DNA of 64,000 bases from Verrucomicrobiota bacterium (GCA_047947115.1 CP170459.1:288001-352000), one strand, 5' to 3'. Counted from the stretch's first letter, positions 1 to 64,000 are shown. The notes: generated by a model not told the origin, from the sequence alone. Program-made: numbers and translations.

Positions 1-527
1 CGTGCATCTGCCGATGGAAGCGGCTGTCTGTCCATTGACTCCAATTTGGCCAAAACAAAATGATCCAACGCTCCCAGCGGCCACTCGCTCCTTTCAACTT
101 GCGGGAGAGCCCGTCGGCGCGGTGGAATGAAGGACCAGTGGCGATCCCAGCCGGCACCCGACCGGACCCACTCGGAGAGTCGCTCCTTCTGTTGGTCAGT
201 CAAGGCATGCCCGGCCTCCGGGGGTGGCATCACAAGATCGGGATCGGATGTCAACACACGCTGGATCAACAATGAGGCCCCCGGATCACCAGGGACCAAA
301 ACAGCCCCCTCATTGCCAGGAAGCGTGAGGCCATCCGGCATATCCAGGCGCAAATCCGCTTTGCGTTTGCTCTGATCCGGCCCGTGACAAGGAAAACAGT
401 GGTCCGCCAACACAGGGCGAACGTCTCTGTTGAACTCAATCGACTGTCCATGCACTGACAAAGCCTCGCCCAAAACAAGTGCAAGGATCGAACTCAGTAA
501 AACACCGCTATGGATCTCAAACTTCAT
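1..527 (-). CDS. Planctomycete cytochrome c / PSD1 (DUF1549/DUF1553)-type secreted protein, 5' part only (runs off window)
   Basis: Hand translation from ATG 527: MKFEIHSGVLLSSILALVLGEALSVHGQSIEFNRDVRPVLADHCFPCHGPDQSKRKADLRLD...PGDPGASLLIQRV...MPP...HWSF. Signal peptide, CxxCH heme motif and the family FNRDVRP..L...C..CHG signature. Absent from the ORF track because it has no stop in the window. Confidence 0.85.
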   Translation of the reverse strand, partial: MKFEIHSGVLLSSILALVLGEALSVHGQSIEFNRDVRPVLADHCFPCHGPDQSKRKADLRLDMPDGLTLPGNEGAVLVPGDPGASLLIQRVLTSDPDLVMPPPEAGHALTDQQKERLSEWVRSGAGWDRHWSFIPPRRRALPQVERSEWPLGALDHFVLAKLESMDRQPLPSADA

Positions 528-736
528 CACAGAGGAGTATCAATGACCAGACTAGCATATTCATCCACCATGACCAGCCCTTATTCTTGGCAGAAACATT
601 AAGCAACTAAGAAGAATGATACATTTTTTCTGGACTTAAATTTCATGTATAGACAAGATGCTTACCACAAGCGCTTTTGAAAATAATTTATCACAATACA
701 AATGAAGCCTGGATTCATTTTCCCATAAGAAACCAG

Positions 737-761
737 AAGTGAATATGGGGAGTATTCACTT
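737..761. promoter_or_regulatory. Perfect 9-7-9 inverted repeat between divergent genes, candidate operator
   Basis: AAGTGAATA-tggggag-TATTCACTT. Confidence 0.35.
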
Positions 762-851
762 TGAGAATGTGCTCGTCATCACCTGGACCAAAACGTTAAT
801 TGGCATACGACATCCCGATCGCATGCATGTTCTCAATTATCATTGCACCTT

Positions 852-1423
852 ATGCTGAACAAAAACCGTATGACGACTCAAATCGCGGCCGCTGTCATCG
901 CAATCGGACATCTGGCATGCCAAGCGCATGCCGCCGTCACCTTTTTCAACGACCGCACGACGTTTATTTCGACCGTGAATCCGACTTCTTACACTGACTT
1001 TTCAGGAGCGGGAGCGGATGTTAACATTGATCGTCGGGTGTCAACCGACGTTGGACTTTTCAATGTCTTTTACTCAACGGCGGGCAGTGTCAACCAAACA
1101 CTGAATACCCTGCAACCAACCAGCTCTCGTCTGCGTTTGACCGTGGATGACAACACACCTCCCACCCTCCAGACCACGGAGATGACATTTCAATTCTCAA
1201 CACCCGTCACAGCTTTCGGGTTTTCAATCCGACACTCCCATCAGCAGCATTTCCATGGTAAATATGCCCTCACCACGGAAGGGGATTTGGTTTACTTTAC
1301 CGAAGCATTCGTCGCGGTTCCGGAGCCATCCTCAACCCTGACTTTGTCGTGGCATGCTTGTTGGGAGGTGTGTTTTCTTCCAAAGGAAGACGACCAAAGA
1401 CGCCCCGCCAGAGCAAAAATTGA
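852..1423 (+). pseudogene. PEP-CTERM sorting-domain protein, frameshifted in the TM anchor
   Basis: Signal peptide ending AHAA, then VPEPSSTL. Adding one T to the TTT run at 1343-1345 gives VPEPSSTLTFVVACLLGGVFSSKGRRPKTPRQSKN* (stop 1421-1423), a canonical TM + basic tail. Confidence 0.75.
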
Positions 1424-1459
1424 AGCCTTAATTCTGGTAGAAAGCCAGGGAATCCAATC

Positions 1460-1861
1460 TTGAAATCAACAATAGAGGGTCACTCCGAGGCTCACCCAAC
1501 GGAATCTGTTTGCGTGAAATGCGGCCTCTGCTGCAGTGGCGCAATCTTTGAGGATGTGGAACTGCAAAATGAAGAGGAAGCCAACAGCATGGAAGTCATG
1601 GGATTGGAAATCGAGGAAGAAGACAGGTCATTCCTTCTCATCCAACCCTGCAATGCCCTATCGGGCGTCCGGTGCAAAGTGTATCCATACCGCCCCCAAT
1701 GCTGCCGCACATTCGAATGTTATTTGTTGAAAAACCTTCAATCCGGTCGCATGACAAGCAAGCAAGCACTGAAGATCATTCATGAAATCCGCTTTCAACT
1801 TGCGGAAAACAACCGGGATCTGGCCCAAAAGCTCATCCAGAAGCATCTGTTAAAGTGGTAA
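1460..1861 (+). CDS. YkgJ-family CxxCxxCC cysteine-cluster protein
   Basis: CVKCGLCC...PCNAL...CKVYPYRPQCCRTFEC motif pattern. Confidence 0.85.
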   Translation: MKSTIEGHSEAHPTESVCVKCGLCCSGAIFEDVELQNEEEANSMEVMGLEIEEEDRSFLLIQPCNALSGVRCKVYPYRPQCCRTFECYLLKNLQSGRMTSKQALKIIHEIRFQLAENNRDLAQKLIQKHLLKW

Positions 1862-2749
1862 GACATCCCGCAGAAAGTCCGTCATCGACACAAATCGATC
1901 CACATAGGGTGAAGTAGATCGCCATACCAAACCAATCTCGCGGGATTGCTTGGGAACAACAGGAATTACACAGACGTTCATTCCAGCCGTAAAATGTGCC
2001 TGAATCGCAATTTCCGGCAGTAGAGTTACCCCCAGTCCGGCGGACACCATTTGCACCAAGGTATGCAGACTGGTTGCTTCGAACTCCGATCGAATGGCAC
2101 TCTTTTCCAACCGGCATGCCTCAAGGACGTGATCGCGCAGGCAGTGGCCTTCTTCGAGCAACATCAGGGAGGTATCTGCCAAATCAATCGAATGGATTCG
2201 CTTCCGTTTCGCCAAGGGGTGATCCGGGTGACATACGAAATGATAAGGATCATCCATCAAGCTTTCCACGCACAACTCCTCAGTCTCAAAAGGCAGAGCC
2301 AAAAGAGCCAAATCAATTTTGCCGGACCTTAATTTTGACAACAGATCCAGTGTTTTCTCCTCTCGCAAGTAGAGTTTCATGTCCGGAAACTTATCGCGAA
2401 GAGCAGGAAGAATGCGTGGAAGCAAAAAAGGACCGACTGAGGGAATGACTCCCAGGTGCATCTCCACCTTGGAAGCTTCGAGCTGGCCTTGTGCATAGGA
2501 CATAATATCTTCGGCATCACGCAACAAAAACCTGGCGCGCCGGGCAATTTCTGCCCCCTAAGGTGTCATCAGAACCATCCGTTTGGTGCGTTCAGCCAAA
2601 CTCACTCCAAGAAATGCTTCCAATTCACGAATCCCGGCACTCAGGGTCGATGGAGTCACATGACACTGCCTGGATGCATTCCCAAAGTGTTTGGTATCAT
2701 CCAAAGACACAAGGTATTCCAACTGCTTCAAACTCGGGACTTGTTTCAT
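1850..2749 (-). pseudogene. oxyR: OxyR-like LysR regulator interrupted by an in-frame TAG at 2558-2560
   Basis: HTH (PSLKQLEYLV...HFGNAS..CHVTPSTLSAGIRELE) continues in the same frame past TAG into GAEIARRARFLLRDAED. The C-domain has LLEEGHCLRDHVLEAC (OxyR redox Cys pair) and ATSLHTLVQMV. Divergent from dps. Confidence 0.85.
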
Positions 2750-2769
2750 ATCGATCGACGAAATGGAGT

Positions 2770-2790
2770 TTATTCGGTTTTTGCGAATAA
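2770..2790. promoter_or_regulatory. LysR-type T-N11-A dyad, probable OxyR site between oxyR and dps
   Basis: TTATTCG-gtttttg-CGAATAA, a perfect 7-7-7 inverted repeat 21 bp upstream of the oxyR start. Confidence 0.6.
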
Positions 2791-2882
2791 TATGACAAAA
2801 TTTGATCGGTTTACAACATTACACTATCAGGGCATAATTATGCCCAGAAGAAAGCACTTACCTTAGACAAGGAAGAGAAAAA

Positions 2883-3356
2883 ATGAATCAACCTATCCAA
2901 ATCGGCATCGAAGAAAAGAGCAGACTGGCCATCATCGAAGGATTGTCCAGATTGCTCGCGGACACTTATACCTTGTATTTGAAGACACAAAATTTCCATT
3001 GGAACGTGACGGGCCCCATGTTTAACACGCTGCATCAAATGTTCGAAGTGCAATACACCGAACTGGCCACCGCCAACGATGAACTGGCAGAACGCATACG
3101 GGCCCTCGGCGGTCAAGCACCCGGATCATTGAAGCAGTTCTCAACTCTGACCAGTATCGAGGAAGAAACAGGCGTACCTGCCGCTGAGGAAATGATCGCC
3201 CAACTTCTCAACGCCCAGGAAACCGTTGTTCGCACCGCGCGCCAGGTCTTCCCATCCGCCGCGGAAGCAGGAGACGAGGCCACCGCCGATTTGTTGACAC
3301 AACGCATCCAGATCCATGAAAAAACAGCCTGGATGCTGAGAGCCATGATCAGTTGA
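2883..3356 (+). CDS. dps: Dps DNA starvation/stationary-phase protection protein
   Basis: [26 protein letters not shown]...[19 protein letters not shown]. Confidence 0.97.
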
Positions 3357-3392
3357 TCGTCGAGGATATTTCTGTCAATTTTCAACCATCAT

Positions 3393-4436
3393 ATGCATAT
3401 GACAAAACAACATCACCAAAAATCAAAAGAACACATCCCAACGCTGATGGCCATGATCGTGGCAATCGCGGGAATAATCGGAACTGCTGATCAAGCAAAA
3501 GCTGAGTCAAAAGCAGAACTACGCACCCTGGCAAAAGAACTGTTCGGAACACTACCAGACAGCATGCCGGGAAGTGAATCGGACACCAGCGAATTGGTGG
3601 AACTGGGCGAAACGCTTTACTTTGAGAAAAAGCTGTCCAAAAACGAAACCCAATCCTGCAACTCCTGTCACCGGGTGGACAAAGGCTTGGGAGGCGTGGA
3701 CAACCTGCACTTTTCACCGGGAGCCTTTGGCAAGACCGGCGACCGCAATGCCCCCACGGTCTTGAACGCCCGATTCCACATCGCACAGTTCTGGGACGGC
3801 CGGGCGGCCGACCTGACCGAACAGGCCAAGGGCCCCATTCTGAACCCCATTGAAATGGCCATGCCCGACGAAGCAACGGTGCTGGAACGCCTGAACGCGA
3901 GTCGGAAATACCGTCGCCTGTTTGAGAAGGCCTATCCCGACACGGAGAACCCTATCACTTACGGGAACCTGGCCAAAGCCATTGCCGCCTTTGAACGCAC
4001 CTTGATCACACACGATCGTTTCGATGATTTCCTGAACGGAGACGACCAGGCGTTGACCGAACTGGAACTGAAAGGACTGGAACAATTCACCGCCATCGGC
4101 TGCACCACCTGCCACACAGGACCACTATTGGGAGGTCAGATGTATCAAAAGGTAGGATTGGTGAATCCTTACGAAAACTTCAGTGACGTCGGATTGGAAA
4201 AGGTAACAGGCAATGAAGATGATCGTTTCAAATTCAAGGTCCCCAGCCTGCGCAACATCGCCATCACAGGCCCCTATTTCCACGATGGCGGAGTGGCTTC
4301 CCTGGAATTTGCCGTCCGCAAGATGGCTTGGATGCAACTCGGTCAGCAACTGGACAACGATACCACCCACGCAATCGTCGCATTCCTGAATGCATTGACC
4401 GACAAGGAACGGGCAGCGCGTGCTTACAAAGACTGA
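3393..4436 (+). CDS. ccp: Di-heme cytochrome c peroxidase (CcpA/MauG family)
   Basis: Signal peptide; CNSCH and CTTCH; RNAPTVLNA, QFWDGRA, FKVPSLRNI..TGPYFHDG. Confidence 0.95.
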   Translation: MHMTKQHHQKSKEHIPTLMAMIVAIAGIIGTADQAKAESKAELRTLAKELFGTLPDSMPGSESDTSELVELGETLYFEKKLSKNETQSCNSCHRVDKGLGGVDNLHFSPGAFGKTGDRNAPTVLNARFHIAQFWDGRAADLTEQAKGPILNPIEMAMPDEATVLERLNASRKYRRLFEKAYPDTENPITYGNLAKAIAAFERTLITHDRFDDFLNGDDQALTELELKGLEQFTAIGCTTCHTGPLLGGQMYQKVGLVNPYENFSDVGLEKVTGNEDDRFKFKVPSLRNIAITGPYFHDGGVASLEFAVRKMAWMQLGQQLDNDTTHAIVAFLNALTDKERAARAYKD

Positions 4437-4458
4437 TCTCATTTTTGAGTGAAACAAG

Positions 4459-4492
4459 CGGACACACCCTCCCGGGTGTGTCCGTTTTTTTT
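4459..4492 (+). terminator. Rho-independent terminator after ccp
   Basis: CGGACACACCC-tccc-GGGTGTGTCCG followed by T8. Confidence 0.9.
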
Positions 4493-4636
4493 CATGGACC
4501 AGGAGGCGATTCACGGATCCCTGGCTTAGTTCAATCATTGACTCGCGAAGAAGCGCTTGTTAATCCATAACCGGTCGGCGAACAGATCTCCTGAAGGAGA
4601 AACTGCCCGTGGCTCAAACAACCCGACATTCCTTGC

Positions 4637-5377
4637 ATGAAAAAGAAAACGACACGTTCCACCAATAAACCCAAATACTCACGCGTCCTCGTCAAAATGA
4701 GCGGCGAAGTCCTCGGCGGTGAACAAGGTTACGGCATCTGCCCTGAAGCCGTCCATGGTTTGGCCGACCAGATTGTTGCCGTGCACAAGCTGGGTGTCGA
4801 TGTAGCCGTCGTCATTGGTGGTGGCAATATTTTTAGAGGCCTGCAAGGCAGCCAAAAAGGTATTGAACGGGTCACCGGAGATTACATGGGCATGCTGGCC
4901 ACGGTCATCAACTCACTGGCCATGCAGGATGCCATGGAGAAAAAAGGAGTCGATACACGTGTCCAAACCGCCATTTCCACCGAAGCGGTCGCCGAACCCT
5001 TCATTCGCCGCAAAGCCATGCGCCACATGGAATTGGGACGCATTGTCATTTTCGGTGGCGGCACCGGAAACCCTTACTTTTCAACGGATACCGCCGCAGC
5101 CCTGCGAGCCAACGAAGTCGGCGCCGAGGTCATCCTTAAAGCCACGAAAGTGGACGGCATCTACGACAAGGATCCCATGAAATACAAGGATGCCAAAAGA
5201 TACGACCGCATCCAATATCAGGAAGCTCTTGCAAAACGCCTGAGAGTCATGGATTCCACCGCCTTTTCCTTGTGTATGGACAATGAAATGCCCATTATCG
5301 TGTTCGACATCTTCAAAAAGAACAACCTGAGGAAGGTCGTTCTCGGTCAAAAGGTCGGGACGTTGGTTGCTTCCTGA
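4637..5377 (+). CDS. pyrH: UMP kinase
   Basis: [42 protein letters not shown]; adjacent to frr. Confidence 0.98.
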
Positions 5378-5426
5378 AATAAACCTTGAGAGAAGAGTCT
5401 GAAAACCGACAAATTGGAATACCATT

Positions 5427-5987
5427 ATGCCATTAGACGATATTTTGTTAAATGCTGAGGAAAAGATGCAGAAGACCGAAGAGGTGATCGTGCGCGAATT
5501 CGCAGGTGTGCGCACGGGCAAGGCTTCTCCGGGACTGGTGGAAAACGTTCTGGTGGACGTTTACGGATCACAAATGCGCATGCGTGAAGTCGCCGGCATC
5601 ACCACCCCCGAGTCACGCACCCTGGTCATCCAACCTTGGGACGCCTCCACAGTCGGCCCGATTGAAAAAGCCATCTTGAAAGCCAACCTCGGACTCAATC
5701 CATACGTCGATGGAAAAATCCTCCGCATCAACCTTCCCGAACTCAGCGAAGAACGACGCATCGAGTTCACCAAGGTGGTTAAGAAGATGACCGAGGACGG
5801 ACGGGTTGCGGTGCGCCACGTGCGTCGCGAAGCCATTGACCACCTGAAAAAAGAATGCAAAGCGGGTGCCATCACCGAGGACGAAGAATCACACGGTGAA
5901 AAAGAAGTCCAGAAGCTAACCGACAAATACATTGCCAAACTCGACGCCCACCTCGCCCACAAGGAAAAAGAAATCATGACGGTTTGA
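5427..5987 (+). CDS. frr: Ribosome recycling factor
   Basis: RTGKASP..., IQPWD, LGLNP..DG..LRI.LPELSEERR, RVAVRHVRR. Confidence 0.98.
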   Translation: MPLDDILLNAEEKMQKTEEVIVREFAGVRTGKASPGLVENVLVDVYGSQMRMREVAGITTPESRTLVIQPWDASTVGPIEKAILKANLGLNPYVDGKILRINLPELSEERRIEFTKVVKKMTEDGRVAVRHVRREAIDHLKKECKAGAITEDEESHGEKEVQKLTDKYIAKLDAHLAHKEKEIMTV

Positions 5988-6002
5988 TGAGGCAAACGTT
6001 TT

Positions 6003-6190
6003 GCCTGTTCAGATAGCCTCAGGGCTTTGACTTGAACCAACGGGATCCACGTACCCCAAAGGGGTTACGCGAAGCCCCCCAGGGCATCGCCCTGAGTTAT
6101 ATGCCGCGCACGGAACGAGCCCCGAAGAGGCGGCCTGTCCGCACTCTGTCTAAGGCAACCAACATTTTATCCGTGAACGATCCGCATAGG
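6003..6190 (-). ncRNA. Candidate structured ncRNA (closing stem plus two long arms)
   Basis: On the minus strand: GCCT/AGGC and GTTCAcgGATA/TATCTGAAC closing stem; arm 1 TGCGGA/TCCGTG capped by C-UUCG-G; arm 2 CTCAGGGC/GCCCTGAG enclosing GCGTAACCCC-ttt-GGGGTACGT. The G-U wobbles work only on minus. Confidence 0.5.
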
Positions 6191-6224
6191 CAGTCTCCCA
6201 CTAAGCCTCCCCCCCAGTTTACAA

Positions 6225-8183
6225 ATGCTCACACTCAGCAGTCTCAGTAAATCATTTGGTGAAAAAACGTTGTTTGACAACGTCAGTCTTCAGATCAACG
6301 AAGGAGATCGTATTGCCATCGTAGGACCCAATGGCGCGGGCAAAACAACCTTATTCTCGGTGCTGATGGGGACTTTGGAACCGGATCAGGGTCAAGTGCA
6401 GATGCAGAAGAACCGCACAATCGGCTACCTGCCCCAAGAAACAGCCGATGTACCGGACGAGTCTGTGCTGGAATTGGCGGTCAATATCCACCCGGAAATC
6501 CCCGCTCTGCGTCGCATGCTGTCCGCCGACTATGAAGGAGCCAACGAGGAACCTCCGCAGGATTCAGGTTCAGCCTATGCACGCTACGAAGAGCTCGGCG
6601 GGCACCTGCTTGAAGTCAAGGCCAAGAAAATTCTCAAAGGGCTTGGATTCAAGGAATCGGATTTTGATCGGTCACTGCAGACCCTCAGCGGCGGCTGGAT
6701 CATGCGAACCCATCTGGCCCGCCTGCTGGTCATGGAACCGGATCTGCTGATGCTGGACGAACCCACCAACCATCTGGACCTGCACTCGGTCCTGTGGTTC
6801 CAGCAATACCTGATGAACTATCCGGGAGCCATGCTGTTCATTTCCCACGACCGCGAGTTCCTGAATCGATTGGCCCAATGGACGGTCGAACTGCGAGGAG
6901 GTCACCTGACCCGATTTCGTGGCAATTACGACGATTATGTAAGATTAAAAGAAGAAGCCCTGGAACAACAACGATCCGCCTACAGAAACCAACAGCGCGA
7001 AATCGAAAAACTGGAGAGCTTCGTCAATCGATTCCGAGCCAAAGCCACCAAAGCCTCCCAGGCACAAAGCAAACTCAAGCAACTGGAAAAGATGGACCGG
7101 CTTGATGCTCCCGAGGAGGAGAAGAGCCATTTCAAATTCCAGTTCCCCCAACCCAAACGCAGCGGTCAACGGGTCATCCGCTTGGAAGACATTCACCACA
7201 GCTACGGAGATCTCACGGTTTACCAAGGGGTGGAATTTTCGGCGGATCGTGGTCAGCGCACCGTGCTGGTCGGCCCGAACGGAGCTGGCAAATCTACCCT
7301 GTTGAAGCTCCTGGCAAATGTGTTGCCCGTCCAAAAAGGCATCCGTGAACTCGGTCACGAAGTGGAAGTCGGTTACTTTTCTCAGCAACGTATCGAAGTC
7401 CTGCAACCGGAACGAACCTTGGTGGAGGAAGCATTGGACACCAAACAAGCCATCACGGAACAACACGCACGCACCGTGTTGGGCTCCTTTCTCTTTCGAG
7501 GTGATGATGTATTCAAAAAAGTCAAGGTGCTCAGCGGAGGGGAAAAATCCCGTTTGGCCCTGATCAAGCTCCTCCTCAATCCCCCCAACCTCCTGCTGAT
7601 GGACGAACCAACCACACACCTGGACATGGCGGGAATCGAGGCTCTGATCAATGCGCTCAGGCAATTCACCGGCACCCTGATCTTCATCAGCCATGACGTC
7701 CACTTTATCCGATCCATCGCCGAACATGTGGTCCACGTGGAACACGGTGCGCTACGCCATTATCACGGCAAGTACGACTACTATCTGAGTAAACGCGCCG
7801 AGGAAGAAGCCCGATTGAATGCGGCGGCCAACGATGGGGCAAGCACCGGTTCAGGATCAAGCACCGGCAACAACGCTGCTTCAGCGGGCAAAACCATTTC
7901 GTCCAAAGAACGCCGTCGTATAGAAGCCGAGGAGCGCAACCGGCGTTCCGCGCTCATCCGCAAACACCAGGCCAAGGTGGACGAGATTGAAAAGGAAATC
8001 GCCGGATTGGAGGAACGTCAAAACCTCCTCACCGAAGAACTTGAAAAACCTGAAACCTACCAAAACGGCCCCCGCATCGTGGAAATCAACCAGGAACTGA
8101 AACTGATTTCCGACACACTGGAGTCACACTGGAAAGAATGGGAAACAGCCCAGGAAGCCCTGGAAACCAGCAAAAACGCCTGA
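6225..8183 (+). CDS. ABC-F family ATP-binding protein (ribosome-associated, Uup/YheS-like)
   Basis: Two ABC domains (GPNGAGKT, LSGG, LDEPTNHLD; GPNGAGKS, LSGGEK, DEPTTHLD), no TM segments, C-terminal coiled coil. Confidence 0.95.
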   Translation: MLTLSSLSKSFGEKTLFDNVSLQINEGDRIAIVGPNGAGKTTLFSVLMGTLEPDQGQVQMQKNRTIGYLPQETADVPDESVLELAVNIHPEIPALRRMLSADYEGANEEPPQDSGSAYARYEELGGHLLEVKAKKILKGLGFKESDFDRSLQTLSGGWIMRTHLARLLVMEPDLLMLDEPTNHLDLHSVLWFQQYLMNYPGAMLFISHDREFLNRLAQWTVELRGGHLTRFRGNYDDYVRLKEEALEQQRSAYRNQQREIEKLESFVNRFRAKATKASQAQSKLKQLEKMDRLDAPEEEKSHFKFQFPQPKRSGQRVIRLEDIHHSYGDLTVYQGVEFSADRGQRTVLVGPNGAGKSTLLKLLANVLPVQKGIRELGHEVEVGYFSQQRIEVLQPERTLVEEALDTKQAITEQHARTVLGSFLFRGDDVFKKVKVLSGGEKSRLALIKLLLNPPNLLLMDEPTTHLDMAGIEALINALRQFTGTLIFISHDVHFIRSIAEHVVHVEHGALRHYHGKYDYYLSKRAEEEARLNAAANDGASTGSGSSTGNNAASAGKTISSKERRRIEAEERNRRSALIRKHQAKVDEIEKEIAGLEERQNLLTEELEKPETYQNGPRIVEINQELKLISDTLESHWKEWETAQEALETSKNA

Positions 8184-8497
8184 GAGCACCCTGACGCTAG
8201 TGCGTGGTGCGCTTTTAAATGGTGAATAGTGAATTAAAAGTAAGAACATAGGTAACACTTTAGGTAGAGCGTGGCGTCCCGGCGCGCACCCCTTGTGGCA
8301 TCCATGCCCTGCATCTCCTCCACCAAAGGAAACCCCCTGCACATGCAAGATCCACAACACACACATCCCCTGCGAATCTATAACCAACCATTTTGATCCA
8401 TATTACCCTTGTTTGCATTTGATGCCCTTGATCAAAAAAAATTGGCAATAGAAGGCAATCAAGCGATTGTATTCAGAACACCACACCCGAAACAGCC

Positions 8498-10630
8498 ATG
8501 AACCTCCCCGCATCGAAGACCGTCCCTTTGTTGACAACCTTGATCTTCACAGTGGCTCAGGGATGGTTCAATGCAGCCGCCCAAACCCCTGGACCACCTG
8601 GCTCATACGCCATCTACAAACAAACCTCTTCAAATAACCCGGCAGCAACACTGGTTAAACAACTCACCGTCCGCTGGGGGAATCGCATCGAATCCAATGA
8701 TCCAATCGGACAATGGCTGCAATTGGATGCTGAAAAATTCAATCAAGAACGATTCCATGTTTGGTTTCTGGTTCAAGCATATCCTTCAAAAGATGTTTGG
8801 AAGGCAGAATCAGACATCCTGCGTTATCTCCTGGCAGAAGGCGAATCGCCGCCACTTGAGTATACCCATCGATTTACCGGTGCCCCTGTTCTTCCCGCTC
8901 TCGGATTCTGGGAACATCAGCTCCCAAGGGCGGTGGACGCATCCCATGAAATGAAGGTGTTTCCTTCGGAAATCCAGTTTTTAGGACATCGGATGACACG
9001 GGTGGAATCTGGCCAATCCAACACTTTTACTGTTCCGGATCCCACCCGCCTGGAACTCCCCTGCGATCTTGAGATTGGAACCAAATACAGCAACCGAGAC
9101 CGACGTGAACCACGACGCTTTGACGGTGCACCGGTCGAATTGATCTCCTTCGAACCAGAGGACTACCCGGAACGATTCGCAGCCGGACAGACCATCTTCA
9201 ACGTTCCAGCGAACCATCTACACTTGGTGGAACGTCGCCCCGTTTTCTACATGTGTGGTGACATCGCAGCCATGCGATTCCCGGAATGCCTTTACCGAAG
9301 CAATTTTGTCGGACTGAACGCAGATTATCTGGACGAACCCGCGGCACGCACTTCGTTCGCGGCCCTGCGCCCGCAATTGGATATCAATCCAGATCTGCAA
9401 CGAAGCATCACCCCACAATCGGTAATTTCCACATTCACCAATGTTTTTCATGAAGCGGTTCATCAGGGAAGACCCACCTGGCTCGACCAAAGATTGCGAA
9501 CGAGGTCCGATGTGGACCCTGGCTCCATGCAGACCCTTCAATCCAACATGTGGTCATGGGAAGTAACGATCTCAACCGGGGCCTGGCAATTGCGTGCCGA
9601 ACCGAAAGAGCCGCCAGCCGCCATCGTTTATGAAAGTCGACTGAGTACCGGTCGCGACATGCCACGGTTCATCAGCCAGACGGGAGCTCAAATTCCGACA
9701 GACGATCAGCGTGCATTGTTGAACATTATCTTCGGCATGCTCCGGGGAACGGCCCGCGTGACACATAAAAAATGGGGTATGTCGGTTTATGGGCAACACG
9801 CGGTGGGTGAAATCCATCAAACCCTCACCCAAGCCTATGATCTGGGAGCCTCATACTTCCTTTTCTGGACAAGTGATCACGGACATCACATCCCCTATGA
9901 AGAGCAACTTCAGTATTCCCGATTCATCCATGACTACGCGGAAGCACATCCCGAGAGGGACATGGAACAGCTCAAGAACGCTGCCGAAACCCTCATCCTG
10001 TTTCCACCGGGTTACACCCTGTTGATCGGTCGGCCCATGTGGTGGTTGCCCGAACTGCATCTGGAACGCAAAAACCAATACGGTCTCACCTACCGAGCCA
10101 TCTATCAGCGCATCGGCGCGGAAATCGAACGCTGTTACAGACAAGGCATCACTTATGACTTGGCATGGGATCTCGATGGGCTGGATCTTTCGGGATACCG
10201 TGAAGTGATCCACATAGCGGAAACCGGAATCATCCGGGTGGAAAAAAGTGGATTTCTCTCTGAAACAAAAGCTCCGCGCACACCACTCCGCCCCCAAGGC
10301 GAGCCCCCCTTGCTCGAAGTGGAGCTGTCGACCGAAACCGGACACACCCCTTTGACCATCACTGCCACCGGACACATCAAACAAAACCTCGCGCCTGTTT
10401 ATTACACCCACAAACACGACGACCAGGGAACATGGCATAACACACAAATCATCTGGCAGCTTTATGGACCGGAGGAATGGGATTTTCAATACCTCGATCC
10501 GGTCACCGATTCAGATGTCCCCAGAACCACCTTCACTCTCGACAAACACGGCACCTACAAACTCCGTGCCTGCGCAGTCGATCGCGCAGGTAGATCAAAA
10601 GTCGTTTGGAAAAACATCCTGGCAGAGTAA
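8498..10630 (+). CDS. Secreted hypothetical protein, 710 aa, possible C-terminal PKD/Ig-like domain
   Basis: Long ORF, signal peptide (AAA-Q), central YLDEP motif, C-terminal TPLTITATG...GTYKLRACAVD.AGRS. Confidence 0.75.
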   Translation: MNLPASKTVPLLTTLIFTVAQGWFNAAAQTPGPPGSYAIYKQTSSNNPAATLVKQLTVRWGNRIESNDPIGQWLQLDAEKFNQERFHVWFLVQAYPSKDVWKAESDILRYLLAEGESPPLEYTHRFTGAPVLPALGFWEHQLPRAVDASHEMKVFPSEIQFLGHRMTRVESGQSNTFTVPDPTRLELPCDLEIGTKYSNRDRREPRRFDGAPVELISFEPEDYPERFAAGQTIFNVPANHLHLVERRPVFYMCGDIAAMRFPECLYRSNFVGLNADYLDEPAARTSFAALRPQLDINPDLQRSITPQSVISTFTNVFHEAVHQGRPTWLDQRLRTRSDVDPGSMQTLQSNMWSWEVTISTGAWQLRAEPKEPPAAIVYESRLSTGRDMPRFISQTGAQIPTDDQRALLNIIFGMLRGTARVTHKKWGMSVYGQHAVGEIHQTLTQAYDLGASYFLFWTSDHGHHIPYEEQLQYSRFIHDYAEAHPERDMEQLKNAAETLILFPPGYTLLIGRPMWWLPELHLERKNQYGLTYRAIYQRIGAEIERCYRQGITYDLAWDLDGLDLSGYREVIHIAETGIIRVEKSGFLSETKAPRTPLRPQGEPPLLEVELSTETGHTPLTITATGHIKQNLAPVYYTHKHDDQGTWHNTQIIWQLYGPEEWDFQYLDPVTDSDVPRTTFTLDKHGTYKLRACAVDRAGRSKVVWKNILAE

Positions 10631-10636
10631 AATTTG

Positions 10637-10670
10637 GCAGGGCCACGCTGCCGCGTGGCCGCAAGCGAGC
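10637..10670 (+). repeat. REP-like palindrome, single copy
   Basis: GCAG-GGCCACGC-tgcc-GCGTGGCC-gcaagcg; same family as 15506-15728 and 51217. Confidence 0.65.
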
Positions 10671-10817
10671 GAAACAGGTTCGAAATCCTGGAGCGTTGAG
10701 CGGACGCGATGGTGAACACCTCGCCCCAACAATTCAAAAGAATCCTGATCAGTAAAACCTGCGTAAATCCATGCAATCTATTGGATTCCACCCAATGTCG
10801 GTGCGATTCGAAAAGAA

Positions 10818-11537
10818 TTACAAAGCAATCTTCCCGTCCAACAGATGCAAGGTGCGATCTGTCTGTTCAGCCATGTGTCGATCATGGGTGGCCATGATGA
10901 GTGTCAGGCGACACTCGGCCTTGAGTTTCAGAAGCAGATCCATTATTTCGGATCCGGTTTCCGAATCCAGATTGCCCGTAGGTTCATCCGCAAGCAACAA
11001 AGTTGGATTGTTGATCAAAGCTCGTGCTATGGCAACACGCTGTTGTTCACCACCTGACAATTCGTATGGACGATGATCCAGGCGTTTGGACAGGCCTACC
11101 CGCTCCAACCATTCCTGTGCCTTCGCTTCGACCTCCTTGACCGGTCTGCGGGAAATCCGAGCAGGCAAAGCCACATTTTCGAGGGCATCAAGTTCGGGAA
11201 ACAAATGATAAGCCTGAAAGACAAAGCCAACCGAACGATTCCGAAACCGGGACAAGGCCAATCCCCCCATCTGTGTCAGATAATTTCCGTCCACTTCCAA
11301 ACCACCCGCGTCCGGGCGATCCAATCCACCCAGCAGGTGCAGCAAGGTGCTTTTACCGGATCCCGATGCTCCAACGATGCTTAAAAACTCCCCCTGCCCT
11401 ACTTCCATATCCACACCATGGAGAACCTCGATTTTTTTGCGTCCGATGGTGTAACATTTCGTCAAACCTACCGCTCGCAAGATGGTCTTTTCAAAAGAAG
11501 CAGTCGCGTTATTGTCATTGGTAAGAACATCACTCAT
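10818..11537 (-). CDS. lolD: LolD-like ABC transporter ATP-binding subunit
   Basis: GASGSGKSTLLHLLGGLD, FVFQAYHL, ELSGGEQQRVAIARAL, ADEPTGNLD; start overlaps the upstream permease stop (ATGAGTGA). Confidence 0.9.
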   Translation of the reverse strand: MSDVLTNDNNATASFEKTILRAVGLTKCYTIGRKKIEVLHGVDMEVGQGEFLSIVGASGSGKSTLLHLLGGLDRPDAGGLEVDGNYLTQMGGLALSRFRNRSVGFVFQAYHLFPELDALENVALPARISRRPVKEVEAKAQEWLERVGLSKRLDHRPYELSGGEQQRVAIARALINNPTLLLADEPTGNLDSETGSEIMDLLLKLKAECRLTLIMATHDRHMAEQTDRTLHLLDGKIAL

Positions 11538-12813
11538 GCCGCAAAGCCTCCACTGGACGCAGTCGTCCGGCATTAATGGCAGGGAACACGCCGGCCAGAA
11601 TACAAATTATCAGACTTCCCCCGCAAATGATCCAAAGATCCGAAGGCACGATCATCGCAGGCAATTCCGCGAATCCGTAAATATCCTTCGGAAACAGGGA
11701 AAACTTGAATGTGTTGTTCATGAATACCAGAAACTCATTGCGATACTTGACTGCCTGAATCCCAAGCGCCAGACCGATGGACACCCCGAACAATCCAACA
11801 AACACACTCTGACTCATGAACACCCACACCACCTGACGAGATGAAGCTCCCAGGGCTTTCAGCATGCCTATCTCGCGCGTCTTTTGAACAACAAACGTGA
11901 TCATCGAACTGGTGATTCCAAATGCCGCCACCAACACAATGAAAAACAGCAGGAAACGGATCATGTTCTTCTCCACCACCAACGCGTTCAAAATGGTTTC
12001 GTTGCGTTCCAGCCAAGTCGAAACCCGAAATGCCGGTCCCAGTTTTTCCTGAAGAGAGGCCTCCACAACCGGGGCCAGTTCTGGGTCATCAAACATGATG
12101 TGCAATCCATGCGCTTCATCCTTAAGACTGAATAAATCCTGTGCATTGAAGAGCGAACAAACCATGCCATTCGCGTTGTAATCGTAGTAACCGATATCAA
12201 AAATACCCTCCACCACGTAATCATCCGCCAGGGGAGCGGACTGACGTTCGGAGGCATCCTGTTTGAGAACTTCACGCACCTCCCGCAACAATCGAATCGA
12301 ATAAACCGCCACAGGATCCCCGATTTGCAATCCAAGACGCTTGGCGAGTTCGCTTCCTATCAACACGCCGTTGCCATCGATGGCATCGAACGTTCCGGCG
12401 ATCAGACTATCCTTGATTTCGCTCACCTCTCCGGATGTCTCAGAATCAACCCCGCGTATAAACGGAGCCGCAATTTCCGAATACCTACCGCCATGCTGGG
12501 TTTCAATGACGATGGGGCCTTCGATGTAGGGAGAAACACCTTTGACGTGCGGTTGCTTTCGAACAAAATCCGCCACCTGACGATAGTCCAGCATGGCACC
12601 ACCCAGTGGACGCACCACCATATGCGATTCGAATCCAATGATCCGATTACGCAATTCGAGATCGAATCCGGTCATCACACTGATCACAATGATCAACACC
12701 GCCACCCCCAGTACCACGCCAATGATGGATATCAACGTGATGATGGATACAAACGTCCGTTTGGGACGCAAGTATCTTAACGCAAACAACAATTCAAAAG
12801 GCAACCGATTCAT
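11530..12813 (-). CDS. LolC/E-family lipoprotein-releasing ABC permease
   Basis: FELLFALRYLR..., GVAVLIIVISVMTGF, KTREIGMLKALGA, P....RL.PVEALRHE. Confidence 0.92.
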   Translation of the reverse strand: MNRLPFELLFALRYLRPKRTFVSIITLISIIGVVLGVAVLIIVISVMTGFDLELRNRIIGFESHMVVRPLGGAMLDYRQVADFVRKQPHVKGVSPYIEGPIVIETQHGGRYSEIAAPFIRGVDSETSGEVSEIKDSLIAGTFDAIDGNGVLIGSELAKRLGLQIGDPVAVYSIRLLREVREVLKQDASERQSAPLADDYVVEGIFDIGYYDYNANGMVCSLFNAQDLFSLKDEAHGLHIMFDDPELAPVVEASLQEKLGPAFRVSTWLERNETILNALVVEKNMIRFLLFFIVLVAAFGITSSMITFVVQKTREIGMLKALGASSRQVVWVFMSQSVFVGLFGVSIGLALGIQAVKYRNEFLVFMNNTFKFSLFPKDIYGFAELPAMIVPSDLWIICGGSLIICILAGVFPAINAGRLRPVEALRHE

Positions 12814-13117
12814 GACCTCGTCCCGCCAAGATAAACGCCCAGAACAAACATAAGCAAGCAATTGCTCCACAACCCGATTTCAAACCCTCAGAAGGGCGAG
12901 TTCCACCTCACTCACACTTCAAACCACAAGGCTCCCGAGAGCCGTTACGTGTGCAATAGAGACGCCAAAGTTCACCCAGTCGAAAAAGAAGTTATTGCCG
13001 CAAATTCCCAATCGGCAATCGCAAAGCATCGCAATAACTCGGCTGATTGGTTGGTGCTTGTATATGTTTGCCGACCGAGCCGGCCACCTCCGGGGGAAGG
13101 CAGCTGCCTGCATAGGA

Positions 13118-13696
13118 TCAGTCTTCGGAAGCCTCAACTTTCTTCAAATGTTGGAGCGTCTCCCCAAGGAGCCAACGAGTATCGATGGTTGCTTGGAGGT
13201 GTTTGGAAAAGTAAAAACACGTGAGGCTAACCAGGGCGGCCATGAGAGCATTGGTTTCCAACCTGCCATCTGCAAGCAGCACAAGAAAAACCAATGAAAA
13301 CAATATGCCGGCGACCAAAAACACCTTCACCCATATGGAATGTCTGGGGAACGGGTTCACGTAGGTCGGGTTGATTTTACTGGGTTTCCTGGGCTTTAAA
13401 CCTTCCGTTTTTTCATCTTTCACCCAGACTTCGGTAACGTCGCTGACGCCTTCGGTAAATGAAGCTCCAATTTTCCGATCGTTTCCGAGTTTTAACGGAG
13501 TGGTGTAGGTATGTTCGCCACGTTGAAAAGTGATCGGTATTTCCGCTTCTTCAGACGAGGCGATCAACTGTTTGAGGTGATCGATGGACTTAACCTTCTG
13601 CCCCCCCAACTCCAACAAGCGGTCACCAGGAAACAACCCGGCACGAAATGCCGGCGAACCATACTTTGTATTCTGCACTGTTGGAATGGTATCCAT
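13118..13696 (-). CDS. PDZ-domain membrane protein
   Basis: GSPAFRAGLFPGDRLLELGG (PDZ) plus two C-terminal hydrophobic helices. Confidence 0.75.
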   Translation of the reverse strand: MDTIPTVQNTKYGSPAFRAGLFPGDRLLELGGQKVKSIDHLKQLIASSEEAEIPITFQRGEHTYTTPLKLGNDRKIGASFTEGVSDVTEVWVKDEKTEGLKPRKPSKINPTYVNPFPRHSIWVKVFLVAGILFSLVFLVLLADGRLETNALMAALVSLTCFYFSKHLQATIDTRWLLGETLQHLKKVEASED

Positions 13697-13743
13697 GATC
13701 AATCATCAACCCTGACGGCATTCAATGTCTCTTGCCTCAAAAA

Positions 13744-13770
13744 CATCCTGTGCATCCTGTTCATCCTGTC
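13744..13770. repeat. Short tandem repeat, 3 x 9 bp
   Basis: CATCCTGTG CATCCTGTT CATCCTGTC between divergent genes. Confidence 0.7.
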
Positions 13771-13845
13771 AAAAAAAATCCACATTAAACTCCCAAAAGC
13801 TTCAGGAGTTGCATTTCCCCATTGATAAGTCATGGTGAACGGATA

Positions 13846-15465
13846 ATGAGGAACGAAGATAAGAAAAAAGACGTCCCAAGCCCGGAGGAATTCCAGAAAC
13901 AGCTTTCGGACTTCATGAAGCAGAATTTTTCGGGGTTCAGTTTCCCCGGGTTCGGGGCATCCCCCGGCAGCGCCCCACAAGCTACCCCATTGGAACCGGA
14001 GGCAAAGGAGCGTTCCATCGACGATTTGATGGAGTTCGACTACCGCCCCAAGGACGTCAAAGCTTATCTGGATCGATTTGTCATCCAGCAGGAAGAGGCA
14101 AAAAAGGTGCTCAGCGTGGCCTTGTGCGATCATTACCACCACGTGCGACTGGCCTTGGAAGGCAAGGAAGCGCCGAACTATGCCAAACAAAACATCATCC
14201 TCGCAGGCCCGACAGGTGTCGGAAAAACCTACCTCATCCGAAGCGTGGCCGACTTGATCGGTGTACCGTTCGTCAAAGCCGACGCCACGAAATTTTCAGA
14301 AACAGGTTATGTGGGTTCGGACGTGGAGGATTTGATCCGGGAACTGTATCGACGTTCGGACAATGACATCCAACGGGCACAGTTCGGCATTGTTTACCTC
14401 GACGAAGTGGACAAGATCGCCATGTCACAAAACGCATCCGGATCCAGGGATGTCAGCGGGCGCGGGGTACAGACCAATTTGCTGAAATTGATGGAGGAAA
14501 CGGAAGTGTCCATCCGCTCACCACAGGATGTGGCTGGTCAAATCCAGGCCATGATGGAGGCACAACGAGGCAAGAAATCAGCCTCGACCATCAACACCAA
14601 ACACGTGCTGTTCATCGTCAGCGGCGCGTTCGATGGATTGGAACCCATCATTCGACGTCGCATGAGCGAAAGCACCATTGGATTCGCCACTTCAAGGAAT
14701 GATCAATTGACTTCAGATGATGTTCTGGAAAGCGTTCAGACCAAGGACCTGATCGAATTCGGCTTCGAACCCGAATTTGTCGGACGACTTCCCGTTCGGG
14801 TTGTCTGCAAATCGTTGGGCGTGGACGACCTTTTCCACATTCTTCAGACATCCGAAGGAAGCATCATCCGCCAGTATGAGCAGGATTTCGCCGCCTATGG
14901 TATCGACATCTTGTTCAAACCGGACGGACTAAGGCGCGTGGCCGAGATTGCTGTCGAAGAAAAAACCGGCGCCCGCGGATTGATGACCGTGTGTGAAAGG
15001 GTGTTCAGAAATTTCAAATACGAACTCCCCAGTTCTGACGTCAAACGATTCGAGGTCACGCGCGAAGTGGTGGACTGTCCAGCCGAGGAATTAAAAAAGC
15101 TATTGGCAGACCAATCGAAAAAAGAGCGGGAGGTGGCCAGCAAGATACTGGACGAATTCACCACGCGATTTGAAGAATCGCACGGTATTCGCATGGAAGT
15201 AAGCGAGGAGGCTAGAACCTACCTGATTGATCTCTCCATCGAAGGCGGTCAATCCATGCGGGACATCTGGGTGGACCGATTCAAGGACTATCAATTCGGT
15301 CTCAAACTCATTGCCCAAAATACGGGAGTCAAAACTTTCGAAATCGACAAGGCAGCAGCTGAAAATCCGGACAAAAAACTCAGCGACTGGGTCGTTGCCA
15401 GCTACAAGGAAAAAGAAGCAAAGGAAGCGTCGGAAGATGCATCTGAGGAATTGCCTTCCGAGTAG
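13846..15465 (+). CDS. ClpX-like AAA+ ATPase without the N-terminal Zn finger and with a C-terminal extension
   Basis: GPTGVGKT, ADATKFSETGYVG.DVE, YLDEVDKI, RDVSGRGVQ..LLKL, IGF loop, PEFVGRLP, TGARGL. Confidence 0.88.
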   Translation: MRNEDKKKDVPSPEEFQKQLSDFMKQNFSGFSFPGFGASPGSAPQATPLEPEAKERSIDDLMEFDYRPKDVKAYLDRFVIQQEEAKKVLSVALCDHYHHVRLALEGKEAPNYAKQNIILAGPTGVGKTYLIRSVADLIGVPFVKADATKFSETGYVGSDVEDLIRELYRRSDNDIQRAQFGIVYLDEVDKIAMSQNASGSRDVSGRGVQTNLLKLMEETEVSIRSPQDVAGQIQAMMEAQRGKKSASTINTKHVLFIVSGAFDGLEPIIRRRMSESTIGFATSRNDQLTSDDVLESVQTKDLIEFGFEPEFVGRLPVRVVCKSLGVDDLFHILQTSEGSIIRQYEQDFAAYGIDILFKPDGLRRVAEIAVEEKTGARGLMTVCERVFRNFKYELPSSDVKRFEVTREVVDCPAEELKKLLADQSKKEREVASKILDEFTTRFEESHGIRMEVSEEARTYLIDLSIEGGQSMRDIWVDRFKDYQFGLKLIAQNTGVKTFEIDKAAAENPDKKLSDWVVASYKEKEAKEASEDASEELPSE

Positions 15466-15505
15466 CCTAATACATGGAAGGAATGTCCCCTCAATCATAC
15501 GACTG

Positions 15506-15728
15506 ATAGGGACGAGCTGCTGCTCGTCCGGTGACGTCTCCGTACTACGCAACAAACACTCGAACACCCTTACGCGCTCGCGGCCCTGCGGCAGCAGGGC
15601 CCTACCATGGAAGCCAGTCCTTGGGCTGGTAGGGATGAGCTGCTGCTCGTCCGGTGGCGTCTCCGTACTACGCAACAAACACTCGAACACCCTTACGCGC
15701 TCGCGGCCCTGCGGCAGCAGGGCCCTAC
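15506..15728. repeat. Two tandem 100-bp REP doublets (REPIN/BIME-like), period 123 bp
   Basis: Units 15506-15605 and 15629-15728, each (A/G)TAG-GGA(C/T)GAGC-tgct-GCTCGTCC ... GGCCCTGC-ggca-GCAGGGCC-CTAC; lies between convergent genes. Confidence 0.85.
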
Positions 15729-15759
15729 CGTAGGCAAAAGACCAAAGGCTGACAGGACT

Positions 15760-17865
15760 CTACCGGCGTCCGAGGGGGTGGATGGCTTTGTAATCTCTTT
15801 CCACTTGCCAGACTGCCATGCAACCTTCGGCAACATTCGTATCATTTAGAAACACCATACCTGAACACAACCGACCACGATCGTCATGTAGGACCGGATG
15901 GGTTTCACGAAGAGCATGCGACCATTCTTTGAAGGTATCAAATCCGGCACATTTCAAATCCGGTAACGACACGATGTGCAACTGACCGGCACAACCGGGT
16001 GCGCTGTTGCGGTTCAGTTCCAGCGCGAGACGCCCCATGGTAAAGCGCGGATTGATTTCGATGATGGGTTTCAATTTTGGAATTCCCTCCCGGTCTCGGT
16101 ATATGGCGGCATCGATGCCAATAGGGCCTTTGAACCCAACATTCACCAACAAGGGCTCCAATCGTTCCGCCAATCGATCATACAACTTGGTCATACGATC
16201 CGTCTCCCCATCATGTGCAAACCTAGCGAGTTCCGGCGACAAACCGCGTGTGAAGGAGGGAAGACACAAAGTCCCCTGATACTGACCCCGTGCATCCACA
16301 CGCAAGTGAGTCCACCCAACCGTGCGCAGACCGGTTTCATCCACTTCCCATTGCACGGAAAAATCCACCAGACGATCCAGCCAGGGTTCGATCAACAGCT
16401 TTTTCTCGCGCTTCAACATATTGCGGATTCTGGACACCTGCGGTTCGGTCAATGATTCTTCCCATAGCCGAAGCATATTGCCTCCTGCCGAACCAAAAAT
16501 CGATTTGACCACCGTCCGCGGGTATCCGCTTTTTCGCAATTGATCAATCGCAGTCAAGGCATCGTCCACGCCAGTGACCACCTGCCCGACTGCATCGATG
16601 GGGCACAACCAGCGCAATTCCCCTACATCCTTCAGAAATCCCCTCAGCTGTTGGGCGCCCCAATCCTTCCCAAACAACGGACGAAACTGAGCATCCCAGG
16701 CATCTCCCACGGGTGGAGCTGGACGTGTCAATTGCGGCATGATTGGCTTCATGAGGGAGATGGCATCGGGACTCCAGGCCCATGGCTTGAGGAATCCGAT
16801 CTTGCGATCCAACAGTTCAGAACTTCGCGCAACCTTTCCTGCTTTGAGAACCTCCACTTGAGGCAGTTCGATCCCGGCCTGTTTGAGCGTCACCAGAAAA
16901 TCCAATGAAGGTTCCCGGCGCATCAACACCACATCATCCGATCGACACAAAAACATTGGCAAGGTTTCCAGATCCGTTTCAAAGGAAACCTGACGTTGGT
17001 TCGGAGTGAACCCCGGGCCGGCAGCCAAAAACTGTTCGGCGTAGGGATTGAAATAATAAATCCCCGGGGTACGCCCTTTGGATTTCGAATAGACGTATAA
17101 TCGCTGGATGAAATCCCGATCGAATCCCACGCGTTCACGCCCTTCCACATTGTAGTATTCGGCTTTGGCACGTCGTGGGGACAAAGGAAAGTCCAGTTGT
17201 TCTTCGTAAGCTTCCCAGTCGCTCTGCTCAGGCTTCTTCCACCGGCGGAACCATTTCAATCCGTAACCAACATGTCCAATTTCATCGCGATAAATGCGTT
17301 CGAGCAATTTGTGCGAATCCTCGTCTCCGATCGTTTGAAACTGTGAAGCAAAGAATTTTGAGAAATCCAGATTAGCCTGCTCAAAGGTCAGAGAAAGCCG
17401 ACTGACATAATCCATGGGAGTCTGCATGGGAGCAATCATCTTCCAGAAGAAACCATTGACCGGATACTGCCCGAACTCCACACCCATCGCCTTGAGTCGC
17501 TCCACATAGATTCGGGTGTGTTCCTGTTCGTCTTTCAAAGTCTTCAAAACACCTCGCCGAAAACTGCGGGGAGCGTCAGGAAATTTGAGCAACACCAAAG
17601 CCATCAATTCGGTCGCCAACAATTCGTGATTGGCAAAGAAATGAAGGATTTTGCCTCGGGTCGATTCCTTTTCCAGCGTATGCAAGGGAGGGAAATCTGA
17701 CTTACCCTGCTTGAGAGAAAACTGAAGTTGTTCATCCCGGTGGGGCGCTTCCGGCGATGCAAAAGCCTTCCCCGGCTGTTCGTCCGTGATGACGTCAGGA
17801 CACCAGATTTTGGTTTCCAGATCGGGACTAAACAGAATGCGCTCGGCCAGTTCTCGTAGTTCCAT
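15760..17865 (-). CDS. DUF455-like ferritin-like domain fused to an ATP-grasp domain
   Basis: N-part: FANHELLATEL, DEQEH, FEQANLD, DEIGHV..G.KW. C-part: VVKSIFGSAGG, LIEPWL, GPIGIDA, IEINPRFTMG. Confidence 0.8.
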   Translation of the reverse strand: MELRELAERILFSPDLETKIWCPDVITDEQPGKAFASPEAPHRDEQLQFSLKQGKSDFPPLHTLEKESTRGKILHFFANHELLATELMALVLLKFPDAPRSFRRGVLKTLKDEQEHTRIYVERLKAMGVEFGQYPVNGFFWKMIAPMQTPMDYVSRLSLTFEQANLDFSKFFASQFQTIGDEDSHKLLERIYRDEIGHVGYGLKWFRRWKKPEQSDWEAYEEQLDFPLSPRRAKAEYYNVEGRERVGFDRDFIQRLYVYSKSKGRTPGIYYFNPYAEQFLAAGPGFTPNQRQVSFETDLETLPMFLCRSDDVVLMRREPSLDFLVTLKQAGIELPQVEVLKAGKVARSSELLDRKIGFLKPWAWSPDAISLMKPIMPQLTRPAPPVGDAWDAQFRPLFGKDWGAQQLRGFLKDVGELRWLCPIDAVGQVVTGVDDALTAIDQLRKSGYPRTVVKSIFGSAGGNMLRLWEESLTEPQVSRIRNMLKREKKLLIEPWLDRLVDFSVQWEVDETGLRTVGWTHLRVDARGQYQGTLCLPSFTRGLSPELARFAHDGETDRMTKLYDRLAERLEPLLVNVGFKGPIGIDAAIYRDREGIPKLKPIIEINPRFTMGRLALELNRNSAPGCAGQLHIVSLPDLKCAGFDTFKEWSHALRETHPVLHDDRGRLCSGMVFLNDTNVAEGCMAVWQVERDYKAIHPLGRR

Positions 17866-17886
17866 GCTCGCCTCCCATCATTCGAA

Positions 17887-18639
17887 TCAAAACATGAACA
17901 GCCGAACCCCGGCAATACCGGAAAAAGCGTATAACAACACTTCGAAAGCTTTTTGCGGGATGCGGTCAATCACCCTCCTCCCGACCAGAATACCGGCAAA
18001 AATTCCTGGCAACAGCAATGCGTCTATTTTGAGAGACCAGGCATTGATGATATCCAGGTCCGTCATGAAGGGAACCTTGATGATGTTAACCAGAAGAAAA
18101 CATCTGGCCCCGATACCCAGGAATTCCATTTTGGGCATTTTATGCACCAGAGCGTAGATGGAATACACCGGCCCGGCCGCATTGGCCATCATGGTGGAGA
18201 TGCCAATGGTCAACCCGCTCCCCCACCGAAAGGATTCGGAATCAGGAAGCTTTTTCAAAAAATCCTGCTTATACCCACGCACCAACTGCAGCACGAGCAT
18301 TACCAGTATGATCAGTCCAATCGATTTGCGGGCGGTGGAATTATCAATGCCTCCAAGCAAGAAATAACCGCCCACAATGCCAACGCAAGTAGGGATCAAT
18401 ATGGGCCAAACCTGAGACCATGTTGCATGGCGGCGAAACATGGGGAACACGGTCACATCGCACACAATCAACAAGGGCAGGATCAACCCCACTGATTGCT
18501 TTGCGCCGAACAATTCGGCCATGATCAAAACATTGACCAAAGCCATTCCGGGGAAACCCGTCTTGGAAAATCCCAGGCTGAACGCTCCCAACAGGGCCAG
18601 TGCCCAATGGGAAACAGTGATTTCAGATATTTCGATCAA
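17887..18639 (-). CDS. Sulfite exporter TauE/SafE family membrane protein
   Basis: GFSKTGFPG, LPLLIVCD, TMMANAAGP; multi-TM; TTG start. Confidence 0.88.
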   Translation of the reverse strand: MIEISEITVSHWALALLGAFSLGFSKTGFPGMALVNVLIMAELFGAKQSVGLILPLLIVCDVTVFPMFRRHATWSQVWPILIPTCVGIVGGYFLLGGIDNSTARKSIGLIILVMLVLQLVRGYKQDFLKKLPDSESFRWGSGLTIGISTMMANAAGPVYSIYALVHKMPKMEFLGIGARCFLLVNIIKVPFMTDLDIINAWSLKIDALLLPGIFAGILVGRRVIDRIPQKAFEVLLYAFSGIAGVRLFMF

Positions 18640-18725
18640 AAGCGTCGGCTATGAAATAGGTGGCTGTTCAGGTTGAATATTTATCAGGGAGATACATCCA
18701 TCGGATTGACAAAGAATTTCATCCA

Positions 18726-19103
18726 TTAGATATGACGCGAATCCGAGTGGTCCTTCTCGGTGTAGCCGGATTCCTGCCGTTTGAAATTCACTTCATTCTT
18801 TTTCACGTAAGCCTGGAAAACATCGTCTGCACTCATCCCGAGAACCTGAGCCAGGCTGATCAGGAAATGGAATAAATCCACCACCTCGACCCGGGCGTTC
18901 TGCTCGTCAAACTTCTGGTACTTGGCCCACCATTTCCAAGGAACACTATCGGTGAGTTCGGCCATTTCCTGCCCCATCGCCCGGCAGTAATTCAAGACCC
19001 ACTCGGTCTTTTGCTCCTCGGTCATGGTATCGGTGTGCACACCGATCCGCTCGTTCAACGCCTTCTGCATGCGAAACAATTCGCGCAATTGATCCTGTTC
19101 CAT
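18726..19103 (-). CDS. Dimeric (all-alpha) dUTPase-family NTP pyrophosphatase
   Basis: QEMAEL.DSVPWKWW, EVVDLFHFLIS, Y.KKNEVNFKRQ.SGY. Confidence 0.9.
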   Translation of the reverse strand: MEQDQLRELFRMQKALNERIGVHTDTMTEEQKTEWVLNYCRAMGQEMAELTDSVPWKWWAKYQKFDEQNARVEVVDLFHFLISLAQVLGMSADDVFQAYVKKNEVNFKRQESGYTEKDHSDSRHI

Positions 19104-19370
19104 ACCGAGGGAGCATAGGCCGGGCCATTGGAAGCTGACAATGCACAAATTAACAGGATCAAATACGCTCCACTCAGTCAGGATTGCTTGCCAAATAACA
19201 TTTTAATCCCTCCCCGCCCCCCGCAGCAACAACGTGGGCTTTGGTTAAAGAAACTTTTTGCCTCACCAGAGCCATTAAGCAGGGCTGTGCGAAGGCAAGA
19301 AACCATTACTTCCCCCTGGCAGCGCGATCTTGCATCGATCAGCACATCGTGCAACAATTCAGCCATCGAT

Positions 19371-19583
19371 ATGAGCGCAGTAACAGTTTCACCTAAATTC
19401 CAAGTGGTCATTCCCAAAGAGGTTAGGGATGGTTTAAATTTGGCGCCCGGCGACCGAGTCGAGGTTATCCAGCTTGAAGGACGCATTGAGCTTGTTCCTA
19501 TTAGACCGGTTAAATCAATGAAAGGATTCCTAAAAGGCATAGAGAATACGTTTGAAAAGGAAAACGACAGATGCCTACCGTAA
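19371..19583 (+). CDS. vapB: AbrB/MazE/SpoVT-type antitoxin (VapB)
   Basis: VTVSPKFQVVIPKEVRDGLNL.PGD; overlaps the downstream PIN gene. Confidence 0.9.
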   Translation: MSAVTVSPKFQVVIPKEVRDGLNLAPGDRVEVIQLEGRIELVPIRPVKSMKGFLKGIENTFEKENDRCLP

Positions 19584-19960
19584 TCGATTCATCAGGTTGG
19601 ATAGAGTATTTTACCGATGGCCCGAATTGCGATTTTTTCGAACCGGCCATTCTGAACTTCAGTGATTTGATTGTTCCGTCGATAACGATTACGGAAGTTT
19701 TTCGATGGGTGATGCGTGAATCCTCAGTAGCAGATGCGCTTTCCATTGCTGCGACGATGAAACAGGGCAAAGTGGTCCCTTTAGATGATCGACTGGCGAT
19801 CCTGGCAGCGGAACTAAGCCACCGCCACCAGTTGAGGTTGGCAGACGGAATCATCTACGCAACAGCGCGTTATTCCAAGTCAGAATTACTTTCACAAGAT
19901 AGTGATCTCGAGCCATTGCCCGGCGTTCGCTACGTTCGTCACCCTAAACGGAGTAGATAA
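19571..19960 (+). CDS. vapC: VapC PIN-domain toxin
   Basis: VIDSSGWIEYF, PSITITEV, LADGIIYATA, LSQDSD acidic PIN motifs. Confidence 0.92.
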   Translation: MPTVIDSSGWIEYFTDGPNCDFFEPAILNFSDLIVPSITITEVFRWVMRESSVADALSIAATMKQGKVVPLDDRLAILAAELSHRHQLRLADGIIYATARYSKSELLSQDSDLEPLPGVRYVRHPKRSR

Positions 19961-20040
19961 CCCTTTTCAACCAGGGGAGAATTTCGGAACAACCCTGGTG
20001 ATTGCCTTTACCGAAGGGTTCGGGCATAGTGCGCACAATT

Positions 20041-21630
20041 GTGAGCAAAATTATAGAAAGTCAATCGCCCATCACGGTAGGCATGATCTCGCTTGGATGT
20101 GCCAAGAACCTGGTGGATTCTGAAATCATGCTGGGGCACCTGATGAAGGATGGTCTATCCATCACAAATGATCCAGAGGAAGCGGATGTCCTGATCGTCA
20201 ACACCTGTTCGTTCATCGACAGCGCCCAGGAGGAGAGCGTGGATACGATCCTGGAGTCTTCGGAGCTTCGCAAAGCGAAGAATCGTGGTCAGGGCTTGGT
20301 GGTCGCGGGCTGCCTGACACAGCGTTACAGCAAGGAACTCCCCAAACTGCTTCCTGAAGTGGACGTCTTCATGGGCATTGATCAGGTCGGGGAAGTGTCC
20401 AATCTCGTCAAACTGGCCCATCAACATCGAAAAAGCAAAGTCTCGCGGCCGCGGAAAAAGAAGGCAGATTCCGAAACGGCCAAACCAGCCCCCAAAGTCG
20501 AACAAGCGCCCATCATGGACGTGACCGCGCGTCCTGTTTACATTCCGGACTACACCACACCGCGTTTCCGGTTGACTCCGCATCATTTCGCTTATTTGAA
20601 AATCGCAGAGGGATGCAATCATCCATGCAGTTTCTGCATCATTCCCCGGATGCGAGGTTCGCATCGCAGCCGAAAACCCGAGGACATATTGGAGGAAGCA
20701 AAAGCCATGATCCGGGATGGCGTGAAGGAGATCAACCTGATCTCCCAGGATTCCACCTACTACGGCATGGACCTGCGTAAAGATCCTCGGCGCAACATCG
20801 CTTCTCCCCAAAAATTCAAAGAAGCCTCGGACGCACTCCCGGAAGATGCGACCACGCTATCCTCCCTTTTAAGACAGTTGAACGCCCTGGAGGGAGATTT
20901 CTGGGTGCGTATCCTGTATACGCACCCGGCCCACTGGACCGATGAACTGATCCGGACCATTGCCGAGTGCGAAAAGGTGGTCAAATACGTGGATATCCCC
21001 TTGCAGCACATTCATTCCACGATGCTGGAACGTATGCGAAGAGAAACGAGCCGTGAATACATCGAGGAGTTGATTCAGCGCATTCGGAAAGGCATTCCGG
21101 GCATCGCGATCAGAACCACGTTTATCGTTGGTTTTCCTGGGGAAACGGAGGGCTCCTTCGAATCGCTCCTGGATTTTATCCGCGAAACCAAATTCGAACG
21201 ACTGGGAGTCTTTGGATATTCCCATGAGGAAGGAACCCGAGCCGGAGGCATGGCAAACCAAGTGGACGATCTTGTCAAAGAAGCACGCAAAGCAGAAGCG
21301 ATGGAAGCCCAACTGGATGTCGCCAAGGAAATCGCAGCCGCACAAAAAGGCAAAATCATGAGGGTGCTTGTGGAAGGCCCCGCGGATCAACAGGTGATTG
21401 AAGAGGCAAACATCCAGTCCTGGGAACACGGATTCACGCGCAGTGGAACACCATCCGAAACGTTTACGCCGGATATGAGCGAACCCTGGATGATCGCCCG
21501 TGGCGAATCCGATGCCCCCGACATCGATGGAAGGATCTACATCCGAGGCGATCTGGAACCACATCAATTTCATCAGGTCCGGGTTGTCGGTAGCACGGAT
21601 TACGATCTGATTGCAGAACCGGTTCTCTAA
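20041..21630 (+). CDS. rimO: Ribosomal protein S12 methylthiotransferase
   Basis: SLGCAKNLVDSE, NTCSFI, AGCLTQRY, YLKIAEGCNHPCSFCIIP (radical SAM CxxxCxxC), APDIDG TRAM tail; GTG start inferred. Confidence 0.96.
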   Translation: MSKIIESQSPITVGMISLGCAKNLVDSEIMLGHLMKDGLSITNDPEEADVLIVNTCSFIDSAQEESVDTILESSELRKAKNRGQGLVVAGCLTQRYSKELPKLLPEVDVFMGIDQVGEVSNLVKLAHQHRKSKVSRPRKKKADSETAKPAPKVEQAPIMDVTARPVYIPDYTTPRFRLTPHHFAYLKIAEGCNHPCSFCIIPRMRGSHRSRKPEDILEEAKAMIRDGVKEINLISQDSTYYGMDLRKDPRRNIASPQKFKEASDALPEDATTLSSLLRQLNALEGDFWVRILYTHPAHWTDELIRTIAECEKVVKYVDIPLQHIHSTMLERMRRETSREYIEELIQRIRKGIPGIAIRTTFIVGFPGETEGSFESLLDFIRETKFERLGVFGYSHEEGTRAGGMANQVDDLVKEARKAEAMEAQLDVAKEIAAAQKGKIMRVLVEGPADQQVIEEANIQSWEHGFTRSGTPSETFTPDMSEPWMIARGESDAPDIDGRIYIRGDLEPHQFHQVRVVGSTDYDLIAEPVL

Positions 21631-21635
21631 TCTGT

Positions 21636-22763
21636 ATGGAAAGTAAAGCCGTGAACATTTTAATTGCACCCGATAAATTCAAGGGAACTTTGACCGGAAT
21701 CGAAGCGGCTCGATGCATGCGCAGTGGATGGAGGAAGCGACGTCCCAAGGATAAGCTTCGGTTGTTGCCGATCTGCGACGGAGGAGACGGGTTCGGGGAA
21801 GCCCTGGCCAATCTGGAAGGCGCACACAAAATGAGTTGCCAAACCATGGATGCCGCCCACCGCCCTATTCGAACCCACTGGTGGTGGCAACCTGAAAAGA
21901 GAATGGCCATTATCGAAACCGCTTTGGTGATCGGCTTGGCCCAACTCCCCAAGGGACGATATCATCCCTTTGATCTGGACACATTTGGACTGGGAAAAAT
22001 GCTCCTGCAAGCAGCAGCCAAAGGAGCGCGCACCTGCGTCATCGGCATCGGCGGGAGTGCCACCAATGATGGAGGATTTGGCATGGCTAGAGCTTTGGGA
22101 TGGCGATTCCTGGATGCAAAGGGGAAGGAAATACTTGAGTGGCCCCAGTTGACTGCATTGACCAACCTTCAGCGCCCTTCAAAACGAAAATTGTTCCCAA
22201 ACCTCATCATCGCATCCGATGTCACCAACATCCTTCTCGGAACTGAAGGTGCGTCCCGCATCTATGGACCACAGAAAGGTTTAAGAGCAAAGGATATGGC
22301 CAGATCCGAAGCTTGCCTCAAGCAACTTGCAATCCACGTAGACCCGCGTCAAGGCAAGCCATACCAGACCATGCCAGGAACAGGAGCGGCCGGCGGCCTG
22401 GGTTATGGTTTGATGGCTTTTCTTAGTGGCAAAGCGCAGTCCGGATTTGATTACTTCTGCAAACGATCAAAATTGGAGCACCATATTGACTGGGCGGACC
22501 TCGTTTTGACCGGTGAAGGCTCGCTGGACAAGTCCAGTTTGATGGGAAAAGGCGTTGGTGGCGTCGCCTTAAAATGTCAGGAAAGAAACACTCCCTGCAT
22601 TGGACTGGGAGGCATGATCAAGCATAAAAAAATCATTAATCAATTATTTCAAAACACTTACGCAATTGCACCTGAATTGACAGACGCCGAAAATGCTCAA
22701 GCTAATGCGGCAAAATGGCTCACATTATTAGCAACAAAGGCATCCTCTGACATTCAATTGTAA
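21636..22763 (+). CDS. glxK: Glycerate kinase (GlxK/GarK family)
   Basis: IAPDKFKGTL, DGGDG, IGIGGSATNDGG.G, GAAGGLG, TGEG.LD. Confidence 0.93.
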   Translation: MESKAVNILIAPDKFKGTLTGIEAARCMRSGWRKRRPKDKLRLLPICDGGDGFGEALANLEGAHKMSCQTMDAAHRPIRTHWWWQPEKRMAIIETALVIGLAQLPKGRYHPFDLDTFGLGKMLLQAAAKGARTCVIGIGGSATNDGGFGMARALGWRFLDAKGKEILEWPQLTALTNLQRPSKRKLFPNLIIASDVTNILLGTEGASRIYGPQKGLRAKDMARSEACLKQLAIHVDPRQGKPYQTMPGTGAAGGLGYGLMAFLSGKAQSGFDYFCKRSKLEHHIDWADLVLTGEGSLDKSSLMGKGVGGVALKCQERNTPCIGLGGMIKHKKIINQLFQNTYAIAPELTDAENAQANAAKWLTLLATKASSDIQL

Positions 22764-22867
22764 AGAAGTCTTGGGCTTTACTTCAAAATAGGGTAGCATG
22801 TCCACCAATTACGGAATTGATTTCCGAATTTGAACTCAGGCGACCGGTTTCGGTCCAACAGCAGACA

Positions 22868-23113
22868 ATGAAGTTGAACAAGAACGTGAAGCAAACTACA
22901 GAACTTGAGATAGGACAACTCTGGAAGGTTGGGGAATTTCATATCGAAATAGTCCAAATTGGCAAAACCCTCTGCCATTACAGACATTTACGCAATCTTG
23001 GTCAGAAAGGTATCCCCGTAAAACTGGAGCAATTACAGGTCGTTAAGAAATACCTGCGCACGAACAAGGCGGAACTTGTTGGCAATAAGAAGAAGAAAGC
23101 GGCTCGGAAATAG
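22868..23113 (+). CDS. Small basic hypothetical protein (81 aa)
   Basis: LEIGQLWKV...IEIVQIGKTLCHYR; Lys-rich tail; followed by a terminator. Confidence 0.65.
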   Translation: MKLNKNVKQTTELEIGQLWKVGEFHIEIVQIGKTLCHYRHLRNLGQKGIPVKLEQLQVVKKYLRTNKAELVGNKKKKAARK

Positions 23114-23142
23114 ATTCCCCGAAAAACGAAATTTCAACCACG

Positions 23143-23174
23143 AACGCCCGCATGTTTCATCTTGCGGGCGTTTT
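23143..23174 (+). terminator. Intrinsic terminator between convergent genes
   Basis: AACGCCCGCA...TGCGGGCGTT-TT. Confidence 0.65.
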
Positions 23175-23191
23175 GCTCGCAGATGGCGACG

Positions 23192-23497
23192 TCATTGGGC
23201 AATCAAAAGAGCCACACGGCAGATGGCAAGCGGGAGCGTCTCGGCGACCACTTCGGTGCTGGTACTGGGGTCGGAACCATAGCGCGCAAAATACGGTTTG
23301 GATCGTATCTGGGTTTTACCGGTATTAATCGTCACACCAAATTCGGATTTTAGAGCGCGCTTGACCTTGTTGGACTCCTTGTCATCTGTTGAATAGGGGG
23401 GACAGTTGTCCACACCGGACACCCCAAAGACCTGCGAATGGATTGCAAGGTCCAGGGTTTGCCCCGGTTGGGCTTGATATGGATCTGTTATTTCCAT
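23192..23497 (-). CDS. Small protein resembling the phage ABA-sandwich (BC1872-like) domain
   Basis: MEITDPY...LDLAIHSQVFG...PPYSTD...AETLPLAICRVALL. The longer ORF-track version extends spuriously into the IS. Confidence 0.6.
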   Translation of the reverse strand: MEITDPYQAQPGQTLDLAIHSQVFGVSGVDNCPPYSTDDKESNKVKRALKSEFGVTINTGKTQIRSKPYFARYGSDPSTSTEVVAETLPLAICRVALLIAQ

Positions 23498-23560
23498 GGA
23501 GCTTAATATTAATTCTTGGTTGATCGACGACTGATGGTTGCGTTGAGCGGAGGACCCTAA

Positions 23561-25043
23561 CAGCCCGTTTAATAAGTGCCAATTTCGAAAAACCGAATGA
23601 TCCGAATCTCGTCCGGCTTCGATTTCATCAAGCTGCATAATAAAATGGTGGAAATCAGTAAAAGGACGGCGGGAGCCATATTTATCGCCCCCTGAGTCAT
23701 CCATTCGCCAAAAATTATGACAAAAGCAGCCGTCAAAGCGGTAGCGAGGCTCGCTTCCCAGTTTCTTGGCTTGGCGAGGCCAAAGATTTTCCGCATCAGC
23801 AATCCGAGGTTGAATGCTGCGCACTTCAGTGTGTGAATCTTGGTGACATTTTCCATTCCCTGGAGCCAGGTTCGACGTCCAGCTCCTGTTTCGCACACAT
23901 GAGCAAATGTTCGCTCCACAAGTTCGCTTCGTTTTCGACTCAGTCGCTTACCCTTGACACTCCGAACTCTTCGTCGATTACCACGGAATGCGTGTTCGTA
24001 GCTTTCCGGCTTGTCCACCCACTTACGCTTCTTTTGCTTCTTCTCTGGTATGTATGTGCGGATACCCCACTGCGTGAGCCGTTCCAACAATGCGTTGCTG
24101 TGATATCCCTTGTCCATCACCGCCTCTTCAACGGTCCTTTCTGATTCGATTAATTGTAGATTGGCTTCAGCCAAGATGAGGCTCTCAGGCCCCGTGGTTG
24201 TATCGCCTTGATCTGCATGTGTGACATGACAAGAAACAATTGCCTCGGTTTCCAAGTCCACCGAATGTTCAGCCTTATATGCAAGATGTGTGCGCCCATC
24301 TTTCATCTTGGTAATGCGGCTGTCCGGATCTGACTTGCTTTGCCATTCTTTGTTGGAAACTTTCTTCCCCTTGCGCCCTCGGTCGATGCGCTGAATGTCT
24401 TCATCACTCGGATTTTCAATGCCTTCTTCTTTGGCCAGTTCACGAAGGTATTCTTTCCAATCCTCACCCGTCCCTTTGCGCACGATGCTACGCATGGCTG
24501 CATTGGCTTCCAGGGTGGTGGCATCAACACCAAGAGTTTTTCCCTTCAAAAGCTTTTTCTCTTTGAGTTGTTCAAGGACAAAAAGGAAAACCTTGTGAAA
24601 CACTTCATCGGACAAGCGTTGACGGATAATTGTCATCGATGCGTGAACAGGAGTTTTCTCTGTCAAACTGATGCCGAGAAATTCACGCAGGCAAAGGCTA
24701 TCATGACATCTCCATGCGATACCACGTTGACTGTTGAGCCCTTCAAAGTATCCGATGAAAATCATCCGGAAATAAATACCGGGCGCAATGCCTGGCCTAC
24801 CAAAATTCTTGTAAAACGGGGCGCACAACTCTTCGACATAAGCATCAAATCCGCACTCATCAAAAACCTGATTGAGTTTGGAATAAAACGGGTGAGCCGG
24901 CGTTTTGGGAATCTGATTGGAGGCAATGAACAGTTCTTGCTGTTTCGTTTTCCGTTTGCCAAGTGCCATGGCAAATACTTTACTTGATCATGTGATCAAT
25001 CACGAATCTTTTCGTGAAGAATTGTGACTTTTTTAACGGGCTG
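23561..25043 (-). mobile_element. Insertion sequence, IS1182-like, 1483 bp, CTAA target duplication
   Basis: Terminal IRs CAGCCCGTTtAAtAAGTgcCAAT / CAGCCCGTTaAAaAAGTcaCAAT; CTAA at 23557-23560 and 25044-25047. Confidence 0.9.
23569..24969 (-). CDS. IS1182-like DDE transposase
   Basis: HPFY..LN, GRPGIAP..YFRM..IGYFEG..S.RGIAWRC.DSL, VDATTLEANA, SDPDSRITKMK, DKGY, R.ELVERTFAH. Confidence 0.9.
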   Translation of the reverse strand: MALGKRKTKQQELFIASNQIPKTPAHPFYSKLNQVFDECGFDAYVEELCAPFYKNFGRPGIAPGIYFRMIFIGYFEGLNSQRGIAWRCHDSLCLREFLGISLTEKTPVHASMTIIRQRLSDEVFHKVFLFVLEQLKEKKLLKGKTLGVDATTLEANAAMRSIVRKGTGEDWKEYLRELAKEEGIENPSDEDIQRIDRGRKGKKVSNKEWQSKSDPDSRITKMKDGRTHLAYKAEHSVDLETEAIVSCHVTHADQGDTTTGPESLILAEANLQLIESERTVEEAVMDKGYHSNALLERLTQWGIRTYIPEKKQKKRKWVDKPESYEHAFRGNRRRVRSVKGKRLSRKRSELVERTFAHVCETGAGRRTWLQGMENVTKIHTLKCAAFNLGLLMRKIFGLAKPRNWEASLATALTAAFVIIFGEWMTQGAINMAPAVLLLISTILLCSLMKSKPDEIRIIRFFEIGTY

Positions 25044-25219
25044 CTAAGCGAAGAAAATGAAGCATTTCAAATGAAAACTTCCACCACCTTATCTCAATGA
25101 GCATCCAGAAATTTCCCTCTCTTGATGAACACCCGGCAGAATAAGTTCCAAGCTCATTCAAACTCGGCGACGAAACATCGTTGACAACAAGGCAAAAACC
25201 ACGAACAAATGAGCTGGAT

Positions 25220-25963
25220 ATGGGGCAACTAAACGAAAAAATTGCGGTCGTGACCGGCGCTGGACGAGGGATCGGCAAGGCCATCGCTCTTCAATTCGCA
25301 AGAGAAGGAGCGGATGTGGTCTGCCTCTCCCGAACGGCTGAGAACGCCGAAGCGGCTGCCAAAGAGGTCAGGGAACTGGGACGAAAAGCCTGGGCTTTTG
25401 CTGTGGACGTCTCCAGCAGCGAAGCCACGCAGCAGGCCGCTGCAAACATCTTGAAGGAAACCGGACGCGTTGACATCCTGGTCAACAACGCCGGGGTCAC
25501 TCGAGACGACCTGCTCATGCGGATGAGTGACGAGGCTTGGGACACCGTTTTGGACACCAACCTCAAAGGAGCATTCACCCTGTGCAAGGCTTTCTCACGT
25601 CCGTTGATGAAACAACGAAGCGGCTGCATCATCAACATTTCTTCCGTGATCGGACTGATGGGCAATGCCGGACAAACCAACTACGCGGCAAGTAAAGCGG
25701 GCTTGATCGGCTTAACCAAATCCATTGCCAGGGAACTCGCTGCCCGAAACGTCACTTGCAACGCCATTGCCCCGGGATTCATCGAAACCGATATGACGGC
25801 AGAACTGAACGAGGATCAAAAACAGGCTATTTTGAATCAAATACCACTGAGGCAATTGGGCCAGCCCGAGGACATTGCCTTGGCAGCCGTTTACCTTGCC
25901 GGACACGGCGGAAAATATGTCACCGGACAGGTCCTGACAGTGGATGGCGGCATGGTGATGTAA
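25220..25963 (+). CDS. fabG: 3-oxoacyl-ACP reductase
   Basis: TGAGRGIG, NNAGVTRD.LLMRM, GNAGQTNYAASKAG, APGFIETDMT; next to acpP. Confidence 0.96.
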   Translation: MGQLNEKIAVVTGAGRGIGKAIALQFAREGADVVCLSRTAENAEAAAKEVRELGRKAWAFAVDVSSSEATQQAAANILKETGRVDILVNNAGVTRDDLLMRMSDEAWDTVLDTNLKGAFTLCKAFSRPLMKQRSGCIINISSVIGLMGNAGQTNYAASKAGLIGLTKSIARELAARNVTCNAIAPGFIETDMTAELNEDQKQAILNQIPLRQLGQPEDIALAAVYLAGHGGKYVTGQVLTVDGGMVM

Positions 25964-26130
25964 TCAGGATCACTCAAATACTTTCAACGAAACACCTAGA
26001 ATCAAAAACCATTTTCAACCAGCAAATCACGGTCAGGCCGAAAATTTATTTTTCTTTTTATGGATTCGAAGCTTGACGGTGCATTCAAGGTTGTTAAAGA
26101 CACAGATAGTTAAACGTTACGGAGAAACTC

Positions 26131-26376
26131 ATGTCTGAAAAATCTATTGAACAACGTGTAAAAGACATCATCGTCGAACAGCTCGGCGTCAACGCGGATC
26201 AGGTCACACCCGAGGCCAAATTTATTGAAGATCTCGGTGCTGATTCACTGGATACCGTGGAACTGGTGATGGCTTTGGAAGAAGAATTTGGTCAGGAAAT
26301 TCCTGACGATGAAGCCGAAAAACTGCAAAGCGTCGGCGACGTCATCAAATACATTGAGGAAACTCAAGGCGAATAA
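26131..26376 (+). CDS. acpP: Acyl carrier protein
   Basis: [20 protein letters not shown]. Confidence 0.98.
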
Positions 26377-26448
26377 AACCAAGATAAACTGAATTCCATT
26401 TTGATGGATGCGGTTGCCGTTCGACAAACGGCAACCGCAGATTTTTTT

Positions 26449-27705
26449 ATGTCAGAATCCAATTACCAACGCCGCGTGGTCATCACCGGCCAGGGAGTGG
26501 TGTCCCCTCTGGGTAACACGCCCGAACAACTTTGGAGCAACTTGCTTGAAGGTCAGTGCGGTATTGACCACATCAAAGCTTTTGACGTATCCGCCTACGA
26601 TTGTCAGATCGCAGGAGAAGTGCTCGATCTGGACCCCGTCCCAGCTTTTCCAACTCCAAAAGAAATCCGCAGGACGGATCGATACGCTCAGTTTGGCATT
26701 TATGCCGCTTACCAGGCGCTTAAAGATTCCGGTTTGGATCTTGAAAAGTGCAATCTGGAAGAAGTAGGTGCATTTATCGGCTCGGGAATCGGAGGCTTGT
26801 CCACCCTGGAAAAGCAACACAGCATTCTGGAAGCCAAAGGTCCAGCCCGTGTGTCACCTTTTCTGATCCCCATGCAGATTCTGAACATGGCGTCCGGACT
26901 CTTTTCCATGTATTACGGATTGAAAGGACCGAACGTCGCGACCTGCTCGGCCTGCGCCACCGCAACCCACGCTTTGGGTGAAGCATGGCGAACCATCAAG
27001 ATGGGAGATGCCCAGGTCATGTTTGCGGGCGGAGCGGAGGCAGCGGTCACTCCGGTGGGCATAGGAGGCTTTTCCGCCATGAAGGCCATGAGCACCCGCA
27101 ATGACGAACCCAAACGCGCTTCACGCCCCTTTGATGCCGACCGAAACGGGTTTGTCATGGGTGAAGGAGCCGCCGTTCTGGTACTGGAAGAAATCGAACA
27201 CGCCAAAGCACGGGGCGCTACGATCTATGGTGAATTGATTGGGTACGGCAACACCGCCGACGCTCACCACATGACAGCCCCCTCCCCTGATGGTGAAGGA
27301 GCTGCCCGGTGCATGAAAATGGCATTGAGATCAGCCGGCATTCCCTACGATAGCATCGACTACATCAACGCCCACGGCACATCCACGCCTCAGGGTGACA
27401 TCTGTGAAACATCGGCCATCAAGACGGTGTTCGGGGATCACGCCCGAAAACTCTGCGTCAGCTCCACCAAAGGCGCAACAGGCCACATGCTGGGAGCGGC
27501 TGGAGCCATCGAAATGAGCGTTTGCATGATGGCCATGAGGGATCAAAAAGTGCCACCGACCATCAATTACGAAAATCCCGACCCGGAATGTGATTTGGAC
27601 TACGTGCCCAATGAAGCCAGGGACAGGAAAGTCGGTGCGATCATGAACAACTCATTTGGTTTTGGTGGACACAACGCCTGCGTGATTGCCAAACAACTGG
27701 ATTAG
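26449..27705 (+). CDS. fabF: Beta-ketoacyl-ACP synthase II
   Basis: RRVVITG.G, SACAT, YINAHGTSTP, SSTKGATGHMLGAAG, NSFGFGGHNA. Confidence 0.97.
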   Translation: MSESNYQRRVVITGQGVVSPLGNTPEQLWSNLLEGQCGIDHIKAFDVSAYDCQIAGEVLDLDPVPAFPTPKEIRRTDRYAQFGIYAAYQALKDSGLDLEKCNLEEVGAFIGSGIGGLSTLEKQHSILEAKGPARVSPFLIPMQILNMASGLFSMYYGLKGPNVATCSACATATHALGEAWRTIKMGDAQVMFAGGAEAAVTPVGIGGFSAMKAMSTRNDEPKRASRPFDADRNGFVMGEGAAVLVLEEIEHAKARGATIYGELIGYGNTADAHHMTAPSPDGEGAARCMKMALRSAGIPYDSIDYINAHGTSTPQGDICETSAIKTVFGDHARKLCVSSTKGATGHMLGAAGAIEMSVCMMAMRDQKVPPTINYENPDPECDLDYVPNEARDRKVGAIMNNSFGFGGHNACVIAKQLD

Positions 27706-27743
27706 AAGCACCGCAAACCGAATCAGTTCACATTTAAATTGGA

Positions 27744-27771
27744 AAGAGCCGGATCTGTCGATCCGGCTCTT
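27744..27771. terminator. Bidirectional terminator hairpin
   Basis: AAGAGCCGGATC-tgtc-GATCCGGCTCTT between convergent genes. Confidence 0.75.
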
Positions 27772-27805
27772 GTCGTTTTCGTTGGAATAAAGTCCAATAG
27801 TAGAA

Positions 27806-28216
27806 TTATTTCTTCTTACGACCTGCCTTCTTCTTGGGAGCGGCAGTTTCCTTGACGGCGTTGGCCATGCCAAACGTATTACCGACCTTGACGAATTCCC
27901 GATTGGAATACAGAGCTGCTGAGAGGGAATTCAGAGGATGGCTGGTGGAAAACTTGTACCCGAGATCCTGGACAGCTTTGAGAATTTCTTTGCGTCCCAT
28001 CGGCTTTTTGGAGATGACGGTGGCGATCGCCGATCTAAGATTCATCTCGTTACGGGCGCGCTTGGCGCGACGACGAATACCAATTCCACGAACACCCAAC
28101 CCGGCAGGTACTCCCAGGGCTTCATCAATTTGTTTGATCTGTTCTTCGAGGTTTTTGCGCTCTTCCAACAAGGACTCACGCATCCCCATGAATTCTTCTA
28201 ACTGTTTATTTATCAT
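27806..28216 (-). CDS. Basic coiled-coil / winged-helix-like protein, candidate nucleoid-associated protein
   Basis: N-terminal heptad coil (RESLLEERKNLEEQIKQIDEAL), Arg-rich linker, helical domain (EILKAVQDLGYKFS..HPLNSL...LY), Lys-rich tail. Confidence 0.7.
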   Translation of the reverse strand: MINKQLEEFMGMRESLLEERKNLEEQIKQIDEALGVPAGLGVRGIGIRRRAKRARNEMNLRSAIATVISKKPMGRKEILKAVQDLGYKFSTSHPLNSLSAALYSNREFVKVGNTFGMANAVKETAAPKKKAGRKKK

Positions 28217-28539
28217 TAGATTGGATTTTTATACTTGGTTGCTATGCATGTGAAATGCACGAAATGACTATTCCACGACTTCATGAAATGTCAATTCTAA
28301 TATATTATCAGAAAAATCAATTATCCCTTTTTCATACATTCGATACATTTGCATTACCAAGCATACCTCTCCGGATCAAACATCTTATGCTAGCGCATTA
28401 TTATGATCCATAAAGACCAGTTCTTATTACAATACAAACTGTTACAATCACATAATGTCATTCACCGAACACAATGTCACCTCAGATGACCAGAAGCAAC
28501 TTTCTCGGAATCTCGAGTATTTTAGTGTCGAAGAAATTT

Positions 28540-29085
28540 TTAAAGCGCACGACGCTTTACTTTCATTAGTATCGCAACAGTTTCATAATAAAGATTCATT
28601 TGATAAAAATGAGTGGCATTTGTAGGCAACCTATCCGAGACAGTCGTCATTCCACCCCGGGTATCACCAGCCAATTGAACAAGGGAATCTTCGCAAACTT
28701 TGCCTGAACCCAACGGGAAATAATGTTCGGCCAGAAGTATGTGGCGGATCGCCTGCTCCAACGCTCCCACCTTGCCGCATGAAATTCAGGAGCTCGTCAC
28801 CGCATCCTGCAATAAACGCAAACAATGTCGCAGATAGAAACGGTTCATAACAAAGCCGATAATAAAGATCCGCGGAAGAGGATCAGACTCAAACGGAACG
28901 GGACTGTATCGAATCAAATCGACCAACATGAAGCTGCCGTGAAAAACGAACAAAAAATGTTTACCTGCATACATATTATGCGCAAACCATTTATTTCCTT
29001 TTACGTTGTTTTTCCCCTTTCTGATTGACGACATGAACATGATCAAGCTACCAGACAAATTTTTTAACCATTTAAATACATACAC
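28540..29085 (-). pseudogene. Possible decayed NarL-type receiver-domain remnant
   Basis: Two same-frame ORFs separated by TGA at 28786; PRIFII...LEQAIRHILLAEHYFP weakly resembles a NarL REC C-terminus. Confidence 0.25.
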
Positions 29086-29302
29086 TTAAAACACTACCAA
29101 CAACCTCCTCTCCTCCAGAACCGCATTTGATTTGATTCATCCGCTGGCAAGAATACCTCTTGGCACCAGAAATGTTCATACCTAGACCATGAGCATCCGT
29201 CATTTGCATCAAGGAGTGGATCGATCCACCCAAATCGGTGAGTCTCGAGAAAAGAACTCGCTTCCAAGTGAAAAAGTTACAACAATCCAGTCCGATCGCC
29301 CT

Positions 29303-32300
29303 ATGAATCAAGTGCCCAAAGCATCACTGAATCGTGATTTTCATTTTATGAACATTGCCCAGTTCTTGGGTGCATTTAACGACAATGTTTTCAAGATGTT
29401 CCTCATATTGGCTCTCTTGCAGATCAAGGGCCTGGATGACAAGGTGCAGATCAATTCATTAGCAGGAGCCATCTTTGTTTTACCGTTTTTATTATTTGCT
29501 TCATCCGCCGGTTTCCTGAGCGGTATTCGGAGCAAACAGTCCATCATCAAATATGTGAAACTGGCGGAGATCGTGATCATGTCGGCAGGTGGGCTGGCAT
29601 TTTACCTCCAATCCGAATGGGGGCTCTACGCGGTTTTGTTTCTGATGGCAACGCAATCGGCGTTCTTCGGCCCGGCCAAGCTGGGTATCATACCGGAATT
29701 GCTACCGAGTCAATCCCTCTCGAAAGCGAATGGATGGCAACAAGGTTTTGTTTATATGGCGATTGTGCTGGGCATCGGCCTCATACCATGGTTTGACGGA
29801 ATATCACAGGGAAAATACCATCTGGCTTCGCTCTTCTGCATCGGAGTGGCGATTCTGGGCTGGATCTTTGCCTGCCTGATCAAACCAACAAAACCCAGCG
29901 GTACGACGCAACCCCTGCGAATCAATCCCTTATCCGGTGTCACCAGGACGTTTCGAAGCATCTCGAAGGACCGAGCATTGCTGCTGGCCGTTTTGGGCGC
30001 TGCTTTCTTCCTTCTGATCGGGGGGTTTGTTCAGATGAATTTGATGAACTATGGACTTGAATTCATGGGGTGCGAAAAGGACTCCGAGGCGGCCTACCTG
30101 TTCCTGTTCGTGGCCGCAGGCATTGGCGTCGGAGCCCTCGCTTCAGGGAAAATGTCCGGACGCAACATTGAATTCGGCCTGGTTCCCGTGGGGGCGGCCG
30201 GTTTGGCTTTGACCATGACCCTGCTCGGACTTCGGGTGGGTGCCGGCAACTGGACCACCACCGGGGCAATCCTCTCCGCCATGGGATTGAGCGCAGGCTT
30301 TTTCATTGTCCCATTGGCAGCTTTCATACAATGGCACACTCCAAGGCACCAATTGACAGAAGTGCTGGCCTTGGACAGCTTTCTTAGCTTCACCGGCGTG
30401 CTGATCGCTGCGATCATTTTGGGTTGCCTGGGAGCGCTCGACCTGAACCCGGCACAGTGTTTTCTATTTGGCGCCATGCTGACAACCTTTCTGGTCATCC
30501 TTGCCTTCAAATCATTGCCCGATTTCCTTGTCCGCTTCGTCGGCGCCATTCTGTTGAAGTGCATCTACAGGGTAAAAACCACCGGACTGGAAAACCTGCC
30601 CACCAAAGGTCCTGCGCTGATCATATGCAATCATGTCACATTCGTGGACGCCCCCCTCTTGATGGCGATCCAACAGCGTCGCATTCGATTCATGGTTTAC
30701 AGGGATTACTACAATATCCCCTGGCTGCATCCTTTGCTTAAATTGATGGGGGCGATCCCCGTTTCCGAAAACGATCCTCCCCGCCAGATCCTGAAATCAC
30801 TTCAAACCGCACGACAGGCGTTGAAGGACGGCTATCTGGTCGCCATTTTCGCCGAAGGAAAACTGACTCGATCAGGACTCATGAGCGCCTTTCGCCCGGG
30901 ATTTCAAAAAGTGGTGAAAGGCACCGGAGCCCCCATTATACCGGCCTATTTAGGGGGGGCCTGGGGAAGCGTTTTCAGTCGAGCCGGACGTGGTCGTTAT
31001 CGCAACCATCGACTGCGTATCCCTTACCCGATTGACATTCTTTTTGGTCACCCCCTTCCCTCCGACACCGAAATCCATGAGGTGCGGCTTGCTGTGCAGG
31101 AATTGGGCAGCCAATTTCATGATGCATTTCGGCACAAACCCGGGTCACTGGCCACGGAAATGGTCCGCACCGCACGCAGGCACTGGAGCCGACCAGCCAT
31201 GGCAGACACCACGGGGAAAAGGCTCACTTTCGGCAAGGCCCTCATCGGGGCGCTCATTTTAAGGGACCGGCTGAGGGAAAAACTGGATAGCTCCGAGGAG
31301 CGGGTGGGCATTCTTCTTCCGTCCTGTGTCGGAGGGGCCCTGGTCAACCATGCGCTCACACTGGATGGACGGGTCACGGTCAACTTGAACTTCACCGCTT
31401 CACCCCAGGCATTCGATTCAGCCATCCATCAAAGCGGCATCAAAACCATCATCACATCCAAAGCATTCCTCGAGAAGATTGAAGCCTATCAATTGACGGA
31501 TCGTGTCATTTACCTGGAAGACCTCGGCAATGACATTTCTGCGGCGGAAAAAATCAGGACGGCATTAAAAGCAAAACTGTTCCCGATGTCATGGATACTT
31601 CCCACGCCTTGCTGGGATCGTGAACGCCCGGCCACGATATTGTTTTCCTCAGGATCCACAGCGGAACCGAAAGGCATCGTGCTGACGCATCACAACCTGA
31701 GCGCCAACATCCAATGCGCTCTGGAAGTGATCCCGGTGGGCGATCAGGATCATCTGTCGGCGGCGCTTCCCTTCTTTCATTCCTTCGGCCTGACGGGGAC
31801 CATATGGTTGCCGGCGTTGGCTGGCATGCCCGTTCACTTCCACACGAATCCACTGGAAGCCGCCAAGATTGCCGAGATGGTGCGCGAAGAAAAAAGCACC
31901 ATCCTTTTCGCCACTCCGACCTTTCTCATGGCTTACATCCGAAAGGCGACACCCGAAGATTTCAAAACCCTCAAGTTGATCATCACCGGAGCGGAGAAGC
32001 TCAAAGTCAAGTTGGCCGACATGTTCGAACGCAAGTTCGCCGCGCGCCCGTTGGAAGGATACGGTACGACGGAACTCTCACCGATCGTTTCACTGAACCT
32101 GCCCGTCCCTCCCGTCAAGGACAATGATGTTTACACCCATAAAAACGGCACCGTCGGACACCCCATTCCTGGTGTCAGCGCCAAAGTAGTGGATCCCGAG
32201 ACACGCGAACTTCTCCCTGGGGATAAAGAAGGAATGCTGCTGATCAAAGGGCCCAACGTCATGACCGGATACCTTGGCCCGCAGGAAAAAACCGACAAAG

Positions 32301-32713
32301 TACTTCAGGATGGATGGTATGAAACAGGTGACATCGCCAAACTGGACGAAGACGGCTTCATCACCATCACCGGACGCTTGTCCAGATTCAGTAAAATCGG
32401 AGGTGAAATGGTGCCTCACGAAGCAGTGGAACAAGTCTTGATGGATGACGGCACAGAACACGCGGAACCCATCGTGGCGGTGACTTCCGTTCCATGTGAA
32501 CGAAAAGGGGAAAAACTGGTCGTACTCTTTGCGGAGGGAAAGGGAGACAAGGAGGCCATGCTCCTGAGGCTAAAGGAATCTGACATCCCGAACCTTTGGA
32601 AACCTCACGCCCAAAGTTTCCTCCCCATCGAAAAACTCCCCGTTCTCGGAACCGGCAAACTGGATCTGAAAGCCATTCGAACCATGGCTGAAGAATTAGC
32701 CAACAAGGTTTGA
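29303..32713 (+). CDS. aas: Aas-like trifunctional protein: MFS (LplT-like) + acyltransferase + acyl-ACP synthetase
   Basis: QFLGAFNDN, QSAFFGPAK.GIIPE; NHVTFVD (HxxxxD), FAEG; FSSGSTAEPKG, EGYGTTE, WYETGD, RFSKIGGEMVPH. Confidence 0.92.
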   Translation: MNQVPKASLNRDFHFMNIAQFLGAFNDNVFKMFLILALLQIKGLDDKVQINSLAGAIFVLPFLLFASSAGFLSGIRSKQSIIKYVKLAEIVIMSAGGLAFYLQSEWGLYAVLFLMATQSAFFGPAKLGIIPELLPSQSLSKANGWQQGFVYMAIVLGIGLIPWFDGISQGKYHLASLFCIGVAILGWIFACLIKPTKPSGTTQPLRINPLSGVTRTFRSISKDRALLLAVLGAAFFLLIGGFVQMNLMNYGLEFMGCEKDSEAAYLFLFVAAGIGVGALASGKMSGRNIEFGLVPVGAAGLALTMTLLGLRVGAGNWTTTGAILSAMGLSAGFFIVPLAAFIQWHTPRHQLTEVLALDSFLSFTGVLIAAIILGCLGALDLNPAQCFLFGAMLTTFLVILAFKSLPDFLVRFVGAILLKCIYRVKTTGLENLPTKGPALIICNHVTFVDAPLLMAIQQRRIRFMVYRDYYNIPWLHPLLKLMGAIPVSENDPPRQILKSLQTARQALKDGYLVAIFAEGKLTRSGLMSAFRPGFQKVVKGTGAPIIPAYLGGAWGSVFSRAGRGRYRNHRLRIPYPIDILFGHPLPSDTEIHEVRLAVQELGSQFHDAFRHKPGSLATEMVRTARRHWSRPAMADTTGKRLTFGKALIGALILRDRLREKLDSSEERVGILLPSCVGGALVNHALTLDGRVTVNLNFTASPQAFDSAIHQSGIKTIITSKAFLEKIEAYQLTDRVIYLEDLGNDISAAEKIRTALKAKLFPMSWILPTPCWDRERPATILFSSGSTAEPKGIVLTHHNLSANIQCALEVIPVGDQDHLSAALPFFHSFGLTGTIWLPALAGMPVHFHTNPLEAAKIAEMVREEKSTILFATPTFLMAYIRKATPEDFKTLKLIITGAEKLKVKLADMFERKFAARPLEGYGTTELSPIVSLNLPVPPVKDNDVYTHKNGTVGHPIPGVSAKVVDPETRELLPGDKEGMLLIKGPNVMTGYLGPQEKTDKVLQDGWYETGDIAKLDEDGFITITGRLSRFSKIGGEMVPHEAVEQVLMDDGTEHAEPIVAVTSVPCERKGEKLVVLFAEGKGDKEAMLLRLKESDIPNLWKPHAQSFLPIEKLPVLGTGKLDLKAIRTMAEELANKV

Positions 32714-32783
32714 CCTGAAAAAAGGGTCCGGGCATCTCGATACACGTTCAAGCTGACGATCGAAACGATGATGTAAAAGCGTC

Positions 32784-34678
32784 TCAGGCCAGCAATTCCT
32801 TATGGTGAAGCAAGTGGTGCACCCAGTGAAGAAGGTCCTGGGATTTGTGCGGTTTTTCGAGCAAATGAATGGAGGAACACGGCTTCAAGACCTCCAGATC
32901 ATGTTCATCGGGATGCCCGCTGACGACCAGAATGGGGAGATCGGGATTCATGTTACGCAGAATGCGGACAAGTGAGATACCGTCCATGTTGGGCATTTTC
33001 AAATCAGTCACCACCACCTTGATCTGGTCCTGGTTCCTGCCATAGACCGAAACCGCATCCACCCCATCCACCGCTTTCAACGTTTTATAACCATTTTGAT
33101 TCAGCAACTTTTGAGTGGTGTCACGCACGGCTCCTTCGTCGTCAACGATCAGAACTGTTTCGCCATGTCCTTGCTGTTCGGATGGGCTGTAAACCGGTTC
33201 GTCCGCCTTTTTCTCGAACACGGCGGGAATAAACACATGGAACCGGGCCCCCTGCCCTTTCTCGCTTTCGCATTGCACGAATCCGTCGAAAGACTTCACA
33301 ATCCCCAGAACATTGGTCAATCCAAGTCCGGCTCCCTTGCCAACCGGCCGAGTGGTGAAGAAGGGTTCGAATATCTTCTCCCGAACCGCTTCATCCATTC
33401 CTTCTCCATTGTCTTCGATGGTGATCTTGATGTAACGTCCCGGGTTCAGGTCTGATGAAGGGTAATGCTCGTCTATGGTGACGTTATTTGTCCGCACATC
33501 AATGCGTCCGCCTTCGGGCATGGCATCACGGGCATTGAGAAGAAGATTCATGAGCATTTGATGAAATTGAATCTGATCCCCTCGAATGACCCATTGTTCC
33601 CGCAGGACGTCGGAACGCACTTCAATTCCCTGAGGGAACGTTTTCTGCGCAATACTGATAACTTCCCTTACAATATGCTTGGGCTGGAACACGATGCTCT
33701 GCCCTTCGGCTCCTTTTCCAAATGCCACCAGCTGCTTGATGATATCAGCTCCTCTCTGGATGCTGGTATCCACAGTCGCCAAAAGGTCCTCCAGCTCTTC
33801 TTTGGGCAGTTCAACGCTCCGCAACAATTCCAAAGCCATTGTAATGGGAGTAAACACGTTGTTCAGATCATGTGCGACACCTGCGGCGAGGGTGCTTAAA
33901 CTCTCAAGTCGTTGGGATCGCACATAGCATTCTTCAAGGGCGCGCTTTTCGGTCACGTCACTGATGATGCCAAGGATGCGCTTTTCCTCACCCGTTTTGC
34001 AGGACAACAAGTTGAACCGAGCTTCAATGGTTTTTGGTTTTCCAGATTTGCACTGAGCGCCCAGTTCACCAAACCATTGCCCTTTTTGAGGAAGCGTCTC
34101 AAACAACTTGTCAATGTCGGGGATCTCCGCAAACGCATATTGATTAATGCGCTGCCCGAGCAGCTCCTGCTCCTCCCATCCGAACATGCGTGTGGCGCCC
34201 GGATTCCAATATTGAACCAATCCTGCCGGATCCAACATGATGATGGCATCGTGCGCGTCGGAAAGAAAGGTCCGGACAGGAAATCCGAGGATCTGGGTTC
34301 GGATGATTGAGGGAGAATTTGAATCACCAAATCAGAGTTCACACCGCTGGTGTCATGATTGAAGTCAATTGCCCTGACCGTGAGCAAAGCATGCCGAACT
34401 GAGACATTGCCACATTGAAACGAAACCGCCAGCGGATGCTGATCGATGTTTTTCAAAGCGGCTTCTTCCAAAAATGCTTTGAGAGGTTTCTCTTCTGAAG
34501 AGGCCGCCAGCGACCCAATGTGACTCTGTTTAATGGTCTCAAGATCCATGCCAAAGAAATCAACTGCAGCATCATTCGCATCCAGACATTTCCCATCGGG
34601 AAGACATCGCAGGGTCGGGACAGGCGCCTTTTTCCACAAAAGTCGCTCGATACCCGATGTATGTTCATCGGTATTCAT
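32784..34678 (-). pseudogene. PAS-PAS hybrid sensor histidine kinase (HisKA-HATPase-REC), split by a frameshift near 34260-34330
   Basis: ORF 34678 carries PAS1 (LDANDAAVDFFG). A second frame picks up LSDAHDAIIMLD (PAS2), AHDLNN, NLLLNARDAM, FFTTR..GKGAGLGL, VLIVDDE, DLKMPNMDG. Confidence 0.8.
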
Positions 34679-34715
34679 GCAAATGTTTGATCACTCTGGT
34701 TACTTACAGGCCGCC

Positions 34716-36080
34716 TTACTGGGCGGTGGCAGATTGCGTCACTTGCCCGTACCACACCCCTAGATCGGCCTTCATTCGCTCGAACTTAAGCTCATGATCC
34801 AAAATCAGGTTGTTTTTCTCGGCGATATCTTCATCCAAATGAAACAGTTGAGCTGAACCACTCTTCCGGGAATCCACCCACAACTTCCACGGCCCCTCTC
34901 TCATCGCAAGTTGGGAACCATACGACCAAAACAACTTGCGCATACGATCCGGCAACGATCCCTGAAGAAACGCGGGCTTGAGCGATTGGCCATCCAAAAA
35001 ATGTCCCTCAGGAATCTTCGCACCCGATATCTCAAGAAAAGTCGGCATCACATCCAGACTAATGGACAGGTCGTCGCAGAAACAATTGGGGGGGATCACC
35101 GTCGGCCACCACGCGATGGCGGGCACCCGGTGCCCCCCTTCCCACAGGCTTCCCTTGAAACCTTTCAACTCCCCGTTTTGACCGTTTTTATTGGCCCCGT
35201 TGTCGGAAAGAAAAAAGACCAACGTCTGCCGATCGATCGACAGTGATTTCAACTTTGCCAGAATCCTGCCTATCCCCGTGTCCATTGTTTGCACCATTTC
35301 CCGGTAGGCTCTAGGAATTCTCCCCGTCTCGTAACGGTTGGACACCAGCTCACCTTCAACGCGTATCGGGGGATCTCCAGGCCCCTGGTAGGGATCATGA
35401 GGCGCTTCATATGCCAAGTATAAAAAGAAGGGATCCTGCTGGTGCTGCCCGATGTATTTCAATGCATGGTCTGTGATCAATTGAGTGGAATAGCCGGTTT
35501 CATCTTCCAGCACGTTGTTATTCCACCAGTCAAACACCCCCATTCGATCGATGTGACTATGGTAATCGATGTTGCCGCTTACGTATCCCCGAAAGGTTTC
35601 AAATCCCTGATGGACCGGATTGAATTTTTCCCGATACCCCAAATGCCACTTGCCAAAGATAGCCGTTCGATAGCCGGCTTCACGCAACACCTCGGGAAGT
35701 GTCACCTCAGTATGCTGCAGACCATGATGGCGATTGACGCCAAAAGCGGCGTTGATCACCCCGGGAATGCCGCTGCGCTGTTGGTAACGCCCTGTCATCA
35801 ATCCGGCGCGAGTCGGACTGCATACGGGACCGCTGGAATGAAAATCGGTAAATCGCATTCCTTCAGCCGCCATGCGATCCAGATGGGGTGTTTGATAGGC
35901 CTTGTTTCCATAACAACTCAGATCCCCATAGCCCATGTCGTCGGCCATGATCAAAATAAGATTAGTGGGGACCGCCCGCATCAGGCCGAAAGCCAAAACA
36001 AATGAAACTGAACCAAGCAAAGTAATCTTATGCCTGACACGAGACGTCCCCAAAACGACATTCGAAATGCTGGAAATCAT
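34716..36080 (-). CDS. Sulfatase (formylglycine-dependent, arylsulfatase-like)
   Basis: NLILIMADDMGYGD, CSPTRAGLMTGRY, GKWHLG, SDNG, KGSLWEGGHRVP; start uncertain. Confidence 0.93.
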   Translation of the reverse strand: MISSISNVVLGTSRVRHKITLLGSVSFVLAFGLMRAVPTNLILIMADDMGYGDLSCYGNKAYQTPHLDRMAAEGMRFTDFHSSGPVCSPTRAGLMTGRYQQRSGIPGVINAAFGVNRHHGLQHTEVTLPEVLREAGYRTAIFGKWHLGYREKFNPVHQGFETFRGYVSGNIDYHSHIDRMGVFDWWNNNVLEDETGYSTQLITDHALKYIGQHQQDPFFLYLAYEAPHDPYQGPGDPPIRVEGELVSNRYETGRIPRAYREMVQTMDTGIGRILAKLKSLSIDRQTLVFFLSDNGANKNGQNGELKGFKGSLWEGGHRVPAIAWWPTVIPPNCFCDDLSISLDVMPTFLEISGAKIPEGHFLDGQSLKPAFLQGSLPDRMRKLFWSYGSQLAMREGPWKLWVDSRKSGSAQLFHLDEDIAEKNNLILDHELKFERMKADLGVWYGQVTQSATAQ

Positions 36081-36131
36081 GAAATCACATTTAACATTGC
36101 CAACATCCACTGACCAGTAAGAATCATCGGC

Positions 36132-36905
36132 ATGGAAACCAAAGGCAAAGTGGCGATTATCACCGGCTCCAGCAGAGGAGTTGGAAAGGCGGTTGCATTC
36201 CAGCTGGCCGCGCAGGGGTGCTCGGTGGCATTGAATTACCGGCAATCCAAAGTCGAAGCCGAAAACGCAAAAAAAGAACTGGAAGCACTCGGAGGGCGCT
36301 GCCTGTTGGTGCGGGCAGATGTTTCAAAAGAGTCCGAATGCCAGTCTCTCATCAAACAGACGGTTGATCATTTCGGACGTCTGGATATCCTGGTGAACAA
36401 TGCGGCCACGACTGACTTCCTTTCCTTTTCCGACCTGACCCTCCTCACTGACGCACATTGGGATCGCATTCTGCAAACGAATGTCAAAGGTCCCTTTTAT
36501 TGTGCCAGAGCAGCACAACCCTGGCTGGAAGCAGCGGAGCATGGCGGGGAAATGGTCAACATCACCAGCATTGCCGGAATCATCGGCAACGGAAGTTCCC
36601 TGGCCTATTGCGCCTCCAAGGCTGCTCTGATCAACATGACCATCTCTCTCGCCCGCATCCTGGCTCCAAAGGTCCGGGTTAATTCAGTGGCACCCGGTTT
36701 TATCGCGGATGATTGGACACAAAAAGGTTTGAAAGAAAACTATGAACCAGCAAAAGCCGGGCACGAATCCAAAGCCGTGCTGGGGAAAGTCTGTTCTCCC
36801 GAAGACGTGGCCGCTGCTGTAGTTTCACTGATCACCGGCTCCGATCTGGTCACAGGACAGACCATCGTTTGCGATGGTGGTGCGACCATCGGACCACGCG
36901 CCTGA
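36132..36905 (+). CDS. SDR-family oxidoreductase
   Basis: TGSSRGVG, NNAA, YCASK, VRVNSVAPG. Confidence 0.92.
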   Translation: METKGKVAIITGSSRGVGKAVAFQLAAQGCSVALNYRQSKVEAENAKKELEALGGRCLLVRADVSKESECQSLIKQTVDHFGRLDILVNNAATTDFLSFSDLTLLTDAHWDRILQTNVKGPFYCARAAQPWLEAAEHGGEMVNITSIAGIIGNGSSLAYCASKAALINMTISLARILAPKVRVNSVAPGFIADDWTQKGLKENYEPAKAGHESKAVLGKVCSPEDVAAAVVSLITGSDLVTGQTIVCDGGATIGPRA

Positions 36906-36982
36906 CGGATTTGAATGAGCATCGTGCGTCATCCCCTTTCAACAGGCCAACCAACAGGAAACCGAAACAGGAACATACTACC

Positions 36983-38038
36983 GTGACCGACGACCATACA
37001 GTTTACAACGTGAATCGGGATTACGAATGGAATTATCACCACGTGCCATGTGCCGAAGTTCACGGCAATCCAGATATCGCGCCAATCCCCGGAAACTGGA
37101 CTTATGCCGGGTTACCCGTCGCTTCACCTCTGGCCATGTCGGCAGGCCCCTTGTTAAACAGTCGATGGATCGCCTACTATGCGAAGCTTGGCTTCGATGT
37201 TTTGACATACAAAACCGTACGCCGCTGCAAAAGGGACAGCTACCCCTCACCCAATCTGGTTCCCGTTGCCACAGGCGAGTTGAAACAGGCCCATACGGAA
37301 ATCGAGTGCTCAGGTCACATGGATCACTCGTGGGCCGTATCCTTTGGAATGCCATCCAGAGAGCCCCTCGTCTGGCAAGAGGACGTCACCAGAGCAAGGG
37401 AAAGCCTCCGGTCCGGACAACTGCTTTCCGTATCGGTCGTTGCCACACCGGAACCATCGGACAATCTGCATGATATTGCCGAAGACTATGCGAGCTGTGC
37501 AAAGGGCGCATTTGCAAGTGGTGCCGACGTGGTTGAAGTCAATTTTTCCTGCCCGAATGTGGCAACGAGAGACGGAATGCTGTACGCGCAACCGGAAGCG
37601 TCTTTGGAGATTCTGAAACGCGTCAGGGACTCCATCCAGGATCGTCCCTTGCTGGTCAAACTAGGTTACATTTCCAAACCAGAACTGGCCCGTCATTGGG
37701 TTGAGTTGGCCGAAGGATGGGCGCAGGCACTGGTGATGGTGAATTGCATCGGAACCAAGGTGAAAACCCGTGAGGGCGATCCTTTGTTTGACGGAGAACC
37801 ACGGGGCATTGCCGGTCAGGCCATCTGTTCGGCAGTGAAGGATCAAGTGCGGTTGTTCCGATCCATCATCAAGGAGAGAACATCTTCCCTCCGAATCATC
37901 GCAGTCGGGGGGATTTCGTCGCTTCAAGATGTTCATGACCATCTGGAAACGGGAGCGGAAGCCGTCCAGATCGCAACCGCAGCCATGCTGGACCCCCTGT
38001 GGGCGATCAGGGTAAGAAGGGAATGGAACCAACCATGA
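36983..38038 (+). CDS. Class-1 dihydroorotate dehydrogenase-like FMN enzyme
   Basis: SAGPLLN, TYKT, EVNFSCPN, LVKL, IIAVGGI, GAEAVQIATA; GTG start inferred. Confidence 0.75.
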   Translation: MTDDHTVYNVNRDYEWNYHHVPCAEVHGNPDIAPIPGNWTYAGLPVASPLAMSAGPLLNSRWIAYYAKLGFDVLTYKTVRRCKRDSYPSPNLVPVATGELKQAHTEIECSGHMDHSWAVSFGMPSREPLVWQEDVTRARESLRSGQLLSVSVVATPEPSDNLHDIAEDYASCAKGAFASGADVVEVNFSCPNVATRDGMLYAQPEASLEILKRVRDSIQDRPLLVKLGYISKPELARHWVELAEGWAQALVMVNCIGTKVKTREGDPLFDGEPRGIAGQAICSAVKDQVRLFRSIIKERTSSLRIIAVGGISSLQDVHDHLETGAEAVQIATAAMLDPLWAIRVRREWNQP

Positions 38039-38156
38039 CAAAACTGTCATGTGACTCTCGGTTGCAAATTGAGGCAACTCGGGCTATGTCTATCAGAGAG
38101 AGAACCATTCCGGATGTGTCGGAATGACGAAATTGAGTTAACAAGATATCACACAT

Positions 38157-38843
38157 ATGTTTTGGATAGTTTTCATTTCAACCATGCTCATTGGTTTATG
38201 GGCACAAGCGAAAGTAAAATCGGCTTTTGCCAAATACAGTGGGGTTCGCGCGCACAACGGATATTCCGGGGGACAGGTGGCCGCCAGCATTTTACGTTCT
38301 GCCGGCATTCATGATGTCGAAATTCGAACCCAGCCAGGAACTCTGAATGATCATTATGATCCGATTCACAAACGACTGGTTTTGTCGGACGAGAATTATC
38401 ACGGCAACTCCATCTCAGCCATCGCAGTCGCAGCTCACGAATGCGGACACGCATTACAGCATCAACAAGCATACGCCCCATTGAAATTCCGCATGGCATC
38501 GGTCGGCATCACTTCGGTCGCCAACGGCATACTTACATGGCTGATGATCATCGGGTTGTTTTTGGGACTGATCCCCATGGCCTTTGCATTTAAGTTGATT
38601 GCCATCTGTTTTGGCGTGATCATGGCCTTCAACCTGATCACTCTCCCGGTGGAATTTGACGCCTCTCGACGGGCAAAACTGGTTTTGAGCCAGATGGGAT
38701 TTACAGCAACCACCACCGAAGACGAGGGGGTTTCCAAGGTTTTGAATGCCGCTGCTCTGACTTACGTGGCCGCATTCATCACGTCGCTTGCATGGTTTCT
38801 TTATTACATTCTCCCGTTTATCACGGGTGGAAGCGACGATTAA
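38157..38843 (+). CDS. YugP-like neutral zinc metallopeptidase
   Basis: LNDHYDP, AAHECGHALQH, ITLPVEFDAS.RA, VLNAAALTYVAA. Confidence 0.92.
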   Translation: MFWIVFISTMLIGLWAQAKVKSAFAKYSGVRAHNGYSGGQVAASILRSAGIHDVEIRTQPGTLNDHYDPIHKRLVLSDENYHGNSISAIAVAAHECGHALQHQQAYAPLKFRMASVGITSVANGILTWLMIIGLFLGLIPMAFAFKLIAICFGVIMAFNLITLPVEFDASRRAKLVLSQMGFTATTTEDEGVSKVLNAAALTYVAAFITSLAWFLYYILPFITGGSDD

Positions 38844-38879
38844 TGAAATCTCATCCCCCATTCGCCCCCCATCAAGCTC

Positions 38880-39989
38880 ATGCCCTGGTCGGTTAAAATT
38901 GCCCGAATCGCAGGGGTGAATGTTTATTTGCACTTCACATTTCTCCTACTGATGCTGCTGGTGGCGCTGGCGGAAGGTGGCACCGCACCCACTTTCTTCG
39001 AAGCCGCGGTGGGCATCCTGTTTTTCGTCTGCTTGTTCACCTGCGTATTGGCACATGAATTCGGGCACATCCTGATGGCACGTCGTTTCGGGGTTGGAAC
39101 CCGAGACGTCACCTTGCTCCCGATTGGAGGCGTGGCGCGTTTGGAAAAAATGCCGGATCGACCCCGGGATGAATTCTGGGTGGCCCTGGCAGGCCCGGCG
39201 GTAAACGTGGTCATTGCGGGGGTGCTGTTGGTCGGAGTGCTTATTTTCGGCGGAGGTTGGTCCGGTCTGGTGTGGGACCTCGAGGAGGCGGGATTTGTGG
39301 AAAGCCTGATCCTTATCAACACCGCCATGATCCTGTTTAATCTGCTCCCGGCGTTTCCCATGGATGGCGGAAGGGTGCTGAGAGCCGTGCTGGCGTCGCG
39401 GATGGATTTTGTGCGGGCCACAAAAATCGCGGCAAGGCTGGGGCGCGTGATGGCGGTCCTGTTTGTCGTCGTTGGCGTTTTCTGGTTGAAGAATCCTTTT
39501 CTGTTTTTTATCGCCCTTGTGGTCTGGTTTGGGGCTGGACAAGAAGCGAATTATGCCATTCTCAAATCCCAGTTGAAAGGCATCACCGTCAAACAAGCGA
39601 TGATTACCGAATTTCACCAGGCAACCCCCGAAGATTCGCTTGGGAAAATTGCGGAATGGGTTCTGGCCGGGACCCAAACAGATTACCCGATCGTGAATGA
39701 CTCCGGGCAAGTCATCGGCATACTTGGAACCAACGAATTGTTCGAAGCCCTCAAACGTCACGATCTGTGGACGTCAGTTCGTGATGTGATGAAGAGGGAC
39801 TTTGTCACATTGGAATCCTCGTTCCTATTGGAGCCCGCACTGAATCTCTACCAACGCTATCCCCACAACATGATCCCGGTGGTGGAGAATGGGGTGTTGA
39901 CCGGCATGTTGACCATGGACAACGTAGCGGAACTGATCAAGATTCGACAGGCTTTGAACCGTCGCCTGGCCTACGCAAAGCTTCGTTAA
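38880..39989 (+). CDS. Site-2 protease (M50) with CBS domains
   Basis: HEFGH, AGPAVN, FNLLPAFPMDGGR, C-terminal CBS pair. Confidence 0.93.
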   Translation: MPWSVKIARIAGVNVYLHFTFLLLMLLVALAEGGTAPTFFEAAVGILFFVCLFTCVLAHEFGHILMARRFGVGTRDVTLLPIGGVARLEKMPDRPRDEFWVALAGPAVNVVIAGVLLVGVLIFGGGWSGLVWDLEEAGFVESLILINTAMILFNLLPAFPMDGGRVLRAVLASRMDFVRATKIAARLGRVMAVLFVVVGVFWLKNPFLFFIALVVWFGAGQEANYAILKSQLKGITVKQAMITEFHQATPEDSLGKIAEWVLAGTQTDYPIVNDSGQVIGILGTNELFEALKRHDLWTSVRDVMKRDFVTLESSFLLEPALNLYQRYPHNMIPVVENGVLTGMLTMDNVAELIKIRQALNRRLAYAKLR

Positions 39990-40032
39990 TTTCCCGTTGC
40001 CATTCATGGAGTGAATTCGGCAGTATTTCGCT

Positions 40033-41214
40033 GTGAGCAAAAAGAAACGTAAAGAGTGTCCCTTATCGATTTTTCCACGCCTCAATCCGACAGGCATAAG
40101 AAAAAACATGCGGGCGGCGGACCTGATTGACGAAGCCTTCCTCGCATACAACGGAGGCCGCTTGCGCGAAGCCGCACGCTTGCTGACGGAACGCATGTTA
40201 CCGAAAGACGGGTTTATCGGGATGAGCCTGACCGGAGCTTTGACGCCTGCCGGTCTGGGCAAGTCCTGTTTGATACCTTGGATGAAGGCGGGGTTTGTGG
40301 ACTGGATTGTTTCCACCGGTGCCAACCTGTATCATGACCTGCATTACGGGTTGGATCTTTCCCTGCATCAGGGATCCCCGTTTCTGGATGATGTGGAGTT
40401 GCACCGCAGCGGGGTCATTCGCATTTACGATGTGATCTTCGATTACAACGTGCTGCTGGACACGGACGCATTTGTGCGCAGCGTGGTTCAGGGCCCCGAG
40501 TTCCAGCGTCCCTTGGGGACCGATGAGTTCCACTACCTGCTGGGCAAGTATGTGGATGCCCGAGCCAAGGCTTTGAATTTGAAAGACACTTCAGTCCTGG
40601 CGACCGCCTATCGCTACGGCATACCCATCTTCACAAGCAGCCCAGGGGACAGCTCCATCGGGATGAACGTGGCCGCGATGTCCCTGAGGGATCATCAAAT
40701 GAGTTTTGACATCAACCGGGACGTCAACCAGACAGCCGCCATCGTTTACGAAGCCAAGTCCAGCGGCCACACATCATCCGTATTTATTCTGGGAGGAGGT
40801 TCACCGAAAAATTTCATGCTTCAAACCGAGCCCCAGATCCAGGAAGTCATGGGGATCCAGGAAAAAGGTCACGATTACTTCCTTCAATGCACGGACGCAA
40901 GACCCGACACAGGGGGGCTGAGCGGCGCCACGCCGGCCGAGGCGGTCAGCTGGGGAAAAGTGGATCCGGAAACCCTGCCCGATTGCGTGGTTGCGTATGT
41001 GGACTCGACGGTTTCCCTCCCTTTGCTGACGGCCTACTGTCTATCAAGAAGTCCCAAACGAAAACACAAGCGGCTTTACGACCGCCGGGATGAACTCATG
41101 GACAAAATTCGGGAAGCATACCTGAATGTCGGCACAGTTTCCAAAATCACCACCAGCCGCAAGGTGGCCAAACGTTCTTCCAGCGTGGGACTCAAGAAAA
41201 AGCAGAAATCATGA
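40033..41214 (+). CDS. Deoxyhypusine-synthase-family protein (probable homospermidine synthase SpeY-like)
   Basis: [41 protein letters not shown] (catalytic Lys motif). Confidence 0.88.
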
Positions 41215-41960
41215 GAGGGTTGCTATGTCTCCTGATCGGCATGGGTGTCACCTTGTCCACATTCGGACAGGAAGCTCCTGTTTTACGATTACTGACCTAC
41301 AACATCCACCACGCCGAGGGTTTGGATGGCAAGGTGGACTATGATCGCATTGCCCGGGTTATTCGGGAAACCAAGGCAGATCTCGTCGCACTCCAGGAAG
41401 TCGACATCCACACTCAGCGTACCGACAGGGTGGATCAAGCCAGAACGATTGCTTCCAAACTGGGAATGCATCAAGTGTTCGGCAGGGCGATTCACTTTCA
41501 GGGCGGTCAATATGGTCTGGCAGTGCTGAGTCGCTGGCCCATTCTCACCCACAAGGTGCATGCTCTTCCTTACCGCATCAACCAGGAGCCGAGAATTGCA
41601 CTGGAAACGCACATCAGACCCGACGAAGGAATTCCCGAACTTTGCTTCATTGACACCCATCTCTGTCACCTCAGTGAAACCACTCGATCAGAACAGGTCC
41701 AGCGACTACTGCAAATCGTTCCAAAAAACGGGCCTGCTGAAGTAATACTTGCCGGAGATTTCAACGCACGTCCGGACAGCTCACCTATGGAGAGGTTATG
41801 GGGCGAAGGCTGGCGGGATTTGTTGGGCGAACATCATGGCATTGATTACCTGTTGGCCCCCGGAGCTTCGCATTGGGAAGTAAGGTCGGCCCGCATCGTG
41901 GACGCGCCTGTGGCCTCGGATCACATGCCTGTTTTCGTTGAACTTGAATGGAAGCAATAA
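41211..41960 (+). CDS. Endonuclease/exonuclease/phosphatase family protein, secreted
   Basis: [32 protein letters not shown]. Confidence 0.92.
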
Positions 41961-41997
41961 AAATCCGGGCTTCCACAGAGGGAAACCCGGATTTATT
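41956..41997 (-). terminator. Intrinsic terminator, best oriented for the minus strand (may be bidirectional)
   Basis: On minus: ATCCGGGTTTCC-ctctgt-GGAAGCCCGGAT-TTTT; the G-U wobble and the longer U-run are on minus. Confidence 0.8.
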
Positions 41998-42137
41998 GGG
42001 GTGGGGTAATTTTTATTCCAAGGATTGATCTGGTGAAAAATCGCTGGCGTGGTTTCGTCGCCATTTCATGTGTTCACCAAGCCATGAACTTGGGTGCGAG
42101 GAGAACAACAGTTTAATCTGAATAAGCTCTCCTCGTA
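41956..42137 (-). ncRNA. Candidate sigma54-dependent small RNA (~180 nt), possibly dual-function with an 18-aa ORF at 42013-42069
   Basis: Bounded by a -24/-12 motif and a terminator. 5' hairpin CGAGGAGAGC/GTTCTCCTCG (42135-42097) starts at the predicted +1; further hairpins; C-rich CCCCACCCCC before the terminator. Confidence 0.55.
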
Positions 42138-42148
42138 ACAAGGTGTTA

Positions 42149-42165
42149 AGCTTATAACATGCCAA
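42149..42165 (-). promoter_or_regulatory. sigma54 (-24/-12) promoter motif
   Basis: Minus strand TTGGCATGTTATAAGCT = TGGCA..., GG-N10-GC spacing exact. Confidence 0.6.
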
Positions 42166-42355
42166 CCAGCTCCATATCGTCGCTAAAGATTGAAGACGAA
42201 AAGAAACAAAAACAGCCGCCACGCCAACACATTCCCCCAATCAATTAACCTTCTTAAAGTTAGAAAAACCATAAGCAAATCCACCATCAGGTGCGAAACC
42301 CTGTAAGGAAAGTTTGAATGAAAAAGAGTAAACAAACCAACGTGTGGCAGATGAC

Positions 42356-42390
42356 AAGGATTACTCGGATTTATTCGGATTTACAAGGAA
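42356..42390. promoter_or_regulatory. Helically phased direct repeats, candidate upstream activating sequence
   Basis: aaGGATTac TCGGATTTA t TCGGATTTA c aaGGA; two perfect 9-mers 10 bp apart, ~230 bp upstream of the predicted sRNA start. Confidence 0.35.
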
Positions 42391-42445
42391 GGTCATGCGA
42401 ATAATTTCGTATATTCTAACACCTTTGGATTCAAAAGCACGCTCC

Positions 42446-45400
42446 TTAATCGAAGGCCCGAAGGACTCGTTTCATGTCCCCGGCCCGAACAAGCGTTCTC
42501 AAAGTGCGGCAATTGTGCTCATCCAGGATGCCTTCTGATTCCATATGATCTATCTGCCGCATGATTTCGGTGACAGCGTAGCGTTTCACCGAGCTTCGCA
42601 ATTCATTCTTGCTGGATTCAGGTAATGAAGAAAAGTCCAGTCTTGGCTCCGCGGCCTTTTGCGAATCATCTTCAGACCAAATCAAGTGCGAAAACTGAGT
42701 GTAAATCAACTGAACCAAGACTTCCATTTGGATAGGCTTGGCAAGGAACCCATCAAACGAGGATCTGACATAAGACGCCTGTTCATGTTCCAAAACATGG
42801 GCAGAGTAGGCTATGCATTTGGGCGATGCAGGCCCCAGCATCTGACGTATGCGCTTGAATGCCTCGGTGCCGGACATTTTTGGCATCATGATATCCATAA
42901 AGACCATTTCCACTCGATTGTTCTTAAGGTATTCGATGGCTTCCTCACCGGAGGTGACCGGCTCGCATGGAATCCCCCACAAGGAAAGCAGTCGGGTCAA
43001 TACTTTGGCATTTTGCTCCAGATCATCCACAACAAGTGCTCTGGGTGGAGCGTATTTCCACCTGGGCTTGGACAAGGACAAAAGATCCTTTATTTTTTCT
43101 GGATGCCCGGGGGCAATACTGATGGTAAAACTGAAAAGACTTCCTTGTCCCACCGTCGAATCACAGGAAAGATTTCCACCCAACACCTCCACCAACCTCT
43201 TTGCAATAGCCAATCCCAGCCCGATTCCCTGATGTTCACCACTTCCTTTCTGACTCCCTTGCTCAAAGGCCTGAAACACTCGCTGACGATCCTCGGGCAG
43301 CATGCCGGACCCCGTATCCTCAACTGAGAAATAAAGTTCAAATGGAACCTTGTCGAATGGATCTTCTGCTTCTTTGGGATGATATACCCGGATTTCCATC
43401 GTCACAGCCCCCTCGTTGGTGAACTTCACAGCATTGGTGATGAGATTCAACAGAACCTGCCTAATTTTGGCCAGATCACTATGAATAGTCAGGTGCGGCC
43501 AGGGAGGCGCACTCCGAAGGCTTTTCATCCGGTGACCACCATTCAAACTGTCCACAGCCCATTCGGAACATCGTATTTTATACTCGAGTCCTTTTTCCTG
43601 GCACGGTATGGCAACCATTCCCTGAATGGTATCGATCAACTCAGACAAAGCAAAATCTTCGAGTTGTAGTTGGATATGCCCCGACTCCATTTTTGAGAGT
43701 GTCAAAATGCTGTTGATAATTTTGAGCAAGTGTTGCCCGCTTCGCTCGATGGCCGACAGGCCATGGGACACTTGGTCATTGAGCATGGCATTACCCTTTA
43801 ACAGCTGGGAATACCCAAGCACTGCATTGAGCGGAGTGCGGATCTCATGACTCATTTTTGCCAGAAACAGGCTTTTGGCTTCACTCGCAATTTCCGCGTC
43901 TTTTTGAGCTTTTTCAGCAATTGTTCGAGCTTCCTTTAATTCCTGATTCACTTTCTCCAGATTCTGTCTGGTGGATGTTTCCTGTTTCAGCAACTGGTCT
44001 CTCAACAGTCGTGATTCTTTTCGATGTCGCAATCCCCGAACCACCATCGCCAACCCCCAAATCAATACCACCGAAGTTCCCAAAACCATAGGTACCACCA
44101 AAGCAAGATCCAAATACCAGGGAGGCACTACATTCAGCCTCAAAACAGCCGGCACGGAGGGATGCAGATCCGCATCGTAGGCTGTCAGTTCCAATGAATA
44201 GTCGCCACTTCTCTCTGGAACCCACTCAAAGCGATTCTCAGTAAGTATCAAACTTTGATGTTCCGCCTCGGGGGAACCGGAACATCGTATCTCCAGGCGA
44301 AAAAGATGCCGGTTGTCCGAACAAGCCGCATCCAAAACGTCAAAATCCAGGACAAGTCTCGTGTTCAGCTCAAAACTTGGAAGAGTTTCCGAAGGAATAT
44401 AAACTTGGTCAGCCCGGACAGTTTTAAAAAAAGTTGTGAAAGTTTCCTTCTCGGAACAATGCCGATCCACTCCATATTCGTTGGCAAACCACAGTTCTCC
44501 GGGAGAAGATTCCGCAATATCGTATATGGAATTCCCGGTAAGCCAGTCGTCCATCGTATAATGCATCATCATTTCCTGATGATATAAAAACAGCCCATTC
44601 GAATTGCTGCCGATCCACAACCTTTCTTCGGAATCTTCGAAAAGGCTCCAGATACCCGTGTCGTCCAGAAGCGTCCCGGTCACCAGAGGATGATACCGAC
44701 CCTCCACAACGGTCCCAACACCTTGTTGGGTCGCCACCCAAACCTCGCCTGATTTTCGCTGGAGGATGTCCAATGCCCGGTATGGACTCTTCGGGTTAAC
44801 ATGAGGCACAGCTACCCAATCGTTGCTTGTTTTGATGTAAATCCCAGTATCAGTTCCCAACCATATGCGGTCGTCCTTTTCCGCCCAAATGCACCAAACA
44901 TATTCATTGGGCAACCCTTGTGCTTCTCGCCATAAGCCATCAAACCTCAAAGCAACGTCCCCCTCATCAGTGGGAGCAAACCTCATGACACCTCCCCCGG
45001 CCCACTGCCTTCCTGCCCACAGGTATCCGGAGGGATCGTAGTCTCCAGCCAATACCCAATCACTGTAGGGAAGCCCATCTACGATTTCAGTCACCGATTG
45101 CCCCGGAGTTTCCTGAGTTGCCAGATGGTTCCCCAATAATGTGACGGGTTTTCCCTGCCGAATGAGAATATTTCGAGCATACCCGGGCAAAGGCAAATGA
45201 CGCAGCCCACGGACTGTCACCTCGGTGGTACCAAGCCATTCTGTCCCCACCAGAAGCCTATCTCCTTCGGAATCCCATCCCAGAGAAAAATGCTGGGTGG
45301 ATTGAAACCCAAACTTCTGCCCCATCCCAACCCAATATCGATCATTGTAACGACTGAACCCGTTGACCGTCCCCACCCACACATTCCCATGTTCATCCAA

Positions 45401-47539
45401 CTCGAGGGCGGAAATGTCTTCCGAAGGCAATCCGTCAGCCATGTCATATCGCATCCAGTAGCCGTTTCGCCATCGCCACAGCCCCTCGCCACGGGTACCC
45501 AACCACAACTCGTCGCGGGAACGAACAGCCATACAAGTGATCAAACCAAAGAAAAACTGGTCCGGAAGTCTCATTTCTTGCAACCCTTTCTCGTCGAGCC
45601 GATAAATGGAATGTGCCGTTTGGACAAACAAGACAGATTCATCAGTTGGCTTGCCAATGGAGGAAACCACCGCCTGTGACAATCCTTCATCCGCTTTATA
45701 AAGGATTTCGACCCCTTCCTCAAACCGAATCAAACCATGGTTCGTCGCACCCCACAGCGGCACATCTCCCTCCCACAATATTTGATTAAACCGACGTGAA
45801 GAAAGAATATCCCATTTGAGCGGAAGGGATTCTTCTTGGTAAATTTGAGGCATCGTTGCCTGGTAGAGACCTTTGTCGGTCACGGCAACCAATTTTCTTT
45901 TATCGGTGACAATCAGCTGATTCGCAACAGCACCTTCTGGAGACCGAAAAAATTGTTGTTCACCGGAGGCTTTCACCTTCAACAACCGGCCATCCTGGCA
46001 AGCAACCCAGCAAGCCCCGGAATCATCCTCCGCTATTGAAACCATCACTATGGTCTCCTCATGTTGAAGGGAAATACGTGTGAAATCATCTCCATTAAAG
46101 AAGTATAGTTGGGACCGATTGGCCAGCCAGATTCCTCCTTCTCCTGTAAAAGCAATGTTCTCCACCCGATTGCTCGGCATGCCATCTTTCAGGCCAAAGT
46201 GCTTCCATTTGCCAATCTTTGAACTGCTGATTTCAAAATCAAACCGATCCGAAAGTTCATCCACGTATATCTCCCTGCCGAGCATGGGTGATTGAGCAAC
46301 TTCGTCCCGTTTGGCAAACAAGGCTACCGGCAACGGCCGAGCGGACAACTGGTAACGGCCGGGTGGTATTCCGGCAAATTGATACCGACCACTCAGATCA
46401 CTCATCACACTGATACCCTCTGCCAGAAGAGTATTCCCTGGTTGTGACAGTAGGACTTCCACTCCGCTGACGGGTGTCGCCTTATCTAAAGCCCGAACAA
46501 ACCCTTCCACATTGAAGAGTTCCCCCAAACGCAAATGAACGATGGGATTGTCAGGTTGATTGGATGCCAAATTAATGTCACCACTGAAAGCGTGCGCATT
46601 CCCGTCAAACGCATGATACGCGACCTTCTCTTCCCCGGGAGGAATGAGGCTCAGGAAATCCCCATCGGCATCGGACATTAGACTAACCACCCCCCTGCCC
46701 CCCATGGTCATCTCAATCAAACACTGGGGCTGCGGGTCATCGGTTAGGTTCACTGTTTTACCATGCAGAATGGTGTGTTCCGGACCAACAACAACCCCCG
46801 GTTTCCAAGCAGGATTCCCTTTAATGCCAAGCTCGAAAGCCTGGGAGACAAAGGATGGCAGCGAATCCAAGTCAAATGTCCAGTCAACCAATTGCTGAAC
46901 CCTCAAATCCGGATTGTCCCTATCCCCGATCAAGGCCACTTCCGATGCATCAAGCATGCGGTTCCAGAAACGTACAGCATCCAGCTCACCCGCAAAGGTG
47001 GTCAAATCCCCTTCTTCGGTCCCCCCTAAATTCAAACGACTGCGGGTTGTCTGCAGAACATGGGTGGCCATTTCCTGTTCCGCCTGCCCGCCACGTCCAT
47101 CCAAATAAGCAATGGCAAGCTGGTTGCGGCGAAGGCAAATGGTCAAGTGATGCCAGGTATCCGAGATTCCGGGAAAACCAAAGCGATGCCTCGAAATGCG
47201 ATTGTCCGGCCCTTGAAAATCAACCACCAGCCCGTAGGAACCCTCCTGCAGGTAAGCGGAAACAGTGGTGTCTTTCAGCTGAAGATGGAACAACTGCGAA
47301 TTGGGTTGGCGACGCAGATATTTGAAACGGATGTCCAGTGAGAATCCGCCCCGAAATTCCACATTGTCACCCATGGCAATGAGAATTCCGTCATCAAATC
47401 CATCGAACTCCCAGATCCCTCCCCAGGATTGTACGCGCTCTTCATTGGATGAAGCGGCATGCGATCCGGAAATCAACTGGAAGAAAAGAACGACAGCAAA
47501 AATCAGCCTGCCAAACGAAACTGATTCGATCCGATTCAT
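42446..47539 (-). CDS. Giant hybrid sensor kinase: LamG + 2 carboxypeptidase-regulatory-like + beta-propeller + TM + HisKA-HATPase-REC
   Basis: WHHL..., FAGELDAVRFWNRML (LamG); SDLSGRYQFAGIPPGRY; DGLPSEDISALELDEHGNVWVGT repeats; FLAKMSHEIRTPLN; NLITNAVKFT; G.GLGL; FMDIMMPKMSG. Confidence 0.92.
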   Translation of the reverse strand: MNRIESVSFGRLIFAVVLFFQLISGSHAASSNEERVQSWGGIWEFDGFDDGILIAMGDNVEFRGGFSLDIRFKYLRRQPNSQLFHLQLKDTTVSAYLQEGSYGLVVDFQGPDNRISRHRFGFPGISDTWHHLTICLRRNQLAIAYLDGRGGQAEQEMATHVLQTTRSRLNLGGTEEGDLTTFAGELDAVRFWNRMLDASEVALIGDRDNPDLRVQQLVDWTFDLDSLPSFVSQAFELGIKGNPAWKPGVVVGPEHTILHGKTVNLTDDPQPQCLIEMTMGGRGVVSLMSDADGDFLSLIPPGEEKVAYHAFDGNAHAFSGDINLASNQPDNPIVHLRLGELFNVEGFVRALDKATPVSGVEVLLSQPGNTLLAEGISVMSDLSGRYQFAGIPPGRYQLSARPLPVALFAKRDEVAQSPMLGREIYVDELSDRFDFEISSSKIGKWKHFGLKDGMPSNRVENIAFTGEGGIWLANRSQLYFFNGDDFTRISLQHEETIVMVSIAEDDSGACWVACQDGRLLKVKASGEQQFFRSPEGAVANQLIVTDKRKLVAVTDKGLYQATMPQIYQEESLPLKWDILSSRRFNQILWEGDVPLWGATNHGLIRFEEGVEILYKADEGLSQAVVSSIGKPTDESVLFVQTAHSIYRLDEKGLQEMRLPDQFFFGLITCMAVRSRDELWLGTRGEGLWRWRNGYWMRYDMADGLPSEDISALELDEHGNVWVGTVNGFSRYNDRYWVGMGQKFGFQSTQHFSLGWDSEGDRLLVGTEWLGTTEVTVRGLRHLPLPGYARNILIRQGKPVTLLGNHLATQETPGQSVTEIVDGLPYSDWVLAGDYDPSGYLWAGRQWAGGGVMRFAPTDEGDVALRFDGLWREAQGLPNEYVWCIWAEKDDRIWLGTDTGIYIKTSNDWVAVPHVNPKSPYRALDILQRKSGEVWVATQQGVGTVVEGRYHPLVTGTLLDDTGIWSLFEDSEERLWIGSNSNGLFLYHQEMMMHYTMDDWLTGNSIYDIAESSPGELWFANEYGVDRHCSEKETFTTFFKTVRADQVYIPSETLPSFELNTRLVLDFDVLDAACSDNRHLFRLEIRCSGSPEAEHQSLILTENRFEWVPERSGDYSLELTAYDADLHPSVPAVLRLNVVPPWYLDLALVVPMVLGTSVVLIWGLAMVVRGLRHRKESRLLRDQLLKQETSTRQNLEKVNQELKEARTIAEKAQKDAEIASEAKSLFLAKMSHEIRTPLNAVLGYSQLLKGNAMLNDQVSHGLSAIERSGQHLLKIINSILTLSKMESGHIQLQLEDFALSELIDTIQGMVAIPCQEKGLEYKIRCSEWAVDSLNGGHRMKSLRSAPPWPHLTIHSDLAKIRQVLLNLITNAVKFTNEGAVTMEIRVYHPKEAEDPFDKVPFELYFSVEDTGSGMLPEDRQRVFQAFEQGSQKGSGEHQGIGLGLAIAKRLVEVLGGNLSCDSTVGQGSLFSFTISIAPGHPEKIKDLLSLSKPRWKYAPPRALVVDDLEQNAKVLTRLLSLWGIPCEPVTSGEEAIEYLKNNRVEMVFMDIMMPKMSGTEAFKRIRQMLGPASPKCIAYSAHVLEHEQASYVRSSFDGFLAKPIQMEVLVQLIYTQFSHLIWSEDDSQKAAEPRLDFSSLPESSKNELRSSVKRYAVTEIMRQIDHMESEGILDEHNCRTLRTLVRAGDMKRVLRAFD

Positions 47540-49074
47540 GCATTCTCAAGAATATACCGGGTTCCCCGAGACTGCCCGATTTTCCGGATCAGCCCCGCCT
47601 TCTCAAGTTGATTCAGGAGATAATAGGCTTGGTCAATATTGATCTTCAGTTCGTTCCGGCATTCCGCATTCCGAATCGATCCATGCTCGTCAATGTAATC
47701 AAGAATGGCTTTTTCAACGCGGCTTAAATGATCCGGCCACTTGCCGCCGGCAACGGCTTCCACAACCGGATCAGCTTCCGAAGCAGCAACCGAGTCAACC
47801 TGCTGACCGTAGCTGAAAAAATGAAGATGCTCCGGCTGAATACTGGCCCCTCCGGACTCAATCACCGCACGCTCCATGATGTTCTTCAACTCACGAATAT
47901 TACCGGGATAACCATAACTCAGCAGCACTTGTTTGGTTCCTTCTGTGACAACCGGAGCAGGTCGGCCCATTTGAGATGCAAACAGCAGCATGAAATGATG
48001 CGCCAGCAGCAAGATATCTTCTTTTCTCTCCCTGAGGGGCGGAATTTGGCATACGAATTGAGCCAGACGAAAATAAAGATCCTTTCGAAATACGCCGTCT
48101 CGAACAGCAACCTGCAGATCCTTGTTCGTGGCGGCAATAATACCCGCATCCACTTTTCTTGAAGCAGTCGATCCGACCGGCACCACAACACGTTCCTCCA
48201 AAACCCGAAGTAGTTTTGCCTGCATGGGCAAGGGAAGTTCTCCGATCTCATCAAGAAACAAAGTCCCGTTGCCAGCCATTTCGAAATATCCCTTTTGATC
48301 TCGAACGGCACCGGAAAATGAACCCTTCAAATGACCAAACAACATGGACTCCGCCAGCTCACCCGGTATGGCGGCACAATTGAGGCTGATGAAAGGAGCC
48401 TTCCCCTTGACCCGACCATGATGAATGGCCTTCGCCACCAGCTCTTTTCCCGTGCCACTCTCCCCACACAGCAGGACCGTAACCTTTTCATACGCCAGCA
48501 AGCTGTCGATCCGCTCCTGCAACGCAAGGGCTTGTTCACTCTGCCCGATCAATCCGGATCCGCCACCCTGGTCGGCGGTCTGCTCGGATAAAAGATCACG
48601 CTCAATTTCCGCGGTTTCACGACGTTGAATTTCTTCTTCAAGATCCCGGTTCTTGGACTCCAGCTCCCGCCTCAAACGATACAACTCCACATGCGTCCGA
48701 ATGCGGGCCATCAACTCGTCTTTGGAGAATGGTTTATTGACATAATCCACACCCCCGGATTCAAAGGCCTGAACCAGGGTTTCGGGTTCTTTGTCAACAG
48801 TGATGAAGATGACCGGGACAGGTGCGGTTTCCGGGACCTGTTTCAATACTTTGCAGGTATCAATGCCATTCAGATTTCCCGGCATACGGATATCCAGAAG
48901 GATCAAATCCATCGGTGTCTGACTCGCCACTTCGATGGCAAGATCACCATTGGGCACGCAATAAGCGTCAAAACCCTCGGGCTCGACCGTCTCACGCAAC
49001 AGCTCGCGATTTTCGGTGACATCATCAACCACCAATATTTTGGGATTCGTACTTTCCATGGTCCCTCCTGCCAT
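47536..49074 (-). CDS. sigma54-dependent response regulator (REC-AAA+) with a non-Fis winged-helix C-terminus
   Basis: ILVVDD, LLDIRMP, GESGTGKE, LFGHLKGSFSGA, LFLDEIGE, FRKDLYFRL, YPGNIREL; tail ILDYIDEHGSIRNAECR...GTRYIL; ATGA overlap with the kinase. Confidence 0.92.
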   Translation of the reverse strand: MAGGTMESTNPKILVVDDVTENRELLRETVEPEGFDAYCVPNGDLAIEVASQTPMDLILLDIRMPGNLNGIDTCKVLKQVPETAPVPVIFITVDKEPETLVQAFESGGVDYVNKPFSKDELMARIRTHVELYRLRRELESKNRDLEEEIQRRETAEIERDLLSEQTADQGGGSGLIGQSEQALALQERIDSLLAYEKVTVLLCGESGTGKELVAKAIHHGRVKGKAPFISLNCAAIPGELAESMLFGHLKGSFSGAVRDQKGYFEMAGNGTLFLDEIGELPLPMQAKLLRVLEERVVVPVGSTASRKVDAGIIAATNKDLQVAVRDGVFRKDLYFRLAQFVCQIPPLRERKEDILLLAHHFMLLFASQMGRPAPVVTEGTKQVLLSYGYPGNIRELKNIMERAVIESGGASIQPEHLHFFSYGQQVDSVAASEADPVVEAVAGGKWPDHLSRVEKAILDYIDEHGSIRNAECRNELKINIDQAYYLLNQLEKAGLIRKIGQSRGTRYILENA

Positions 49075-49109
49075 CAGATTTCGATTAGGCCACCCCGCCT
49101 ATATTCTTA

Positions 49110-50168
49110 TCAAGCCCTCAGGCCGTTTTTCAAATCATCAACAAAGGCTCGGACATCCTCTTCCCGGGTATCCCATGAACACATCAATCGACACCCACCT
49201 TCACCAATGAAAGAATAAAACTTCCATCCCTGCCCGTGCATGTAATCAATCAGATGCCGGGGCATTTCCACAAAGACGGAATTGGCTTCACGCGGGAACA
49301 TGATCCGAACCTCATTGATGGGGCTCAGCAATTCCTCCATCAAAGCAGCCATGCCATTCGCGTGCCGGGCGTATTTCAGCCACACATTGTCCTGCAACAT
49401 CCCCACCCAGGGTGCGGAAAGATAGCGCATCTTGGAAGCCAACTGCCCGGATTGCTTGCAACGATAATCAAATTCATGGGCCAGCTCGTGATTGAAAAAC
49501 ATGACGGCATCCCCGACGGGGGTCCCGTTTTTTGTTCCCCCAAAACACAACACATCCACCCCCGCCTGCCAGGTGATTTCCTTGGGTTTCAAATCCAGAG
49601 AAGCGACCGCATTCGCAAAACGGGCCCCATCCATATGCATTTTCAAACCCAGATGCTTGGCGCGACAACCCAATGCTTCCAACTCCTCAACCGTGTAACA
49701 GGTCCCCATCTCGGTGGCCTGGGTGACGGAAACCACTTTGGGTTTGGGATAATGTATGTCCGTGCGGCGCTTAACCATCTCTTCCACATCATCCGGACGG
49801 ATCTTGCCATTGGGACCAGGGATCAGCAGTACTTTGGTTCCATTGGAAAAGAATTCCGGAGCACCGCATTCATCCCGTTCGACATGCGCGTAATCGTGAC
49901 AAAGAATGCTGTGATAGGACTGCGACATGGATGCCAGGGACAAACTGTTGGCAGCCGTGCCGTTGAACACAAAAAACACTTCGCAGTCTGTCTCAAACAG
50001 ATCACGCAACATGTCCGATGCACGTCTTGTCCACTGATCCTCGCCGTAGGCGGACACGTGTCCACGGTTGGCTTCCTCCATTGCTGCCCAAGCTTCAGGA
50101 CACACCCCGGAATAATTGTCACTGGCAAAATGCCGTTCGCGAGTCTTTGTCGATTGATGATCGGTCAT
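49110..50168 (-). CDS. ltaE: Low-specificity L-threonine aldolase
   Basis: FASDNYSG, FNGTAAN, DECGAPE, HMDGARFANA, FGGTKNG, KQSGQLASKMR. Confidence 0.92.
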   Translation of the reverse strand: MTDHQSTKTRERHFASDNYSGVCPEAWAAMEEANRGHVSAYGEDQWTRRASDMLRDLFETDCEVFFVFNGTAANSLSLASMSQSYHSILCHDYAHVERDECGAPEFFSNGTKVLLIPGPNGKIRPDDVEEMVKRRTDIHYPKPKVVSVTQATEMGTCYTVEELEALGCRAKHLGLKMHMDGARFANAVASLDLKPKEITWQAGVDVLCFGGTKNGTPVGDAVMFFNHELAHEFDYRCKQSGQLASKMRYLSAPWVGMLQDNVWLKYARHANGMAALMEELLSPINEVRIMFPREANSVFVEMPRHLIDYMHGQGWKFYSFIGEGGCRLMCSWDTREEDVRAFVDDLKNGLRA

Positions 50169-50315
50169 TGATTCAATTCCTGTCAGGCAATTAAAACCCA
50201 GTCTGCCGACCACACCGGCGAAAGGCCAGCATGAAATAAGAGACAGCTTGCAGTTCATGCAAATTTATTGAAAAATGCTCAGCTCAGGTTCACTGAATAA
50301 TTTGATAAAAAACAA

Positions 50316-51200
50316 ATGAGCGACCCAGCAGAACAATTAAAAGCATTTCAACCCACAAAGGATTTCTTCGTGGGAATTGATTCGGACGGATGTGTCTTTG
50401 ACAGCATGGAAATCAAGCACAAGGAGTGCTTTGTTCCCATGTTTATCAAACATTTCGGACTTCAGCCCGTCAGCAAATACGCCCGCGAAGTGTGGGAGTT
50501 CGTCAATCTTTACAGCAAAACGCGCGGCATCAACCGATTCCCGGCCCTTTCCAACGCTCTCAATTTCCTCAAAGACCGCCCCGAGGTGCAGGCACGGAAT
50601 GTCCAGATCCCCTCCTCCGAAGCGGTGGATGAATGGATCGCACGCGAAACCAAGCTGGGCAACGCAACCCTGGAAGCGGAAGTCAAAGGCGGCAACAACA
50701 ATCTGGACCTCGTCTATGCATGGTCCACCGCCGTCAATGCCCAGGTCGAGGACATCGTCCATGGCGTCCCCCCATTTCCCTTGGTGAGGGAATGCTTTGA
50801 GAAAATCAGGGAAAAAGCAGACGCCATGTGCATCTCCCAAACACCCGTCGATGCTCTGCAACGCGAATGGGGCGAAAACCAATTGGATGGCTACATCGCT
50901 ATGATCGCCGGGCAGGAAATGGGTACCAAAACGGAACACCTAAAATTCGCCGCCGCTTCCAAGTATGAAGCCACCCGCATCCTGATGATCGGTGATGCTC
51001 CCGGAGATTTCAAAGCGGCCAAAAGCAACTTTGCCCTGTTCTACCCGATCAACCCGGGCCATGAGGAAGCCTCCTGGCAGCGTTTGTTCGACGAAGCTCT
51101 GGACAAGTTTTTTAACGAGGAATACGCAGGCGCTTATGAAGACGCACTGGTTGCCGAATTCAACAAATGCCTCCCGGAAAACCCACCTTGGGTCATCTAA
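50316..51200 (+). CDS. HAD-family hydrolase
   Basis: IDSDGCVFD (DxD), SQT, K, MIGDAPGD. Confidence 0.85.
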   Translation: MSDPAEQLKAFQPTKDFFVGIDSDGCVFDSMEIKHKECFVPMFIKHFGLQPVSKYAREVWEFVNLYSKTRGINRFPALSNALNFLKDRPEVQARNVQIPSSEAVDEWIARETKLGNATLEAEVKGGNNNLDLVYAWSTAVNAQVEDIVHGVPPFPLVRECFEKIREKADAMCISQTPVDALQREWGENQLDGYIAMIAGQEMGTKTEHLKFAAASKYEATRILMIGDAPGDFKAAKSNFALFYPINPGHEEASWQRLFDEALDKFFNEEYAGAYEDALVAEFNKCLPENPPWVI

Positions 51201-51216
51201 GCGCCTCACCTTTCGG

Positions 51217-51250
51217 GTAGGGACCTGCTGCCGCAGGTCCGCGAGCGCGC
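51217..51250 (+). repeat. REP-like palindrome, single copy
   Basis: GTAG-GGACCTGC-tgcc-GCAGGTCC-GCGAGCGCG, nearly identical to the reverse complement of the right REP at 15696-15728. Confidence 0.75.
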
Positions 51251-51352
51251 TTGAGATAGCCTCAATACCATTACAGGATGAACGTATCTCAGCTTGCGCA
51301 CTCCTAAAATCAGTCTTAACCGGAAAAGTGCTCCCAGCCTTTTCCGGTTTTT

Positions 51353-52000
51353 TTATTGAAGACATCCGGACACTTCAGACCAGATCGCCCGATGCACAGC
51401 ATCAATGTCCCGGGTGGCGTCAATCACCTTGACGCGGCCCGAAGACTCATCCGCAATCGCATCATACCCCCGTTCAATACGCTCAAAAAAGGCGCGTTCA
51501 GCCTCTTCAAACCGATCTCTCTCAGGGCCTGAAGTTTGAGCGCGGGAGGCTCGACGGGATTCGCTGACATGTAAAGGCACTTTCAAAAGCAAGGTCAAAT
51601 CAGGAATCGTCACCCCCACCGCCACCTCTATGGTCTTTCGAACCAAGGCAAGATCCAGACCACGGCCGTATCCCTGATAAACAACCGTCGAATCAAAAAA
51701 ACGGTCCACCAGCACGATGCTCCCTCGTGCCAACTCAGGTTCGATGACCTGACGCACCAATTGAGCCCGGCTGGCATTCATAAGCAACAATTCCGACACC
51801 GGATCAATTTCCACTCCTTCCTTGGGAGTTTTAAGAATATCGCGAAGCGCTTCCCCAAGACCAGTCCCCCCCGGTTCACGCAAGGCGATCACATCCCTTC
51901 CGGTAGTACGCAGACGGTCGGTCAACAAAGCTATCTGAGTGGATTTACCACAACCCTCGTTGCCTTCAAACGAAACGAATTTGCCTCGTGAATCCGCCAC
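51353..52000 (-). CDS. tmk: Thymidylate kinase
   Basis: FEGNEGCGKSTQ, REPGGT, DRFFDST.VYQGYGRG, PDLT. Confidence 0.96.
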   Translation of the reverse strand: MADSRGKFVSFEGNEGCGKSTQIALLTDRLRTTGRDVIALREPGGTGLGEALRDILKTPKEGVEIDPVSELLLMNASRAQLVRQVIEPELARGSIVLVDRFFDSTVVYQGYGRGLDLALVRKTIEVAVGVTIPDLTLLLKVPLHVSESRRASRAQTSGPERDRFEEAERAFFERIERGYDAIADESSGRVKVIDATRDIDAVHRAIWSEVSGCLQ

Positions 52001-52003
52001 AAT

Positions 52004-53422
52004 TCAGATCCTTTTTGGTCTGGGACCGTTGGGGGTGTCCTCGATCACCCACCCCTTGGATTTCAACTCATCGCGCAAACGGTCCGCCTCAGCCCAATTC
52101 TTATCTTTTCGCGCCTGTTGGCGTTGGTCCGCCAGGGAAAGGATTTCTTCGGGAGTATCATCTCCTTGCTCTTCGACTCCCATCCCTAAAACAGAATCCA
52201 CCTGCTCCCAGGCTTTCAATTGTGCCGCCGCCATCACAGGTGTCATGGTTTGATCCGCCAACTGCCGGTTGGTATCCCTCACCCATTCGAAAACAGCCGC
52301 CCAGGCAGCCGACACGTTCAGGTCGTCATCCATGGCCGCTTCAAATTTTGCGGTCAGTTCCGACCCGACTTCAGCGCTTGCGTCACCCGCCTGCTGTTTG
52401 AGCTTGAACAAGCATTCATCCAAACGACCAAGAGCCGCCCGGGCGCCATTCAAACCTTCAATCGTAAAATTGAACGTCTCGCGATAGTGTGCGGAAATCA
52501 GAACGAAACGGATTTCACGGCCATTGAATCCCTTGTCCAACAAGTCGCGCAGGGTGAAAAAGTTCCCCAACGACTTGCTCATCTTCTTACCCTCCACCTG
52601 CAAATGCGAAACATGCACCCAATGCTTGACGAAGCGTTGCCCCTGCTCCTGCACCCCGGCACCTTCGCTCTGGGCGATTTCGTCCTCATGATGCGGAAAT
52701 TTCAGGTCCTCGCCCCCCAGATGCAGATCAAAACTGGTCCCAAGGTATTGCATGCTCATGGCGCTGCACTCCACATGCCACCCCGGACGTCCCTGCCCCC
52801 AGGGACTTTCCCAAAACACCTCTCCATCGCCCTCGGTGCGGGCTTTCCATAAGGCAAAGTCAGCGATGGCGTCCTTCGCATATTCATCGGACTGAACACG
52901 CTCGCCGGGACGCATCTGATCGAAATCGAGCTTTTGCAGCTGTCCATAACAACACCCCGCCTCTTGGTATTTCCCGATACTGAAATAGACCGATCCGTCC
53001 TTGGCGGCATAAGCCACCCCGCGCTCCACCAAACGCGCAATCAGGTCGATGATCGAAGGCATGTGCTCGGTCGCTCGCGGCATGTCGTGAGGCGACTCAC
53101 AGCGGAGTTCTTGGAGATCATTCAGAAAAGCATCTTCGTATTTTTTTGTGTAAGCGCCGAGAGTGGTGCCGGAAGCCTTGACCCGGGCAATGATTTTGTC
53201 CTCAACGTCCGTGATATTCATCACATGACGCACCTCGAATCCCTTGAAGCCAAGATAACGACGAACCAGATCCGAAAGCACGAATGTGCGGAAATTCCCG
53301 ATGTGCGCAAAGTCGTGCACCGTCGGACCACAACAATACATGCCGACCTTGCGGCCTTCCGGGTCCAACGGTTGAAAAGGTTCGATGCTCCTGCTGAGCG
53401 TGTTGAATAATTTCAATCCCAT
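52004..53422 (-). CDS. cysS: Cysteinyl-tRNA synthetase
   Basis: CGPTV...HIGN, DFALWK, GRPGWHVECSAM, FPHHEDEIAQ, KMSKS. Confidence 0.98.
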   Translation of the reverse strand: MGLKLFNTLSRSIEPFQPLDPEGRKVGMYCCGPTVHDFAHIGNFRTFVLSDLVRRYLGFKGFEVRHVMNITDVEDKIIARVKASGTTLGAYTKKYEDAFLNDLQELRCESPHDMPRATEHMPSIIDLIARLVERGVAYAAKDGSVYFSIGKYQEAGCCYGQLQKLDFDQMRPGERVQSDEYAKDAIADFALWKARTEGDGEVFWESPWGQGRPGWHVECSAMSMQYLGTSFDLHLGGEDLKFPHHEDEIAQSEGAGVQEQGQRFVKHWVHVSHLQVEGKKMSKSLGNFFTLRDLLDKGFNGREIRFVLISAHYRETFNFTIEGLNGARAALGRLDECLFKLKQQAGDASAEVGSELTAKFEAAMDDDLNVSAAWAAVFEWVRDTNRQLADQTMTPVMAAAQLKAWEQVDSVLGMGVEEQGDDTPEEILSLADQRQQARKDKNWAEADRLRDELKSKGWVIEDTPNGPRPKRI

Positions 53423-53636
53423 GATGTTTTGGCAGGCAAGATTAAGCCATCAGAGAGGAAAGAAAAGCGAGAATTCTCCCGACGATAAAGAAGGTATCGG
53501 GGAGCACGCAAAATTCAAAAAAACAAGGTGCCGCCAAATTTAACAACGATTCGGCCTTGACTTGTCCATGGGTATCGTGTTTCTTTCCCAACTCTGTCCG
53601 GTGCAAACCACCAGACAGCACCTTGAAAAAGGGAAT

Positions 53637-53721
53637 GGTAGGATACCCAAGTGGCCAACGGGGGCAGACTGTAAATCTGCTGGCTTTGCCTTCACAGGTT
53701 CGAATCCTGTTCCTACCACCA
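53637..53721 (+). tRNA. tRNA-Tyr (GTA)
   Basis: GGTAGGA/TCCTACC acceptor stem, anticodon arm GCAGA-ctGTAaa-TCTGC, long variable arm, GGTTCGAATCC, encoded CCA. Confidence 0.97.
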
Positions 53722-53778
53722 CTTTTTCGGGGGATTTTTCAAAATCAACGACTTCCCGCACAGATTCCGCACAGCAAA

Positions 53779-54989
53779 ATGCTAAATTCCCGGTAAAAAT
53801 TTTCTATCGGGGGCAAACCGCGACAATCTACCAGAGATCCACCCGAGATGGCACATACCGGACATCGTGGTATGCGGATGGGAAACGCATTCAGCGGAAC
53901 TTCAAAAGACTTGATGAAGCGAGAGCTGCCGCAATGGTAGCACTTAAATACATCGCTCGGGGAGAAACAACCCTAGCTTCCCTGAACCCATCAAAATTAC
54001 GAGATGCTAAGTTGGCTGAGAATGCACTAAGCGCGTTTGGCATATCTCTTCTAGACGCTGTTACGGAGTATGTGGCGGCAAAAAAGCTCATTCCAAACGA
54101 TTCATTGGAGATCGCAGCTAAGTCTTGGGTAGAAAACCAAGTACAGATACAACCAATTCCGCTGCAAACGGCGGTAAAAGAGTACCTTAATTACAAGAAA
54201 ATACGGATAGCCCCGAGGACATACCGAGAAGAGGAACTGCGTTTGGAGCGGATATGCCAATCCATACAAAAAAATGTTAAGGATTTAACCAAATCTGATT
54301 TAGAACACTTTTTCGGTAAAGAGCTGCATCACCTGAAAGGTAAAAGCCGAAACCATTACCGTCAGACATTTAGGCAGCTATTCAATTATGCAGTAAGACG
54401 CGACTACCTCAGCGAAAAGCACAGATTATTCCAAGTGCTGGTAAACGAACCGACAAATGACTCAGCGCCAGAAATTCTAACTCCTACTGAATATAAGGAC
54501 CTCTTGAGAGAATCCTCGCCCGAAATGCTTCCTGTGATAGCAATAGCAGGGATGACGGGAGCTAGCCGTTCAGAATTACTTAGATTAACTTGGCAGGATA
54601 TATGGCGAGTGAAGAGTTACATTGAACTCGATGCAAAAAAGACGAAAACGAAGCAACGTCGGTTGGTCCCCATTCAGCCATCACTAGCCCTTTGGATAGC
54701 TCCATACAAAGACTACAAAGGCTCATTATGGCCAAGTTCTGAAGGTAGTTTTCATTCCCAGCTTCAAAAACTGATGACAAAATGCAACATTTCGGGCCAA
54801 AATTTATTACGACACAGTTACGCTTCGTACAGACTGGCTCAGATTAAGGACGCATCTCAAGTGGCAATGGAAATGGGTAACAGTCCAGAAAAACTTTTTA
54901 GAAATTACAACCAACTCCGGACACCAAAACAATCTGAGGAATGGTTCTCTATAACTCCCTCTTGTTTGAAAAGTTGCAACAAGCACTAA
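53779..54989 (+). pseudogene. Tyrosine recombinase/integrase, probably degenerate
   Basis: Arm-binding-like N-terminus (YRTSWYADGKRIQRNF), KTK, NLLRHSYASY, MGNS, LFRNY. ATG 53779 is one base out of frame; the box-I motif reads GASRSEL. Confidence 0.8.
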
Positions 54990-55367
54990 AAATCTAATCG
55001 TTTAAACTAAGATTTTCCCTCCCTCCTACCCTACAGGCCCTCCACAAAGACTCAAGAAACCACCAAGTGACACACCCTCCCCCAACCCGGAACCCATACA
55101 AATGGTTCTGGATATGGGCTTTTACAGGGGGCCTACCCCGTGTGTCAGCGTACAACACACACGGAAAAATTTATGGCCCCGGAATCAACATATGCGCAAG
55201 TCAAGGATCTGAATTGGAAACGGGTTCAGGGGTTGGTGACAAATTTGTGTTTTATGCGATTGTTTATGATTCTAATTTCACTATCCAGTTATTTTTGCAT
55301 TTTTTAAGTAATAATACTTAATCTGGCATGATATTTGGAAAGCGTAATTATTATTATTAAAATTATT

Positions 55368-56715
55368 GGTTCTTCGACAATTCCAGTGGAATTAAATTAA
55401 GCCGGGATTCTGAGTTTGCCGGCTACAAAGTAAAGCATAGTGATCATGTATACGGATGAGCGAAAACCTCTGGCCTTCCGCTTGACCGCGCTGAAAACGC
55501 TATTCAATCCTTCCATGAACGCTGTGGTCAGTTTCTTTTTCCAATGAGCAAGTATACCTTCCAAGTGACGTTCAATACTGTTTGCCACCTTGATCATTGG
55601 TTCCAACAAGTCCCCTGAATTTTTCGCCCTTCGTTTTACCCATCCTATCCATTTGACCATGTTTTTTCGCGCTGTAACCTCATTGCGACTGCGATAGACT
55701 TGTTGGAAATTTAATCGCATCTGGTAGGCGATTCCGGTTACTAAATTCTTCAAATCCAATTCCTCTAGCTGCTGGGTTTGACTCTTGGTTAGATTGGAGG
55801 GATTTTTACGAAATATCCAACGACTTGCTTTGAGCTCCTTTTTGGAATCCTTGTCTCCTTGATTTGCTTCGGCTTTGCGCACTTTATCGACTGCGTCATT
55901 GACCATGGCCACAGCATGATACTTGTCGAATACAATCTCTGCGTTGCCTAGATTCTCCCTTACTCCCTTTTGATAGGCCGGACTCATATCGATGGCAACT
56001 TGAGTGATCGCTTTTGGATGTCCGTTGTGCGCATATAACGCATCTGCAAAGCGTTGGAATGTTTCAGCGTCTTTGCCCTCGGTGGCAAAAATGACTCGCT
56101 TCTCCATCAAATCAGCAAACACCGTCAGGTAATCATGCCCTTTGCGTGCAGACAATTCGTCCGCACCGATCCAAACCACTTCACTCATATCCAACTTTGA
56201 ATAAGCTTCGTCGACATGGGCAAAAAGAATGCGCCACATGCGTTGATCACACTCTCCAATCAGTCCTGATGCTTTACTAACCGGCATCTCCCTCATCAAT
56301 GCCAACGCAAACCCCTCAAACGCCTGAGTAAAATGTTTTCCTTTACCCTCCCAGGGAACTTTAACCCGATAGGTTCGGTGACAAGATGGGCATTTGCCGC
56401 GAGGCACATTGCAGAGAATTTCAGATCGTTTTCCAAATACATCCATATGTCGCCAAGACCTTGTTTCGGTGTGATCGTAACAGGTAATCCCAGACGATTT
56501 GCAGGTCTGATGGGGACAAACTTCTTTCTCCCAGAGTTTGTCAGTTTCAGTAATAACCATGAAAAACTTTTCCGTCTCAGAATCGTAGTCAACGCCTCGA
56601 ACTTTCCAACACTCATCTAGCCCCAGCAATCCATGTATGGTCTTCTCAATATTCATGGAGCCATCATCTCACGATAGTTCCAAATGCTCAATTCCACTGT
56701 TTTTGTCGAAGAACC
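55368..56715 (-). mobile_element. ISL3-family IS, copy 1 (1348 bp)
   Basis: IRs GGTTCTTCGACAA(ttc/aaa)CAGTGGAATT. Confidence 0.95.
55397..56656 (-). CDS. ISL3 transposase
   Basis: Zn finger CPHQTC...CPSC; GADE, AIDMS..Y, FDKYH, EGLNS...KRKARGFR. Confidence 0.95.
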   Translation of the reverse strand: MNIEKTIHGLLGLDECWKVRGVDYDSETEKFFMVITETDKLWEKEVCPHQTCKSSGITCYDHTETRSWRHMDVFGKRSEILCNVPRGKCPSCHRTYRVKVPWEGKGKHFTQAFEGFALALMREMPVSKASGLIGECDQRMWRILFAHVDEAYSKLDMSEVVWIGADELSARKGHDYLTVFADLMEKRVIFATEGKDAETFQRFADALYAHNGHPKAITQVAIDMSPAYQKGVRENLGNAEIVFDKYHAVAMVNDAVDKVRKAEANQGDKDSKKELKASRWIFRKNPSNLTKSQTQQLEELDLKNLVTGIAYQMRLNFQQVYRSRNEVTARKNMVKWIGWVKRRAKNSGDLLEPMIKVANSIERHLEGILAHWKKKLTTAFMEGLNSVFSAVKRKARGFRSSVYMITMLYFVAGKLRIPA

Positions 56716-56720
56716 TTTTT

Positions 56721-58068
56721 GGTTCTTCGACAATTCCAGTGGAATTAAATTAAGCCGGGATTCTGAGTTTGCCGGCTACAAAGTAAAGCATAGTGGTCAT
56801 GTATACGGATGAGCGAAAACCTCTGGCCTTCCGCTTGACCGCGCTGAAAACGCTATTCAATCCTTCCATGAACGCTGTGGTCAGTTTCTTTTTCCAATGA
56901 GCAAGTATACCTTCCAAGTGACGTTCAATACTGTTTGCCACCTTGATCATTGGTTCCAACAAGTCCCCTGAATTTTTCGCCCTTCGTTTTACCCATCCTA
57001 TCCATTTGACCATGTTTTTTCGCGCTGTAACCTCATTGCGACTGCGATAGACTTGTTGGAAATTTAATCGCATCTGGTAGGCGATTCCGGTTACTAAATT
57101 CTTCAAATCCAATTCCTCTAGCTGCTGGGTTTGACTCTTGGTTAGATTGGAGGGATTTTTACGAAATATCCAACGACTTGCTTTGAGCTCCTTTTTGGAA
57201 TCCTTGTCTCCTTGATTTGCTTCGGCTTTGCGCACTTTATCGACTGCGTCATTGACCATGGCCACAGCATGATACTTGTCGAATACAATCTCTGCGTTGC
57301 CTAGATTCTCCCTTACTCCCTTTTGATAGGCCGGACTCATATCGATGGCAACTTGAGTGATCGCTTTTGGATGTCCGTTGTGCGCATATAACGCATCTGC
57401 AAAGCGTTGGAATGTTTCAGCGTCTTTGCCCTCGGTGGCAAAAATGACTCGCTTCTCCATCAAATCAGCAAACACCGTCAGGTAATCATGCCCTTTGCGT
57501 GCAGACAATTCGTCCGCACCGATCCAAACCACTTCACTCATATCCAACTTGGAATAAGCTTCGTCGACATGGGCAAAAAGAATGCGCCACATGCGTTGAT
57601 CACACTCTCCAATCAGTCCTGATGCTTTACTAACCGGCATCTCCCTCATCAATGCCAACGCAAACCCCTCAAACGCCTGAGTAAAATGTTTTCCTTTACC
57701 CTCCCAGGGAACTTTAACCCGATAGGTTCGGTGACAAGATGGGCATTTGCCGCGAGGCACATTGCAGAGAATTTCAGATCGTTTTCCAAATACATCCATA
57801 TGTCGCCAAGACCTTGTTTCGGTGTGATCGTAACAGGTAATCCCAGACGATTTGCAGGTCTGATGGGGACAAACTTCTTTCTCCCAGAGTTTGTCAGTTT
57901 CAGTAATAACCATGAAAAACTTTTCCGTCTCAGAATCGTAGTCAACGCCTCGAACTTCCCAACACTCATCTAGTCCCAGCAATCCATGTATGGTCTTCTC
58001 AATATTCATGGAGCCATCATCTCACGATAGTTCCAAATGCTCAATTCCATTGTTTTTGTCGAAGAACC
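56721..58068 (-). mobile_element. ISL3-family IS, copy 2 (1348 bp), tandem to copy 1 with a TTTTT spacer
   Basis: ...GTCGAAGAACC-TTTTT-GGTTCTTCGAC... at 56705-56731. Confidence 0.95.
56750..58009 (-). CDS. ISL3 transposase
   Basis: 419 aa, two residues differ from copy 1. Confidence 0.95.
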   Translation of the reverse strand: MNIEKTIHGLLGLDECWEVRGVDYDSETEKFFMVITETDKLWEKEVCPHQTCKSSGITCYDHTETRSWRHMDVFGKRSEILCNVPRGKCPSCHRTYRVKVPWEGKGKHFTQAFEGFALALMREMPVSKASGLIGECDQRMWRILFAHVDEAYSKLDMSEVVWIGADELSARKGHDYLTVFADLMEKRVIFATEGKDAETFQRFADALYAHNGHPKAITQVAIDMSPAYQKGVRENLGNAEIVFDKYHAVAMVNDAVDKVRKAEANQGDKDSKKELKASRWIFRKNPSNLTKSQTQQLEELDLKNLVTGIAYQMRLNFQQVYRSRNEVTARKNMVKWIGWVKRRAKNSGDLLEPMIKVANSIERHLEGILAHWKKKLTTAFMEGLNSVFSAVKRKARGFRSSVYMTTMLYFVAGKLRIPA

Positions 58069-58267
58069 AATTTTTTTTACAATATATACATGTTTTGACG
58101 TTAATCCAGAGTTTTCTTCATTTTCTTATCAAGTGGATTATAAAAAAACAATTGTTTTGACGCCTGTAAAAACAGACTTTCTTATCTCATGAGGATACGA
58201 AAACAGATCATCTTGTTAGCTGTTGGGTAATCTACCCACGTGAAACCAGATCGAATCTCAAAAAGTT

Positions 58268-58297
58268 GAGGAGAAAACCAAAACTGGCTTTCTCCTC
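58268..58297 (-). terminator. Hairpin downstream of the cargo genes, possible terminator
   Basis: GAGGAGAAA.CCA-aaac-TGG.TTTCTCCTC. Confidence 0.45.
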
Positions 58298-58436
58298 TTG
58301 GGTGACCCTAAGTACATTGCGAAACATAGGATCTTGGCTTGGTTAGCTTATGAGTAACCGCAAATGTGTGTACTATGTATTTTTTTCTTTTTGAAGCTTT
58401 TTTTCTGTGTTCTGCCTTAATTTAAGAAATACTTTG

Positions 58437-58988
58437 TTATCGACTCCACTCATTAACTTTCTTTAGGGTAGCCTTGCTAATCGTCGGTTTACCACTGGGA
58501 TTATTAACGTATCCTACAAATTCCATTATAGATGGATTACTTTCTTCATACGCGTAACTATATTTAGTGACGAATTGATCTTTCTTGGGGTCTAATCCAC
58601 ACAGGGGATCAAAAGTGAACTCTATTTTTGAATCACTGGAAAACGACAATGCTAAGGTCGGAGCATTACCCAAAGCACAATAATGAGTAGCAGTCAATTT
58701 TCCTGCCTTGTCATGATAGATTGTGACCATCGGTTCGTCTTCCTTCATTGGCGCAGTTTCTTCAATCCAACTTTCCATAATGCTAGCCCCTCCGCCTATG
58801 AGCTTGTATTCAGTCCGCAGAAAAACACTTTCTCCATTACTGCGTTTAATAATACCTTCCCATTTACCGGTTAGTTTCAGTAACTTTACGAATCCTGAAC
58901 TGCTTGTGGTTTTTGGCTCCTGTTCTGCTGCGTTTAGCATGTAAACCAAAGTTTGCAACACACATAAAGTACATAGTAATTTTCTCAT
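58437..58988 (-). CDS. Secreted beta-rich hypothetical protein (183 aa)
   Basis: Signal peptide; L.GKWEG, MVTIYH, ATHYCALGNAP. Confidence 0.8.
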   Translation of the reverse strand: MRKLLCTLCVLQTLVYMLNAAEQEPKTTSSSGFVKLLKLTGKWEGIIKRSNGESVFLRTEYKLIGGGASIMESWIEETAPMKEDEPMVTIYHDKAGKLTATHYCALGNAPTLALSFSSDSKIEFTFDPLCGLDPKKDQFVTKYSYAYEESNPSIMEFVGYVNNPSGKPTISKATLKKVNEWSR

Positions 58989-59048
58989 ATTTTTTATTAT
59001 CTATTTTGATTTATATTGTAACCCAGAAATTAATGTATGTTGATACCA

Positions 59049-61136
59049 CTACATTGATATTTTATCATAAACAATAAATTGGTTCGGCTCACCACTACCA
59101 TTATACCAAACACCTCTCCTTTGTTCATACCATTTATTTTCTGCGACTTTGTAAATTGAATGGTATGTCCCATTAGCATGGTAACTATAAAAATGAGTCA
59201 AACCATTTTTAACTTCTAATTTCATTGGACATACAACTTTCCACATTAATTGACCTTCTGCATTGTATACTTCCAATTGCTCCGTATTTAACGAGATACG
59301 CTTGATACGATAGCTACCATTTTCCATATCAGCTCTCCAAACGCCAGTAAGCTTCTTCCATTCTTGTTCGACAGGATTGTACTTACGATCAGCTCGTAGA
59401 ACTATTTGATAAGAAGGACCTCTTTCCATTATTCGAAGTGCATTCCAGTCCATATTTGGTTCTCGCAACATTTGTATACCTTTTTGTGCAATTTCTGCAA
59501 ACGTTTCATTTACATTTTCTGATGTGGTATCCTTAAAATGTGCGGTCATAAACTCATGATTAACCTTTTCACGTGTTGAGGAAACCAATTTATGTAATCC
59601 CCAACCTTTGATATTGTTATCCAATGATATGACAAGGTTCCAAAACGGTTTTGCAATATTCAACTCAGCGTTTACATATTGCTGCGTCAACCCATTTAAT
59701 GGTGTCATGTGATCATGTTCTATCAAATCAACGTTGATAATACTGGCGTTTTCTTCCCAAACTTGATCCACGATATGATACGTATCGCTACCTGCATCTT
59801 GAAATAATTGCTTGGTTTTCTGCCACAATTCTTGTCGATCGCCTACTAATGCTAAATCTAAATTATTCCAAGATTCTGAATCTTGCATATCTTCATATGA
59901 ACCGTAAACCTGCACAGTCGCGAAATTGGGTTCTCCATCTTTATGATTACTCAATTTATTTAATTGCCAAAGGTGAAGAATTCCTTTTTGCATTCTTTGC
60001 TCGTGTAACATTTTCCATTTAGATTCGGCCTCGAGGTAAGCCGGAATATCTTCATCTTTAACTTTTTTGTAATCAAGTTTCACAAATCCGGTGAACTTTT
60101 TAGCTTCTGATGCTCGTTTAAAGTAGGAACGGTACTGAGTATCCTCGTTTTCGAGAATGTCGGAATCAGCCTCTGGTTCCACTTTTGTCAGAATATAACC
60201 TTGCCCATTGTATTTGTAATCTCCGTTTATCTTTGACTGCCACCGAGCGTGTATTTTGTTCTCACTGATAAATCTTCTTACCAGCCTTCCCTCGCCTTGA
60301 CGTTGCCCCAAAGTGAATGGATCTATAAAGTCCCATCCACCAGTTTGCGCAATACCATTACGATTTACGGACCAAATAATTATTTCGCCGGTATTGGGAT
60401 TCTTTTTACTGATGTTGAAGCCTGCTTCGTTTACTTCTCCTGCTTCGTTGTAAAAAACCCACTTTTCCAATAAGCAGTTGCCTAAATCCCATTTTTGAAA
60501 CTCTATTTCTAGGTTTCGGACGCCAGCTTCGTTGTATGATTCCCATTTACCGATTAAATCATTAAACCTATCATCTAGGATGGGCATTTTACTTCTGTTT
60601 ATGATTAACTCACCAACCTCCACTGGCTTATAATCTATTTTTTCGCTCTCCTCGGGTGAACTTAATTGGCCAAAGAACTTGCCACCAACAACAACATCCT
60701 CAGTCCATGATTCTTTTTTATCTACGGTCGTATTCCATGCATTATGAATGCTACCAGAAGCAATGCCATTTGTTGTGACACCTGAAAATATTACCTTACT
60801 TGAATTTTCTTTGAATAGCTCGTTCGCTATCCCATATGCCCCGTCACTACCCGTCCACAGTCTGTTTCCTATGTTGTTAGTTGTGGGCAATTGATAAATG
60901 TTCCACACTGATATAGGTTCGTGAGTAGTAGGATCAACTGTAACCGAAGTTATTCGGTTAATTCCCACTTCAGCATCCTTATAAACCCAAGTATATCCAG
61001 ACTCTGGATTACCATCATTATTAGTCTTTTTCCATTTCCACGTTCCGTGCAATGGATGATCCTGAGCTGATAATGGAACTGAATGTAGACAATTGGCTAA
61101 TAAAACGCATTTAATTATTAGTAAAATGTTTTTCAT
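59049..61136 (-). CDS. Secreted multidomain hypothetical protein (~695 aa)
   Basis: Signal peptide from MKNILL (SA-QD); three L.G.W-initiated beta modules and two YxxAE...W.L modules. Confidence 0.8.
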   Translation of the reverse strand: MKNILLIIKCVLLANCLHSVPLSAQDHPLHGTWKWKKTNNDGNPESGYTWVYKDAEVGINRITSVTVDPTTHEPISVWNIYQLPTTNNIGNRLWTGSDGAYGIANELFKENSSKVIFSGVTTNGIASGSIHNAWNTTVDKKESWTEDVVVGGKFFGQLSSPEESEKIDYKPVEVGELIINRSKMPILDDRFNDLIGKWESYNEAGVRNLEIEFQKWDLGNCLLEKWVFYNEAGEVNEAGFNISKKNPNTGEIIIWSVNRNGIAQTGGWDFIDPFTLGQRQGEGRLVRRFISENKIHARWQSKINGDYKYNGQGYILTKVEPEADSDILENEDTQYRSYFKRASEAKKFTGFVKLDYKKVKDEDIPAYLEAESKWKMLHEQRMQKGILHLWQLNKLSNHKDGEPNFATVQVYGSYEDMQDSESWNNLDLALVGDRQELWQKTKQLFQDAGSDTYHIVDQVWEENASIINVDLIEHDHMTPLNGLTQQYVNAELNIAKPFWNLVISLDNNIKGWGLHKLVSSTREKVNHEFMTAHFKDTTSENVNETFAEIAQKGIQMLREPNMDWNALRIMERGPSYQIVLRADRKYNPVEQEWKKLTGVWRADMENGSYRIKRISLNTEQLEVYNAEGQLMWKVVCPMKLEVKNGLTHFYSYHANGTYHSIYKVAENKWYEQRRGVWYNGSGEPNQFIVYDKISM

Positions 61137-62070
61137 TTTTTTGGTATGGTGTTTGTAGTGATTTTGAATAATTGAGGAATGTATGTAGGATATAAAGAAA
61201 GTGGATCTAATGGATGCCATATCTGCGATATGGTGCTGTTCTTATTGTTATCATTTGTAAAGGTTGCCTCGTTTGAATTAGCGGAGCTACAATGAAAGCA
61301 ATGCGGACCATTTAATTGACAATTTTCAAATTTACGACCTCTGCGTATTTTTGATTATTAGTTTAACGATGTGATCACATCGAAATAACTTATGAGACCC
61401 TATTCTTCGAGACAGAATAAGCAACTTTTAAATAAATATTTTAAAGATTTGTATGCTTAATTACGTATTGGTTATTTTTTTCTTCATATTCTTCTTTTTT
61501 TTCTTTTATTTGTCACGTATAGTGAGACAACCAATTGTTTTGCAATAATGCAGTATCTGATACGTTTCTAATGGCAGCAATTACCCTTGCTAACAGAAAT
61601 TTACTGCGAGAATCTTTAATTCAATTTTAAATAAGGACAGAAAGGAGGAAAAAAACATTGCCATGAATTTCTCCTCGGGGTTGTTTCAATTGTGCCTCGC
61701 ATCACAACGAAACTAAGGCCTGAAAATCACAAAAGTCTGAGGCATATGAGATGGATTGTATCCATACAATATCAACTTGCGCTAATAATTTGAGGAGAAA
61801 GCCGCAGATACAGCTTTCTCCTCTAGTGGGGAGGTTGTTCATTGCGAAACAACTATTAAACGAGCCTGATGTTGATAAGGAATCTATCAACGCCCTTAGG
61901 ATGATATCATTTCACGCAATGTGCAATCTATTCTCCAACTTTTGACGTATATATTATATTATGCTATTTTATTTATTTTATCTAATTTATTTTGTCATTT
62001 CTTGAATTGATTACTTCAAATACGAAACTAAAAGTGATGCCTTTCTTTGAAACCTGATTAATTTGTTTGC

Positions 62071-62407
62071 TTTGTTTAGGGTGGAGTGGTGGAGCCTGTT
62101 CATCATTTTCCTGTAAATTTAATGATCAGCTCTGTTTACCATTAGCATTCACTCTTCCACGATTTACGCTACGCTTATTTCTTAAGGACGTCCACCAACA
62201 CAATACAAAATATCCCTGAGAATCTATGTATTACATTGTTGTTGTAAATGTTGCATGTTTTGTTCAGGGTGGAGTGGTGGACCCTGTTTTCTAATTAAAT
62301 GAAATTTTTAAATTTTAATGTATCAATGGATGGGGGGAATAGAGTGGATGTCCGGGGAATGCAAAATTCATGGTAAAACCAGAAACTAGCCCCACCACTC
62401 CACCCTA
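62071..62407. repeat. Iteron-like repeats: two direct 30-mers plus one inverted core
   Basis: TTTGTT(T/C)AGGGTGGAGTGGTGGA(G/C)CCTGTT at 62071-62100 and 62259-62288; CCACCACTCCACCCTA at 62392-62407. Confidence 0.8.
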
Positions 62408-62424
62408 CGAATACTACTTCACTT

Positions 62425-63772
62425 GGTTCTTCGACAAAAACAATGGAATTGAGCATTTGGAACTATCGTGAGATGATGGCTCCATGAATATTGAGAAGAC
62501 CATACATGGATTGCTGGGACTAGATGAGTGTTGGGAAGTTCGAGGCGTTGACTACGATTCTGAGACGGAAAAGTTTTTCATGGTTATTACTGAAACTGAC
62601 AAACTCTGGGAGAAAGAAGTTTGTCCCCATCAGACCTGCAAATCGTCTGGGATTACCTGTTACGATCACACCGAAACAAGGTCTTGGCGACATATGGATG
62701 TATTTGGAAAACGATCTGAAATTCTCTGCAATGTGCCTCGCGGCAAATGCCCATCTTGTCACCGAACCTATCGGGTTAAAGTTCCCTGGGAGGGTAAAGG
62801 AAAACATTTTACTCAGGCGTTTGAGGGGTTTGCGTTGGCATTGATGAGGGAGATGCCGGTTAGTAAAGCATCAGGACTGATTGGAGAGTGTGATCAACGC
62901 ATGTGGCGCATTCTTTTTGCCCATGTCGACGAAGCTTATTCCAAGTTGGATATGAGTGATGTAGTTTGGATCGGTGCGGACGAATTGTCTGCTCGCAAAG
63001 GGCATGATTACCTGACGGTGTTTGCTGATTTGATGGAGAAGCGAGTCATTTTTGCCACCGAGGGCAAAGACGCTGAAACATTCCAACGCTTTGCAGATGC
63101 GTTATATGCGCACAACGGACATCCAAAAGCGATCACTCAAGTTGCCATCGATATGAGTCCGGCCTATCAAAAGGGAGTAAGGGAGAATCTAGGCAACGCA
63201 GAGATTGTATTCGACAAGTATCATGCTGTGGCCATGGTCAATGACGCAGTCGATAAAGTGCGCAAAGCCGAAGCAAATCAAGGAGACAAGGATTCCAAAA
63301 AGGAGCTCAAAGCAAGTCGTTGGATATTTCGTAAAAATCCCTCCAATCTAACCAAGAGTCAAACCCAGCAGCTAGAGGAATTGGATTTGAAGAATTTAGT
63401 AACCGGAATCGCCTACCAGATGCGATTAAATTTCCAACAAGTCTATCGCAGTCGCAATGAGGTTACAGCGCGAAAAAACATGGTCAAATGGATAGGATGG
63501 GTAAAACGAAGGGCGAAAAATTCAGGGGACTTGTTGGAACCAATGATCAAGGTGGCAAACAGTATTGAACGTCACTTGGAAGGTATACTTGCTCATTGGA
63601 AAAAGAAACTGACCACAGCGTTCATGGAAGGATTGAATAGCGTTTTCAGCGCGGTCAAGCGGAAGGCCAGAGGTTTTCGCTCATCCGTATACATGACCAC
63701 TATGCTTTACTTTGTAGCCGGCAAACTCAGAATCCCGGCTTAATTTAATTCCACTGGAATTGTCGAAGAACC
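62425..63772 (+). mobile_element. ISL3-family IS, copy 3 (1348 bp), inverted relative to copies 1 and 2
   Basis: Same IRs; flanks CTTCACTT / AAACAAAT are not a direct repeat. Confidence 0.95.
62484..63743 (+). CDS. ISL3 transposase
   Basis: 419 aa, one residue (E>D) differs from copy 2. Confidence 0.95.
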   Translation: MNIEKTIHGLLGLDECWEVRGVDYDSETEKFFMVITETDKLWEKEVCPHQTCKSSGITCYDHTETRSWRHMDVFGKRSEILCNVPRGKCPSCHRTYRVKVPWEGKGKHFTQAFEGFALALMREMPVSKASGLIGECDQRMWRILFAHVDEAYSKLDMSDVVWIGADELSARKGHDYLTVFADLMEKRVIFATEGKDAETFQRFADALYAHNGHPKAITQVAIDMSPAYQKGVRENLGNAEIVFDKYHAVAMVNDAVDKVRKAEANQGDKDSKKELKASRWIFRKNPSNLTKSQTQQLEELDLKNLVTGIAYQMRLNFQQVYRSRNEVTARKNMVKWIGWVKRRAKNSGDLLEPMIKVANSIERHLEGILAHWKKKLTTAFMEGLNSVFSAVKRKARGFRSSVYMTTMLYFVAGKLRIPA

Positions 63773-63879
63773 AAACAAATCAATGAACGCTTTCAGATTC
63801 GTTTTTTACATCAAAAGGGCATTACACGAACTTTACTGACTGCATGATCACGCGAAAGTCATAAACAATATCAACATCT

Positions 63880-64000
63880 TCAAACATCGTGATCAGGCAC
63901 CAACTCATAGAACACCTTGGCATCAGCCTTCTTGGTCAAAGCCCTGTAATGTTTAAACAGAACAGAATCCTGTGTATGCCCCAGCATGGATGCAGTCTTG
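63880..64000 (-). CDS. 3' end of a second tyrosine integrase (partial)
   Basis: Hand translation KTASMLGHTQDSVLFKHYRALTKKADAKVFYELVPDHDV*: box-II LGH...Y motif. Confidence 0.75.
   Translation of the reverse strand, partial: KTASMLGHTQDSVLFKHYRALTKKADAKVFYELVPDHDV

Follow-up and report, generated by a model that had tools for sequence, protein, structure and literature searches.

A stretch of non-coding DNA directly downstream of an operon for a sigma54 activator and a hybrid sensor kinase, in the genome of a Verrucomicrobiota bacterium (G000), is likely to be a real and conserved sigma54-type transcription unit. Its product may well be a small RNA that is driven by sigma54 and acts by seed pairing independently of Hfq, a reading for and against which the chances appear even. 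The features concerned (Table 1) lie within a window of 64,000 nucleotides, this being the whole stretch of DNA that was analysed.

Table 1. Features of the activator-kinase locus and of the predicted RNA, in positions of the window and in the direction of transcription of the operon.
Feature	Position	Strand	Remarks
Threonine-aldolase-like gene (Beta_elim_lyase)	49110..50258	minus	upstream flank, same strand
Sigma54 activator (bEBP)	47536..49074	minus	receiver, AAA+ and C-terminal FaeA/PapI-like winged helix replacing the Fis HTH
Hybrid sensor kinase	42446..47539	minus	1697 aa; start overlaps activator stop
Putative upstream activator site (UAS)	42362..42378	minus	tandem words CCGAATAA / TCCGAGTA at -240 / -231
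Sigma54-type -24/-12 promoter	42149..42165	minus	TTGGCATGTTATAAGCT; TTGGCAT-N5-AAGCT, GG-N10-GC exact
Predicted non-coding RNA	41956..42138	minus	183 nt; G007 counterpart 138 nt (45-nt difference)
5' helix P1	42097..42135	minus	10 bp, 42135-42126 pairing with 42106-42097; masks SD-like AGGAG
Domain P2	42018..42093	minus	3' end is the conserved anti-SD-like word UCCUUGG (42024-42018)
C-rich seed	41997..42008	minus	UACCCCACCCCA (DNA TACCCCACCCCA); predicted unpaired, p>0.9
Intrinsic terminator	41956..41994	minus	14-bp stem (41994-41961), U-rich tail to 41956, conserved U.G pair
EEP (endonuclease/exonuclease/phosphatase) gene	41211..41960	plus	convergent flank

The initial annotation of this DNA had described the operon as one of a lectin/propeller kinase and a sigma54 activator, an architecture that was borne out by domain matches. 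The activator was found to contain receiver, Sigma54_activat and FaeA-like winged helix domains, with Walker A/B motifs and R-finger present. Its L1 loop reads GSFSGA and not GAFTGA; the former was shared by the closest activator homologs (13/13), and Ser was found in place of Thr in 32 of the 120 homologs listed. The accessible part of a study on PspF describes a T86S variant that bound one sigma54 patch like the wild type and did not so bind the other (PMC3467059). By analogy, the activator with its GSFSGA loop is likely, though unproven, to be active. Contigs of up to 69 kb encode activators (P0002-P0013) that are 52-89% identical. The kinase possesses an N-terminal hydrophobic leader and one hydrophobic segment, and was found to combine Laminin_G_3 (ConA-like lectin), CarboxypepD_reg and Reg_prop (beta-propeller) domains with HisKA, HATPase_c and receiver domains. 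The gene rpoN, which the annotation had named as one to be looked for, is present in the genome with its RpoN box intact. A canonical sigma54 site was identified preceding glnB (a gene recognised by sequence), and the correct sigma54 spacing was found to be enriched in upstream regions, with 32 occurrences against 5-16 for other spacings.

The promoter of the predicted RNA is situated 281 bp beyond the kinase stop (42446) on the same strand, just where the annotation had placed a GG-N10-GC motif, and its predicted +1 is 42138. The -12 box, AAGC, is non-consensus (consensus TTGC). GG-N10-GC by itself was found to have 53,586 matches in the genome and is meaningless alone, while one occurrence of the fuller motif was found in the 64-kb window against 0.2 expected, with 18 of 100 shuffles also reaching 1. 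For AAGC-type sites across the whole genome, 21 were identified compared to 15 in a reversed control. As the motif alone is too common and is not significant in the window, the weight of the promoter comes from its conservation. This was observed in the orthologous module of the congeneric genome G007, where the counterpart is TTGGCATACAACAAGCT, with TTGGCAT-N5-AAGCT spacing identical to that of G000; the chance of the promoter pattern per intergenic region was estimated at 0.0012 and 0.0004, the latter for G007. The tandem words of the putative UAS are also shared, being found at -244 / -232 in G007. These words count through their position only, since the two genomes share about as many 8-mers in total as chance would give (8 vs 6.0 expected; 292/1000 simulations). 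A sigma70 extended -10 (TGTTATAAG) was rejected as a candidate, with G007 being without it and no sigma70 site being found in the site search.

Intergenic sigma54-type motifs were also identified beside paralogous activators, in 6 of 17 flank stretches and at a G000 paralog, each preceding a protein gene and some having variant -12 boxes. Their recurrence suggests that a neighbouring sigma54 output is common in this activator subfamily. At the present locus, unlike at the paralogs, this output is predicted to be non-coding, and the RNA element was found beside no paralogous activator in the stretches read (18 of 20, the truncated ortholog of genome G001 included). A second AAGCT site lies beside a bEBP gene at G000:707,920. 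It gives weak support to the promoter type, because the activator there looks like RtcR, which we take to face rtcB/rtcA-like genes.

The 10-bp hairpin, further fold, C-rich tract and U-tailed terminator drawn in the initial annotation were all found at their places. The first helix begins no more than 4 nt from the predicted +1 in both G000 and G007; that of G007 consists of 11 bp from +2, with AGGAG being masked by another partner strand. The annotation had looked to covariation of the stems, and this was only partly found. Compensatory changes in the 5' helix were rejected, and no covariation is claimed for it, because the 3' arms of the two helices are not homologous. In the terminator, by contrast, 5 of the 14 pairs are compensated, all via G007, with the U.G pair being kept; as there are only two intact copies, all of this covariation rests on one comparison. 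The convergent EEP gene likewise has its 3' end at this terminator. Between the P2 domain and the C-rich tract lies an A-rich linker. The 12-nt seed is identical in G007 and has one change in the remnant of the module found in G001.

Folding of the whole RNA gave z = -6.4, with 0/200 shuffles as good. Once the terminator was removed, the remaining 5' domain gave z = -5.0, compared to z = -3.2 for its antisense. As to the claim that the wobble pairs are valid on the minus strand only, the 5'-domain z-scores and the conserved terminator U.G pair favour the minus strand, but the total folding energy does not (-64.3 for minus, -65.6 for antisense). No match over the RNA was obtained from Rfam, whether at the gathering score or at E<=10, leaving it undescribed in that database. 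No small ORF is common to the RNA regions of G000 and G007. The annotation had stated that no long ORF fits; a 75-codon ORF with a TTG start (42240-42013, minus) does overlap the RNA but has no conserved counterpart in G007. Between these genomes the middle part of the RNA can hardly be aligned.

Among 22 genomes of the family, the module was found intact in two, G000 and G007. The orthologs of G007 are 72% identical for the activator and 44% for the kinase, and in the tree G007 is sister to G002-G005 and not to G000 (support 99/98 and 100/99), so that the two copies are well separated. The promoter, UAS words, position of the 5' helix, UCCUUGG, 12-nt seed and terminator are kept between them, with the rest diverging. 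One 12-mer is shared, compared to 0.04 expected (29/1000 simulations), and three 10-mers, compared to 0.46 expected (47/1000 simulations). G001 reads as having lost the module by an insertion-sequence-associated deletion, with one ISL3 end cutting the activator near codon 254, a second one adjoining the seed on its 5' side and no ortholog of the kinase being found in this genome. It provides no independent support for the RNA, because its 5' part has been replaced by an ISL3 end. In 4 of the 11 genomes read, the module is missing and the aldolase gene lies right next to the EEP gene, which indicates that the activator, the kinase and the non-coding unit form a single cassette between two housekeeping genes.

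Wider searches returned little beyond these loci. No further copies of the RNA were found in G000 with BLASTN or a covariance model. When the covariance model of the 3' half was used on the 22 family genomes, clear matches were limited to the three training loci (others E>=0.045), and it gave 0 matches in 80 of the 94 viral pattern matches. A search of the order for the promoter together with a C-tract gave 28 matches in 24 of 401 genomes, compared to ~23 in a reversed control, and only those of G000 and G007 had a strong terminator behind the C-tract. A GTDB-wide scan using a pattern for the winged helix of the activator gave two records, one of them orthologous, and the matches listed for a metagenome scan with the kinase C-terminus included generic receivers (31-47% identity) and no ortholog. 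The family, order and GTDB scans thus indicate that the supposed PVC-lineage module is restricted to the genus and not PVC-wide, a narrow distribution of two intact copies only.

Variation among strains was compared using contigs ~97% identical to G000, which come from three runs and represent a single strain type. Four changes were found in the 183-nt RNA compared to 19 in the 307 nt upstream (Fisher p=0.047); the promoter and the UAS words were free of substitutions, and the change in the stem preserves pairing. Assembled contigs from 8 of 23 listed metatranscriptome runs, which show neither ends nor strand, were found to span the region evenly (X2-X4), to cover it in pieces (X1) or to leave it nearly uncovered (X9-X12), and no discrete transcript was seen among them.

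These patterns bear on an alternative that we regard as unlikely, in which the element serves the activator-kinase operon as 3' UTR and bidirectional terminator, the sigma54 promoter and the ribosome-binding site being relics of a lost target gene and any RNA made having no function in trans. That changes between strains are rarer inside the RNA than upstream of it speaks against such a relic, as does the retention of the exact 12-nt tract, UCCUUGG, the masked AGGAG and the promoter spacing where the kinases are 44% identical. A lost target gene would be in keeping with the protein genes that follow the sigma54 motifs of the paralogs, with the SD-like AGGAG found after +1 in both genomes and with the deletion in G001 between ISL3 ends; the poor conservation of the middle of the RNA and its difference in length also fit. 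No other terminator-like site was found between the kinase stop and the terminator of the RNA, and the convergent genes would need a terminator in any case.

Under the favoured reading, that of a sigma54-driven small RNA, the kinase would phosphorylate the activator in response to a signal which, from the lectin/propeller domains, may be an extracellular carbohydrate or a surface cue. Binding of the activator to the tandem words at about -240 would then set off sigma54 transcription, yielding a small RNA of 140-180 nt whose free C-rich seed would pair with G-rich RNA without Hfq. An alternative output would be SD occlusion via the UCCUU word. Read-through from the operon could stop at the same terminator, as for crcZ.

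In the LuxO-Qrr system of Vibrio, a phosphorelay acts on a sigma54 activator that switches on sRNAs working by base pairing; these Qrr RNAs are Hfq-dependent, multicopy and unlinked. A phosphorelay leading to a sigma54 activator and a base-pairing sRNA is also proposed here. The present RNA differs in being a single linked copy with no Qrr match in Rfam and no Hfq found, and the activator scored 268 bits against the LuxO model NF041946 (cut-off 800). In CbrAB-CrcZ, according to the accessible part of the source, crcZ lies behind cbrB, has an RpoN -24/-12 promoter and can also be reached by read-through (PMC5113210). The present locus resembles this system in having an RNA gene directly downstream of a kinase and sigma54 activator operon, rpoN in the genome and an RpoN -24/-12-type promoter before the RNA, which is here predicted and has a non-consensus -12 box. 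It differs in the order of activator then kinase, in the lectin/propeller hybrid kinase, in the winged helix and GSFSGA loop of the activator and in an RNA that carries one C-rich seed, has no match to the CrcZ family of Rfam and has no Hfq found as a sequestered partner.

Hfq (PF17209) was found in none of four genomes (0/4), among which the single-contig G000 is 96% complete, and CsrA was not found in G000 or G001, while being present in G006 and G007. These results remove the CrcZ, Qrr and Csr mechanisms in their strict sense. A sponge of the CsrB/RsmZ type would, furthermore, present repeated GGA in loops, and the GGAG of this RNA lies in a stem. The analogy to CbrAB-CrcZ and LuxO-Qrr drawn in the initial annotation thus stands for the wiring, which is like that of cbrB-crcZ with conserved elements, but not for the mechanisms of CrcZ and Qrr. 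The product is probably a sigma54-driven sRNA wired like CbrAB-CrcZ, with a mechanism predicted to be closer to that of Hfq-independent C-rich sRNAs. The accessible parts of the reports on sX13 of Xanthomonas and RsaE of Staphylococcus describe such sRNAs, in which a C-rich motif acts against G-rich RNA (PMC3771888, PMC2790875). Seed pairing is favoured because the seed is conserved and predicted to be unpaired, as in sX13/RsaE; pairing with G-rich RNA without Hfq is likewise predicted. Differences from these RNAs are the lack of an Rfam match, a seed placed in a linker before the terminator and not in apical loops, a sigma54-type promoter and the finding of no conserved ribosome-binding-site target in the comparison of exact G-tracts.

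The annotation had expected the C-rich tract to pair with G-rich ribosome-binding sites, and the target search gave this no support. Using a simple gene-start caller of our own and comparing exact G-tracts across genomes, no conserved mRNA-start target of the seed was found. Before starts in G000, AAGGA and AGGAG are enriched, while GGGGT, GGGTG and TGGGG are depleted. When sliding 24-nt seeds were compared to 4,266 called starts, the best energies were at the level of shuffled controls, with the exception of uvrB. This gene was rejected as a target because its G-tract belongs to the spacer of a promoter and is lacking from 4 of 5 relatives, G007 among them. G-tracts of G007 (47 + 24 loci, by which 54 of 57 GGGGTGGGG sites were covered directly and the C34 pair in addition, with the module's own site omitted) were conserved at the orthologous place in G000 for 11 of 71 loci, nine of them coding, two intergenic and none at a start.

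The first of the two conserved intergenic G-tracts, GTGGGGTGGGGACCC, lies upstream of the rpmE promoter, within a non-coding element that is structured, has its own terminator and was identified in G000, G001 and G007 only, among the 22 family genomes. This G-rich element (GUGGGGUGGGGAC) holds an exact 10-nt complement of the seed, and is predicted to fold locally into a hairpin with a GGGG loop in all three genomes. Co-folding of the 10-nt pairing between seed and element gave gains of 10.7 and 4.2 kcal/mol. The element is the best candidate partner that was found, with the co-folding being suggestive only: the complementary 10-mer has 7 intergenic copies in G000, the G-tract is paired in a longer fold of G007, and the co-occurrence of module and element needs two tree changes, a value as low in 37-42 of 500 shuffles. 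G001 retains the G-tract despite having lost the module. Should the seed pair with this element, the RNA would be a sponge or antagonist.

The second conserved intergenic G-tract is the opposite strand of a hairpin RNA of ~80 nt upstream of tRNA-Asp. This RNA consists of a single long hairpin with a TTGACA-type promoter, a U-tail and the core GGGGUUCCCCACCCCCACCUCCUUGGCG, and was identified in 11 of the 22 family genomes (12 BLAST hits, one of which covers the downstream promoter only). A near-identical core was found in 7 of 200 other genomes of the phylum, with at most 4 copies in one, and no match was obtained from Rfam. It is apparently an uncatalogued family of anti-SD-like RNAs found across Verrucomicrobiota. 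Both conserved words of the module RNA, UCCUUGG and CCCCACCCC, recur in its invariant core, and the module RNA may for this reason be its inducible functional sibling or competitor. The two RNAs differ in promoter type and length; in the hairpin RNA the order of the words is reversed, and ACCCC is predicted to be paired in the inner stem.

The shared words would also suit a decoy, whereby the sigma54-driven RNA titrates a protein that binds C-rich or anti-SD-like RNA, in the way that CrcZ sequesters Hfq/Crc; the protein would possibly be the same as that which binds the phylum-wide hairpin RNA. The wiring of cbrB-crcZ and the lack of a conserved mRNA target point in the same direction. Known decoy RNAs carry repeated motifs, however, and the module RNA has one seed only. 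With Hfq found in none of 4 genomes, no CsrA found in G000 and G001 and the ACCCC of the hairpin RNA predicted to be paired, we hold this explanation to be rather doubtful. A bolder extension of seed pairing, which we put forward as improbable, would be an Hfq-free RNA-RNA network in Verrucomicrobiota, in which the constitutive anti-SD hairpin RNA pairs with the G-loop RNA and the module RNA competes. If true, an extracellular carbohydrate signal would operate a sponge-of-a-sponge switch on translation.

It appears very unlikely that the G/C tract acts at the DNA level or matches by chance, with the promoter-like motif being unused. The lack of significance of the motif in the window and the genome-wide number of AAGC-type sites near that of the control would agree with this, but not its independent recurrence in G007, at a chance of 0.0004 per intergenic region and with the same UAS and helix distances. 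Scarcely credible is a small-peptide mRNA with a structurally controlled ribosome-binding site, since the frames available (in G007 AAGGAG, 5 nt, GTG and 12 codons; in G000 18 codons after GGTGA, with the 75-codon frame overlapping) have no position, length or sequence in common, and any frame common to both genomes would be thrown out of register by the indel that lies between UCCUUGG and the seed.

A literature search, with most subscription papers lying outside it, found no such sRNA system described for Verrucomicrobiota, a phylum in which small-RNA regulation is close to unstudied. The combination of an Hfq-independent C-rich pairing RNA with sigma54 control was not found in literature listings. 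With it, the two-component/sigma54/sRNA design would reach beyond the proteobacteria that use Hfq into a lineage lacking this protein, in a compact unit of sensor, activator, predicted binding site, promoter, 12-nt seed and candidate partner RNA. The fold of the module RNA differs from that of 6S RNA (RF00013), a long rod with a central bubble, and a 6S candidate of the genome was identified elsewhere, at G000:C1:1157649-1157830.

Adjacent sigma54-type promoters were also identified at kinase/activator modules paralogous to the one that encodes the predicted sRNA, both in the genome carrying the window (G000; C1:1,726,702, minus strand) and in its congeneric relative G007 (C3 and C1). Upstream of these promoters, CGCATAG words were found to be repeated, which are probably the activator sites of the paralogous modules, and the genes behind the promoters encode secreted-type proteins. 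A promoter-like site almost identical to the sRNA promoter of G007 was additionally observed at G000:C1:707,920-708,528 (plus strand), directly after an activator gene and 5' of a gene with a signal peptide. From their sequence features, we take the latter gene to be Hcp1-like and the activator to be RtcR-like.

In the congeneric genome G001, one ISL3 end interrupts the activator gene and another lies directly 5' of the C-rich tract (C171 end, C141 start), and a kinase ortholog was looked for and not found in this genome; the module is therefore likely to have been deleted there. Within the window, positions 53,562-63,743 constitute, as read from the sequence, a tRNA-anchored island, in which tRNA-Tyr is followed by an integrase-like gene, after which come unannotated ORFs and three copies of an ISL3 transposase gene, two of them adjacent in tandem. 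A second tRNA-Tyr is located approximately 14 kb further along the genome.

The element upstream of rpmE, whose G-rich sequence is a candidate partner of the sRNA seed, contains TGAGTGGATCA and GTGGGGTGGGGACCC, possesses its own terminator and is limited to G000, G001 and G007. The gene on its fmt side differs in G007. In G001, its terminator is split over two contigs by other sequence. The hairpin element upstream of the shikimate-kinase-like gene, kept in 7/8 genus genomes, carries the motif GCCTGATAACRGTGAGTGGATCA, which the rpmE-upstream element also contains, there in opposite context, and which could represent a seed match or an operator. CsrA was found to be encoded in the congeneric G006 (C58) and G007 (C2); neither G000 nor G001 yielded a match.

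Non-coding features identified on the G000 genome (contig C1)
Feature	Position	Strand	Context or match
Anti-Shine-Dalgarno-like hairpin RNA, ~80 nt	5,784,490-5,784,567	minus	upstream of tRNA-Asp
6S RNA candidate	1,157,649-1,157,830	minus	full-length Rfam match, just below gathering score
Conserved hairpin element	about 4,955,150-4,955,350		5' of shikimate-kinase-like gene
Structured non-coding element	about 1,435,490-1,435,755	plus	between fmt and rpmE promoter

Apart from the 6S RNA candidate, scoring slightly below the Rfam gathering score (44.3 versus 46.4 bits), none of these features returned an Rfam match. The ~80-nt hairpin RNA merits separate study: preceded by a TTGACA-type promoter and ending in a U-tail, it has an invariant anti-Shine-Dalgarno-like core (GGGGUUCCYCACCCCSACCUCCUUGGCG) and a stem that covaries among homologous loci. 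Its position upstream of tRNA-Asp is shared by 11 of the 22 family genomes, and outside the family it was identified in 7 of 200 other genomes of the phylum, with four copies in one genome.
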